Both the position numbers and the translations under genes were made by a program. Source: Cyanophora paradoxa CCMP329 (lineage: Eukaryota; Plantae; Glaucophyta). From it: DNA of 64,000 nt. Numbering within the stretch: position 1 is the first letter of the stretch; each line of letters begins with the position of its first letter. Positions 1 through 64,000 of this stretch are shown piece after piece. The notes beneath the pieces are model-generated. The model did not search any database and was not told the origin of the DNA. It saw only the letters and a list, made by a program, of their open reading frames with translations. The stretch is taken from assembly GCA_004431415.1 (NCBI GenBank), contig QPMI01000093.1, positions 186,001-250,000 on the forward strand, given 5' to 3'.

Positions 1-1619
1 GTTCTCTCGAAGAAGGAGATCGAAACGATCATGCGCCTCCGGAGGAACGAGTACCCCGACGCCGACTTCGACCCCTACCTGGTACCCCCGCCCCCGCCTC
101 GCCCCGCCCTGCCCCGCCCTAACTGCAGCGGGCAGCCTATGCTGGACACGCCGTACGAGGACGGTATCCACCCCCTCTCCAGCGTACCTGAGCCCAAGCG
201 CCGCTTCATCCCCTCCAAGTGGGAGGCCAAGAAGGCGCGTACCCCCCTCTCCTCCCGACACGTGTACCCCCCTGACCATTCATCCCCCGTCCCCAACAGA
301 TCGTCAAGATGGTGCGGGCGATCCGGAACGGGTGCGCCTCGCTCCTCCCTCCCCCTCCCTCTCATCCCCCCCTTTTTTCTAAAATCGCTCTACCCCCCCA
401 GGTGGGTCAAGGAGGCGCAGGAGCGGGAGGCGGCGCGGAAGAAGCCGGAGAGCTACATGCTCTGGGACGACTCCGAGCAGGCCCGCTTTTCCCCTTTCCT
501 CTACCCCCCCTTTCCTCCTCTACGCCCCCTTCTTCCTCCGGGCCGCTGCCATTCGTCTATGGCTCTCTGTGCTCAGTCTCTGCCTGCCTGCCCCGCGCCT
601 TCCTCCCTCCTCTCCTCCCTACCCTCCCTCCGCCCCGGCATCTTCTGACCTTCCCCCGCCCCCCCCCCCCCCCCCCCCCCCCCCTCCCACTCGCAGATGC
701 CGGACAAGCTTGCGCAGCGCATGGCGCAGCACATCCCCGCCCCCAAGCCCAAGCTCCCCGGTCCGTGCCGTACCCCCGCTCTCCATCATCGCGTACCCCC
801 GCTGCCCCCACTTTTTCTTCTCCTCACGCCGGGGCAGGGCACGCCGAGTCGTACAACCCGCCCGAGGAGTACATTCCCACGCCCGAGGAGCTGGTCCGGA
901 CGCCCCCCTTTCCCTGTCCCGCCCAGAGCTTCCCGGCTTTCTTAGCTTAAGCCTTTCTTTGCTTCTAGTCGGATTCTCCTAGCTTCCCAAGCTCTGCAAG
1001 CTTCTAAGCTTATAAACTTCTAAGCTTATAAGCTTCTAAGCTTCTAAGCTTATAAAGCTTATAAGCTTCTAAGCTTCTAAGCTTATAAGCCTTCCAGGCT
1101 TTCTCCTAGCTCGAGCTTCCCGGCGCCCTGCGCTTCTCACCGGCCCGCCTCCTAGTCTGTCCGTCCGTCTGTAGCCCCGCCGTCTCACCTGAGCCGTCTC
1201 CTCCCCCCCCCCCCAGGCGGAGTGGGAGAAGATGGACCCGGAGGACCGGCCGTACAACTTCGTGCCTCGCAAGCACACTTCCATGCGCGCCGTGGGCGCC
1301 TACAAGGTCGGCGCCTCCGGCAGGCTTAGAAGCTTAGAAGCTTAGCAAGCAGCGCCAAGGTCCCCAAGCTTGAAGCTTAGAAAGCCTGGGAAGCTTAGGG
1401 CGCCTACAAGGTCAGCGAGCGCGGCCGGGCGCGCCTGGCGCCCTGTGACAGCCAGCCAGAGAGCAAGTGCCTTGGCTTGGAGCAGCACACGCTTTAGAGT
1501 CTGGCGTTTAGAGCAGCCTGCCGGCCATTCCCTCTCTCCGCACCAGGGAGCAGCCTGCGCTTCGAGCGGCGCGCCTAGCCTCTTCTCCTGGCGCCCCTCG
1601 CGGCCGGCCGCTCCTCCTC

Positions 1620-1650
<31 letters not shown>

Positions 1651-4600
1651 CCCTGGCTGGGGCCTTGCCCCGCCCGCCCGCCTCCCCCGCCCGCTTCGGC
1701 GCCCTCGCCTAATCGCTTAGCGCTCTCCGTCGCCCGCCTCTCTCTTACCCCGCGGCCTTGGCTGAAAACGACCTCCTCTCTCCCGCCCGCATCTCTTACC
1801 TTCGGTCTCGGCCCTGGCTGACCGGCTTTCTCTTCCCCGCCCGCCTCGGCAGGACTTCATCAAGGAGCGCTTCGAGCGGTGCCTCGACCTCTACCTCTGC
1901 CCCCGCGTCCGCCGCAACCGCGTGCGCCCGCCCCGCCCCCCCCCCCCCGCCGAGCCGAGCCGAGACGAGCCGAGCCTCCCCGCCCCGCCCCTCCTTCCTT
2001 CCCGCCAAGCCGAGGCCCCGCCCCACACTCGCCCCCGCCCACTCGCCTTCGCGCGTTCCGGCTCGGCCCCGCCCCGCCCCTCCCCTCCCGTCCTCCCCTC
2101 GTTCTCTCCACTCCCCGCCCTCTGAGCCGAGCCAAGCCAAGCCGCCCCGCGCTCCTCCGCCCGCCCGCCCGCCCAATCACCCCATTCCCTCGCTTAGCCG
2201 CCTACCCTCCACTCCCCGCCTACCCTCCACTCCACGCTTCGAGCCGAGCCGAGCCGAGGCGCCCCGCGTTACGGCTCGGCCCCGACACGCCCCCCCCCCG
2301 CCTGCCCTCGTTCCCTCCTCCCCGCCCTCTGAGCCGAGCCGAGCCGAGCTGAAATGAGGCGTTCCTTCGTAACGCGCCTAAGCTTTTAACGCCCACGCCC
2401 ACGCCTCTCCCCCCTTCCCTCCTCTCTTTCTTTCCCTCCCTTCTTCGCTCAGCCGGCCGCCGCCCCCGCCGCCCCCGCGCGCAGCTGAACATCAACCCGG
2501 AGTCGCTCATCCCGAAGCTGCCGAGGCCCCGCGACCTGCAGCCCTTCCCCAACGCCCTCGCCCTCGAGTTCAAGGGTGCGTCCGCCTCGTCACGTCTCTG
2601 AGACCCTGAGAACAACCATGAAGCCCTTGAGATGATGATCTAGACGTTCTCCCTCAGTGGCCTTGGCCCCGCCCTAGACGTAGACGTTCTCCCTCATGGA
2701 CGCTAGCTAGTTAGCCCCCGCCCCGCTCTGTCCGGTCTGACCGGGTTTCCTCCCCCCCGTCCGCCCCGCGCAGGGCACGAGTCGCGGGTGCGGTCGATCT
2801 CGGTGCACCCGACGGGCCAGTGGCTCGCCTCGGGCGGCGACGACGGGAGCGTCCGCGTGTGGGAGGTCGCCACCGGCCGCTGCCACCGGGTCTTCTCGCT
2901 GGGGGGCGTCGTCCAGGCGCGCCGTACCCCCCCTTTCTGTCCGCCCGTACCCCCCAAGCCTTTAACTTTTGATTCGCCGCAGTGCGTCGCGTGGAATCCG
3001 AACGCGGCCCTTTGCCTCCTCTCCGCGGCCGTGTACGCTGCCCGTTCGCCTGCCCGTTTGCCGGGGCTAAATATAGCTGGCGGGCGCGCAGGGACAACCG
3101 CCTGCTGCTGCTGTACCCCGGCGTGGCGGGCGAGGACCAGCGGCGGGCGACGCGGGCGGTGCTGCGGAGGGGCAGGGCGGCGCGGAGGCCATCGCCCGTC
3201 TCCGAGGGCGGCAAGGCGCTCACCAAGTGGGAGCTGAGCGCCGCCGGCGAGGCGGCGGCGGCGAGGCCGGCCGGCGCGGCGGCGGCGGCGGAGGAGGGGA
3301 AGGAAGAGGAGGAGGAGGAGGGGGGGGGCGGAGGCGCCGGCGGGGAGCGCGGACATCGCGGAGGGGGTACTCCTCACTCTGACGCACGAGAAGACCGTGA
3401 AGCAGGTGGGGCTCAGATCTGATCTGACCCGATCGGATCGGATCAGATTAGATATGATCTGAGCCGACTGCGTCCCCCCCCCCTCAGATCACGTGGCACG
3501 CGCGGGGCGACTACTTCGCGGCCGTCTGCCCCGAGGGTCCGCCCCCCCCCCCCCCCCCCCCCCCCCTCTTCCTTCCTCCCCGCATCCATTTCAACCTAGC
3601 AAGCGAACTAGCTATAGTGAGAGAAGAGCTTACGCCGCCCCCTAGTCCCCCTAGTCCATCGCCGGCTAGCTAGCTCACGGCGCGCCTCCGGCCCCCGCGC
3701 GCGCGCGCGCAGCGAACACGCGGGGCGTGGTGATGCACCAGCTCTCCCGCTTCGCGAGCCAGGCCCCCTTCAAGAAGGGCTCCCTCAAGGTGCGAGCGAA
3801 CGAAGTCTGCCACGAAGCCCTATACACATACACACATTTCGGCCCCTTCGTATATATACATTTCGGCCCCTCCGGTTCCTTGTAGCTCGATGCTGGCGTC
3901 TATGACCCCTTCCCTCGTTAGTTACTAGCGCGCCACGAAGCCCTCGCTCGCCTCCTTAAGCTTCTTCAGAGTTATATCAGCTAGCCCAGTCCCCTGTCAT
4001 AGCGGAAGGGCTCCCTCGAGGCCCCGCGCCCTTGTAGCTATGACAGCTAGCGTCTATACCCCCCGCCCTCCCCCCCTCCCCCTTCTCTTCTCGAGAGCCG
4101 CGCCTGACGCGGCGCCGGGGCGGGCGGGCGTGCGCGTCGCGCAGGTGCAGAAGGTCAAGTTCCACCCCACGAAGCCCGTCTTCTTCGTCGCCTCCATGCA
4201 CTGTGCGAACGAAGCGCCCCCCCCCCCCCCCCGCCCTCCTCCCCCGCCCCGGCCTCCCGCCCTTAAAACACGCACTGTGCGCCCCCTCCCCCGCCCCGGC
4301 CTCCCGCCCTTAAAACACGCACTGTGCGCCCCCTCCCCTGCCCCGGCCTCCGGCCCTTAAAACACGCACTGTGCGCCCCCTCCCTGCCCGGCCTCCCGCC
4401 CTTAAAACACGCACTGTGCGCCCCTCCCCCGCCCCGGCCTCCGGCCCTTAAAACACGCACTGTGCGCCCCTCCCCTGCCCCGGCCTCCCGCCCTTAAAAC
4501 ACGCACTGTGCGCCCCTCCCTGCCCCGGCCTCCCGCCCTTAAAACACGCACTGTGCGCCCCCTCCCCCGCCCGGCCTCCGGCCCTTAAAACACGCACTGT

Positions 4601-5897
4601 GCGCCCCTCCCCCGCCCCGGACTCCCGCCCTTAAAAACACGCACTGTGCGCCCCCTCCCTCCCCCGCCCTCCCCCGCCCTCCCCCGCATCCAGTGCCTCC
4701 CTCCTGCCTCCCAAGGATGACCCTTTAGCGCCCCTTCCCTCCCGCCCCTAAGCGCCCCTAAGCCCGTCTCCTTCGTCGCCTCCCCCCGGCCTCCCCCCCT
4801 CCCTCCCTCCCCTGGCCTCCTGCCGCCGCCCCCTCTGACCGACCGCCGCCCGCCCGCCCCGCCCCGCTTCGTCCGCAGATGTCCGGGTGTACAACCTGGC
4901 GAAGCAGGAACTCACCAAGAAGCTCCAGGCTCGCCCTCGATCATCCTAAGATAGATCTAAGATATATCTAAAGATAAAGATCTAGAGCCCGCCCGCTCGA
5001 TCGTTCTTCCCGACGCGATCGATCGATCGCGCCGCTCCGCTCCGCTCCGTTCCTGCCGCTTCGCTTACGCGCCATGGCTTCTGCCGCCGCCGCCGCCGCC
5101 GCCGCCCGCAGACCGGCGTCAAGTGGGTATCCTCGCTGGACGTCCACCCGACCGGTCCGCCCCTTCCCCCCGCCCCCCCCCGCCCCGCTGGGTACAGGGA
5201 AGAGCTCAGGCGTGCTCAGGTGACCACGTGGTCGTGGGTTCGTACGACAAGCGGCTCTGCTGGTTCGACCTCGACCTCAGCACGCGCCCCTACAAGACCC
5301 TCCGGTGCTTGGCTTGTTTGTAGACCGCTTTAGTTGGCTCTGTTCGAACCGCGGCCCAGGTACCACGCGGCGGCGATCCGGCAGGTTTCCTACTCGCCGG
5401 GGTACCCCCTCTTTGCCTCCTGCTCCGACGACGGCACAGTCCAGGCACGTATCCCTCCCAGCTCTCTTTACCCCCCACTCCCCCCTATTCTGACTCCCGT
5501 GCAGGTCTTCCACGGAATGGTGTACGCCGATCTGCTGCAGGTCAGCATTATAATTTCCCGTACCCACGCTCCGCGCGGATCTCACTGGTACCCCCCCCCC
5601 CCCCCGCAGAACCCGCTCATCGTACCCGTCAAGATCCTGAAGGCCCACACCCCAGTGGACCACCTCGGCGCGCCCAGCGCTCATTCGCCGCGTACCCTTC
5701 TTTCCCGTGTCTGATTTTTCGCCGCAGGGGTTCTGGACACTGTGTTCCACCCGACGCAGCCCTGGGTCTTCAGCTGTGGGGCGGACAAGTGCGGCCCCCT
5801 CCCCCTCCTTTCCCCCTGCCGCCCCTTTCGCCTGATCGCGGTGCGCCCCTCGCGATCGATCGATCGCAGGATCATTCGGCTGTTCGCGAACCACTAG
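1..5897 (+). CDS. BOP1: Ribosome biogenesis protein BOP1/ERB1 (WD40), multi-exon, 5' end outside window
   Basis: Spliced exons read [16 protein letters not shown]|[126 protein letters not shown] (TAG 5895-5897). Confidence 0.95.
945..1100. repeat. AAGCTT-rich short tandem repeat in a BOP1 intron
   Basis: Runs of aagctt(c/a)t units. Confidence 0.75.
4255..4655. repeat. Intronic minisatellite, ~45-46 bp unit, about 9 copies
   Basis: Repeated cccttaaaacacgcactgtgcgcccctcccc(t/c)gccccggcctcc(c/g)g inside a BOP1 intron. Confidence 0.9.
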
Positions 5898-6502
5898 ACG
5901 CGCGCTCGAGCGGGCGCTAGCATCTCAAGCGTAGATGGTTGCGAGCACCTTGTCTTAATTTAAAACATGAGAGGAAATGCTGGGCCGTCCTCCTGGGCCT
6001 GGCTCCGGATTGGCCAGTTGCATGCTTCACGAATCACGATCGCGGTCATGATCATATGATGATGGCCCAGTGGCTCAGCGGCTCATGTTAATGGTCATGG
6101 CTCATGTTCATGGCTCATGGACTGGCTACTAGGCTAGCATCTAGGCTACGTATATACTAGGCATGGTGACATCATAATCATGGCATGTGCATGGTGCGGC
6201 GCCGGCCAGCTCGAAGCGAGGTACTAGAGCCTCGGAGAGATGCACTGCGGCAGTCGCGCTGAGCAACTTGCACAGATTTAGACTCTGAGATCTAGATAAC
6301 CGGATCTCAGAGTCTGTCCCTTGCAGTGGGATCATCGGATCTTTGTCCTCGGCGGAGATCGAACTCGGCATGGCGTGGTCTAGAAAGCAAGCTACGTATA
6401 CGTTTACGCGTCTAGAGAGCAGGCGCTTATAGATCTCAGGAACTCGAATGCTCTCCGAGGCTCCAGGAATGCAGATTCGAACGACAGAGCCGCGCCGGGG
6501 GG

Positions 6503-8135
6503 CTACGCGAACATGGAGGCCAGGTACTCGTCGCACTCCTCCTCCGCCGTCCGCTCCTCCGCCGCCCGCCGCGGGCCCCGCCACACCTCCGCAGCCGCCT
6601 TCCCCTCCTCCCCTTCGGGCGCGGCAGCCGCCTTCTCCTCCCCGGCCGCGGCCGCGGCCCCGGCCGCCTGCTGCGGGGGCGGCGGGGGCATCGCCGCCGC
6701 TGCCTCCTTCTCCTCCTTCTCCTTCTTCCCCCCCTTCTTCCGCCGCCCCTCGCCCTCGCCGCCGCTCTCGCCGCTCTCGCTCCCGCTGCTGCTGCCGCCT
6801 CCGCCGCCGGCCGCCTCCCGCCGCGCACGCTTCGCTTTTCGCCTCTGCCGCCGCTCCTCCTTCTCCGCCTTCTTCGCCGCCCTCTTCTCTTCCTTGGCCA
6901 TCTCCGCCAGCTTCCTGCGACCAGAGCAAAGGAGCGCCAGTAAGCGGCCCGCGAGCCCAGTAGACCACCGGGCCCGGCCCCGCTCGCCTGTAGTTGAGCT
7001 TGAAAGCGCACTCCGGGCAGAGCCGCAGCTTCACCAGGGCGTTCTTCCGCTCGTTCGCCTCCACGTACGCGAAGTTCACCTGAGCGGGCGCCCCGCAGGA
7101 TCACTCACCTGAGCCGGCGACGGCGCGCGGTGGGTGGCCCCCAGCGCACCTCGAAGCTCCGCAGCTGCTCACGCCCGTCGCAGCGCTTGTTCCCGCATAC
7201 GAACTGGCCTGCGGGCGGGCCGGGGCGCGTCGGCCGGGCGGAGCGGGGGCGGGGGCGGGTACAGGCGGGCCGGACAGCGGGCGCACCCTTGCCAGCGAAG
7301 ACCTCTTTCTCCGTGCGCCAGCGGAGGCCGACCTGCCGCGAACGGGCTTGTGTTTCCGCGCGGGCGAAGCGCCCTGCGCGGCGCGCGGCGCCGCGCACCT
7401 GCCCCGCCTTGTAGTTGCTCAGGTCCGCGAGCGCGAACTCCTTGAAGAGCCGGTCGTAGCTGCGCGGCGCCGCGGCGCGGCGCGTCAGGCGTGCGTGCGT
7501 GCGCGAACGATTTGATATTCGAGCTCACTATCGCCTTGCGAGCCGCTTTTCCCAGGAAGCGTCGGCGGCGTCCTCATCGTCGTCGCGGATAAACCTGCAG
7601 GCAATTCGTTCGTTCGTGAGAGGGCGCTGGCGAGCGGGCGCGGTTCCGCCCGCGCCGCCGCACCTGTGCTCGCGCTGGAGGATGTCCAGATCCGTGCAGC
7701 GGGCCTGCACGTCGGCCTTCGGGACGCTGTTCCCGTAGAACTGCGCGAGCCACGCGTCAGAGACCGCCGCACAAGGCGCCGAGAGCAACACACCAGAACG
7801 AAGTCGTTCATGAGCTTCACATGGCGCTGGTAGGCCGTGAGGCCCGACCACTGCCCGCCGAAGGGGCCGGCTGCCTTCTGGCGCTCCTCCGCGCCGAGGC
7901 TGGGCAGGTCGGAAGGGCGGGGCGGCCGCGGGGCGCCTCTACGCTGGTCATCTGACTGCGTCGGACGCCCGCACACGACCGCGTAGCTCGTTCCACCGCC
8001 TGAGCGCCTGTCGCCTGCGACGCTGCTGACATCCGACGCAGTCTGCGAGCCGGAGTGAGCGGAGCGCGTGCGGGAGCGCGGCGTGCGCACATCGCTGAGC
8101 ACGCCCGACACCCGAGCGTGGCGCGCGAAGTCCAT
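6503..8135 (-). CDS. FRA10AC1: FRA10AC1 (folate-sensitive fragile site protein) homolog, multi-exon
   Basis: LTAYQRHVKLMNDF, TDLDILQREHRFIR, WEKRLARRYYDRLFKEFALADLS, VGLRWRTEKEV..GKGQFVCGNKRC, LRSFEVNFAYVE...KNALVKLRLCPECAFKLNY; C-terminal ECDEYLASMFA*. Confidence 0.92.
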
Positions 8136-8752
8136 GTTGAGCCGGCGTCCTCAGCGCCGCGTCTTTCACATACGGAGCCGAGCGGAGCTGCTCTCCGGGC
8201 TCAGAAGTCAAGGCAGAAGTCGTTTAACACACGGATCCCGGAGCGTCGTGCTACTGGCTGCCGCTGGGCTGGCGCGGGGAAGTACGCGTACCCCCCACCC
8301 CCGAAATGCTCGGAAATGGCCATGCATATGGGGACTTGCAATGGCTTGCGATCGTACTTCATCTAATTATAAGTTCAGCGGGCCGGACTAGCGCCACGCT
8401 GTGACGTCGACATGCAGGCCGGGCGCTTACGCCGCCCGCCACAGCATCTTTCTTTGTCTGCGGGGGCTGCTGCGCGGGCGCCCGCTAGTGAAGTTTCAAC
8501 GACGAAGATCGACCCTGCAGCTGGCCCGGCGGCCCACAGGCTGCCCGGGCGCCCAGCGCGCGATCGCATCGCATCGCAGTTAAATTACGACACCGGCTAT
8601 AACAGTGCGCCGAGGCTTGAAACTACGGAGCGGAGGGGACGGGGAGGGGGGGGGGGCCGAGGGGTGGCGGGGAAGCAGAAGGCCGGGGGGCCCGGGGGGG
8701 GCTGGCGGCCCCGGGGCGGGGCCGAACGGGCGGCACGGGCGTAAGGGGGCGC

Positions 8753-13840
<5,088 letters not shown>

Positions 13841-13992
13841 TTTTGTTGCGGATGCTGTCTATGAGACGCGCAGCGCCTAGAGACGGCTCCCCGAACCCGA
13901 GGCCACAAGGAACTTTCGCGGTGTTTCTTACGAACTGTACCCGAACAGCTCGGACACATCGTACCCCCTCCCAGACACACAACAATCCGCGA
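13841..13992. promoter_or_regulatory. Putative bidirectional promoter (~150 bp) between Hsp110 and the SbcD-SbcC gene
   Basis: Divergent ATGs at 13840 (-) and 13993 (+). Confidence 0.55.
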
Positions 13993-16900
13993 ATGGAGGG
14001 GCGCACGCCGCACGCGGCGGCGTTCGCGACCTCCAGCCCGCCTTTGCGGCTCGTGTCCGGCGTCGCGGGCCACGCGTGGGCGGCCGCAAGCCATGCCCTC
14101 GCTGTGCGCGCCGCCCCGACCCAGCGGCTGCACGCAATGGCGCCTCCCGAGGTCCTTCTACCACGTACGCTGCAGCGGAGCGCCCCGGGCCACAGCAGGG
14201 CGGTCCTGCCGCCGTCGCCGTTCCTGCGGGGCCTGCCACTCTCGCGGTTCTCGATGGCGCGCTCGAGCCCGAGGGGCCCGTTCGAGCCGCTTCACGGAGA
14301 GCGATCGGGCGCGAGATGCGTGTCCGGCGCGGCGGCCCTGAGGGAGGCTGACGACGATCCCGGGAGCGGCGCTGGCACCGCGAAGAAGCGCGTCGGGCGC
14401 CCCCGCAAGGCGGCCGCCGGTGCGTGCGACGCCTCGAACGGCCGCCGAGCAGCGCGCTGAGCGGTCTCTCCCGCAGCGGCCGCCCCGAGCGACGGCGACG
14501 CGGCGCCGGCGCAGCCTCCCGCGAAGCCGCGGAGGACGCGCAGGGCGGCCCCCGAGGCGCCGGCGGAGGAGGCGCCGGCATCCTCTCCGGCTTCGGCTCC
14601 GGCGGCTGCGGTGGAGGTGCCGCAGGTGCACGAGGAGGCGGAGCGCGCGGCGGACCGGGCGCGCCAGTGGGTCGTCTTCTCCGACCTCCACGTCTCCCGC
14701 CGCACGCTGCCCACCTGCCTCGAGGCGCGCCCGGCCAAGAACCAACCGCTCAGCTGAGCGCGCTCAGGTGAGTCTGAGCCGGGGCCGCAGGTGCTCGAGC
14801 GGGTGGCGGAGGAGGCGCGGCGGCGCGAGGCCGGCGTTCTGTTCCTCGGCGACTGGTGGCACGCCCGCGGGGCCCTCCCCGTCGACCTTCTGAACGCCGT
14901 CATACGCGCCCTCTCCTCCTGGGAGGCCCGTACCCCCCCCCTCCCCCGCCCGCCCTCTCACCTGACCTGACCTGACCTGAGCGGCCCTGCCCCCGCAGGC
15001 GCCGCTGGTCATGATACCCGGGAACCACGACCAGGTGCCGCACCCCCGGCCCGCCCCGCCGCCCTCGAGCGAGCAGCCCTCACGGGGGTACAGGTGAACA
15101 TAGGGGGGGAGGAGCACGCTCTGACGCCCATCGCCGCCGTCCACCGCTCCGTGCGCCCGACCCGGCCCGGCCCGCCGAGCTCAGGTGAACTTGATCTGAA
15201 GTCTGAGGCTCGGGTTCTCTCAGGCGATCCTCTTCTCGCGGCCGGCGGCGTGGCGGGGCGCACTCTTCGTACCCTACCGGAGAGACGAGGCCGCCGTCCG
15301 CGAGGCCGTCGGGGGGTACGCCGCCGTCGCGGGCGGGGGTACACCCGCCGCCGTCTTCTGCCACGTCGACATCGTCGGCGCCGCCATGAACGATGCCGTC
15401 CAGGTACCCCCTTTTCGCGTACTCACTGTACCCTCCGCCCCGAATCCGTACTCCCGCAGGCCGCGTACGGGCTCCCTTCGGACATGTTCCCTCCCGGGGT
15501 ACCGGTCTACACGGGCCACTACCACAAGCCGCACGTCGTTCCGGGTACACAGATCCGCTACGTCGGCTCGCCCTACCAGGCAGGCCCCGTACCCCGAAAC
15601 CCCCCCCCCTCCGACCCTGATTCTTGCTCCCCCCCCTCCCCCCCCCCCCCCCTTCCCCCCTCCCCGCAGGTATCCTGGAGCGAGGCGGGGCAGGAGAAGG
15701 CCCTCCTGATCCTCGACCGCGACTGGAAGGTGCCTACCCCCCCTCCCGCCCCTTTCGTGTACCCCTCCCACCCTCTTCTCGCAGGAGGCGGACGAGGTGC
15801 CGCTGCGGGTCGGGCCGCGGCACTTCCCCGCCTCGGGGCTGGCGGCCCTGCCGGCCCCTGGCGCCCTCCGCCCCGGGGACCGTGTCCGCCTCCGCGCCTC
15901 GGCCCGCCCCTTCTTCTTTCCTCCTTTCTTCTTTCTTCCTTCTTCTCCCTTATGCTTTGGGCAGGCGGAGGAGCTGGCGGCTCCGGAGGCGCGGGCGGCG
16001 CTGGCGGCGCTGCGCGCGTCGGGCGCCGAGGTGCAGGAGGAGGAGGCCGTGGCGCCCCGTACCCCCGCCCGCATCGCCAACGCCGACTCCCTCGGCCCCC
16101 TCTCGTGCGCGCTCTCCCTGCCCCCGTGCCCCCGTTCCGCCCGGCCCGGGGTACAGGGTCCGATCGCCCGGGGTACAGCGTCTTCGAGGAGTTCGCGAGG
16201 CAGAGGGGCCTCTCCGCGGCCGCGCTCCGCATCGGGCGCGAGATTCTCACCTCCCTCCCCGCCGTGCGCCCCCGTACCCCCGCGCTTCACCCCCCCCCCC
16301 CACCCCGCCCCGCCTCCCAAACCAAAACCATTCGATCCACCCCCCCCATCCCGCAGACGGCGGACAAGGGTGGCGCGACGTCCGGGGGGGTAACGGAGGT
16401 TTCGTTCGAGGAGGTCGAGCTGGAGGGGTACGGCCCCTTCGTGGATCGCGTCGTGTACCCCCTCTCGAGGCGCGGCGTGGTCCTCATCACCGGCTCCAAC
16501 GCCGACGATGAGTCCTGGTACCCCCCTCTCCCCGCCCTTGCCCGTACCCCCCGCCCCTGAAACGCCCCGCCAGCGATTCGAACGGGTCGGGCAAGTCGAC
16601 GCTGCTGATGGCGCCGCTGTGGGCGCTGCGGGGGGAGGCGGACCCCCGCCCGGAGGGCTCCTCCTACAAGGGCCTGAGGAAGGAGATGGTGTCGGACTGC
16701 CCGGGGGCCCCCGGGCGGGCCCGGGTGCGGGTCTCGGCGATGGTGAACGGACGGCCGCTGGTCGTGGAGCGGGTGATGGGGAGCTGCCGGCCCCCGCACC
16801 AGCTCCGCGTCTCCTACGGCGGCGAGGACCTCACCTGCCAGGGTCCGCCCCGCGCCCCGTTCCTCGGACGGCTCAGATAGAAACCTCAGCGACGGCGCCT

Positions 16901-19900
16901 CTTAGAGAGAGCGCCCCGGGACGCCCCGCCCGGGGGGCCTATCTTAACGGCGCTGGGGCGGGGGCTCTTAGAGCTCTCGAGCTCTTAGAAAGAGTGCCAT
17001 GGGGCTTAGCGTAGACCGAAGCCGCCCGAAGGAGGGCGCGGCTCAGAGCTGACGGCGCTGGGGCGGGGGCAGAGGGGCCTAGACCTCGGACGGCGCCTCT
17101 TAGAGAAAGCGCCACCGCGCCTTCTAAACTGAGGTCTAAACTGAGGTCTAAGCCTAAGCCCGAGTGGCTTGGCTTAGACCTCAGCTTAGAGGGCGCGGCT
17201 CGTCTGACGGCGCTGGCGCCTCTTAGAGAGAGCGCCCCGGGGCGCCCCCGCGCGGCTCAGAGCTGACGGCGCTGGCGCCCGGGCAGAGGTGGCGGCGACG
17301 CAGGAGCGGCTGGACGCGCTCCTCGACACGCGCCTCCTCACCCGCACCGTCTTCCACGGCCAGGCCCGCCCCCGGCCCCGCCCCGCCCCGGCTTCTTAGC
17401 TAGCAACCGGCGCTGGCTAGCGCTTTATTATCGCCGGGGCCGATCCGGGGCCCCGCCCGCCCCGCCCCTTGCTTAGCTCCCGGGCCGCCCGCCTTCTGCC
17501 CCCGCCCCGCTCCGCCCGAAGAGAGATCTGGCCGCACCATCCCACCCGCCCACCGCTCCTTCTACCCGCCCGCCCACCCTTCCCCGCGCACGCCCCAGCG
17601 CCGCGCGGCGCTGCCCACTGCCCCCGTCCGAAGAGAGATCTGGCCGCACCGTCCCACCCGCCCACCTAGCCCGCCCTGCCGCCCCGGCTTCCTAGTACCC
17701 CTAGCTAGCTCGTACCGGCGCTGGCCCATCGCGATGCGCCGGGCGGCGCTCACGGTCGGGCGGGGGCGTGCGGGGGCGGGCAGCACGCGGCGGCGGCGGG
17801 GCTCCTCGAGGCCTCCGACGCCGCCCTCAAGGACGAGCTCTCCAAGGTACGCTTAAATCTACAGCTTAAACAGCTTAAATCTACTTAGCTCTAGCTCTAG
17901 CTTCTTCAATCTTATTCTCTCCAAGGTACGAGCTCTTAAGGACGAGCTCTCCAAGGCACGCCCCCCGCTTTACTCTTGAATGCAGACGGAATAGCTCCTT
18001 CAATGCGGAATAATTGTATCTGTCTATCTTAAACAGCTTAAACAGCTTAAACAGCTTAAATTTACTCCTGAGCTAGCTTCTTCTTCGATTTCAGCTCTAG
18101 CTTTTTCAATTTTATTCTTGCTTTCGTGCCTTCTGTTTGAGAGCCCTTTGGGCGCAGGTGGTTGACATGGCGGTGTGGACGGAGGGGGCGGAGGCGGCGG
18201 GGGCGCGCCTGAAGGCGGCCCGGGAGGACGTCCGGCGGCTCGAGGGCGAGGCCGCCGCGGGGCAGGCCCTCGCCCGCAGCGCCCTCGACGCGGTCCGCGA
18301 TGGCTGATTCCTTGAAAGATTCTCATTAGACTCTTAGTCTTACTGGCCGCCTTGGTCTCTTAGTCTCTTATATATCTTAAGATTCTCATATGCATCGGAC
18401 TCTGGGTCTTTTCTTCGTGGCCGCGCTGACGCGGCGTTTCGCAGCTCGCCGACTGGCGGGCCAAGAGCGAGCAGTGGATCGAGGCGCACAAGGCCGAGGC
18501 GAGCGAGCGGGCGCCCGTTCCTCCTCCTCGCCGCGGCCGCTGTCGGGCAGGGCTGAGCCGGCGCCGTGGCAGGTGGCGGGGGCGGAGGCGGCGGAGGAGG
18601 CGGCGCTGGGGTCCCTGCCCGAGGCGGCCCGCGCGGGCGGCGATCCCGAGGCGGCGGCGGCGGCCTGGATCGAGGGGCTCAAGGCCGGCTACGAGGCGGC
18701 GCTCGCCGCGGCGCGGGCGGCGGCGTTGCCGGAGGGCTTGGGCGGCGCGGCGCTGCGCGAGGCGGAGAAGCGGGCGGAGGCGGAGGCGGAGGCCGCGCGG
18801 GGCGGCTGGAGGGCTGGCGCGGCGCCGTCGAGAAGCTGCGGGAGCTCGAGGCGCGGCTGCAGAAGGCGGCGGCGGCGGCAGGGAGCTGGGAGGCCGGGCG
18901 CGAGCAGCGCGCCAGGGGGCTGGACGAGGCGGCGGGGCGCGCGCTCGAGCGGCTCGCGGCGGCGGCGGCTACTAAGCTTAAGGCGGGGGCCGAGGCGGCG
19001 CTGGCGGCGCTGGAGGCGCGCCTGGCGGACGCGGAGGCGGCGGCGGCGGCGTGCGCCGAGGCGGAGAAGGCGGCGCTGGCGGAGGAGGAGGCGCGGGCGG
19101 CGGCGGCGGAGGCGGCTTCGGCGGCGGCGCAGGCGGCGTCTGTGGAGGCCGCCACGCGGCACAAGGCGGGGGCGAAGGCGCTCAAAGCTGCGCGGGCGGG
19201 CGAGGCGGACGGGGCGACCTGTGAGCGGTGCCTGCAGCCGGTGGACCCGAAGACGCGGGCCGAGCACGTCGCGCACCTCGCCGAGGCGCGCGCGCCTTCG
19301 CTTCGACTTTCTAGCTGCGCTGACGGCCTCGGCAGGAAGTGAAGGGGCTGGAGAAAGCGGCGGAGAAGGCGAAGGCGGCGGCGGAGGCGGCGGCGGCGGC
19401 GCTGGCGGCCGCCCGGAAGGAGGCGCAGGGGGCTGCCGGGGAGCGGCGCAGGCGGCGGGAGGCGGCGGCGAAGGAGGCGGCGGAGGCGCGGGCGGCGCTG
19501 GAGGGCGGGCGCAAGGCCGCCGAGGAGGCGGCAGCGCTCCGAGCCCAGGCGGCAGCGGCGCGGGCCGAGCCCAACCCGCACGCCGCCGAGCGGGTCCGCC
19601 CACGCGCGCCCGTCCCAAGCGTCCTTTCTAATTTCGGGGCTCCATCTCACTTTGTTGCTTCGCTCTTCCCAGGAAGCGATCGCGGCGGAGGGCCCCCCGG
19701 CCGAGCGCCTGGCCGCGGGGGAGCCGGAGCCGGTTTCCGGCGCGCGCCTGGGGCCGGCAGACCGCCTGAAAGAGGCGAAGCTGGCCTCGGAGCGGGCGGA
19801 GCGGGAGGCGAAGGAGGCGGAGGGCAGGCTGGCCGAGGCGCGCAAGGCCGTGCGGGAGGCGGGCAAGGGCCACCTGGAGGAGCTGCGGGCCCTCCAGGAG

Positions 19901-22313
19901 GCGGCGGAGCGCGCGGGGCGGCGCCTCCACGAGGGGCGCGAGGCGGCGGCGGGCGCCGCCGCCGCGCGCCGGCGGGCGGCGGAGGTGAAGGGCCGCGCGA
20001 ACGTGTACGCGGCGGAGGCGGCGCGGGGCGAGAGGGCGGCGCGCGAGGCGGAGCGGAAGCTGGCGGCGGCGGAGGCCTCGCTCCAGACGGCCGCGGCGGC
20101 CGCCTCGGCGCTCAAAGAGGTCGAGGAGGCGTTCGGGCGGGGGGGCGTACAGGTCCGCTAACTCCAAGTCGATTTAGCTCACTTAATAACGAACTTGCTC
20201 ATAAATGACTAAATCAAGCTAAGTTAACTATAGCTTACTAAACGATCAAGCTAATTCACGACTGGCTTACTGAACCGACTAACTTTAGTTAACTATAGCT
20301 AGCTAACTAACTAAAGAACTTGCTCATAGTTGATTGACTCAAGCTAAGTTCACCATAGCTAACTAAACGGACGAACTGATAGTGAATTAACTCGCCTGGG
20401 CGGCGTCCATGCCAGGTCCGCCAAGATAACTATAGCTAACTAACCGAAGAACTTGCTCATAGTTGATTGACTCAAGCCAAGTTAACCATAGCTAACCAAA
20501 CGAACGAACTGATAGCGAATCAACTCGACTGACTTTGAGCGTCGCAGGGGTACGTGCTGGAGGCGGCGCTGCAGGACCTGGAGGGGCGGGCGGGGGAGTA
20601 CCTGCACGCCCTCTCCGCCGGCGCCCTCCGCATGGAGATCAGGTCTGCTCGTTATATATACATCTTTCCTTCTCTTTCTTGAGTTAAGCTATGCAAATGT
20701 CCGCCGAGCTATAGCTAAAGTGAAGCAGCTTCAGTGTCTAAAGCGCTAAAGTGAAGTTAAAGTGAAGTTAGTGAAGCTAAAGTGAAGCAGCTTATAATTT
20801 ATTAAGTCTCTATCTAGCTAGAAGGCCCAGGCCCACGCCCTTCGGGTTTCTTTCTCTCTGCGCTTTCTGACGCGTGGACGGCAGCCCCGTGCGGGAGAAG
20901 AAGGCGGGGGGCACGTCGGAGAAGATCACCAAGCGCCTCCTCGCCAGGTCCGGGTCCGGAAATCACTCGGAAAATTTAAAATTTGAACAGAAACTTTAAG
21001 AGGCGCGGGCGGGCCCGGGCCGGGGGGTGGGCCCGGGCCCCCGGCCGACGCTCAAGGGGACCCGGACCACCCGAATCGGATTCCGACTTGAGCTGCTAAA
21101 TTTAAACTCTGCTATGGAAATGTAAATCTAATCTGATCCCGGCTCGCGCTGCTAAATTTAGACTTCGTTCGCCTTAAGCTTCGTTCGCAGGCGGGCGGAC
21201 GGGAGCCTGGCGGAGCGGGCGCTGCGGCAGCTGAGCGGGGGCCAGTGGCGGCGGCAGGGCCTCGCCCTGGCCCTCGCCTTCGCCGACTTCTGCCAGCAGC
21301 GCACCGGCATCAGGTCCAACCTCATCGTCCTCGACGAGGTCCGCGTCTCGTTTGTGTTTATAAGTAGCTCTTATTTAGTTCCACTAGGTCTAGGTTCTTT
21401 ATTTATTTAGTTTGTAGTTCTAGGTTCTTAAATAGTTCGAACCACATCGTCCTTAACGAGGCGCGGGCATTTCGTTCTTAAGATTTTCTTTGGCTCCTCT
21501 AGGTTCTAGGGTGTAGGGACAAGACCCGGCCAGACCTAGGCCCCCCCCCCCCACCCCCCCAACACACACACACCCACCCCTCCCCCGCTCCACCCCCCTC
21601 CCCCCCCCCCCCCCCCTGGCCACGAAGCCTCTCGGGCCCAGGCTCACAGGCTCAGACCCCGGCCAGGCTCAGACCCCGGCCTTCAAATCCAGAAACCGGC
21701 CCCTCCTCCCAGACCCAGATCTAGACCTAGGCCGCCCGGACATTGGCCCCCCTACCCCTCCCCGCCTCCCTCACCTGATTCTCTTCTCCCTCCCGCCCCC
21801 CCTCCCTCCTCCCAGACCCCGACCTAGGCCGCCCCGTCCTCCACACACCCCCTCACCTGATCCTCTTCTTCCCCCCACTCCCCCTCCCCCCCGCCCCGCA
21901 GGTGCTGCAGTCGCTGGACGCGGAGGGGCGGCAGCGGGTGGCCGGCGTCGTCCGCTCCCTCCCCTACGACTCCATCCTTGTCGTCTCCCACGAGGTGCCC
22001 CAGGCTTCTTTATATAAGCTTAGCTTCGGCTTAGGAGAGGTTCTGATTACAATTAGCCGAGTCCAAATAAGCCCGTCTCTAATTAGCCCGTCTCTAATTA
22101 GAGGTGTAAGCTTATTAGCTTGTAGTTAGCTTCCACTCCCTCCCCTACGACTCCCAGGGGGTTCTGATCTGATCTGATCTGATCTGATCTGAGCCGATCT
22201 GAGCCGATCTGACCTGATCTGAGCAGGTGGACTTCGCGCCGTTCGACCGCGTGGACCGCGTCCTGCGGAGCGGCGACCGATCCTCCGTCACTCTCAACGC
22301 CGGCCACCGCTGA
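13993..22313 (+). CDS. Fused SbcD/Mre11 metallophosphoesterase + SbcC/Rad50 SMC-like ATPase, multi-exon, with N-terminal extension
   Basis: Nuclease motifs FSDLH, LFLGDWWH, IPGNHDQ, FCH, TGHYHKPH, YVGSPYQ. ATPase: VELEGYGPF, Walker A SNGSGKSTL, coiled coil with zinc hook CERCLQPV, signature LSGGQWRR, Walker B IVLDE, ILVVSH; stop TGA 22311-22313. Confidence 0.88.
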
Positions 22314-22806
22314 GCTCCGAAGGGACGCCCATGGTAGGCCCGCGCGCGGCACGCCCTCCGTCAATCTCGACGCCGGCCACCGCTGACGCGCGCCTCTCTC
22401 CCTCCCCTCCCTACTCGCCGTCCTCGGGCTCAGCGGGGGACCGCTGAGCCCGAAGGGGCGCCCGGCCTGTACGTAGTAGTATAGTAGGCCCGCGCGCCCT
22501 CCGGATCCGGAGGGCGGGCCGCCGCGGCCGCTCGAGCTCACCGCTGGCGCCCTTCTTCTCCGCCGCCCCCCCCACTCCCCCACCCCCCCCCCCCCCCACC
22601 CCCCCCCAACTCGCCGCCCGAGGCGGATCCGCGCCCGGCGGCCCGGCCCGCTGCGTGCGGCCCGGTCGCAGCCGGCGCCGGCCCGCCGGGCCGCGGCCGC
22701 CTTCGAAAAAAAGAACCCAGTCCAGGCCGAGGCGCGCGCTCGCTCCCTTCAGGCCGGCGCCGCTTTGCGTGCGGCCGCGGCCGATCGCGAGCCGTGCACA
22801 TCCTTA

Positions 22807-22971
22807 AAGCTTTCCATATATACGTATATATAGGCTTTCCATATATACGTATATATAAGCTTTCCATATATACGTATATATAAGCTTTCCATATATACGT
22901 ATATATAAGCTTTCCATATATACGTATATATAAGCTTTCCATATATACGTATATATAAGCTTTCCATATAT
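22807..22971. repeat. 25-bp tandem repeat aagctttccatatatacgtatatat, about 6.6 copies
   Basis: Direct reading; the unit contains the perfect palindrome ATATATACGTATATAT plus AAGCTT. Confidence 0.92.
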
Positions 22972-23000
22972 ACCGCGGCCGCGGCCGATCGCGGCCGGCC

Positions 23001-23167
23001 GAGGGCGGAGCGGGAGGCGAAGGAGGCGGAGGGCAGGCTGGCCGAGGCGCGCAAGGCGGTGCGGGAGGCGGGCGAGGGACGCATGGAGGAGCTGCGGGCC
23101 CTCCAGGAGGCGGCGGAGCGCGCGGGGCGTCGCCTCCACGAGGGGCGCGAGGCGGCGGCGGCCGCCG
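23001..23167 (+). pseudogene. Ectopic copy of an SbcC coiled-coil exon fragment
   Basis: Near-identical to ~19794-19960 (gggcggagcgggaggcgaaggaggcggagggcaggctggccgaggcgcgcaagg...). Confidence 0.85.
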
Positions 23168-23226
23168 GCGCCACTTTGCGTGCGGCCGCCGCCGATCGCG
23201 AGCCGTGCACATCCTTTCCATATATA

Positions 23227-23665
23227 CGTACCTTGAGCTTCCTTCCTTACCTTTCCCCGCATGCATTCTTTGAGCGGCGCCTTCCGGATCCCCACCCGCG
23301 GCGCCGGCTAGCGCTGCCCCTCAGCGCCGCCCGCTCTCCATTAGCTCGGCGGTCCGTGGCACTTGCACTGCGGCTATCGGCGCACGGGCAGCTCGAGCTT
23401 AAGAGATATCGATAGACCTCGAGCTCCGAGGCTCGATCTGAAGCTCTCGCGATCAAAATCGAACAACAGCGCATACGCATGCCGCAGTGCATATGTGGGG
23501 AGCGGGCTGCGGGCGGGGGCCGGGCGGCGAGCCTCTCGGAGGCTGAGTCTCATAGCGAACACTGTGCATTCAATGATTTCGACATGTACACTGGCATGGG
23601 ACAGAAACAGATGGGCCGGCGCCGGATCCGAAAGGCCGAAGCAAGGGGCCGGGAGCTCGCCGAGT
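23227..23665 (+). repeat. Left copy of a diverged direct repeat bounding the FkbM/GT island
   Basis: cgtaccttgagcttccttccttacctttccccgcatgc...ccggatccccacccgcggcgccgg...ctagcgctgcccctcagcgccgcc; matches ~30100-30540. Confidence 0.8.
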
Positions 23666-23952
23666 CTATGCCGGTCGAGTCAACTGTAAGCCCGAGTCGA
23701 GCTCGACATGTAAAAGGTTAGAATTAGACAGTACGTATACGTATACGTATGCGACGCGATCGATAGCACGCGTACTATGGTATACGTACGTATACGTATA
23801 CGTATGCGACGCGATCGATATCTATTATTATGCGGGGTCACCGTGTGCGCGCGGGCCAAAAAGCTGTGCATTCCATCCGAAGCAGAAACAGAAGGGGCCG
23901 GTGGAGTGTGTACTTCGGATCCGAGATGGCTAACTCGAGATGTCGATTTGTT

Positions 23953-25510
23953 TCACGACCACTCCAGCAAAATCGAAGAAAGGGAGGATCGAAGAGAATG
24001 CGCTAAGGATATATGCTCGGATTCCCAATAGTGAAATTCGACCCATAGACGATCGACAAGACTTATCGTCCCGTCGGCAATCATTCGCCCAAGCACGTCG
24101 TACTCGCTCCCTTCAATGTCCATCTGCACATGCATGCATCGATATCGTTCGAATTCCTATTTATAATCGAAATCGGAAGGAAAACTTGTCCAAGCAAATG
24201 CATGCACCTTTACGTACACGACGTCTTCCTGGGTCACAGTTTCCCGTAGCACTCGCGAGAAGTCTAACGCCGTGACGTTAACCTGGCCCAGTGGGGCGAA
24301 GGTCAAAAGCTGAAGTTTGAGAGTAAAAGAATTCACAGCGCTAGCCCGCATATAATATATGCATAGCACGTGCATGTATGGCTGTGAGCGCTATTCCAGC
24401 GATATAACGCGAACCTTCACGTGGTCACCGTTGCTCGAGCTCGGCTGTGCATCGGGATGCGAGGAGAGCAGCGAGCTCCCCCAGAAGCTTCGGTGCTCGT
24501 TAACGTTGTCCAAGTAGAGCTCCGCTGTCCCGTCGTAACCGGTAACCTGCGCATGCATTCGAGATCGATATCGTTCAACATAATTATAAATATTCATGTT
24601 GCATCATATGCATCTCATATTTAAATTCAATTACGAGACCGTCGAATCCGGACGCACAGCCGCTGGGACGTGCAACGATATCGATGATATTTCTTGGCCG
24701 AGCGCGCGCTTCGCGAACATTGCGACGAGCTGTAGCTCTCCTTCGAACCGTGGATTGGCCTCCACAGCGTGCTGCGACTGAGGGCATCAAGAGAGATGCA
24801 GCGCTAGCTATAGGGCCCGCTGAGAGCGTGTTTGTGCACGCACCACATGCCAGGAAGGCCCCGCGTCGATATCGATCATGTGCGATCGCGATCGCGAGGG
24901 CGTGCGGTCTGCAGAGGCTTCGATTCGAAGTCCCGATCGAGATTCCAAGAGGCCAAGGAATTCAAGAACGGAGTTGCCGTTGTTAGCCTGCCGTGCATGA
25001 AACTCGATCATGCATGCACAAGCCTTGATCATGAAGGACGCCAGCCCACTGGGCCAAGCCAATTTATTGCAAGGCCTAGGCGCGCTCGTCTACTAGGCTA
25101 TGCACTTCTAGGACAATCACGAGCGCTTTCTTTCTATAACCTAGAGCTAGAGCTATATGTATATACATATATATGCATGTATATATGGATCCGGATTGCG
25201 TTGCAATTGGATCATAGCACCGGTTACCCCGAGGTCGAAGAAGTGCGCGCTCCTATAGCTAGGCCTTGCAATTGCGGTCGATAGCGCTGTGACATTCGCG
25301 TTCGTTTGCAGCGCGGAAGCTTCGAGTGAAATGCTGGCCAAGAGCAATGCCGTCGCCAGGAAATAATGAGAAGGTAGAACTTTGCGCCCGCATGCAGCGC
25401 AAGCTCCTACTATGCGTGCGTATACGTAAACACGAATCGGACAGCTGACGGAGATCCTTCCATGGCCAACTCGTACTCTGTGACCATGAGTGGCGCGGCT
25501 GCAGGCCATG
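23953..25510 (-). CDS. FkbM-family (Methyltransf_21) SAM-dependent methyltransferase with N-terminal hydrophobic segment, multi-exon; start approximate
   Basis: HFFDLG|ANNGNS, VEANPRF, YDGTAELYLD, WGSSLL, VTALDFSRVL, DVVYVK|MDIEGSEYDVL..MIADGTISLVDRLWVEFH. Confidence 0.82.
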
Positions 25511-25959
25511 GTGCTGGTTGGTATTGCCAAACGCGCGCGCGTACGTACTAGCCTAGTAGCTATAGCAACTGCCGCCGCGCGCCGCTGCGGATGCGCATGC
25601 AGCAGCCGGACCATTGCCGCAGTGCCGGCGGGGGCCGGTACTACGGTCCAGTCTACGGACCAGTCTACGCCGTGACGGTAGCCGCCGGCGCACTGCCGCA
25701 GTGCCACTGTGCCAGGCTACCAGGCTACTAACTAAGTAAGGCCACGGGTAACCAGCCTACCGCGGCCGGTAGCTCAGCGGCTGCATGCGGCCGCCGGCGC
25801 CGGCGCCGCGCCGCCGCGGCGCCGGGCATGAGATCGAGACTCTCTAAATCTGAGAGCCCCCTGCTAGTACCGTAGTACTGCAGCTACTACTGCTATACTA
25901 GTATAGCTAGTGCCCCCGAAGGGCCCGTACGGATACGGGTACGTATACTGTGAGGCGTA

Positions 25960-26188
25960 CCGTAGACGACTTAAATACCGCGCTGAGTTAAATACCGCGC
26001 TGCCAATTACCGCGCTCAAAATTTTTAGAACGCAGTAATTTGGTTGCGCGGTATTACCCCCTTTGCTAACAAATAATACATTTTCGAAGACGATGGAACG
26101 CGGTAATTTGGTAGCGCGGTAAAGCGCATACTGGCGCCGAAATTTTAGAACGCGGTAATATGTGGCGCGGTATTTAAGTCGTCTACGG
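25960..26188. mobile_element. MITE, Tc1/mariner-pogo-like (TA target-site duplication)
   Basis: 24-bp perfect TIRs CCGTAGACGACTTAAATACCGCGC / GCGCGGTATTTAAGTCGTCTACGG with TA on both sides; no ORF. Confidence 0.88.
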
Positions 26189-26934
26189 TAGTTAAATTGC
26201 CGCTTAGTAAAATTGCCGAAATTGGCGAATCCAGATTTCTGCTGAGAATCTGCTCTATGGCTAAGCAAATACCTACCCCCTAAGCAATTGCCGTAGTACT
26301 AAATTGCCGAATTCGGCCTCTCGGCAATTTACGTATACGGGAATTATTTACCACGGCTAAAAAACTACGCCTACGTACAGTACCTTATCGGAAATGCTAT
26401 GTAGCTAGTAAGAGCTGATCGGAAGGTCCCGGATTCGATCGGGACCCGGAGTCCTGCAACTTGGCTGCAAGTCTACTTGGTACTTGGGGTGCCAAATGCA
26501 CCGGTACCAATTAAATCCAGCGGCCCGGCGGTTCCGGATCCGTAGTACCGGCCCTACTACCGGGTGGCGGCCGGTGGCAGACTGGCACTGTCTGGCAGAC
26601 TCACACAGTGGCAGTACTACTAGCTATAGGCGACGGCATGCGCTCGGCACTCGCGAGTCGCGAGTCGCGAGTCGCGACTCGGCATGCGCAGGCGACGCGC
26701 CGACTCGGCGACGGCCGCAGGCCGGCGGGCGCCGGGCAGCCTGCCCGCAGTGCCCGCCGGCGCCAGCAACAGCACGTTCACTGCAGCGGCAGTGCAGCCG
26801 CGTTGAGCTCAAGCCGCTGCAGCTGAGCATGCAGGCTCAGCCCGAGCGGCCGCAAGACTGATCATGATCAGTACATTGCAAGTGTGCACAAGCACCTTCA
26901 ACTCTCAGTGAATTCATATATAAACATATAGCAA

Positions 26935-29900
26935 ATGATCCGGATCCACAGGAATACAGCGGTTATGCATACGGCCACTGACATCACGAGCTGTATACGT
27001 ACATGTGCGCACTCGCGCGCTCGAGCTCAAAATCCGCAACAAGCCCAGCTGCTGCTTCTCGGCCATCTCGCCGGGATCCTGCTTACAACCGTTCTCTGTG
27101 CATATACATGCACAGCAGGATTAGCGCTCTCGCTTCCGCCCGTCAATGGCGACGGGATGCATGTGCCGAGCGGCACAGATCTAGATATTGAAACTGCCAG
27201 CAGCTGCAGCCCTAGGCCTTCGAATTCAAACGATATACCCGTTGCCCTCGAGAATGACCGACGCAGCAGCAGACTTGCATTTGGACCTCACTGGCTTTTG
27301 AACCCCACATGCAATGTGCTCGAAGCCACCCCAGCATGCGCAATAAATCGGTGACTACGGATCCTGCCAGGCTGCGCCTAAAGCTACATATATATATACA
27401 TATATAACATCTGATCACTCAGTCCGGATCCACGTACCGGACGCTGACTCCGGATCGATATCCACCACGCTGATCCGGCCCCGGGATCCGGCAGTTACAT
27501 TGTGGATACTCGACACTTGCTGCCTTCATTAGCTGCCGCCGCGGGCACAGAAGGACTCGTCTATGTAACCAGCCTTGAAGAAGTCAAACCCCTCGATTGG
27601 GTCGAGGTTTATGAGGTACGGAAGCACCTAATATAAATATTGATCTTCCTTTCCAACAAATCAGATGCAGTGCTCTTCCTGATCGCACATGTGCACGTCC
27701 GATTTCGCAGGCACTGCTCAAGAATCTCATCGCATCGTCGCAACGTGCCAACATCTCGAGCCTGCTTGTATTCACGTCGAAAAGGCTGAGCGACAAGTTG
27801 CTCGCGGAGGGCATCCTTGCCGTGCACCAGCCGTCCCTGCGCTGCATGACGAAGGTGATCATGAGCGCGCCGGTTACAGTGGATTGCACAGAGAATGCTT
27901 CTAACATGCGTACATGTACTTTTCAATTCGTCTGCGCAGCAATTCAATATCCAGAACTATCTTAAGTGGCTGTACGTTTTGAACGTGATTTCGACCGGAT
28001 ATGACGTCGTGTATGTCGATTTGGACGTCGCCTTCGCCCGCGGCCGCGCACCGAATTTCTCGCGCGCGCACCACTTCGAATTCGCGTCATCTTCCCCGAC
28101 TGGTCGGAGGTGCACAACGCTGTCTCCTAATCGCGTGGGCCCAATATCGACATCGAATTCGAAGTTCTTACTATCTGCGCTAGCCGGCGCGCTGGCAGCG
28201 GCTTCTTCTATGCGAAAAGCGATCCTGGTACTTGCACTTTAAAAGAGATGAAGCATGCATCGATATCGCATCAGGCTGATCTTTGCATCCCTATCAGAAA
28301 CTGCGCGAGCGATTGCGGAACTCTTGGCTGCGTTCGAAAGCGACGCCGAGGCTGATGAGACGGTGCTCTGGCGCCGCTCGGACGAGGTCTGCAGATCGAC
28401 GTCGACGTCTTCATGCAAATAAATCTACATGTAAAGTCGATTAACGAATCATATGCACAGCATTACTTGAATGAAATTTTGTTGAGTCGGGTAATGCCGA
28501 ACCGCACGCTCGATATTCGCTTGCTTCCTGTGGACGAGGTGCACTTGATATATCATAATGACATGATCGATATCAATGTGTATTCGCTGCAAATAATAAT
28601 CAGCAAGTAATAATAATAACTTGTAACCTCCGCACAGGTCGCTTCTGGATTCCACTACTGGCACATGCACAAGTTTAGGAAGGAGGGAAACGAGGTCCAG
28701 CCGTACGCGGTGCACGCAAGCTGGGCTGCGCAGCGATCCAAGGCTCACGCTTTGAGGGAGGTCGGATTGTGGTTCGTTCGCATCCCGTTGAAAAACGTTG
28801 ATTAGCCTCGATCTCTCCGATCGCGAGCGCTCATGATCACGTTTCGCAGGCATCTCAATGCCACAACCCGCCAGCGCCGCCTGCTCTCTTACATCCCGCC
28901 GTCCAATCGGAGCTTCGAAACCGAAATGGAAGCTCTCAGGAGCGCGCTTGGCGTGGCTTTCGCCACCGGCCGATCGCTCGTCCTCCCCTCAATTCCATGC
29001 ATTCTCAATCCCGTGCACAAAGTATCTACGTACCCGTCTGATCATGCTCATGATTGTTGCTCTACGAACACCAACGCACACGCGTACGCATCTGCAGGAA
29101 ATTCAGCTGGGTGACAGCCGCGGACTTTGCTCGCCTTCCGCAATTTTCGAGATTGAATCCCTAATTGAGAACTTCGAAGTTCGGGAACACAATTACCTGA
29201 AAGGTTCTCGCACAATCGTTTTCTTGGAAGCTCCTTACGTGTATGATTGATGCAAGCTCCATTGCAATTACAGAGTTCCCCGTGCCCCTCGAAGAAACCG
29301 CTCGCGTTACCTTCCGACAACACACCACTGATAGCGATGTCCGCGGCCCGCATCTAATTTAATACCGCTGTTTAATTTGATGATTGCGACAGCTCGAAAG
29401 CATCGTCGGGGAGGGCCTTGATGACCATGAGAAGAGATTGCTTATTCTGTCTGGAATCGAAGTGCGAATATTCAAAATCGACTGAACGGTTATCTTTGTT
29501 TCTTTACTCGCTGCACGGGCAAATTCTCGCAGCACGGGTTCAGCTTCTCGGCTCCTGCGCTGAGTATGGGATTCGGCGAGAGGCTGAAACGCGCACTCAA
29601 GTGCAGACCAGAGCAGTGGTGCGAAAACGATTGACATCGATATCCTTGCTGACGGAATCGAACGTCGAATGGCACCGGTCATATAATCGGCTTACTGAGA
29701 TTCGAAACAGGGTCTACGAGGCCTGCCAGGAGGCCGGCATTGCCTGGCCGTACACGCGAACGTGTGAACGTGATGCACGGCCCCTTGTAGCCCAGGGCCC
29801 GCGCCCCAGAGAGGAGCCCCTCAAGAGCATCTTTGCGGAGTCCGAAACCACCCCCGAGCTCGACGACAGTCCGGATCAGTTCGGATCCGCGAATACCGCG

Positions 29901-29972
29901 CTAGGGCTCCCCTCCATTTGCGGAGACAAACACGCTTCTTTCTGGCACACCAAGCGCACACTACAGATCTAG
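26935..29972 (+). CDS. Nucleotide-diphospho-sugar transferase (GT77-like) with a possible second O-FucT-like C-terminal region, multi-exon; ends approximate
   Basis: N-terminal TM; LKWLYVLNVISTGYDVVYVDLDV (DxD), GGFFYAKS, SDEHYLNEIL, IRLLPVDEVASG, PYAVHASW...KAHALREVGLW; then LRSALGVAFATGRSLVLPSIPC. Confidence 0.75.
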
Positions 29973-30099
29973 ATGTAGAAAGGAAATGTATATGTGGAAA
30001 AATAGTCTAATGAATGATTTTATTGCTCTGCCGCGCCGCGCGCAGTGCCTCAGAGCGAGGGCAACCGAGGGTCAACATTCGTTGTCATTAATTTCCATG

Positions 30100-30540
30100 C
30101 GTACCTTGAGCTTCCTTTCTTACCTTTCCCCGCATGCATGCTTTGAGCCGCGCCTTCCGGATCCCCACCCGCGGCGCCGGCGTCGGCTAGCGCTGCCCCT
30201 CAGCGCCGCCCCCACTACTCGAGGCTCGGCGAACCGCCAAACTGGCGCCCGGCGCCGCGGGGGTCGGCAGGCTATCGCCGCGGGGGTCGGCAGGCTATCG
30301 ATATCGGCCCCGCGATCGGAGCACGCACGGGCAGCCCAAGAAATATTATTGGACCCAGATCTCGACCTTCTCTCGATCAAAACCGCATATTTAGCAGCGC
30401 ATGCGCATGTGGGATCCGGAACGGGCGGGGGAGGCTGGGCTGAGATCGTGAACTGCGCGTTCCAACAGAAACAGAAACAGAAGGGGCCGGCGGAGGTTAT
30501 AATTATATAATAATCAGCCCGGGAGCTCGATGAGGTCGGG
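30100..30540 (+). repeat. Right copy of the diverged direct repeat bounding the FkbM/GT island
   Basis: Colinear similarity to 23227-23665. Confidence 0.8.
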
Positions 30541-30589
30541 GTCGCCGGGGCAGGGCAGGCCCCCCACGGGGGGCGCCTCCCGCAGCCGC

Positions 30590-32590
30590 TCAAGAAACTC
30601 CGCCTGCGGCCCGGAAGGTCAGCTGAAGCTCAAGGGGGGGGGGGGGGGGAGGAGGAGGAGGAGGAAGAGGGGTGTACAAGAGGGAGCTTGAAGGGGGCGG
30701 GGGGGAGGGAGGGGGGGGGGGGGGGGCGGCGGGTTGGAAGGAAGAGGAATGGCAGGGCAAGGCAAAGGGAGCGTGGGGTGAAGCGGACGGGGGGCGGGAA
30801 TCTTTCATTTAGAGTGCTTCTAGAACGTGGGCGCGGGGCCCGGGGATGGGGGCGCGGGGCGGGGCGGGGCGGGGCGCGAGGGGGCCCGGGGCGCGAGAAT
30901 GTGGGCGTGGGGCCCGGGGATTTAGACCATATAAAGGATGAATCTTTGGAGGCGGGGCGGGGCGCGAGGGTGCGGGGGCGCGCCTGCTCCTTGCGCTGCC
31001 GCGGGTGCGCGAGGAGGTACGTGAACGACTGGTGCAGCTTCCGCGCGCTCGTGCTGTTCTCCTGCGCACGAAGGGAGGGTTACAGAGAAAAGAGGAGGGG
31101 GGGTACGGAGCGCACGCAGAAGTACCCCCGGCCGCCGGGCCGCCGGTCGTCCTCCATGAGCGTGATGGCGTCTGAGGCTCCCCGAGCTCAGGTGAGGCTC
31201 GAGCTTCTTTCCTTAGACCTTCAAGGAAGAGGAGCTAAAGGAAGATCCTTAGAATCGAGGAGAAGATTCTCTGGATCTAGCTTCCTTCCCTAAGCTAACT
31301 CTTAGACTTCCTTTTTCCGTATTATCTACTTGCTTGCGGACCGTAGACGTCCTGGCAGTGGTTGTTGTCGGTGGGCTTGTCGTGCAGGTAGAGGGCGTCG
31401 AAGTAGAAGTTCGCCTTCCGCAGCGCCTCCTGCACCACCTGCGAGAGGTCACGGCCGGGCTCGCCGGAGCGGCGGGGGGAGGAGAGGGGGGGGGGGGGGG
31501 GGGTGGGGGGGCGGGGGCGGGCGGGGCGGGCGGGGGCCGAGGCCGAAGGCGGGGCGGGGGCGGGGGCGGGGCGGAGGCGGGGGAGCCGAGCGGGGGGGGG
31601 GGGAAGGGGGGGGAGGAGGAGGAGGAGAAGGGGAAGGAGGGATGAGGGGGGGGGGGGGGGGCGGGCCGGGCCGGGAGGGCCGGGCGGAGGCGGGGGCGGG
31701 GGGCGGGGCGGGAGGCAGGGGAGCCGAGCGGGCTCGCCGCCGCGTGAGATCGGACCCAGAGGAACTAGGCGGGCCTAGGCGGAGCGGGCGGAGTACGGCT
31801 TTCGTTGGACTTTTCTCGCTCACCGGGGAGGTGTTGTTCCGGGGTACGATGGAGCTTCGACCGTAGAGGAGCACAGCGCGAACGCAAGCGGGGGCCGAGG
31901 GGTCGTCCAGTATCCCCCGCACCCGCGGGTGGCCCGTCCTGCGCCGGCGCGTCGTAAGTCAGAGTGGGCCGGCGCCGCGGAGGGCGGAAGGAAGGGTCGG
32001 ATTCTTCGTACACGGCTTCGAAGACGGATTGGACGTCTGCGGGCGCCAGGGGGGTACGTCGGCGGCGGGCGGGCGGGCGGGGAAACGGAGCGGGCGGCCG
32101 GCACGACGCACCGAAGGACTGGTAGCGGTCGCCGGTCTTCATCTCCCAGATCGCGTTGATGATCTCTGCTCGCGCGCGCTCGCGTCGGAATTGTTCGAAT
32201 TGTGAGCGCGAGCTGCGCCCGCGGCTCCAAATGCAAAATAGGCGCACGCTGCTCGTTGTTGGTGAAGTCCAGGACGCGCTTGACGCCCACGTCGAGCGTG
32301 TACACGGCCACCTCCGTCGCGGGGCAGAAGCGCAGCTTGCAGGCGATGAAGGTCGTCAGCCCGCTGCGAGCGTGTGATCGTGAGCGGCAGGCTATCAGGC
32401 ACACCCACGGTGTTCAGGTCACACCGCTTTGCGTTGTCCAACCTCGACCGCGCTCCCATCTTCTCGTTCAGCTCGTCGCTGACCATGAAGAGCCACGGTC
32501 AGCGTTCAGCGGGGCCGCGCTGCATGCGCATGCGAGCACAAAGACGCACGAGGAATCGAGGAAGAGGAACAGCTTCTCCGGCCCCGCCAT
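30590..32590 (-). CDS. BABAM1: BABAM1/MERIT40 (BRISC/BRCA1-A complex member, vWA-like), multi-exon
   Basis: MAGPEKLFLFLD..VSDEL, FIACKLRFCPATEVAVYTL, DFTNN, QSFDVQSVF, VRAVLLYGRS, FYFDALYLH, LLAHPRQR; colinear with MERIT40 motifs (PEKVIICLD, VRTILVYSR, FFFDVVYIH, LLAHPLQR). Confidence 0.8.
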
Positions 32591-33186
32591 TCTGGAGCGC
32601 GGCGCCGGCGCTGCCGCTCGATGCTAAGCACACCCCCCGGCGCAAACGCGTGCTGTTCAGCTGCGGTGTACACTGCTGATGTCCAAGCTGCGACGGTGCT
32701 CGGCGCTTGCGGCCAACGCGCTCGACTCGACGGCTTGGAGTGCAGCGTCGACTCCGGCGTGCCACTCTGTCACTCTCGATCGCTCGATCGCTCGATGGTC
32801 GGTGCTCGTTTGATCGTTCAAAGCTCGGGAGGGCGATGAGCCCGTGCTACTGTACCCCCATTAAGCTTGGTTCCCGCCCGCGACCGTGAGTTCTGAGCCT
32901 CCGACGGCCAGCTGCAGCTTTGAAATTGGCCTCTTGGGCGTCTGCGCAGCTTTTGAGCCCCAAGCCTTCCAACTTCCAAGCGGACTCGTGGAGGACGCAT
33001 CCAGCCACGCGGCTCGCGTACGGTTGCGTAGGTCTGTGATCGGAGCCTTTCCTTCGTCCCGGATGCTTCGTAGCCTGTCCATCATGCGGAGATAGCACAG
33101 CTTGCGGGTTCTTCCGCGCGCGCCGATGCCGTCGACGTCAGTCGGCGAGCTCACGTAGCTAGGCAAACTCAGAGCAGCCCTCCTCC

Positions 33187-35688
33187 ATGTTTCAGAATAT
33201 ACTCCGCGGCGCCGCGAAGCGCTTCGCGAAGAATCTGCTGAAGAAGAACTGGCTTGAGGACGGACTCGCACAGGTCTTCGACCCCGGCGACGTAGAGAGC
33301 GGGGTGCGCCGCGCGCCAGCCCCGCGCTCGTTTGGAGCTTCGCGGCCTAACGCGCGCGCGGCCGCGGCCGCTCGCAGCTTGAAGAGCTGAGGGAGAGCGC
33401 GCGGAAGCAGGCGAGGAGGGCCGGCGCGGCGGCGGATGCGTTCGGGCTCGATGAAACGCACAACGGGCACCACGGGGCGCACGGCTCGCCGCACGGGGAC
33501 GGGCACCACTGCCACCACGAGCACGGCGGCGGCCCCGGCGGCCACCCGCCGCGGCCCGAGGCGCCCCGCGTCGTCGATATGGGCGCCGCCTTCGTCGAGA
33601 TCGCGTGGAGCCCCGTCCAGGTCAGCGCCCTCCCGCCCGCGCGCGCGCGAGCGCCGGGAAAGGGTCGCCGCCCCGATTCGAACCCGGTTCGGGCCGCGAA
33701 GTGCCTGCCGCCGGTGACGGGGTACCTCGTGCTCCTCAACGGGGGTGTACCCCTTTGGACCCAAGCCTCCCCCTTCTGTCGCGTGCGCCGTACACCCCCC
33801 CCCCTCTGTACCCCCGTACCCCCGCCCACGCGCCCGCCCGAAGGTGGAGAACCTCGAGCCCGGGGGGGTGTGCACGTTCGAGGTCGTCGCCCAGAACAGT
33901 GCGTACCCCCCCCCGCCCCCCTCCTCCGCCGCCAACGCGCTGCGCCTTTCAGTGCACGGATTTGGGCCCACGTCTCCCAAGACCACAGTCACGACTCCCT
34001 CCTTGGAGCCCGGCGGAGGTGCGCGGCCGGCCCGCGGCACCCTGTGCTGTCCCCTGTACCCCTGTCCCCTGTCCGACCCCCCGCGCAGCAGAGGATGGAG
34101 ATGCCGCCGCCGCCGAGTGGAGCGAGGAGGAAGAGATGGAGGAGGAGGACGAGGAGGAGGCGAGTGGGGCGCGAGAACAGGAGGAGGAGGGGGGGGAACA
34201 AGGGACGGGCCACGTGTGCTGGACGGGGAGGAGGCCGGGGCCCGCCGGGGGGGGGGAGGACCCCGTCCTCCTCGAGCTACAGTGCGAGGTGCGGTGGCGG
34301 GGTACGGGGTTCCGGAGGGGAGGGGTACAGGCCGCGGGGTACATGCAGTCTAGATCCCGGCTGGAGGCTCTCGGGGCTAGAGACCGGGGCGCTCTTTCCC
34401 GCCTGAAAAGGCTGAGCCGCACGTCCCTTTGGACCCGCTTAGGCCCAGCCCTCCGGATCCCCGCTTTCGAGCACGCTTCGAGTTTCCAAGCCGCCATCTG
34501 AGCTCCGTCTGAGCCTCCGTCTGAGTCTCCATCTGAGCTCCGCCTAGGCCTAGCGCGCCCTGCTCACCACCACGCTGTCTGAGCCGCCACCTGAGCCTCC
34601 GTTTGAGCTTTCTGAGCTGAGCCTCAGGACGGAGAGACGGTGCGGGTGCCGGCGGTGGTGCGGCGTTCCTGCGGGAGCCCCGCGGGGGGCCGCCCCACCC
34701 GCGCCGGCTCGGGCCTACTCGCCCGCATCTGCGAGGGCGAGGGCGAGGGCCGGGAGGAGGCCGAGGGGGATGGAGGAGGGGGAGGGAGGGCGGAGGGCCC
34801 CGCACCCCCCAACAAGCTTAAGCCCCCGGCGGGCCGCAACCGGCGGGGGTCCGTGGTCCGAGCCGTGGCCCTGGCGCCGGGCCCGGAGGAGCTGTGCCCG
34901 CTGGAGCGCCCGGAGCGGGCCGAGCGCTGCTGGGAGCGGCCCGTGGAAGCGATACGGAGCGACCGAGCCATGCTGGAGGCCTGCCCCGTGTTCAGGCTGG
35001 AGCCTCAGGCTCAGGTGAGCCCCGGAGGGGGGGACGGAGCCGGCTCGGGCGAGCCTCGACTCCTTCGGGTCGTGGCGTCGCGCCGGCCCTCCCGCCACCC
35101 CTCCGCTTCGCCCCCTCCCGAGCCGCGGCCGCCGCCGCCGGCCCCTCTCTCGAAGGGTTCGGATCCGCCGGCTCGCGTGCCCTCCGTCTCTCCGCGGCGG
35201 GGCCGCTGCGCCGCCCGCCGGCCGCGCCCGAAGCGGGCGCCCGAAGCTTCCCCCGCCCTCCCATGCTTCCCCTGCCTCGCGGCGCGGGCGCTGCTGGCGG
35301 ACCCCTCCGCCGCCGCCGCCGCCGTCCGCGCCTCTGACGCCGCCGCCGCCTGCGCCCGCTCCCACTCGAGGGTGCACGCGTACCCCCCTCCCCTCCCCGC
35401 CACCATTCTCCATCTTCTTAAAGCTTAGCGCCGCGCGTGCGCAGGAGCCGCCGCTTCGGAGGACGGCGAGCCACCCCGAGGGCATCGCGAGCCTGGGCCT
35501 GGGCCTGGGTCCGTCCCCGTGGGACTGGTTCGCCTCCGGGCTCGGCCCCAGGCCCGCCCCGCACCTCCTCCTCCCCCCCGGCGCTGGCGATGGCCGCGGC
35601 CTCCCGGCCGCGGCCGCCCTCGGTCCCGGCTCCGGCCCTAAGACCGCAGCCCTCGCCGGCGGTGGCGGCGCGCCGGGCCGGGGCGTAG
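33187..35688 (+). CDS. Fibronectin type III domain-containing protein, multi-exon; 3' structure uncertain
   Basis: APRVVDMGAAFVEIAWSP...PPVTGYLV...VENLEPGGVCTFEVVAQN.HGFGPTS (FN3 W, GY, L-P, N..G.G pattern). Confidence 0.6.
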
Positions 35689-36769
35689 GGACCCCGCGGC
35701 GGCCCTCGCATTAGATCTATTCCGCTTTCCTGTGCCTGCAGCTGCATATGCATGCATACGCATGATATGTGCAGCCTTGCACTGCGGCAGCAGCAACTGC
35801 CGCAGTACGTTCGTGGTACCGGATGATTCGCTAGCGCTCTTAAATAGTGAGTTAGCTTATCCTAGCTATATAGCCGCTGAGCTGTACATATATAGTCGCT
35901 GAGTCATTTAAAGCAGAATACTAATATTAGCATATAATCATGCATATGAGTACTAGTTATGCATATGCATGCATGCGCACTGCGGCATATGTGCATATGG
36001 GTTGAGCTCCGCCGGCGGCGCGCGGGTACGCATGCTAGCGCTAGCCGCTGAGCTGGCCCCTTGGGCTCATGATCAACGGCTTGGTATATATATATCATAG
36101 TATCGAGCGCGGCCCGCGATATATCGATCTGCCGCTGGCCCGGCCCGCGGCCGGAGCTCGAGGCTCGTGATGAGCCTCCGGAGATCCGCTGATCATGAGC
36201 CGGCCCGGTCCGGCGGATCATGCATATGTTCCCGCCGATTAATATTCGTGCATATGCAATGATTTCCCGGAGTCGACGTCCCGCCGGGCCGTCTACGCTT
36301 CAGGACTTGCGAAGTTCGCTAGCTGTCACAGTGTATAGACATGTACAGTCGGACTGTGCACGTGGAGGACTCGGGAGGGTGCAAGGCGATCGTGAAGGAC
36401 ATGGAGCACGCGTGCAATAGCAGCCCGCCGGGCCGGAGTACGTACGTAACGTGGGGAACATGTACAGCGCATGCACATGGGGAGGCCTAGGGGAAAGACG
36501 CCGGCGCGCCGGTCGGCCCTGGGGCGCCAGCAATCGAGTTCAAGCGCGTATTAATTTGTGACATTGCCATTGGATTCAATGATTGCGACATAGAACAGAG
36601 AGATTATTTCAATTGCAATGTGAAGGCTTCTCTCCTATGTAGCGCGCTACGGCAGCTGAAGGCCCGTCGCACGGGCCGCAACTTGCAGAAAGCGACAAGA
36701 CTCTGAGATAGGCCATAGCTAGCTCGTCGAATAATTAAAAATATTTCTCGAGCTTAGCTAGCTATAGAT

Positions 36770-37713
36770 CTAGTGCGCCGCGCGCCATCTAGCAGTCCGC
36801 GAACTCGATCTCGAACGCCGCCTCGGGGCCTCGTCCAGGCTGTCGAACTGCGCGCGATCGAAGGCCACGTCAAAATTCGAAATGGAGCGGAATATATTTC
36901 ATTTAGCACGCGGAACCCGGCGCGCGGGGCCTCGGGCCTCGATTTCCGAAAGTTCGCACCTCGATGTCGGCCTCGAGCATGGCGATCGATATCTCCTCGT
37001 CGAGCTGCGCGATGTCCTTGTACTCGGTCCCGTTGAGGGCCTGGGCCGTCGAGTCCACGACCTGCCAACCCGTACGCGTTTAGTTCACGCTAGCGCTTGT
37101 GACTACCGCTCGAACTTCTAAAGCAAAGCGAAAACGAATGGGCGCAGCGCACCGAGGCGAGGGAAACGTCCTTGTTGGAAATGCACCCGCAGTCGTAGGT
37201 GGACAGGGCGACCGCCACCTGCGCGTACGGGGTAAAATAAGTTCGGGCTGCATGTGGGTCGGGCCCGCGGCTCCGCCGCGCGCGCGCGCCTTGTTGTAGG
37301 CGATGTCGATCTCGACGGGGTGGTGCTTGGCGGCGTCGCAGTCGTCGGCAAGGTCGCCGGCAAAGTCCAGCGCGTGGCGGAAGTCCTCGAACTTGAACGT
37401 CTGCACGCGATTCGTACATATTAGTACTCGCAGAGTTTGCGCGGCATGCGCAGCGACGAAGTGCATCGCAAACGTGTTCACACCTTCACGATCTGCTGCA
37501 GCGAGGTGCTGCCATTGGAGATGGTCTCGACGCGCCAGCCGGGCAGGGTGGACGAGCCGATCTCGGCGACCTGGCCGCTGGAGAGAGCGGTGAAGGTCGG
37601 GCTGCACAGACCGCGAGCATAAGCGAGGTGCGCGCGCGAGGGCAATTGCAAGGTCGTGCATACCCGCCGTCCGCGACGGAGTTCACGAGGTCAACGAGAG
37701 CGTCCGACGACAT
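36770..37713 (-). CDS. Pterin-4-alpha-carbinolamine dehydratase (PCD/PhhB)-like, copy 1; last exon frameshifted by one missing base relative to copy 2
   Basis: LPGWRV...IVK|TFKFEDFRHALDFAGDLADDCDAAKHHPVEIDIAYNK|VAVALSTYDCGCISNKDVSLA. Confidence 0.85.
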
Positions 37714-38307
37714 GGCGGCGAGAAGCTTAAGGACTTGGCCGAGAGAGCGTGCGTTAGCTCGAACTGGTCGAACTTGGCAGATGCGAGTGAGCGGCCACGG
37801 ATGACGAGGCCTGCAGGCTGCAGGCTAGGGCGACAGGTACCCCGCCAACGCGCTGAGCGGTTCGGACCAAACGCTCCTAAGAGTTTACCCGAGCTGCCTA
37901 GGAGTCTAGTAGGAGGCTAGGCCATCATGATCATGCCATGAGGGCCCGATGAGGCCCATGACTCAGTGACTCAGTTAATCCCATGATGCGCAGGCACTCA
38001 GTGACTTCCTGCAGAATTCATGTTCAATTGCAATTGCAAGGTCCTGTGAAATTTGTTCGGAAAGGCCGGGAAAGCTGTGACATTGCCATTGGATTCAATG
38101 ATTGCGACATAGAACAGAGAGATTATTTCAATTGCAATGTGAAGGCTTCTCTCCTATGTAGCGCGCTACGGCAGCTGAAGGCCCGTCGCACGGGCCGCAA
38201 CTTGCAGAAAGCGACAAGACTCTGAGATAGGCCATAGCTAGCTCGTCGAATAATTAAAAATATTTCTCGAGCTTAGCTAGCTATAGATCTAGTGCGCCGC
38301 GCGCCAT

Positions 38308-39233
38308 CTAGCAGTCCGCGAACTCGATCTCGAACGCCGCCTCGGGGGCCTCGTCCAGGCTGTCGAACTGCGCGCGATCGAAGGCCACGTCAAAATTCGA
38401 AATGGAGCGGAATATATTTCATTTAGCACGCGGAACCCGGCGCGCGGGGGCCTCGGGCCTCGATTTCCGAAAGTTCGCACCTCGATGTCGGCCTCGAGCA
38501 TGGCGATCGATATCTCCTCGTCGAGCTGCGCGATGTCCTTGTACTCGGTCCCGTTGAGGGCCTGGGCCGTCGAGTCCACGACCTGCCAACCCGTACGCGT
38601 TTAGTTCACGCTAGCGCTTGTGACTACCGCTCGAACTTCTAAAGCAAAGCGAAAACGAATGGGCGCAGCGCACCGAGGCGAGGGAAACGTCCTTGTTGGA
38701 AATGCACCCGCAGTCGTAGGTGGACAGGGCGACCGCCACCTGCGCGTACGGGTAAAATAAGTTCGGGCTGCATGTGGGTCGGGCCCGCGGCTCCGCCGCG
38801 CGCGCGCGCCTTGTTGTAGGCGATGTCGATCTCGACGGGGTGGTGCTTGGCGGCGTCGCAGTCGTCGGCAAGGTCGCCGGCAAAGTCCAGCGCGTGGCGG
38901 AAGTCCTCGAACTTGAACGTCTGCACGCGATTCGTACATATTAGTACTCGCAGAGTTTGCGCGGCATGCGCAGCGACGAAGTGCATCGCAAACGTGTTCA
39001 CACCTTCACGATCTGCTGCAGCGAGGTGCTGCCATTGGAGATGGTCTCGACGCGCCAGCCGGGCAGGGTGGACGAGCCGATCTCGGCGACCTGGCCGCTG
39101 GAGAGAGCGGTGAAGGTCGGGCTGCACAGACCGCGAGCATAAGCGAGGTGCGCGCGCGAGGGCAATTGCAAGGTCGTGCATACCCGCCGTCCGCGACGGA
39201 GTTCACGAGGTCAACGAGAGCGTCCGACGACAT
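38308..39233 (-). CDS. Pterin-4-alpha-carbinolamine dehydratase (PCD/PhhB)-like, copy 2, with an acidic C-terminal extension
   Basis: Same exons as copy 1; ends FDSLDEAPEAAFEIEFADC*. Confidence 0.87.
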
Positions 39234-40915
39234 GGCGGCGAGAAGCTTAAGGACTTGGCCGAGAGAGCGTGCGTTAGCTCGAACTGGTCGAACTTGGCAG
39301 ATGCGAGTGAGCGGCCACGGATGACGAGGCCTGCAGGCTGCAGGCTAGGGCGACAGGTACCCCGCCAACGCGCTGAGCGGTTCGGACCAAACGCTCCTAA
39401 GAGTTTACCCGAGCTGCCTAGGAGTCTAGTAGGAGGCTAGGCCATCATGATCATGCCATGAGGGCCCGATGAGGCCCATGACTCAGTGACTCAGTTAATC
39501 CCATGATGCGCAGGCACTCAGTGACTTCCTGCAGAATTCATGTTCAATTGCAATTGCAAGGTCCTGTGAAATTTGTTCGGAAAGGCCGGGAAAGCCTTGA
39601 AGCTACCGAGTTCAGGATCTCTGTTCGGATTGCAACTTGCAAAGTTCGTTGTTCGGAAACACTTAAGCTTCGGATCGTACTTTCAAAGTTAGCACTACCG
39701 AAATTCAGGCTCAGCGGCTACTAATAGGCTAGTAGTAGCCTGCTAGGCTAGTAGCCGAGAGTCCCGAGACACAGTCCGAGAGTTCCGAAGTTCGGTCCTT
39801 CGGTCCTGGCTTCGGATCGTACTTTGCAGAAGTTTGCACTACCGACTCGGCGAATTGAGGCTCAGCGGCTACTAATAGGCTAGTAATAGCCTAGTATACG
39901 TAGTAGCCTGCTAGGCTACCGGGGGTAGTAGCCGAGACTGCTGCCGAGTACTACGCCGTAGTAGTACTAGTACGCCGTGACGGTATACCGGTAGACTCTG
40001 AGACTTAATAGACCCGCGGCCCTCAAGTTGCACAACCGTCACGGCGTTGAACTACTAATTATAATTATATGAATGCACTGCGGCACCACCGTCCGACGGT
40101 CCACTGCCCAGTGCCCACTACTAATGGGCCACTAGTACTCCCCTGGTCTGCCAGTAGACTGCCACAGTCTGCCCACGTGCACAAAGTCCACAGACTGCCA
40201 GGCCAGCGCTGCCCACTGGGCCACCGTGGCTGCGGGCCTGCGGCGTGGCCCGGGCACTGCTGGCCCAGTAGCTGGCACTGACTGGCACTGACTGGCAGTG
40301 ACTGCCCACTGGCATGCACCACTGCGCCGAGCTCGAGGGTCTTAGCGACTCTTAGGCTGTCCGACCGTCGGACGGTCGGGCTACTAGTAGTCTTAGCCTC
40401 TTAGGACTCTTAGCACATTGCGCATGATCACGATCGAACTCGGAAGACTCTCGGAGTCGGAACTTTGACTCGGAAGTTAGACTCGGAAGTTGCCAAGTTG
40501 AGAGTCGGAACGCCGGCCCCGGCGGCCCGGCCGGGCCTTCCGCAGGAAAATTAATTAATAAATCATAATTATAATTAAATCGTAGCGCCGCGGCGCGCGC
40601 GCCGACTCGGCGATCGCGACTCTATACTATGATAAGTTCTCACTGTACTACGGTAGCGGTCGTGCCGCCGAGTCATATATATATCATATATAGTATATCA
40701 CTGTATATGCTACCGTAGTACGCCGCCTACGCGCGTACTACGGCCGCGGTATACGACCGCGCCGCGTATACGTATACGTACCGTAGTACGGTACTACGGT
40801 ACGCGCGTGCGCCTTAAGCTTGTCGCCTACTTACTACGCAGCCTAAGCTGCGGCCGGCTACAGCTAGTCGCCTTGATCGCCGAATCGACGTCAAGTCGTC
40901 GTCAACTCATTAATT

Positions 40916-42940
40916 ATGCGCAGCTGCGCAGGCTATAGCTACGTATGCGACCAGACGTACAATGTCACATATGCATGTAGTTCCCTGCAGTTGGTAGCTA
41001 GCACTGCAGCCGCAGCCAGAGCGCAACTGCAGACCCCACAAGTAGTGCGCCCAGACTCGCTCTCTACGCTCTCCAGTGCGGACGAGGTGCGCGTGCGCGT
41101 GCTGCAGCGCTAGCTCATGATCACGTCACGATGTGTGGTCGAGCTCGAGCCCGCATGCGTCTCACGCAGGTTGAGGAGTTGGGACGCACCGTTTATGGAG
41201 AATGGCCTCTCGCTTCCGGCGTAACTCTGCTGACTGCACTCTGGAAGGCGAGTCCTCGTGTCATCCCTGCAGCTTGAAACTTATATTTGTCATATATCAT
41301 ATGTATCTGAATATACATCGAACGTATACTTTACACTTCGCAGACGAACGCGTCGGACCCGAGGAGCTTCGGTGCCGACTATGTTACGATCCGCGGTTCG
41401 GCGATGGGAACTCTTTTGCCTCCATCCGATCATGGTATGCACGTTTGCGTGCATCGCGAAATGTGCTCGTGTGCACACTTGGGCAACTCTCGGCCACTTG
41501 CAACTGGCCTCGCCCCGAATATATGACTGCGACTGCGACGTTCATATGCATTTTCCCATCGCCCCAGATTTCTTTGTGCTTAATTCGATGCGAGCCTTCT
41601 CGGACGCTATTATTATGAGCGGTGCACAGTTGAGGTTCGCGCTCTCCCTTACAAGCTTAAGGGTAATAAAAAACATCTCTCGTCTAAAGCCAAGTGCTCA
41701 GAATGGACACTTGGATTGATTTCGCACTGCAAGGGCGAGCAGCTCGGGGCCTGCTAGAGTGGCGCACACAGCGGCTGCAGAAGACCCGCCCGCAGTGCAT
41801 CATGGTCTTGTCCCGAGGCGAGGTCTGCCCAATGATTCACTGAGTTTCAAAAATCGATTCCGTGAAAACGATTCCAGATGAGATCTAACCACGTGCACGC
41901 CATGCGCATGCGCATGTCCTGATCCGCGGTACTGCAGGATCCCGAATTAACTCTATCCCACCAAGTGTTCAGGCGAGAAGCTTGCAATTGATCTTAAATC
42001 ATTGAATGTCTGTCGGAATTATCATCTTACTTATTCTAGTTTCTGATTCAGCAAGCCATGCGATCGCCCTCTTTGCTTTCTCTTCTACACAGAGACGCGA
42101 AATGTAAAACGAGTGGAGGTTCGCTTTCATTTTCTGTCGCACGTTGATCTAGATCTGTTGTGATTTTACTCCGCGGTCAATCTCACAATGATGATCATGA
42201 GCGCAGAAAGTCGTGCACGACCGAGCGCTCGGCAACGTCCGCGTCGTCGGCGCGGAGCGCCCCTGCATCCGCTCCGCGGTCGACCTTTTAAAGACGGTGC
42301 GGACAATTTCATAACCTAAACCATAACCTCATAACCTTGAACCTCATAACAATTTCATAATTTATAACGTCAAGCTTAAGCTTGAACCGATATTACATAT
42401 ATACAAAGCCCTCCCCCCCGGCCCCTCGCAAACATGTGCGGCAGGAGGGCTACGGGGACATCGCAGTCGAGACGGGCCCGACAACGTCGCGGGAGCTGCT
42501 GTCCGCGGGCGGCTTCGACACGCTCCTCCTCTCCATATACGATTCGCCCTTCATAGATCCCGAGGTGCGTTCTAGATCTGTGATGCTTCAAAATCGCTAG
42601 TACTATGTACATGTGGAAGCCGGCTCGCGTCCCCACTTACGCGTGCTTAATATATATATAATAAACAACATGTGCCCAGGCCATCCACCCTTCTCTGGCA
42701 TTCGCGGATGAAAGCCACATCAGAACGTTCTTTGAGCCGAAATATTCGCTTACCGTCGCGCCCTCCACACCCGTCGGTGCGTCATATATTTCCAGAGATC
42801 TTAAGCACTAATGCTAGGTAGCAAGCACCCTCCAGACTTTTCTGATTTTCGGCACAGGGGCTCGGTGGCACATCCGCCGCTACCAACGCCGTGCTATGGG
42901 CTCAGGCTGGAATCTAGAGCTTCGCAACCAGCTTCTCTAG
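40916..42940 (+). CDS. RibD C-terminal / DHFR-fold NADPH-dependent reductase, multi-exon; start uncertain
   Basis: DFFVLNSMRAFSDAIIMSG (cf. LRA..DAILVG), MVLSRG, GYGDIAVETGPTTSRELLSAGGFDTLLLSIY (cf. ILVEGGPTL...L.AGLVDEL), terminal WHIRRYQR. Confidence 0.72.
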
Positions 42941-44381
42941 ATCTGGATTCAGATCTCGGCATTGACCTAGCCCTCACTTCGGGCCTCTGTGCCTTTCAGC
43001 GGCTAGTAAAGTGGTGCTCTGTAGTATATACAGCTAGAAGGTACTCCGAGGCTCTACGTATACGCTTGTTCGATACGCTTCCTATTGCCCGGCCGCTGCT
43101 TTTCGTGCACGTGCCGACTGGGCGGGCCTGGTGTACAATATATTTATAATATGATCATGACATGTGCACGTGGTGGGATCGGTGGGAGTTGCGCGCGGCG
43201 CGGAGCCGAACTTCGGGCCCGCAGGGGAGGCGGGGATGCGCGCAATGACCGGGAGAAGACCTACGGCCGCTGCTGCTTCAAATATATATTTATTCACGGC
43301 CGCCTCCGATCCGCCACGAATTCGAAGGCGCGCGTTCGTGCACCCGGCCGCCGCAATTCAAGCCGTACGCGTCTGCGCAAATTAAAGCCCGCCGCGCGGG
43401 GCGCGTCGCGATCGCCGAGAATCTTACTATCTATATATGGGCTTCAGATTCCGTCGACGTCTCATGCTGACTCCATTTGATTTCAGCTGGGCGGCGCTGA
43501 GGAACCTCTGAACCCCCTGCGTAATTGCAACGAAGCTTTGAGGGCCTCGCGGTCGGAGCTCATGATCATGAAGGGGCTGGAAGGCCGAGTCGCAGAGTGG
43601 CCTTCTAGCTTAAGGCCTTCGAATTCGAATTCCTCTCCCTCCTTGAGTGCTAGCGCTATCTAGGGTGCAACCGCTGGCGCTGAGCTGTGCCACGGTGCAC
43701 GTGCCACGGTGTTGCGCATGCAAGTGACGCGGGAGTGATCATGAAGAGTTCCGAAGTTCATGCACGTACGCGTGATCACGGCCGCCTCCGCCGCGAAGGC
43801 ACCCGGCCGCCGCGATTCAAGCCGTCCACCATGGGCAGGGGGCATGGGGCCGGCGCGGGCGCCCAGCGGCCGCGCGGCACGAGCATTTGCATGCCATTGA
43901 TAGTGCATAAATATTGGGAACACCTGCTGCTATCATAGTATTGCGCTCGGGAGTCCTGATTTGCCGAAGTTGGCCCAGCTGCAGTGGGATCTTTCGTTCA
44001 TACAAAATATTGCGTCATATCTAGATCTGGTCATAATTATAGCTTTCCAGATCTAGCTATAAAGTGGAAAACACGGGAAGTTCGAATTCGAAGTGTGAAA
44101 TTTAAACCGACTCTAGATCTGCTACTAGGCTAGGCTGGGCGACTAGGTCTACTAGTACTGGGTCTAGCTATGTAACGCTAGCTATCAGTATAGCGTAGCC
44201 AACTCATTGTTCGTCGAATAATTATCAAAGCATGCGGATCGCGGATCGTCGGACCTAGGCCGGGAGAGCTCGAGGTCCGACCGTCGGACGGTCCGGATCG
44301 CGGCGGCCAACTGGCAAGGATACTGCCCCTGGCGGCCTAAGCATGTGTCCTGCGCTGCGCAAACCGGCTGGCCGGCTAGGC

Positions 44382-45677
44382 CTAGGAGCGGACGGCGGCG
44401 AGGAATTCGCCGCGGAGGACGCTGTCGTCCTTGAAGGAGCCCAGCGTGACCGTCGTGACCGTGGACGCGCCGGTCTTTTGCACGCCCCGCATCACCATGC
44501 ACATGTGCCTGCGCGCGGCGCCGGCCGGTCGGCTTAGCTTGCGCTGCCGCTCCGGCCCAGGGGATCCCCCGGACGGGGGACGGGGTGCGAGGCGGGCGAA
44601 TTCGAAGGAGCGCACGTCGCCTCGACCATGACGGCGACGCCCTTCGGCTGGAGGACCTCCTGCACCGCCTCCGCGATCTGCTTCGTCAGGCGCTCCTGCA
44701 CCTGTGCGTGTGGCAAGGGGCGCGCGTCATGGGAGGCGCGCCGCGGCACGCTCTTCATCGGACCTGGAGCCTCCGCGCGAACATGTTGGCGATGCGCGCG
44801 AGTTTGGAGAGCCCAATCACGCGCCCGTTGGGCACGTAGGCGATGTGGACCTTCCCGTAGAAAGGAACCATGTGGTGCTGCGCGGCGCGGACGGCCGGTC
44901 ATGAGCAGCCCAGCCAACGAGGCTCGGCGCTCGCGCAGCATCCCTCGGCACCTCGCACAAGCTGAAGATGTCGATGTTCATCACGAGCACCATCTCATCC
45001 GCGCTCTCCTCGAAGATAGCGTTGTTCACAAGATCTGGCACGCAGAGTATACGTAGTGAAATAAGAGATCTAGATCGAAATCTGAATCTTGAACACCGGA
45101 CGCTTACGGATGTCGAAAGAATTTTAAGCTTAAGAATTTTTAATTGCAATCAAATCCAGACTCCTTTTGCAAAATTGAGATCCCGTCGCGCGCACCACTG
45201 ACGCTTTCCCGGTAGCCCGAGGTTAGGAACGAGAGCGACTCGGCGACTCGGTGCGGCGTCCTTCGCAGGCCTGCGATCGCGTCTAAGCGAATCAATATCT
45301 GTATGTGGCGAAGCGCGACGGCGCTATATGCATCCATATATATACATACATAGCTATAGCTAGCCCTCTGAAATCGATTTCGGGCGCGCACCTTCGCGCT
45401 CGACGTCCTCGCCGAGGGCTGTGAGCACGCTCGAAATGGAGCTTGCTATTGATGCTTTGTCGGGCTTCAAATACCGATCCCGCGGAGACATCGATATCTC
45501 GTGGGGCTTGACGGCGTCGTGGCTGGAGTTCGGCGCGGGGACGACGTCGGCGGGAGGGGCGGGCGCTGCGTGGTAATGCGGATGGGAGAAGACTGCGTCG
45601 TTCGAGTGCGCCTGCACCGACGTCGACAGTGCCGCCAGACCTAAAGTCACTACGAGAAGAGCAACCCTGAAATTCAT
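44382..45677 (-). CDS. GCH1: GTP cyclohydrolase I (FolE/GCH1) with a signal-peptide-like N-terminus, multi-exon
   Basis: [33 protein letters not shown]|[70 protein letters not shown]; the Zn ligands in CEHH and HMC are present. Confidence 0.96.
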
Positions 45678-45850
45678 CAACGCACAACGCGCGGGCTAGC
45701 GCTGCAGCTGCCAGGCCTAGGGTGGGCGGCCGCGGAGGGCGCTAACTGTGCTATACGTACATATACTGGTAATGTAGTATGACACGCGTACCGCGGCGTA
45801 CGTGAACGTATATGAACAGGTGCCACGGTGTTCCGTAAACGTTGACGTCC

Positions 45851-46098
45851 TGTAGAACTAGAAATATTTAGTGGGCTGCATATTTATAGTACTAAATTTT
45901 AAAAGTTTTTGGGCGATCTACTAAATATTTCCCGCCTGCTAAAGCCGAGATTTCTTAGGGGTAGTCCCTTCTCCGCCATACAAAAGCCCTCCGAAGACCG
46001 ACGTCGACCTACTAAAGATTTACCAGCTGCTAATTATAAAGTGGCAGTTTTGGCAAAGTACTAATTATTTTCCTGTACTAAATTAACTAGTTCTCCAG
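45851..46098. mobile_element. MITE-like element with CTG(T/G)AGAACTAG termini
   Basis: Starts ctgtagaactag and ends ctagttctccag(ta); an inverted second copy lies at 47163-47349. Confidence 0.65.
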
Positions 46099-46545
46099 TA
46101 TTCTAGAACGTAGTATCCACGGCCACTGCCGGGCTGCAGGTGCCAGCCTGACTCAGTGAGGCTGTGCACACTGCACATGCCAGCCAGCCAGTGGTAGCAC
46201 TGGTAGCCAGTGGTACTACGGTACGGTAGGCCCAGGCCCCAGGCTGCGCGTGCACGGGCCGACACGGGGGGTACTGTATGGGGCGACTTCGCAGGAGAGA
46301 AGAGAATTATAAATTAAATTAGCGCGGTACCAAATTACCGCGGTATGTCATGATTCTTTTTTTTGAGAGACTACGGTGGGGCGAACCCCCCGTAGGTAGT
46401 GATTCGGCGCGGTATAAATTAAATATAAAATTTCGGCGCGGTATAAATTAAATTTGGTACCACGGTAATATTGATTAGCCTACTAGCCTATTAGTTGGCC
46501 TACACGTTGGCCAACTTGGCGGCAGCTCAGTCTTGGCCTACCGTA

Positions 46546-46806
46546 CCGTGTAACAGGAAAATACTGGACGCTGAAAATTAGTGGAGCCGGAAATTAGTGG
46601 ACTGAAATCTTGACTCAGTCCACTAATTTCTGGCTCCACTAATTGCCTGATGAGAAGCGGCCTCATAGTATACCCCTCAAAATTACCGCACTATACAAGC
46701 CTGAAAGTTTTACGATCCACTAATTTCGGGCTCCAGTATTTCGCCTGTGGGAGGGCGAAGTTTTACGATCCACTAATTTCCGATCTGGTATTTTCCTGTT
46801 ACACGG
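46546..46806. mobile_element. MITE, Tc1/mariner-pogo-like (TA target-site duplication)
   Basis: TIRs CCGTGTAACAGGAAAATAC / GTATTTTCCTGTTACACGG with TA on both sides; internal aattagtgga / tccactaatt subterminal repeats. Confidence 0.88.
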
Positions 46807-47162
46807 TAGTTAACGTTACGGCGTAGTACCGGGTAGGCCCTACGGAACTACAAGGTACTTCTTGTCTTCGATTCCGGTCCCAATTTCGGAATTTCCGGAC
46901 CGGTGCACTTGGTACGTATATACGTACCGGGCACTGCACGGCGGGCAGTTGGCACCCTTCCGAGTAGGACCTTCCGATCCGCTCTAAGGACCTTCGAATT
47001 CCAATCTGCTCTTACTGCTAATTTACCAGCTACTACTAGCCTACTAGCTATAGCTACTGAGTTACACGATGACTCTCAGTGACTCAGTGAATCGTCGCCG
47101 AGTCAATGATACGGCACAGTACTAGTACCGGTACGCGCGCGCGCGCGTACGTATATAACTTA

Positions 47163-47349
47163 CTGTAGAACTAGTTTATTTAGTACAGGAAAATAATTAG
47201 TAGTTCGCCAAAACTGTCACTTTAGCAGGGGCAAAATCTTTACTAAGTTAGTAGGTCGGTCTTCGCAGGGGTTTTAATGTATGGCGGAGAAGGGACCACC
47301 CCTAAGAAATCTCGGCGCTTTAGCAGGCGAGAAATATTTAGTAGATCGC
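47163..47349 (-). mobile_element. Truncated inverted copy of the 45851-46098 MITE
   Basis: Reverse complement of ~45914-46098; similarity stops after gtagatcgc. Confidence 0.75.
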
Positions 47350-48062
47350 ACACATATGCATGCGCAGTACTAAACCCACGACCCACCGTGGCACGCCGAC
47401 CCACTTAACGGACAAGATATTTTTTGGTCGACCCACGGGCCGCCTCAAGCCTTAGATGGTAAGCCACAAGCCTCAGGGCTCAAGGGTAAGCCTTAGATGG
47501 GAAAAGCCCACAAGGGGGCACGCAGCCGCACGCTCCCAGGCTCCCAGCAGGGGTATAAAAACTAAAGCTATAGCTAGTACACTGCCCCGAGAGAAGCCTT
47601 GCATGCACTGCGGCAAGGCCGCCAGCGCTAGCGGGGGCTGGCGCGCTCTGCAGCTGTAGATCTAGCTATAGCTATAGAGTACGTGAACGAACTCTTGTAT
47701 ACGTACACCGTATACGTCGACGCCGTGACGTCGCCTACATATACACGTATACGCGTACGTACGCGTCGAGTCGATCTAGACGCGTACGGCGGCGGTGCGT
47801 GCGTATGCCGTTTTTGCGGCATTTACATAAAGCCGGCTCCGCATATATATACGATTAAAGATGATCAAACTTAAACGTGTGTACATCTATATAGGTGGGC
47901 CTTTGTGAAGCGTTGAGCTCTCGAGCTTGCCCCTTCGCTGTCAATGTATTGTTAACCCTCGGAGGTTGATGAGTCACGCGTTGCGGAGGTTGCATTGTTA
48001 TATTGCATTCGGGGAGGCACGGGGACTAACACGTCCGACGTACCCCTCGGGGCCTCCGGCCT

Positions 48063-48960
48063 CTAACTATGCTCAGACTCTAACTGAATGCTGTACCCCC
48101 TCACTGGCCGAAGTGAGACGGTCCCCACTCGAGGTCGGGGTGGGGCCATGGGGGCCTCCGGCGGGGTACGATGCTCCCGCTTGCCAGCTCCATGTACTCC
48201 CCACGGGTTGTCTTCGTTTGCGAGGTCCCTGTAGTTGCCCTTTACGAGATCCGCCGCCGCTTTGCGCCAGCGAACGGCCACGTTGTACGTGTTGTCGATG
48301 ATGTTCTGCACTGTACCCTCCATGGGTATTAGGGACGGCCTATAGTCGACCTGTCTCTCACGCAGGTTCAATTCCCTTTGGTAGTAATCCACTGCGTCTG
48401 GGAGGGCCCTGAGCTCCAACGGGTGCTGGCCCGGGTCCGACGAGCTAATGAGCCCGGAGCGTTGCAGCGCGTTCACAGCCGCCCGCAGCATGATTTTGCC
48501 TACCCCCGCATCGCGTTATTCTGCTCGGGCGTCCCGTACCCCCCTGCGGCCCGTAATCGTTGTAGTAGCTCTCTATTTCGACTGTGGCCGGGCTAGTACC
48601 AACCCGAGGCTGCACAAAGCCGTACAGCCATGCCATAGCGTCGTTGTCCGCGGAGCGGCCGCTCTCGGGAGAGGAAGAGAACACTTCGATTTTGAAGTCC
48701 CTCGTCCGCCGGTTGACTCGCGTCATTAGGTTGAGGGGTAGCGCGCATTGCCGAATTTATCAGGAAAGAGGCGGTGTAGCTTGAACCATGCTTCCTGATC
48801 GCCGTACGACATTCGCTCGCGGCTCGCTGAGAATTTCTACCTGTACCCCTACTCGCGGTCGGGTACTTGTAGCCGGGCATCAGCCTCGCGCGCTTGCGCA
48901 TCTCCGCCTCCTCGGGTAGCCAGTTCTTCGGGTCGTTGCTCCACTCCTCCCATTCGCGTA
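48063..48960 (-). CDS. GNAT-like acetyltransferase (spliced or frameshifted; may join the ORF at 48975-49544)
   Basis: VEIESYYN...GVGKIMLRAAVNAL...LELRALPDAVDYYQREL resembles GNAT motifs A and B; the reading needs an indel in a G run near 48505. Confidence 0.5.
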
Positions 48961-48974
48961 TGTCTCGCCCGACG

Positions 48975-49544
48975 TCACGTGGGGCGGGGGCGTTTATCGG
49001 TGGGGCGGGCGGGGCTGGCAGGGCCTGGCGCCGGGGTTGAGGCCCTGTTCCACGAGTACTCGGGGTACTCTTCCCAGCCCAGGGGTACCAGATTTGCCGG
49101 AATCGGCTCAACTTCGAATTGGGGCTTTTTGGTGTGATACTCATAGTTCGTGACGTACGCCGTCACAGCCGAGCGCAAGCGCGAGAGGTCGCGCAAATTT
49201 ACGTCGTCCCATTCCGAGTCCCTTGCCTTCGCGTACCGCTCGAGGATTTGCATGCGAATGTGGTCCGGGAGGGTCGAGAGTATGCTGAGCTTGGAGCCCA
49301 GGGCGAACCAGATGCGCTTGAACTCGTCGATAATCCTGCCCTCGTCGTGGCTCCGGACGTATGAGGCCCCGCCATAGTTGTAATGGCTGTCCAGCCACCC
49401 TGCCCGGGCCAGCTCCAGCACCGGCCAGGGTTGGCGCTGTCGATTCGGTCGCGAGGCCTGCTCTACCACCCAGCGTCTAAGGTCCTTGACCTGATCTATG
49501 AACTGTGCGATCACGTCCTTGGGCGCTTCCTCTGCATCCGACAT
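48975..49544 (-). CDS. Hypothetical protein (viral element)
   Basis: Protein-like ORF MSDAEEAPKDVIAQFIDQ..., divergent from YqaJ across ~50 bp. Confidence 0.6.
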   Translation of the reverse strand: MSDAEEAPKDVIAQFIDQVKDLRRWVVEQASRPNRQRQPWPVLELARAGWLDSHYNYGGASYVRSHDEGRIIDEFKRIWFALGSKLSILSTLPDHIRMQILERYAKARDSEWDDVNLRDLSRLRSAVTAYVTNYEYHTKKPQFEVEPIPANLVPLGWEEYPEYSWNRASTPAPGPASPARPTDKRPRPT

Positions 49545-49594
49545 TTGCAATTGCACACATCAAGAAATTCTAAACGCTACTGCGAGACCAAGTC

Positions 49595-50260
49595 ATGCAT
49601 ACCGATACAGATTGCGAGACTTGCGAGAACTTGCAACAGGGGAGCGCGGCGTGGCACGCGGCGCGCCGCGAAAAGCTAACTGCCTCGAACTTTGCGGCTG
49701 CGTGCGGCATAAATCCCTGGAAATCCAGGGCCCGCCTCTGGGCGGAGCTAAGCGGCATAGCGGAGGAAAACAACTTCGACAACCCTGCGCTAACCTACGG
49801 GCATGACTATGAGCCCTTCGCGGTCTCTCTCTACAAAACGTCGAACAACAACGTGGACGTGCAACATACTGGATTGCACGAACATAAGGAACTGCCCTTC
49901 CTGGCGGGCAGCCCGGACGGGCTGATTGGAAGCGATCGTATACTTGAAATAAAATGCCCCTACAAACAAGAACTCTACGAAAAGGTCCCAACTTATTACA
50001 TGCCCCAGCTCCAGGGCCTGCTGGACATAACGGGCCGCGAGTGGGCCGAACTTTTTTGCTTCACTCCTCTGCGCGTGCAAACGTGGTACGTCAGACGGGA
50101 CGAGAGGTACATCAAGCTCATGAGGAAGTGCTTACATCTATTTTGGATGCACGTCAAGGAGGGCACGCCGCCCGAGCCCTACAGCGATCGAATGAAGTCA
50201 GAGAACCTCAGCGAGGAGCAGGCGGCGCTGCGCGAGTTTAAGTCGTACGCCCTCCTCTAG
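49595..50260 (+). CDS. YqaJ-like viral recombinase / lambda-type exonuclease
   Basis: QQGSAAWHAARREKLTASNF, GHDYEP, FLAGSPDGL, ILEIKCPY, YYMPQLQGLL: complete motif set, intronless. Confidence 0.93.
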   Translation: MHTDTDCETCENLQQGSAAWHAARREKLTASNFAAACGINPWKSRARLWAELSGIAEENNFDNPALTYGHDYEPFAVSLYKTSNNNVDVQHTGLHEHKELPFLAGSPDGLIGSDRILEIKCPYKQELYEKVPTYYMPQLQGLLDITGREWAELFCFTPLRVQTWYVRRDERYIKLMRKCLHLFWMHVKEGTPPEPYSDRMKSENLSEEQAALREFKSYALL

Positions 50261-50415
50261 TGTCCGGACCTTTCCAATACTCTATATGATTATTGGGAGG
50301 GTCCGGACACGTCTCTTGGTCAGACTACTTCTGTCCCAGGTCTTTGGAATCTTAATATAAATTTTCCCGGGACCCGGGACAGGGCTTGGTCGGACTCACC
50401 GTAGCTTGGTGTAGC

Positions 50416-53400
50416 TCAGGCCCAGGCCGGGTAGGCGAGTCTGTAATGAATCAGACCGCGCAGGATTTGGTTGAGCTGCTCGGTGCAGGGGGGCGGGAAG
50501 GCGAGGCCGCGGAGGGCCATAGAGACGTAGCGGAAGGGGTGGGGGAGGCGGCCCCTGTTATCCCACATGGCGTCCACTATGGCGTTGTGGACCACTTGCT
50601 CTGGGAGGGCGGGACGGGCCTGCGCGCACCGTTTCAGGGCCCTCAGCAGCCCTCGAAGATGTTGGAGTTGGCGTGCACCAGCGGGAGGGAGGGCTGGGAC
50701 GGCGGCGGCGAGCCCGGGGCCGAGCCCTGGGTGGCGAGGGCCTGCGAGGGCGCCGGCTCCAGCTCCATCTCGAACATACCGCCCTCGACGTCGACGGTCA
50801 CGGGCGGCGAGGCCGGGATCGCGCCGGCCTGCTGCGTGGCGGGGACCTGAGCCGAGAAGTTCTCGAGCCGCCACTCGCGGCAGCCCTGGCACTCACCTGG
50901 ACGAAGACGGTGCGGTTGGCGACGGGCGGCGTCGGCAGGGCCTGCGCGGGGGCGTCACTCACAGAAGCCGAAGGCGCCGGCCTTGTGGGGCGGGGCGTCG
51001 GGGTCGCGGGGCGTGCTATAGGCCTCCGAGCCCTCCGATTCAGAGTCACTCACCGGGCTGAGAGGGTGGGGTGAGAAGAGGCCGAGGCGGGCCTTCTTGG
51101 CGGGCAGGAGGTGGGAGCCGTTGAGGGCGCAATCGGCGCCGTGGGCGCACCTCTCTCCGTAGGTGGGGCAGAGGGCCGGGGGCGAGGGCGCCGGAGCCAA
51201 GGGCGCCGGAGCCGAGGACGCCGGGGGCTGGAGGAGGCGGTGAGAGGGGCCGAGGAGGAGAGGAAGGGGGAAGGGCGCGGGCACCGGCGCCGGGACGAGG
51301 CCCTCCTCCAGCAGCCGCATCTGCGCCTCCTTCGCCTTCTCGTCGATGCGGGCCTCGAACGTCGCCCAGTTGAAGCCGACGGCGTCCGCCTCCGCCAGCT
51401 CGGGGAGGCCGTGCTCGTCGAACGCCAGCGCGGGCCGCCCGCTGAAGCCGAACGGGGCGGGGGGCGAGAGCGCGTTGTCCCCGACGCCCCAGACGGCGCT
51501 GAACGCCGCATCGTCCCAGCGCGCCTCCGCCTCCGCCTGGCCCTCGTCCCTTGCCTCGTCCACCTCCTTGGCGGAGAGCGACCCGATCTTGATGATGGAG
51601 GCCTGGATCAGCACAAACTCGCGCTGGAAGAATTGGACGAGCGGGATGGTAACTGCGGGAGAGGGGGTGAGCGGGGAGAGCGCGGGGCGCAGGCCAAGGG
51701 CGGGGGCGCAGGCCAAGGGCGGGGCGGACGCACATTCGATGCCGTAGGCCACCTCCTTGATGTAGCGGCCCCGGCGGCCGATCTCCTTGGCCAGCATGCT
51801 GCACTCCTTGCGCGCCGGGTGGCCGTGGCCCCACTCCATGGCGATCATCGCCTTCGCCAGACGGACGCCCTCGATGTGCCACTCGTCCATCAGCGCCTCC
51901 AGCTTGGCGCAGATGCGCATCCAGAAGAAGACGCGCTTGAGCTTGTCGCGGTCGAATTCGGCGTCGCCGCTCTTGCTGCCCCAGTCGCGCAGGTCCGTCT
52001 CCTCCGCCTTCTTCACCTTCTCGTACCAGCACTTGATCTTCTCCGCCTGGCGCTGGAACTCGTCCGCCCGCGCCGTGAGAACGTCCGACTCCTCCTGCGC
52101 TCCGAGGGCCCGGGGTCAGGGAGGAGAGGCGGGCTAAGCGGGGCGGCGGCGGACCGTGTGCGAGAGCTCGCCGACGATCACGGAGATGGCCGCCGAGAGG
52201 ATCTCACGGGCGCGGGCCGGCCCGTTTGGGTGGCCCTCGCGCAGAACCTCCTCCAGCTTCAGCACGGCCGTCCGCGCGAGATCGCGGTGGCGCTGGCGGG
52301 TCTCGTCGCTCCGGCCCTGATCCACGAGAAGCTGGAGCTGGGGCCGCATGCCGGAGTCGCAGACGCTGGCGTACTTCAGAAGGGCCGCGCAGGAGAGCAC
52401 CTTCTGCACGCTGACCAGCCAGTACGCGTAGCCCAGCGGGCTCTCCGCGCTCGGGTTCTCCCGACCTGCGGACGCGACCTTAGCGCGCGCAGGGGCAGGG
52501 GAAAGGGGAAAGGGCGGGCTCTCGCGCACGTAAATGTCATCGGCGCAGGAGAGGAACATGTGATCAACGACGTCGAAGAAGCCGCCGGACGGGAGCGTGC
52601 CGACGCCGTGGTACGCGCCTTGGATGGTCTCGCCGGCGCAGATGCCGGCCTGGACGGTGACGGTGTACTGCGAGGCCGGCGGCCCCTCCTTCACGTAGAC
52701 GAAGTTGAGGTCGTACTTCTTGGCGTACGTCGGGTTGATGCGCTTGGTGACGATGACGTAATCGCACCGAACGCCGAGGCCGGACGGGCTGGCCTTCTCC
52801 TTCTCCGTCACCGACGCCAGGCACTGATCCCGCGCGATCAAGAGCTGCAGCGGCCCGCGCGTGAGCAAGCGCGGGCACGCGAGCGCAGGGAAGGGCCCTC
52901 ACCCCGTGGGCGCCGCCGCTGCCGGATTTGAGGTCCGCGAGGAACTCCTTCTGCTCCGGAGTGCCGGAGAAGATCGCGCGCGGATGGAAATCGCGATGGA
53001 GCGCGATGCTGTTGAAGCAGCCCGCCGCCGCATTGTCGGACATCAGCAACAGCGCCACATCGCCGTGCGTGAAGCCGTACTTCGCCTTCACATGCTCCGG
53101 CAGCTCGTGAATGCTGTAAGGCACGATCTGCGCGCGGGGCACGCGAGCCGGGGCATGTGAGCCGGGGCCGAAGCGGTGCGGGCGAAACCGCGAACCTCGT
53201 TGAACTTATTCACCGGCGTGAACTGGCCCTTGGTCTTCAAGCGCTTCGGGTGGCCGTCCGTGTTCTGGATCTTCTTCAGCCCGCCGAACGGCTCGAAGCG
53301 CGGCACGCCGGCCGAGTTGAACACGCTATCGCAGGTCATCGCGTTGAGCGCCTCCTCCGCCGACAGGCTGCCGAGATCGCGGGCTATGCTGTCCTGCTCG

Positions 53401-53447
53401 CCGGGCTGCTGCTGCTTCGCGCACGAGCGGAAGGTCGCCGCCTGCAT
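50416..53447 (-). CDS. Large intron-containing hypothetical protein (viral element)
   Basis: Successive codon-biased exons (MQAATF.., IVPYSIHEL.., LLIARDQC.., KKAEETDLRDW..) separated by GT..CAG introns; no family recognised. Confidence 0.55.
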
Positions 53448-53749
53448 CGCGAGTGTTACTGCCCGCGATGTCTCAACGGATTCCGTTCAACGTCGTACCC
53501 CGCTGGCTTGTTCCCTCCCCAACTCGCGAAGACTCAGACTTGAAGCCCGCTTCCCCCCCCTCAAAATGCGTACCCCCTTGGGCTCGAACCCCGGTCGGTT
53601 TCTCGCTTTTTTTTGACTGCCCAGTCCGGCGATGCAATGCAGGCCGCTCGTTCAAATCGGCTGGGAACTTGGCGCCAGAACCTTCGCAGCGCGCGCAGCA
53701 CTCCCAGCAGAGCGCGCGCAGCACCGGCGGCAGCATCGGCGGCAGCAGC

Positions 53750-56700
53750 ATGTCTCGGCTCGCGCTCCCTCCGGAGATCCCGGCTAAGCTGGCGAAGAAC
53801 ACGCTGTACGACGTTCTCTGCGTCGGCGACAGCTTCGGCGTCGATTGGACGGTTTCGAGGCCGGCATCAGCGACCAGGCGAAGGAGGCGCAGGCGCGTGC
53901 GCTGGAGGATGGCATGCAGTTCAGCCCGAGCAGCAAGGATGTGCTGCGCAAGACCGAGCTGGCCGAGCGCAAGCGCAAGCTCGCCGCGGCGCGGACTTTG
54001 AACGCCGAGGGTGCCCCCGGCCCGTCGGTGCAGTTCTCCATCGACTCCGTCCTGTCGCGGCTGCGGCTCGCGGAGGTGCTCGCTGCCTCTTTCTCCCTCA
54101 CGCGCCCGGCTCGCAGCGGCTGAGGCGCCGCCGCGCTCGCAGGACGCGGACGTGCGGGCGATGCACGCGGCGCTGAACATGACGGAGGAGAACTTCGACA
54201 CGCCGAGCAAGCCGAAGCCCGGGCGCGATTCCGACGCCCGCCGGCTGTTCGCGGCGCAGCGCCTGCGGCTGCTCATGGGCGCCGTGCCCCGGCACATCGC
54301 CAAGGGCGAGTGGCGCACGATTGGCCTGCTGGCGGGCCCGGAGGAGTTCTACTTCAACCGCATGGCGGAGGCGGCCCCGCACCTGCTCTGGCTGCTGGTG
54401 CTCAGCTCGGACCCGGCCTACACGCCCGAGGTGCGCCCCGGCCGCCCGTGCAGCCGCGGCCGCCCCTCCCCGCCGACCCCCGCCGGCCCGCAGAGGCTGG
54501 CGAAGGGCATCATGGGCGTCGAGGCGCGCTGCATCATGCGGAACAGCCGCGCGTTCATCACGCGCCACGAGAGCTCGGCGGTCTGGGGCGAGCGGCCGGA
54601 CACCGGCGTCCTCACCGACGCCTACGCCATCCGCATCGTGCTGGAGGCGGCCTGCCGGACGTGCCGGGACCGCCACGGGCGCCAGGGCATCTGCGCCTTC
54701 GACCTGGTTCCTGAGTTCGAGGTGCCCGGCGTCACCATCGGCGACCGCGTGCAGGTGCGCCGTTTCTATTTGGATGCTATTTAGATGCTATTTAGACTAT
54801 TTAGATGCCATTTAAACCCCCTCGCAGGTCATCCGCCGGTGCTCGATGCCGGACTCGCACGGGCGGCCCATGATCCACGGCGCCGTGAAGTACGTGGTGC
54901 CGCGGCGCACCCTCGCCCTCACCTTCTTCGTCCCCGTCTTCGACAAGGCGGCCGCCGCCGCCGCCGCCGCCGCCTCCCGCCCCGCCCCATGCTCGCGGCC
55001 GCGGAGTCCTCGGATTCCGACTCGGATTCCGAGGCGGAGCGCGAGGCCGAGGCCGCCGCCGCGGCCCGGGCGCTGGACTTCACGGAGGAGGAGCTGGAGC
55101 GGGCGCGGAGCCTGCCGCGCGCCGGCCAGGCGATGGCCGCGGCCTTCCAGGCGGCGATCGGCGAGGCGACGGCCTCCGCCTCGGGCGCCCGGGCCGGCGG
55201 CAGCATGATCACGGCGGAGGGCCTCGCGCGCGCCATGCGCGTGGCCCAGGCCCAGGCCCAGGCGAAGGGCAAGGGCAAGGGCAAGGCCGCCTACATCGAC
55301 CTGCGGTTCGAGGAGGAGGAGGCGGGTGCCCCGGCGGCGCGGCGCGATCTCGGCGAGGAGATGGAGGCGGCGGCCCCCAAGGCGGCCGGTGCGCCCTCCC
55401 CGCCCCTAATTTCTGAGCCTAGGGCGTTCCAGAGGCGCAAAGGAATGACCCTGCCCACAGAGGAGGAGCTGGAGGCCGAGCGCGAGATGGAGATGGAGGC
55501 CGCGCTGGCGGCGGCGGCGGACGCGAAGGCCTCGCGCGAGCTGGAGGTGGCGGAGGAGTACGCGATGGAGCTGGAGCGCGAGCGCGAGCGCGAGGGCGAG
55601 CCCGATGCGGAGCTGGCGGCGACGGTGGAGGCGGGGGCGGGGGACACCTTCGAGCCCGAGCCCCCCGTCGACGAGTTCTACCCCCTCCCGCCCTCCCCCT
55701 CCCTCGACGGCGCCCCGCCGCCGCCCATCGAGGAGTTCTCGGACGACGAGCCCGGCGACGCCGGCCCCAGGCCGCCCCTCGTCTCCCCCGCCGCCCGCCC
55801 GCCCCCGTGCCCCCGCCAGCCCCGCCGCCTCCGACGTCTCCTGGCGCCCGAGCGGCAACCCCTCGGCCTTCAGTCCCTTCCGCCCCTCGCAGCCCTCGCA
55901 GCGCCCGCCGCCCTCCGTCCAGGGTACCCCCTCGCCCGCCCATCCCCTCGCCGCCGCGGGGCACGCCCGTCGCCACGCCCGCCTCCTCCCTCGGCCACAT
56001 GCCCCTCCGCCCCTCCGGCCCCCCGCGCCGGCCGCCTCTCCCGCCGGGCCCAGCAGCGGCGCGAGCGCGAGCGGCAGCTGCTGCGCGATCAGCGGGCGGA
56101 GGCGGAGGCGGACCACGACGACGGCCAGGCGTCGGAGAGCGACGGCGAGCCGCCGCGCGCCACCAGGCTGGAGCTGGCGCGGGCGGAGCTGGCGGTGCAG
56201 CCGCGCGAGGCGCCCGAGATCGACATGTCCAAGTACGACGACGTGACAACGTACAGCAAGGACAACAAGTCCAAGAAGGAGGCGGCCATTCAGGATGCGC
56301 TCCGCCTCTTCGTCAAGAACAACGTGCGCCCCGCCCCCTTAGCTGCGCGCCCCGCCCCCTTAGAGGCCGGAGGCGGCCGTGGCCCAGCTGCTTAAGGCGC
56401 TGGGCCCGAGCCGCCTTCGGCCGGTGCGCCCCCCTCCCCGCGTTCGAACCCCGCTAACCCCCTTTTGCCGGCGCAGCGGATCGTGCGCCAGAGACCCTAC
56501 GGCCCGAACTCCCCGCCCACCTTCTACGTCGAGCTCCCGAACCTCTTCGTGTACGACAAGGTCAGCGCGAACAGGCACGCCGGGCGCGGGACGATGAAGG
56601 AGGTCATCCAGCTGCTGGCGATGACCTTCCACAAGACCTACGAGTCCAACCCCGGCTCCTTCGAGTTCACCTTCTCGAAGGAGGTGCTCTCGGGGCGGAC

Positions 56701-58916
56701 GCGCACGTTCGTGGAGGAGTCCCTCCAGCTCGAGGACGTCTGCCCCGAGATGCCCGTCATCCCCGGCTTCGCCTTCGCCTGCGACACGCGTGCGCCGCCC
56801 GTACCCCTGCGCCCCGCCCCGTACCCCGCCGACGCCCCTTGCGCAGATTTCGTGGTGCGGGCGCCGCAGGACAGCACGGGCAGCGCCTGCGTCCTCGTCA
56901 TGACGCACGAGGAGGCACGGGAGCGGTACGCGGGCTACATGAACACCTGCTACATCCAGGGGCGCCTGCCCGCGGGCATCGAGGAGGCGACCGAGACCTG
57001 CGACTGGCCCACCGTGTACGGCATGCTGCACCCCTTCATGCCCAACGTCGTCAAGCACCTGGCGGACAACGGCTACGTGACGGCCGACGAGTTCGGCTAC
57101 GCGGCGGCCGTCCTCTACGCCTTCAACCTCGTCGGGCCGTGGAACTTCTGCGACAAGCCCGTCTTCGACCGGGAGCCGCGCGCGGAGATCGAGCCGCCGT
57201 CCGAGGGCGCCATGCTGCAGTACTGCGGCATCATCAAGGGCCAGTCGGGCACAGGCAAGTCGATGGTGACGCAGATCATGACGGAGTGCCTGCCGCCGGG
57301 CCGCGTCTGCGTCTACCGCCCCTCCAAGGGCTCGGCCTTCTCGGAGCACGGCGGCGAGGAGGCGATCTGCATGGTGATGGCGGAGGGCCTCGACCCTAAG
57401 GCCTGCTCGGAGGAGGAGCTCAAGATGCGCTCCGGCGACGCCTACTCCCGCAACTTCAAGAACGTCCGCGGCGACGATGTGCGCACCAAGGCGACGCGCA
57501 AGGTGCTTGTCATCGTCTGCAACAGCTTCCCGCAGGTGCGCCCGTTCCCCTGCCCCCTTCCCCTTCCCCGGCGCCCTTTCTCACTTGCCCCGGCGCAGCT
57601 CGAGAACCGCATGCTCGAGTTCTTCGCCCGCGTCGTCCTGATCCCCTCGACCACAAGCCGGCCAAGAAGCGCACCTACCTCCACTCCGACATCCGCGAGA
57701 ACGAGCTGCCGGCGCTCATGGTCGCGGCCTTCACCTTCGCGTGGAAGATCATCCACGCGCTCTCCGACGGCAAGGCCTCCTGCATCCAGGCCTTCGAGCC
57801 GGCGTGGCTGCGGGCGCAGCGCCTCGGCTTCTGGCAGGAGACGGCCTCCTGTCCCCTCACCCGCTTCATCATCGCCCACTGCGCCGTCGACCCCACCACC
57901 TACGTCGCCGCCCCGAACACGGAGGGCTACATGACGAGCGTCGCGGGCATCGTCGAGTACATCGCGCGCACGGAGGGCCCCGACACCTCCGCCGCCGTCG
58001 GCGCCGACATCGAGAACGGCCGGCTGGACGAGACCCTCGCCGGCTTCGGCTCCTGGTGCCGCCCCTACTCCTACAAGCTCGGCGGCGTCTGGCAGACCTA
58101 CATCCGCGGCATCGTCCCCAAGGCCCCGCTCTCCCTCGGCGAGAGCCAGCCGGCGCTGGAGGCGATCGCGATCCCCGTCGCCCAGTTCAAGGACCCGGCG
58201 CCCGACGTCGGGCCCTTCCTCGTCAAGCCCCACACCAAGGGCAAGGGCAAGCGCACCCGCAACTCGGCGCCGGCCTTCCTCCCGCCCCAGCCCCCGCCAC
58301 GGCCCCCAGCAGCGCCCCGGCCAGCAGCGCATCGACGAGATGCTGCCGCGCCAGGTCCGGCCCCGCGTACCCCCGCCTTCCCTCCCGTACCCCCCTCCCC
58401 CGCCCCCTCCTGATCCAAGGGCAGGGTACCCCGACGAACGGCGGCGCGGGCCCGAGCGGCTACGGGAGCTCGGCCTCCTCCGCGAGCGCCGACGGCCCCA
58501 GCCCCCTCCCCGGCCCCGGCGCCGTCCTCACCGCGATCCAGGGCTTCGGGGCCCAGCAGGAGGCCGAGCGGCGGGCGCTGGCGGCGCGCCAGGCGCGCGA
58601 GGCGGAGGAGCGGCGCCAGGCCCTCTGGGCCCAGCGCCTGCAGGCCACCATCGCCTTCCGCGCCGAGCTGGACTCCGGCTTCCGCGCCGGCCAGATCGCC
58701 GGGGCGGAGGCCTCGGAGCGCTGGCGGGCGTTCGAGGCGGAGTCGGCGGGGCTGGCGAAGGGCCTCGGCTACAGCTACCGGCGCGTGCCCGTGCTCAAGG
58801 ACTACGCGTCGGCCGCGGCGCGGGAGGCCTCGCGGGCGGAGATCGACGCGGCGGAGGAGCAGGCGGCGCGCGAGGAGGCCGAGGACAACGCGCGCTTCCG
58901 GCACCTGCACCACTGA
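53750..58916 (+). CDS. Large intron-containing protein with a D5/P4-type superfamily 3 helicase domain (~56480-57760)
   Basis: Walker A IIKGQSGTGKS (57239-57262), variant Walker B CMVMAE, GDAYSRNFK, sensor-1 LVIVCN, FARVVLIP. The N-terminal half is unrecognised and may be a separate gene. Confidence 0.72.
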
Positions 58917-58965
58917 GGCCCCGAGGCGGTATTTTTTCTCAACCCTCCCTCAATTCGGTCCCGCG

Positions 58966-59154
58966 ATGGCCTTCGAAGCTTATCCTGCCCACTACTCGCT
59001 AGGAGCGCTGGCCGCGACCCTCACCTGGCTCCTCGGCGGCACCCCCACGGCCTCGGCGGTCATAGGCGTGGGCTTCGGCTACGCCGCCAAGTCCCTCTAC
59101 GCCCCCGGCGGCGCCTCGCAGGCGGCGGCCGGCATGCGCCCCGCCGGGCGCTAA
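58966..59154 (+). CDS. Small hydrophobic protein (62 aa)
   Basis: ATG with upstream TTTTTTCTCA; two hydrophobic segments. Confidence 0.55.
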   Translation: MAFEAYPAHYSLGALAATLTWLLGGTPTASAVIGVGFGYAAKSLYAPGGASQAAAGMRPAGR

Positions 59155-59249
59155 CTTTTCAAAGTTCATTCTCCCCTCCCCCTTTTCCGAGTTCCGAGTC
59201 CGTTGGCGTTCCCTTTTAAATTTTCTTCATTCTCGTTACACGTTCGAAG

Positions 59250-59729
59250 ATGTCGAGCGCGGTAGAGAAGCTGCTGTGCACCGTGTTCAAATCGGATTCG
59301 CGATGCAGCAAGATCGGCGAGGCGGCGAGGGCTAAGGGCGGGGCGGCGGCGGAGGGGCCCAGGGTGAAGGCGGCGGATCCCGCGCCGCCGTCGCTGAAAA
59401 CGATCAAGGGGGCGGGCAAGGGCAGGAGCGTGGGGGCGCTGCCCCTCGTGGCGATCGCGCCGGGGCAGAGGGAGGCGGCGCACGCGGCGACGGCGGCGCT
59501 GGCCGCGCGGCGGCAGGCGGAGGCCTACCCGTGCCTGGGCCGGGGGCTGCACCCGCCGGCCGGCCGCCCCTACGCCGTGAGCGCCTACTTCGACGAGGCC
59601 AACCGGCTGAGCTGCCAGGAGCTGTGCGACAACCGCATGCGGCGCGCCGTGGACGGGCACCTGCCGCTGCTGGTGGCGCTGGGCGGCTCGCTCCTGATGG
59701 TCTGGTACCTGCGCGGCCTGGTCATTTAG
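59250..59729 (+). CDS. Hypothetical protein with C-terminal TM helix and four Cys
   Basis: Ends LPLLVALGGSLLMVWYLRGLVI*. Confidence 0.65.
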   Translation: MSSAVEKLLCTVFKSDSRCSKIGEAARAKGGAAAEGPRVKAADPAPPSLKTIKGAGKGRSVGALPLVAIAPGQREAAHAATAALAARRQAEAYPCLGRGLHPPAGRPYAVSAYFDEANRLSCQELCDNRMRRAVDGHLPLLVALGGSLLMVWYLRGLVI

Positions 59730-59755
59730 ATAGTTTTTCGAAGTCTAGGTCAAAG

Positions 59756-60157
59756 ATGGGCTGGGTGGACGCCGTGCTGACCAAGGTCTTCGGACCGAAG
59801 AGCGCGCAGCCGCCGCCGAGCTTCAACCTGGCCGCGGCGATCAGCACGACGATCGAGCGCAAGAACAACGAGCTCATCCTAAAGAACGACGGCAAGCTTC
59901 CCTGGGCCGACGTGGCCGCGGGCGCACTCGGCAGCACGCTGACGGGAATCGATCGGACGGGCGCCGCGGGCGTGAAGGTCGGGCAGGCGGTTGCGGCCGT
60001 GCCGGAGCTTGCGATGAAGGGCTGGCACTACGCCAAGATCGCCGCCGGCGTCGCCGCGGTGCTCCTTGCGATCTGGCTCGCGTGGCAGCTGCGCGGCGCC
60101 TACCAGGGCGCGCGCCTGCAGAGCGCCCAGCTCGACTATTTTCTAAAGGCTAGGTAA
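59756..60157 (+). CDS. Hypothetical membrane protein (MGW start)
   Basis: MGWVDAVLTKVFG...IAAGVAAVLLAIWLAWQL; upstream TTTTTCGAAG. Confidence 0.65.
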   Translation: MGWVDAVLTKVFGPKSAQPPPSFNLAAAISTTIERKNNELILKNDGKLPWADVAAGALGSTLTGIDRTGAAGVKVGQAVAAVPELAMKGWHYAKIAAGVAAVLLAIWLAWQLRGAYQGARLQSAQLDYFLKAR

Positions 60158-60169
60158 AGCGAGCGAACC

Positions 60170-60542
60170 ATGCGCGGCGGCTCTTCCCCCGTGTTTCCTT
60201 CGCTGAGAACCCGGTGGCGAACGCAGTCGCCCCTACCCCCTGGAGCCCGGAGTGAAGCTGGAGCGTGCGAACGCAGTCTCCGTCAAGAAGGCCAAGCGCA
60301 CGCTGGCGCTGGAAGTCCCGGTCGCGGAGGATACGGAGAAGGTTGCATTCAACAAGCGCAAGACGTACAAGGCGATACGCGAGGGACAGCTGCTGCCCAC
60401 GGACTCGGTTCCCGGGCTGCCGGGCACCACGGCCGGCGAGCTCCTAGTGCGCAACCTGCGCCTGCAGTACGTCTCCCGCCTCCGCCGCTCCAAGGCCAAG
60501 AAGGCGCGCCTGGACTCGGGCGATAGCAGCTCTAGCTCGTAG
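60170..60542 (+). CDS. Small basic protein (probable indel in the C run near 60238)
   Basis: K/R-rich frame KLERANAVSVKKAKR...RLRRSKAKKARLD; ATG 60170 with upstream ATTTTCTAAA. Confidence 0.5.
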
Positions 60543-60569
60543 GGCTCTGTACTGTTGTATTCAATGCCT

Positions 60570-60854
60570 TTACCAGTTCCTGTTCCTATCCCAGAGCACG
60601 ACTCGGGTGAAGGGCACGGTCATAGCGAACATGAACTCGGCGAACTTTGCAAAGTTCATCAGGGTTCCCAGGCGGGGATCCTCCCAGTAGATCGCCTCGC
60701 GCAGCGCCTCGTAGACGCGCATGAGGGAGCGCTCGTTCTCCGTCGCGAAGGCGTCGCCGGGCTCGTCGGGGTCGGGATCCGTGAGCTCGGAGTACTCGTC
60801 CGAGCTGCCCGCGCTCTCGGCACCTGCGGCGGGGTCGGGCGAGGGGTCGGGCAT
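60570..60854 (-). CDS. Small acidic protein resembling small conserved algal-virus hypothetical proteins
   Basis: Acidic N-terminus, then F...NERSLMRVYEALREAI...LMNFAKFAEFMF; upstream ATTTTCTAG. Confidence 0.6.
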   Translation of the reverse strand: MPDPSPDPAAGAESAGSSDEYSELTDPDPDEPGDAFATENERSLMRVYEALREAIYWEDPRLGTLMNFAKFAEFMFAMTVPFTRVVLWDRNRNW

Positions 60855-60890
60855 TCTCTACTAGTAGAAGGGCTAGAAAATCACTAGCAA

Positions 60891-61232
60891 TCACGGGCGC
60901 CGGAACTCCATCGAGTCGCCGCGCCAGTACTTGTTGCCGGAGGCGAGCAGCTTCATCGGCTCGCCCGTCGAATCGTGCTTCCAGGCCTCGCCGTCCCAGA
61001 GGGCCGTGCCGCCGTCCTCTAGCTTGAGGCGGTGGCCCGGCTCGAGCCGGTTGCCGTCGAGCATGCGGCCGGCCATGAGCGCCAGGTCCCACTCGGTGAG
61101 GTTGCGCTGCTCTGCGGGGGTGAGGCCGCGCTCGACGCGCTCGGGCTGGCGCGCCTCGCGCTCCATGCGGCTGAGGCCTACCAGGAAGAAGATGGGCAAC
61201 GCAAAGGCCATGAGATCTAGCAGGGCCTCCAT
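60891..61232 (-). CDS. Hypothetical protein with N-terminal TM helix
   Basis: MEALLDLMAFALPIFFLVGLSR...; upstream TTTTCTAAG. Confidence 0.6.
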   Translation of the reverse strand: MEALLDLMAFALPIFFLVGLSRMEREARQPERVERGLTPAEQRNLTEWDLALMAGRMLDGNRLEPGHRLKLEDGGTALWDGEAWKHDSTGEPMKLLASGNKYWRGDSMEFRRP

Positions 61233-61242
61233 TGGGCAAGAC

Positions 61243-61530
61243 TTAGAAAAGGTTCCGGACCAGGCCCGAGAGCTGCGGGCCCAGGCGCCGGGCGGCGTAG
61301 TAGAGCGCGGCCGCCGCCGCCGCAAGGATCAGAAGGCGCGGCGGGCCGCGCGCCGGCTCCTCCAGGGTCAGGTCCACGGTCTCCGGCCCGCGCGCCGGAG
61401 CCGCCAGGATCTCGGGCTCGGAGCAGAGGGACTTGGGCCCGCGGCGGCGGCGCTGCTTGGGCGCCGAGGCGGCGGCGGTGAGAAGGTCCTCAGGCTCCTG
61501 CTTGATACCTGCGCAATCGGTGAAGTCCAT
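61243..61530 (-). CDS. Hypothetical protein with C-terminal TM helix
   Basis: MDFTDCAG...RLLILAAAAAALYYAARR; upstream AATTTTCCAAG. Confidence 0.55.
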   Translation of the reverse strand: MDFTDCAGIKQEPEDLLTAAASAPKQRRRRGPKSLCSEPEILAAPARGPETVDLTLEEPARGPPRLLILAAAAAALYYAARRLGPQLSGLVRNLF

Positions 61531-61598
61531 GCTTGCTGGGTACCTTGGAAAATTGTGGGAGGCGTCCGGAGTGTGCGAACGTAGCTCCAATGGGATTT

Positions 61599-62262
61599 GC
61601 GTCATTTACGTCCGCGTCATTTACGTCACGGAGTTTGCCGGCGACTCGGGACTCGGGCCCAACTTCTCCCGGTAAGTTCGAGACTTGAACTCGGCGGGGG
61701 TACCCCCGGTGTCCTAGTGTCCTAGTGTCCTAGTGCTACTAGCTAGGTGGTATCGATATCTAGCTAGCTAGCGCTAGCGCTTGCTTAATTAATTAACCTG
61801 AAGGGTCGCGTCATTTACGTCAGCGTCATTTACGTCACGGAGTTTGCCGGCGACTCGGGACTCGGGCCCAACTTCTCCCGGTAAGTTCGTCACGACCAGT
61901 AGCTACTAGTACCGCTAGTACTACGTAGTACTACTTAGTACTACTTGGTACTACTTAGTACTACTAGCTTAGTACTAGTAGCCACCGATACTGGTACAGC
62001 TTTTATAGATTTAAGCATTCATTCAATGTGAATAACGATAATAGTAATAATAATAACGATAAGTAATAGGGATACCCTATTTTTCCAAGTCTCGAACTTA
62101 CCGGGAGAAGTTGGGCCCGAGTCCCGAGTCGCCGGCAAACTCCGTGACGTAAATGACGCTGACGTAAATGACGCGACCCTTCGGTAACCTCCGCAACCCT
62201 TCAGGTAAATGTCAGGTAACTTCAGTTGAGTTAATTAAGCAAGCGCTAGCTAGCTAGATATC
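61599..62262. repeat. Direct and inverted repeat complex of TGACGTAAATGACGC modules around an AT-rich spacer
   Basis: An ~80-90 bp module at 61599-61689 and 61800-61889, reverse-complemented at 62086-62182; outer arms 61755-61799 and ~62231-62262. Confidence 0.9.
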
Positions 62263-62671
62263 ACAGCTCTACCTTGCCCAAGTTGATGGTATCTAGCAGG
62301 GCCTGCTCCTCCAAGTCTGCACCGCCGCCGCCGCCCAGCGCTAGCGCTAGCTCGATACCGCCTCCGGCCTTGATCTCCCTTGGCTCCAGCCACCTGAGGG
62401 GCTCAGGCCACCTCCTCCTGGTGAAGCCGGTATCGTTGCTCTTGTCCAGCTTGAGGTAGCGGTAGGGCGCCGGCGCCGGCCAGTCCGGCCTGTGGCCGCT
62501 TGCCTCCTTGGCTATGTCCTTGGGCCTACGCGGTCGCAGGTCCGCCTTGGCCTTCGCCCTCTGCAAGGGGCCCAGCGCCTTGAACTTCGGTGCCTTGGTC
62601 GCCGGCAGGGCCTTCGGCTGGGGCTTCACCGCCTTCGGCTGCTGAGGCCTTAGCTGCTTCGATTTCGGCAT
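62261..62671 (-). CDS. Lys/Pro-rich basic protein
   Basis: MPKSKQLRPQQPKAVKPQPK...; overlaps the tail of the upstream ORF. Confidence 0.5.
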   Translation of the reverse strand: MPKSKQLRPQQPKAVKPQPKALPATKAPKFKALGPLQRAKAKADLRPRRPKDIAKEASGHRPDWPAPAPYRYLKLDKSNDTGFTRRRWPEPLRWLEPREIKAGGGIELALALGGGGGADLEEQALLDTINLGKVEL

Positions 62672-62909
62672 ACTTCTTGCTCATAAATGAGAAAAGCGCC
62701 TCGAAGTCGGCCTTTATCTCCTCCTTGGTCCAGGATGTCACCTGATCCGGGTCACCTGAGAACGGCGCATCGAACGCCACGTGGAGCGATTTGCAGGCCT
62801 GAGCTATCATTGGCTCGGGCCAGGCCAGCTCGATCAGCTGAAGGTAGATGTTCAGGGCCTTGTCGAGCTTGGCGCCCTGAGAGACTAGCTGGGAGATAGC
62901 GGGCTCCAT
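62526..62909 (-). CDS. Hypothetical protein (127 aa)
   Basis: MEPAISQLV...; upstream ATTTTCTAAAG. Confidence 0.6.
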   Translation of the reverse strand: MEPAISQLVSQGAKLDKALNIYLQLIELAWPEPMIAQACKSLHVAFDAPFSGDPDQVTSWTKEEIKADFEALFSFMSKKYAEIEAAKASAAEGGEAPAEGPAGDQGTEVQGAGPLAEGEGQGGPATA

Positions 62910-62984
62910 GGTACAGCAGAGCTTTAGAAAATGGCGCCAAGTCCAAGTCCTTTTTTACGGGCGAGGCCTGGGCCGGGGCCAGGG

Positions 62985-63046
62985 CCGAGTCCCAACTCCG
63001 TGACGTAAATGACGCTGACGTAAATGACGCGGACGTAAATGACGCC
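62985..63046. promoter_or_regulatory. Fourth TGACGTAAATGACGC module (three tandem units) in a divergent intergenic region
   Basis: ctccgtgacgtaaatgacgctgacgtaaatgacgcggacgtaaatgacgc. Confidence 0.75.
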
Positions 63047-63170
63047 GAATTTTCAAGTTGCCCTCACCTGAAACTCAGCTGAGCGCTCACCTGACCCTCA
63101 CCTGAACGGCCTCAAAACCGCAGCCCCGCCGCGCCCTCTCCTCACACTTCAAAGCCAAGAGAAATCAAGA

Positions 63171-63380
63171 ATGTGCATCCCCACGTACTTCACCTGCTGT
63201 CTCACCTTCGGCATCTTCGCATACGTCATATACGACGATGAGTTCGACCGAAACACGTTCTACTTCTGCAAGCTCCTTCGCGACATTTCGTCGGAGCACC
63301 GCAAGGGCGATGAGTATGATTGGATTCAACTGCTCCCCTCAAGAACGAGATCGTACTGTGGAGAGAGAAGTGCATTGTAG
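63171..63380 (+). CDS. Small protein with N-terminal hydrophobic segment
   Basis: MCIPTYFTCCLTFGIFAYVIY... Confidence 0.45.
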   Translation: MCIPTYFTCCLTFGIFAYVIYDDEFDRNTFYFCKLLRDISSEHRKGDEYDWIQLLPSRTRSYCGERSAL

Positions 63381-63554
63381 GCAGGTTCAAGATTAGCTCG
63401 ATTCGTGTAGCCGTCGTAGAGGATCTGATGGTGAATTGAACACGTGTTTTACCTGAATCACCTGAGCGCTCACCCGAGGTCAGCTGAAGTCGGGTGGGGC
63501 GCCCTTAAATATTTTCTAGCGCTAGGCTGAAGCACACTCTAAGCTAACGCAAAC

Positions 63555-64000
63555 ATGGCCACCGTCCGCAACGCCAACGAGATCGACCCGCCAAGCTCGC
63601 CTTCGAGATCGACGCCACCGGCCGCATCAAGGCCAAGTACGACGGCCTGCAGGGCCTCATGATGTACGCGCCGCCCATGGTCACGATCAACCCGTGCATC
63701 AACACAGAGCAAGGCAAGGCGTGGAGCGACGAGAAGAAGGCCTTCGTCATGGAAGAAAACGGCGGATTTTACACGCTGGACCTCACCGATCTCAGCGCCG
63801 TCGACGGCCAGACGAACCCAGCCGCGGACGAGTTCCTCAAGCTGCTGGAGGCCCTGGACGCGAAATTCTGCGAGTTCGTGCAGCAGAACCAGGCCAAGCT
63901 CAAGGTCTCGCCCGGCCGCTCCCTCTCCAAGGATCAGATCTCGGTGCTGCAGACCCCCAGCGTGCGCATCAAGGTCGACAAGGAGTCGGGCCAGGCCTTC
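63555..64000 (+). CDS. Probable NCLDV-type single-stranded DNA-binding protein (DUF2738-like / T7 gp2.5-like OB fold); runs off the window
   Basis: Open frame missing from the track: MATVRNANEID...LMMYAPPM...YTLDL...EFLKLLEALDAKFCEFVQQNQAKL....LSKDQISVLQTPSVRIKVDKESG. Confidence 0.6.

Follow-up and report, generated by a model that had tools for sequence, protein, structure and literature searches.

A neighbourhood of PCD, RibD-like reductase and GTP cyclohydrolase I genes in the Cyanophora paradoxa nuclear genome

Results

Within the window analysed here, a 64,000-nucleotide stretch of contig tig00000382 from the glaucophyte alga Cyanophora paradoxa, genes of three cofactor-enzyme families lie side by side in the order PCD, PCD, RibD-like reductase and GTP cyclohydrolase I (GCH1), on strands -, -, + and -, respectively. 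The neighbourhood is real; our preferred reading, held with a probability of roughly 0.55, is that duplicates of PCD and GCH1 ended up next to a riboflavin-type reductase gene, in a group that need not be a functional unit. A sequence-only reading of this DNA had proposed that the three families are consecutive, with no other gene between them and in DNA less rich in GC, and that they constitute a co-regulated pterin cluster in which the reductase acts on dihydropterins. The identities, order and lower GC content of the genes stand, all four having been found in the places proposed; the co-regulated unit with a dihydropterin reductase is not directly supported, and a number of mild objections can be raised against it.

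Public gene numbers g24583-g24585 run consecutively across the locus in EukProt, with the reductase gene absent from the public annotation, and RNA contigs are absent from 40000-40581 and 42910-43879, as expected if no further gene intervenes. GC content is 0.50-0.60 over 36-50 kb, as against 0.67-0.75 in the flanks. The intergenic gaps, at 1.1-1.6 kb, exceed the mean of 770 bp for the 25,831-gene genome (PMC6704402). A search for upstream motifs common to the genes of the locus returned only short dispersed repeats, and thus no evidence of co-regulation. The supplements of the assembly paper list none of these genes (PMC6704402), and searches of the Cyanophora literature yielded nothing relevant on GTP cyclohydrolase, phenylalanine hydroxylase or tetrahydrobiopterin, the only related paper treating GTP cyclohydrolase II. 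The features of the locus outside the reductase gene are as follows.

36557..38075, no strand assigned: tandem repeat unit 1 (1519 bp), containing PCD copy 1
36789..37713, minus strand: PCD copy 1 (g24583, P0001), 165 aa, six exons (37713-37663, 37600-37484, 37400-37290, 37218-37150, 37058-36960 and a final one that ends at about 36789)
38076..39595, no strand assigned: tandem repeat unit 2 (1520 bp), containing PCD copy 2
38308..39233, minus strand: PCD copy 2 (g24584, P0006), 168 aa, six exons
39234..40915, no strand assigned: region between PCD copy 2 and the RibD-like gene, which diverge from it; contains short repeats, including a 40-nt pair at 39702 and 39853
45677..44382, minus strand: GTP cyclohydrolase I (g24585), 255 aa, six exons (45677-45392, 45270-45199, 45034-44952, 44877-44764, 44701-44616, 44508-44382)

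The PCD tandem pair is a recent duplication. Its two repeat units show no mismatches and differ by three one-base indels, every one of them in a run of G; at one of these (36821-36824) copy 1 is a base shorter, which puts its last exon out of frame relative to copy 2. Translated exons from the window correspond exactly to the EukProt proteins tig00000382_g24583 (P0001) and g24584 (P0006), and in copy 2 the intron that follows the ...AYNK codons is of the GC-AG type. P0001 matches the Pfam family Pterin_4a (PF01329) with 68.7 bits (E 4.8e-19) and the paralogue P0002 with 66.9 bits, both above the gathering score of 26, and the best solved relatives of copy 2 are human and rat PCD/DCoH (E ~1e-10). 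The active-site His-His-Pro (HHP) is kept in the Cyanophora proteins, and the third active-site histidine is replaced by tyrosine in all three of them (STYDC versus STHEC in 3hxa and 1dch); we take His61, His62 and His79 of rat DCoH to be the HHP pair and this third histidine. Active PCDs tolerate either His or Trp at the third position.

The public GCH1 model g24585 (P0007) is partial, equalling exons 3-6 of the window gene only, and the two upstream exons that complete it are colinear with a full-length paralogue, P0035, with which P0007 shares a 90%-identity cluster. P0035 scores 251 bits (E 5.7e-75) against Pfam GTP_cyclohydroI (PF01227), above the gathering score, and single exons of the window gene reach E 4.5e-9. 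Its Cys/His/Cys zinc ligands are present (..CEHH.. and ..HMC.., in exons 3/4 and 6), and its untranslated regions extend to about 44032 on the 3' side and to at least 45768 on the 5' side. By eye, the GCH1 N-terminus resembles a signal peptide, and PCD has no such extension.

Separate copies of both pterin genes, whose existence the sequence-only reading had raised as a question, were found: a PCD on tig00020563 (g11301, P0002; 84% identity) and a GCH1 on tig00000147 (g9451, P0035), their gene numbers about 1,850 apart. C. paradoxa therefore has two GCH1 and three PCD genes, and since the paralogues lie on different contigs, the linkage is not repeated. The unlinked GCH1 is represented by deeper RNA contigs, one of which (depth about 20) encodes its exon 3 (..KDIDLFSLC..) and not that of the window gene, and the window gene has exact contig matches in its 3' UTR and in exon 1 only, at depths of 2-9; these contigs report presence and splicing, not expression levels. 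An exact look-up of P0001, P0002 and P0035 in assemblies returned no record.

Between the PCD pair and GCH1 lies a previously unannotated gene that is transcribed and spliced, and whose product, judged from its sequence, is a homologue of the RibD/Rib7 NADPH-dependent reductase domain.

40916..42940, plus strand: CDS of the RibD/Rib7-type reductase-like gene, 11 coding exons, 339 codons plus stop
Exons 1-6, plus strand: 40916-41086, 41170-41247, 41344-41434, 41568-41634, 41702-41822, 41938-41972
Exons 7-11, plus strand: 42052-42118, 42207-42296, 42445-42564, 42680-42776, 42858-42940
Exon 9, 42445..42564, plus strand: stretch '..IAVETGPT..LL..G..D.L.L.I', the counterpart of E. coli RibD residues 296-321

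The frame is open throughout, and of the ten introns eight are GT-AG and two GC-AG; nine are backed by splicing in RNA contigs whose runs come from four studies, with intron 41823-41937 inferred. The 5' UTR starts at about 40763-40803. One RNA contig has a loose end at 40763, where 30 letters find no match in the window and were set aside. The encoded protein is stand-alone, without a deaminase domain, and carries a Ser/Thr/Ala-rich N-terminal extension.

Assignment of this protein to the RibD_C family, as the sequence-only reading had it, proved right at the level of individual exons, with exons 4, 6 and 9 colinear with RibD/Rib7 reductases. When all exons were scanned singly against Pfam, RibD_C (PF01872) appeared on exon 9 only and weakly (E 0.06), with 13.3-13.5 bits for this single exon, and not for the joined protein, against a gathering score of 24.1. 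The same exon is 50% identical to E. coli RibD (tblastn, E 0.009), and its ten top named Atlas clusters are all RibD_C (score 0.83). An HMM made from the reductase domains of 13 RibD/Rib7 sequences aligns three exons in colinear order, with exon 4 on its positions 52-64, exon 6 on 72-78 and exon 9 on 159-185; shuffled sequences reached the real score in none of 2000 trials for exon 9 (10.4 bits), in 2 of 2000 for exon 4 and in 29 of 2000 for exon 6, and the exon chain aligns to E. coli RibD with z = 4.4. Against nine of the 13 references in each case, exon 4 aligns with the motif 'RA.sDAilvG' and exon 6 with 'DPxLT'.

Other parts of the protein depart from this pattern. The N-terminal A-S-L-D-G motif is not kept at either of its two candidate positions, where exon 2 has 'TVYG' and exon 3 has 'AMGT', and exon 5 places 40 residues between the first two N-terminal RibD motifs. 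GC3 of the gene is 0.45-0.87, as against 0.73-1.0 in GCH1, and is low for the Cyanophora genome, as might be expected of a paralogue that has diverged and taken on another substrate. The protein has the look of a riboflavin-pathway reductase whose motifs have diverged, and only its position points to pterin chemistry.

Broader searches added little to this picture. An NCBIfam scan of eight of the exons gave no match, a PDB sequence search with exons 5, 8 and 9 gave nothing useful, Atlas features offered no usable match for exon 5, and a prokaryotic genome scan with the exon 9 stretch confirmed no relative. Profile matches to exon 9 among 1.84 billion proteins were only beta-propeller and Ig-like repeat proteins, which we set aside as matches of composition or repeats. 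The 161-aa stop-free stretch surrounding exon 4, used as query in a word-indexed protein search, found no match, likely because the gene is absent from public annotation and because a protein of about 339 aa falls outside the length filter of that search.

The nearest relatives found for GCH1 and PCD differ, and we see no sign of a common origin. GCH1 shares 65-68% identity with cyanobacterial FolE, and the 80 prokaryotic loci that match it best are without exception cyanobacterial; a PCD or RibD-reductase gene occurs within 6 kb of none of them, and at one cyanobacterial-type metagenome locus an SDR gene adjoins folE. PCD has animal PCD/DCoH as its closest solved relatives, and a metagenome scan with PCD confirmed no relative.

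Discussion

The arrangement described here most likely arose when duplicated PCD and GCH1 copies came to adjoin a riboflavin-type reductase gene, an adjacency that could be due to chance or to weak local selection; on this view the genes have no origin in common and need not be regulated together. Going by what is known of the families, GCH1 would convert GTP to 7,8-dihydroneopterin triphosphate, PCD would dehydrate 4a-hydroxytetrahydropterins to quinonoid dihydropterins, and the reductase would most likely reduce the ribosylamino-pyrimidine intermediate of riboflavin synthesis, to our knowledge the only established reaction of the RibD/Rib7 reductase family. Two of the three families at the locus, GCH1 and PCD, are pterin enzymes, and the odds of their lying within two genes of each other, about 6e-4, speak against chance; this figure is the product of 2 GCH1 loci, 2 PCD loci and 4 positions divided by 25,831 genes (PMC6704402), and by our own estimate a genome-wide scan accepting any same-pathway neighbours would be expected to return tens of chance pairs. 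The unrecognisable SLDG motif, the 40-residue exon 5, the 13.5-bit score of the best exon and the low GC3 likewise count against a plain riboflavin reductase.

These same features lend some appeal to a functional pterin module, which we nonetheless regard as unlikely. Here GCH1 would supply dihydroneopterin triphosphate, PCD would recycle 4a-carbinolamine pterins, the RibD-like protein would serve as an NADPH-dependent reductase of dihydropterins or quinonoid pterins, and co-regulation would have kept the genes together. The reductase is indeed flanked by two true pterin genes with none other between, it and PCD copy 2 diverge from a common 1.5-kb region, PCD has been amplified locally, and the motifs and codon usage of the reductase are atypical for RibD. 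Yet the PCD and GCH1 paralogues are unlinked, the motifs that the reductase does keep are those of riboflavin-type RibD, and the N-termini differ by eye (signal-peptide-like in GCH1, unextended in PCD, Ser/Thr/Ala-rich in the reductase), which suggests different compartments. DmrA, a DHFR-related dihydromethanopterin reductase, offers a precedent in the wider DHFR superfamily (PMC6193120); its place in the classical DHFR family disqualifies it as a precedent for RibD_C itself. The most specific form of the proposal, in which a RibD-fold protein was recruited as an NADPH-dependent dihydropterin reductase in place of QDPR or PTR1, beside an amplified His-to-Tyr PCD and a secretory-type GCH1 paralogue, would be distinctly improbable. 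Transfer of a bacterial or cyanobacterial operon to the nucleus, a joint horizontal origin that the sequence-only reading had wanted checked, is highly improbable: the cyanobacterial affinity of GCH1 would suit it, but the 80 cyanobacterial loci without a PCD or RibD neighbour, the animal enzymes that are the closest solved relatives of PCD, the many introns and differing orientations of the three genes, and the lack of a close relative in the exon 9 and PCD scans all run counter to it. It is also doubtful that the "two PCDs" are a single gene, with the exact 2.0-copy duplicate an artefact of long-read assembly. Zero substitutions over 1.5 kb, exactly two units, and differences confined to three single-base changes in G-run length, the usual residual error of long reads, are what such an artefact would leave; against it, both genes are in the public annotation of the same assembly, the 1.5-kb unit is far below PacBio read length, so that reads should span and resolve it, and the assembly paper credits long reads with resolving 34.7 Mb of duplications that had been missed earlier (PMC6704402).

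The finding is real but modest: known families, one new gene model and a hypothetical cluster. The firm gains are an RNA-supported model for the RibD-like gene that the public Cyanophora annotation lacks, a full-length g24585 model that corrects the truncated public one, and the count of GCH1 and PCD genes in this alga, together with two oddities, the tyrosine in the PCD active site and the signal-peptide-like GCH1 N-terminus. Were the linkage functional, it would be a rare eukaryotic cofactor gene cluster and would provide a candidate pterin reductase in an algal lineage that branched off early, with a fold so far known from riboflavin synthesis; a compartmentalised RibD-fold pterin module would be a kind of pathway not described in algae.

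Among known systems, the animal tetrahydrobiopterin system (GCH1, PCBD1/PCD and QDPR) has the GCH1 and PCD families in common with the Cyanophora locus, but its genes are unlinked and its reductase is an SDR (QDPR), whereas the Cyanophora neighbour is a RibD_C-fold protein; the tyrosine of the Cyanophora PCDs in place of the animal third active-site histidine and the signal-peptide-like N-terminus of its GCH1 are further differences. With RibD of bacteria, Rib7 of fungi and archaea and PyrR of plants the reductase has three colinear motifs in common (RA.sDAilvG, DPxLT and VE.GP...L...G.vD.l.l), and like Rib7 it stands alone without a deaminase domain, but its SLDG is unrecognisable and the 40-residue exon separates its first two motifs. 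The bacterial phh operon (phhA-phhB) also keeps pterin genes together, but there PCD (PhhB) adjoins phenylalanine hydroxylase and not GCH1, and the best 80 cyanobacterial folE neighbourhoods lack PCD and RibD, one cyanobacterial-type metagenome locus having an SDR gene instead. The yeast GAL and DAL clusters and the algal nitrate-assimilation clusters are co-regulated and conserved across species; the Cyanophora locus likewise places non-homologous genes, plausibly of one pathway, next to each other, with its paralogues unlinked.

A transcribed RibD-like gene lies between duplicated PCD genes and GCH1

Within the eukaryotic, GC-rich and intron-studded DNA of this window, the sequence-only reading had placed genes for pterin-4a-carbinolamine dehydratase (PCD), a RibD_C-fold reductase and GTP cyclohydrolase I (GCH1) side by side. 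This grouping was borne out: the genes are in place, their physical linkage is real, and RNA contigs reveal no other transcript between the PCD, RibD-like and GCH1 genes.

Genes of the PCD/RibD-like/GCH1 region
36557-38075: repeat unit with PCD copy 1 on the minus strand, ATG at 37713, six exons
38076-39595: repeat unit with PCD copy 2 on the minus strand, ATG at 39233, six exons
40916 (ATG) to 42940 (stop), plus strand: RibD-like gene, 339 uninterrupted codons, one inferred intron included
45677-44382, minus strand: GCH1, six exons, 255 codons, from the minus-strand reading and RNA-contig splice junctions

The RibD-like gene is absent from the public annotation, which holds no model between g24584 and g24585. 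Runs from four studies yielded RNA contigs across 40.8-42.9 kb, and these contigs splice out nine introns; the GT-AG or GC-AG boundaries of those introns place the gene on the plus strand. The tenth intron (41823-41937) is predicted. GC-AG boundaries occur in two of the ten (41248-41343 and 41973-42051), both RNA-seen. An open frame of 339 codons is very unlikely to arise by chance at such GC. A single RNA contig runs uninterrupted over 41880-41967, indicating that an early-stopping isoform, which retains 41880-41937, also exists.

The minus-strand PCD exons translate exactly to the EukProt proteins P0001 (g24583) and P0006 (g24584), and the intron following ..AYNK has a GC-AG boundary. The two units are duplicates arranged head to tail; free of substitutions, they differ by three single-base indels, each in a G-run. 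The G-run at 36821-36824 is shorter in copy 1, shifting the last exon, and this one-base difference causes the C-terminus of g24583 (36789-36847) to differ from those of g24584 and of a third, paralogous PCD (P0002), which shares 84% identity and is found on contig tig00020563. The PCD proteins carry a clear Pterin_4a domain (Pfam, E 4.8e-19); among solved structures they come closest to PCD/DCoH from human and rat (E about 1e-10). They retain the active-site His-His-Pro, and the third active-site His is replaced by Tyr in all three Cyanophora proteins (37150-37218, 38671-38739 and P0002), which read STYDC where animal PCD/DCoH has STHEC.

The window GCH1 exons translate to EukProt g24585 (P0007), a public model of only 122 residues that starts inside exon 3, as opposed to the 255 found here. 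The full N-terminus is supported by its colinearity with the 245-residue paralogue P0035 (tig00000147_g9451) and by exact RNA contigs over exon 1 and the 5' UTR, and the protein has intact zinc-binding motifs. At a depth of about 20, the deepest RNA contigs here carry several mismatches to the window in each exon and encode ..KDIDLFSLC.. at exon 3, the P0035 version, indicating that they derive from this unlinked paralogue. Exact contigs of the window gene cover its 3' UTR and first exon only, at depth 2-9, contig depth being a rough guide to expression. Both paralogues (window exon 1, 45677-45392; P0035 residues 1-60) begin, by eye only, in a signal-peptide-like manner: a short charged segment leads into about 14 hydrophobic residues, then ..SVQA and His. 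Next come a His-rich stretch and a conserved N-S-S sequon, and the alignment with cyanobacterial relatives starts only at about residue 40-70. A leader of secretory type, as this by-eye layout suggests, would be unexpected on GCH1. Three corrections to the public models are thus due: g24585 is too short, the C-terminus of g24583 is altered, and the RibD-like gene is missing.

Other features of the window

An ORF at 6141-7079 (minus strand) ends in a Fra10Ac1 domain (E 7e-7), and an exon at 21186-21350 (plus strand) has a SbcC/RAD50-like Walker B motif (LSGGQ..., E 0.005); both belong to ordinary neighbouring genes. A tandem repeat occupies 22807-22973 (25 bp unit, 6.7 copies, 98% matches). A palindromic GTCCGACCGTCGGACGGTC-like motif, which may be a dispersed short repeat, recurs at 40083-40101 and 40359-40381 in the PCD-reductase spacer and at 44275-44296 in the GCH1 3' UTR. 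From 50400 to 64000, GC rises to 0.67-0.75, with long ORFs, for which Pfam gave no match, and few introns; one ORF in this block (56426-57652, plus strand) has a P-loop and a weak AAA_22 match. The block may be made up of lineage-specific genes or be a mobile or viral element that integrated here.

The RibD-like product is very probably a stand-alone reductase homologue

Homology of the reductase was assessed exon by exon rather than on the joined protein. Pfam places RibD_C on exon 9 alone (E 0.06), the same exon to which residues 296-321 of E. coli RibD align by tblastn at 50% identity, and exon alignments chained in order along the RibD reductase domain score 4.4 SD over shuffled exons. An HMM trained on 13 RibD/Rib7 reductase domains, taken from E. 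coli and from plasmid-borne genes in bacteria and one haloarchaeon, matches exon 4 (positions 52-64), exon 6 (72-78) and exon 9 (159-185); 2, 29 and 0 of 2000 shuffled exons, respectively, score as high. Language-model features of exon 9 retrieve RibD_C clusters in 10 of the 10 best named matches, a score that is only a lead. We put the probability that the gene encodes a stand-alone homologue of RibD/Rib7-type reductases at about 0.9. It is atypical on three counts: an SLDG motif could not be recognised, the 40 residues of exon 5 come between the 'DAilvG' and 'DPxLT' motifs (about nine residues apart in the references), and GC3 is below that of the neighbouring genes. The sequence admits two alternative alignments.

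A functional cluster or chance neighbours

The sequence-only reading took these genes for a co-regulated pterin cluster in which the reductase acts on dihydropterins. The gene identities in that proposal stand; its functional part is unproven. Adjacency of exactly GCH1 and PCD has odds of about 6e-4, which counts for a functional unit; by our own estimate, a whole-genome scan is expected to yield tens of same-pathway neighbours by chance. The exact protein matches assign the window to contig tig00000382 of the Cyanophora long-read assembly (712 contigs, N50 214 kb, 25,831 BRAKER genes). In that genome, which is probably haploid, a gene has on average 9.2 introns, the mean intron length is 86 bp and neighbouring genes lie a mean 770 bp apart (PMC6704402). 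The second PCD and GCH1 copies are thus paralogues rather than alleles, and separate copies, whose existence had been raised as a check, do occur, P0002 as described and P0035 on tig00000147. Because these paralogues sit on two different contigs, the linkage is not repeated.

Nor do other tests favour a functional unit. The genes are oriented -,-,+,-, the spacers exceed the genome-average intergenic length, and no upstream motif shared by the genes was found beyond short dispersed repeats. By eye, their N-termini are unlike one another: hydrophobic and signal-peptide-like in GCH1, Ser/Thr/Ala-rich over about 57 residues in the reductase, and neither in PCD. Most likely, the region would hold three cofactor enzymes of ordinary type, two as extra copies, that lie side by side, the reductase being a riboflavin-type enzyme; that it acts on pterins instead is improbable.

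Comparison with prokaryotic loci bears on both linkage and origin. The best 80 prokaryotic GCH1 relatives are all cyanobacterial (51-67% identity by tblastn), and none of these 80 loci (880 kb in total) has a PCD or RibD reductase within 6 kb. Together with animal enzymes as the closest solved relatives of PCD, the absence of such neighbours makes a joint horizontal origin, which the sequence-only reading had listed as something to test, unlikely. On a cyanobacterial-type metagenome contig (L002, 7156-8648), folE follows immediately downstream of a gene for a short-chain dehydrogenase (SDR), an arrangement that may represent a pteridine or sepiapterin reductase pairing.
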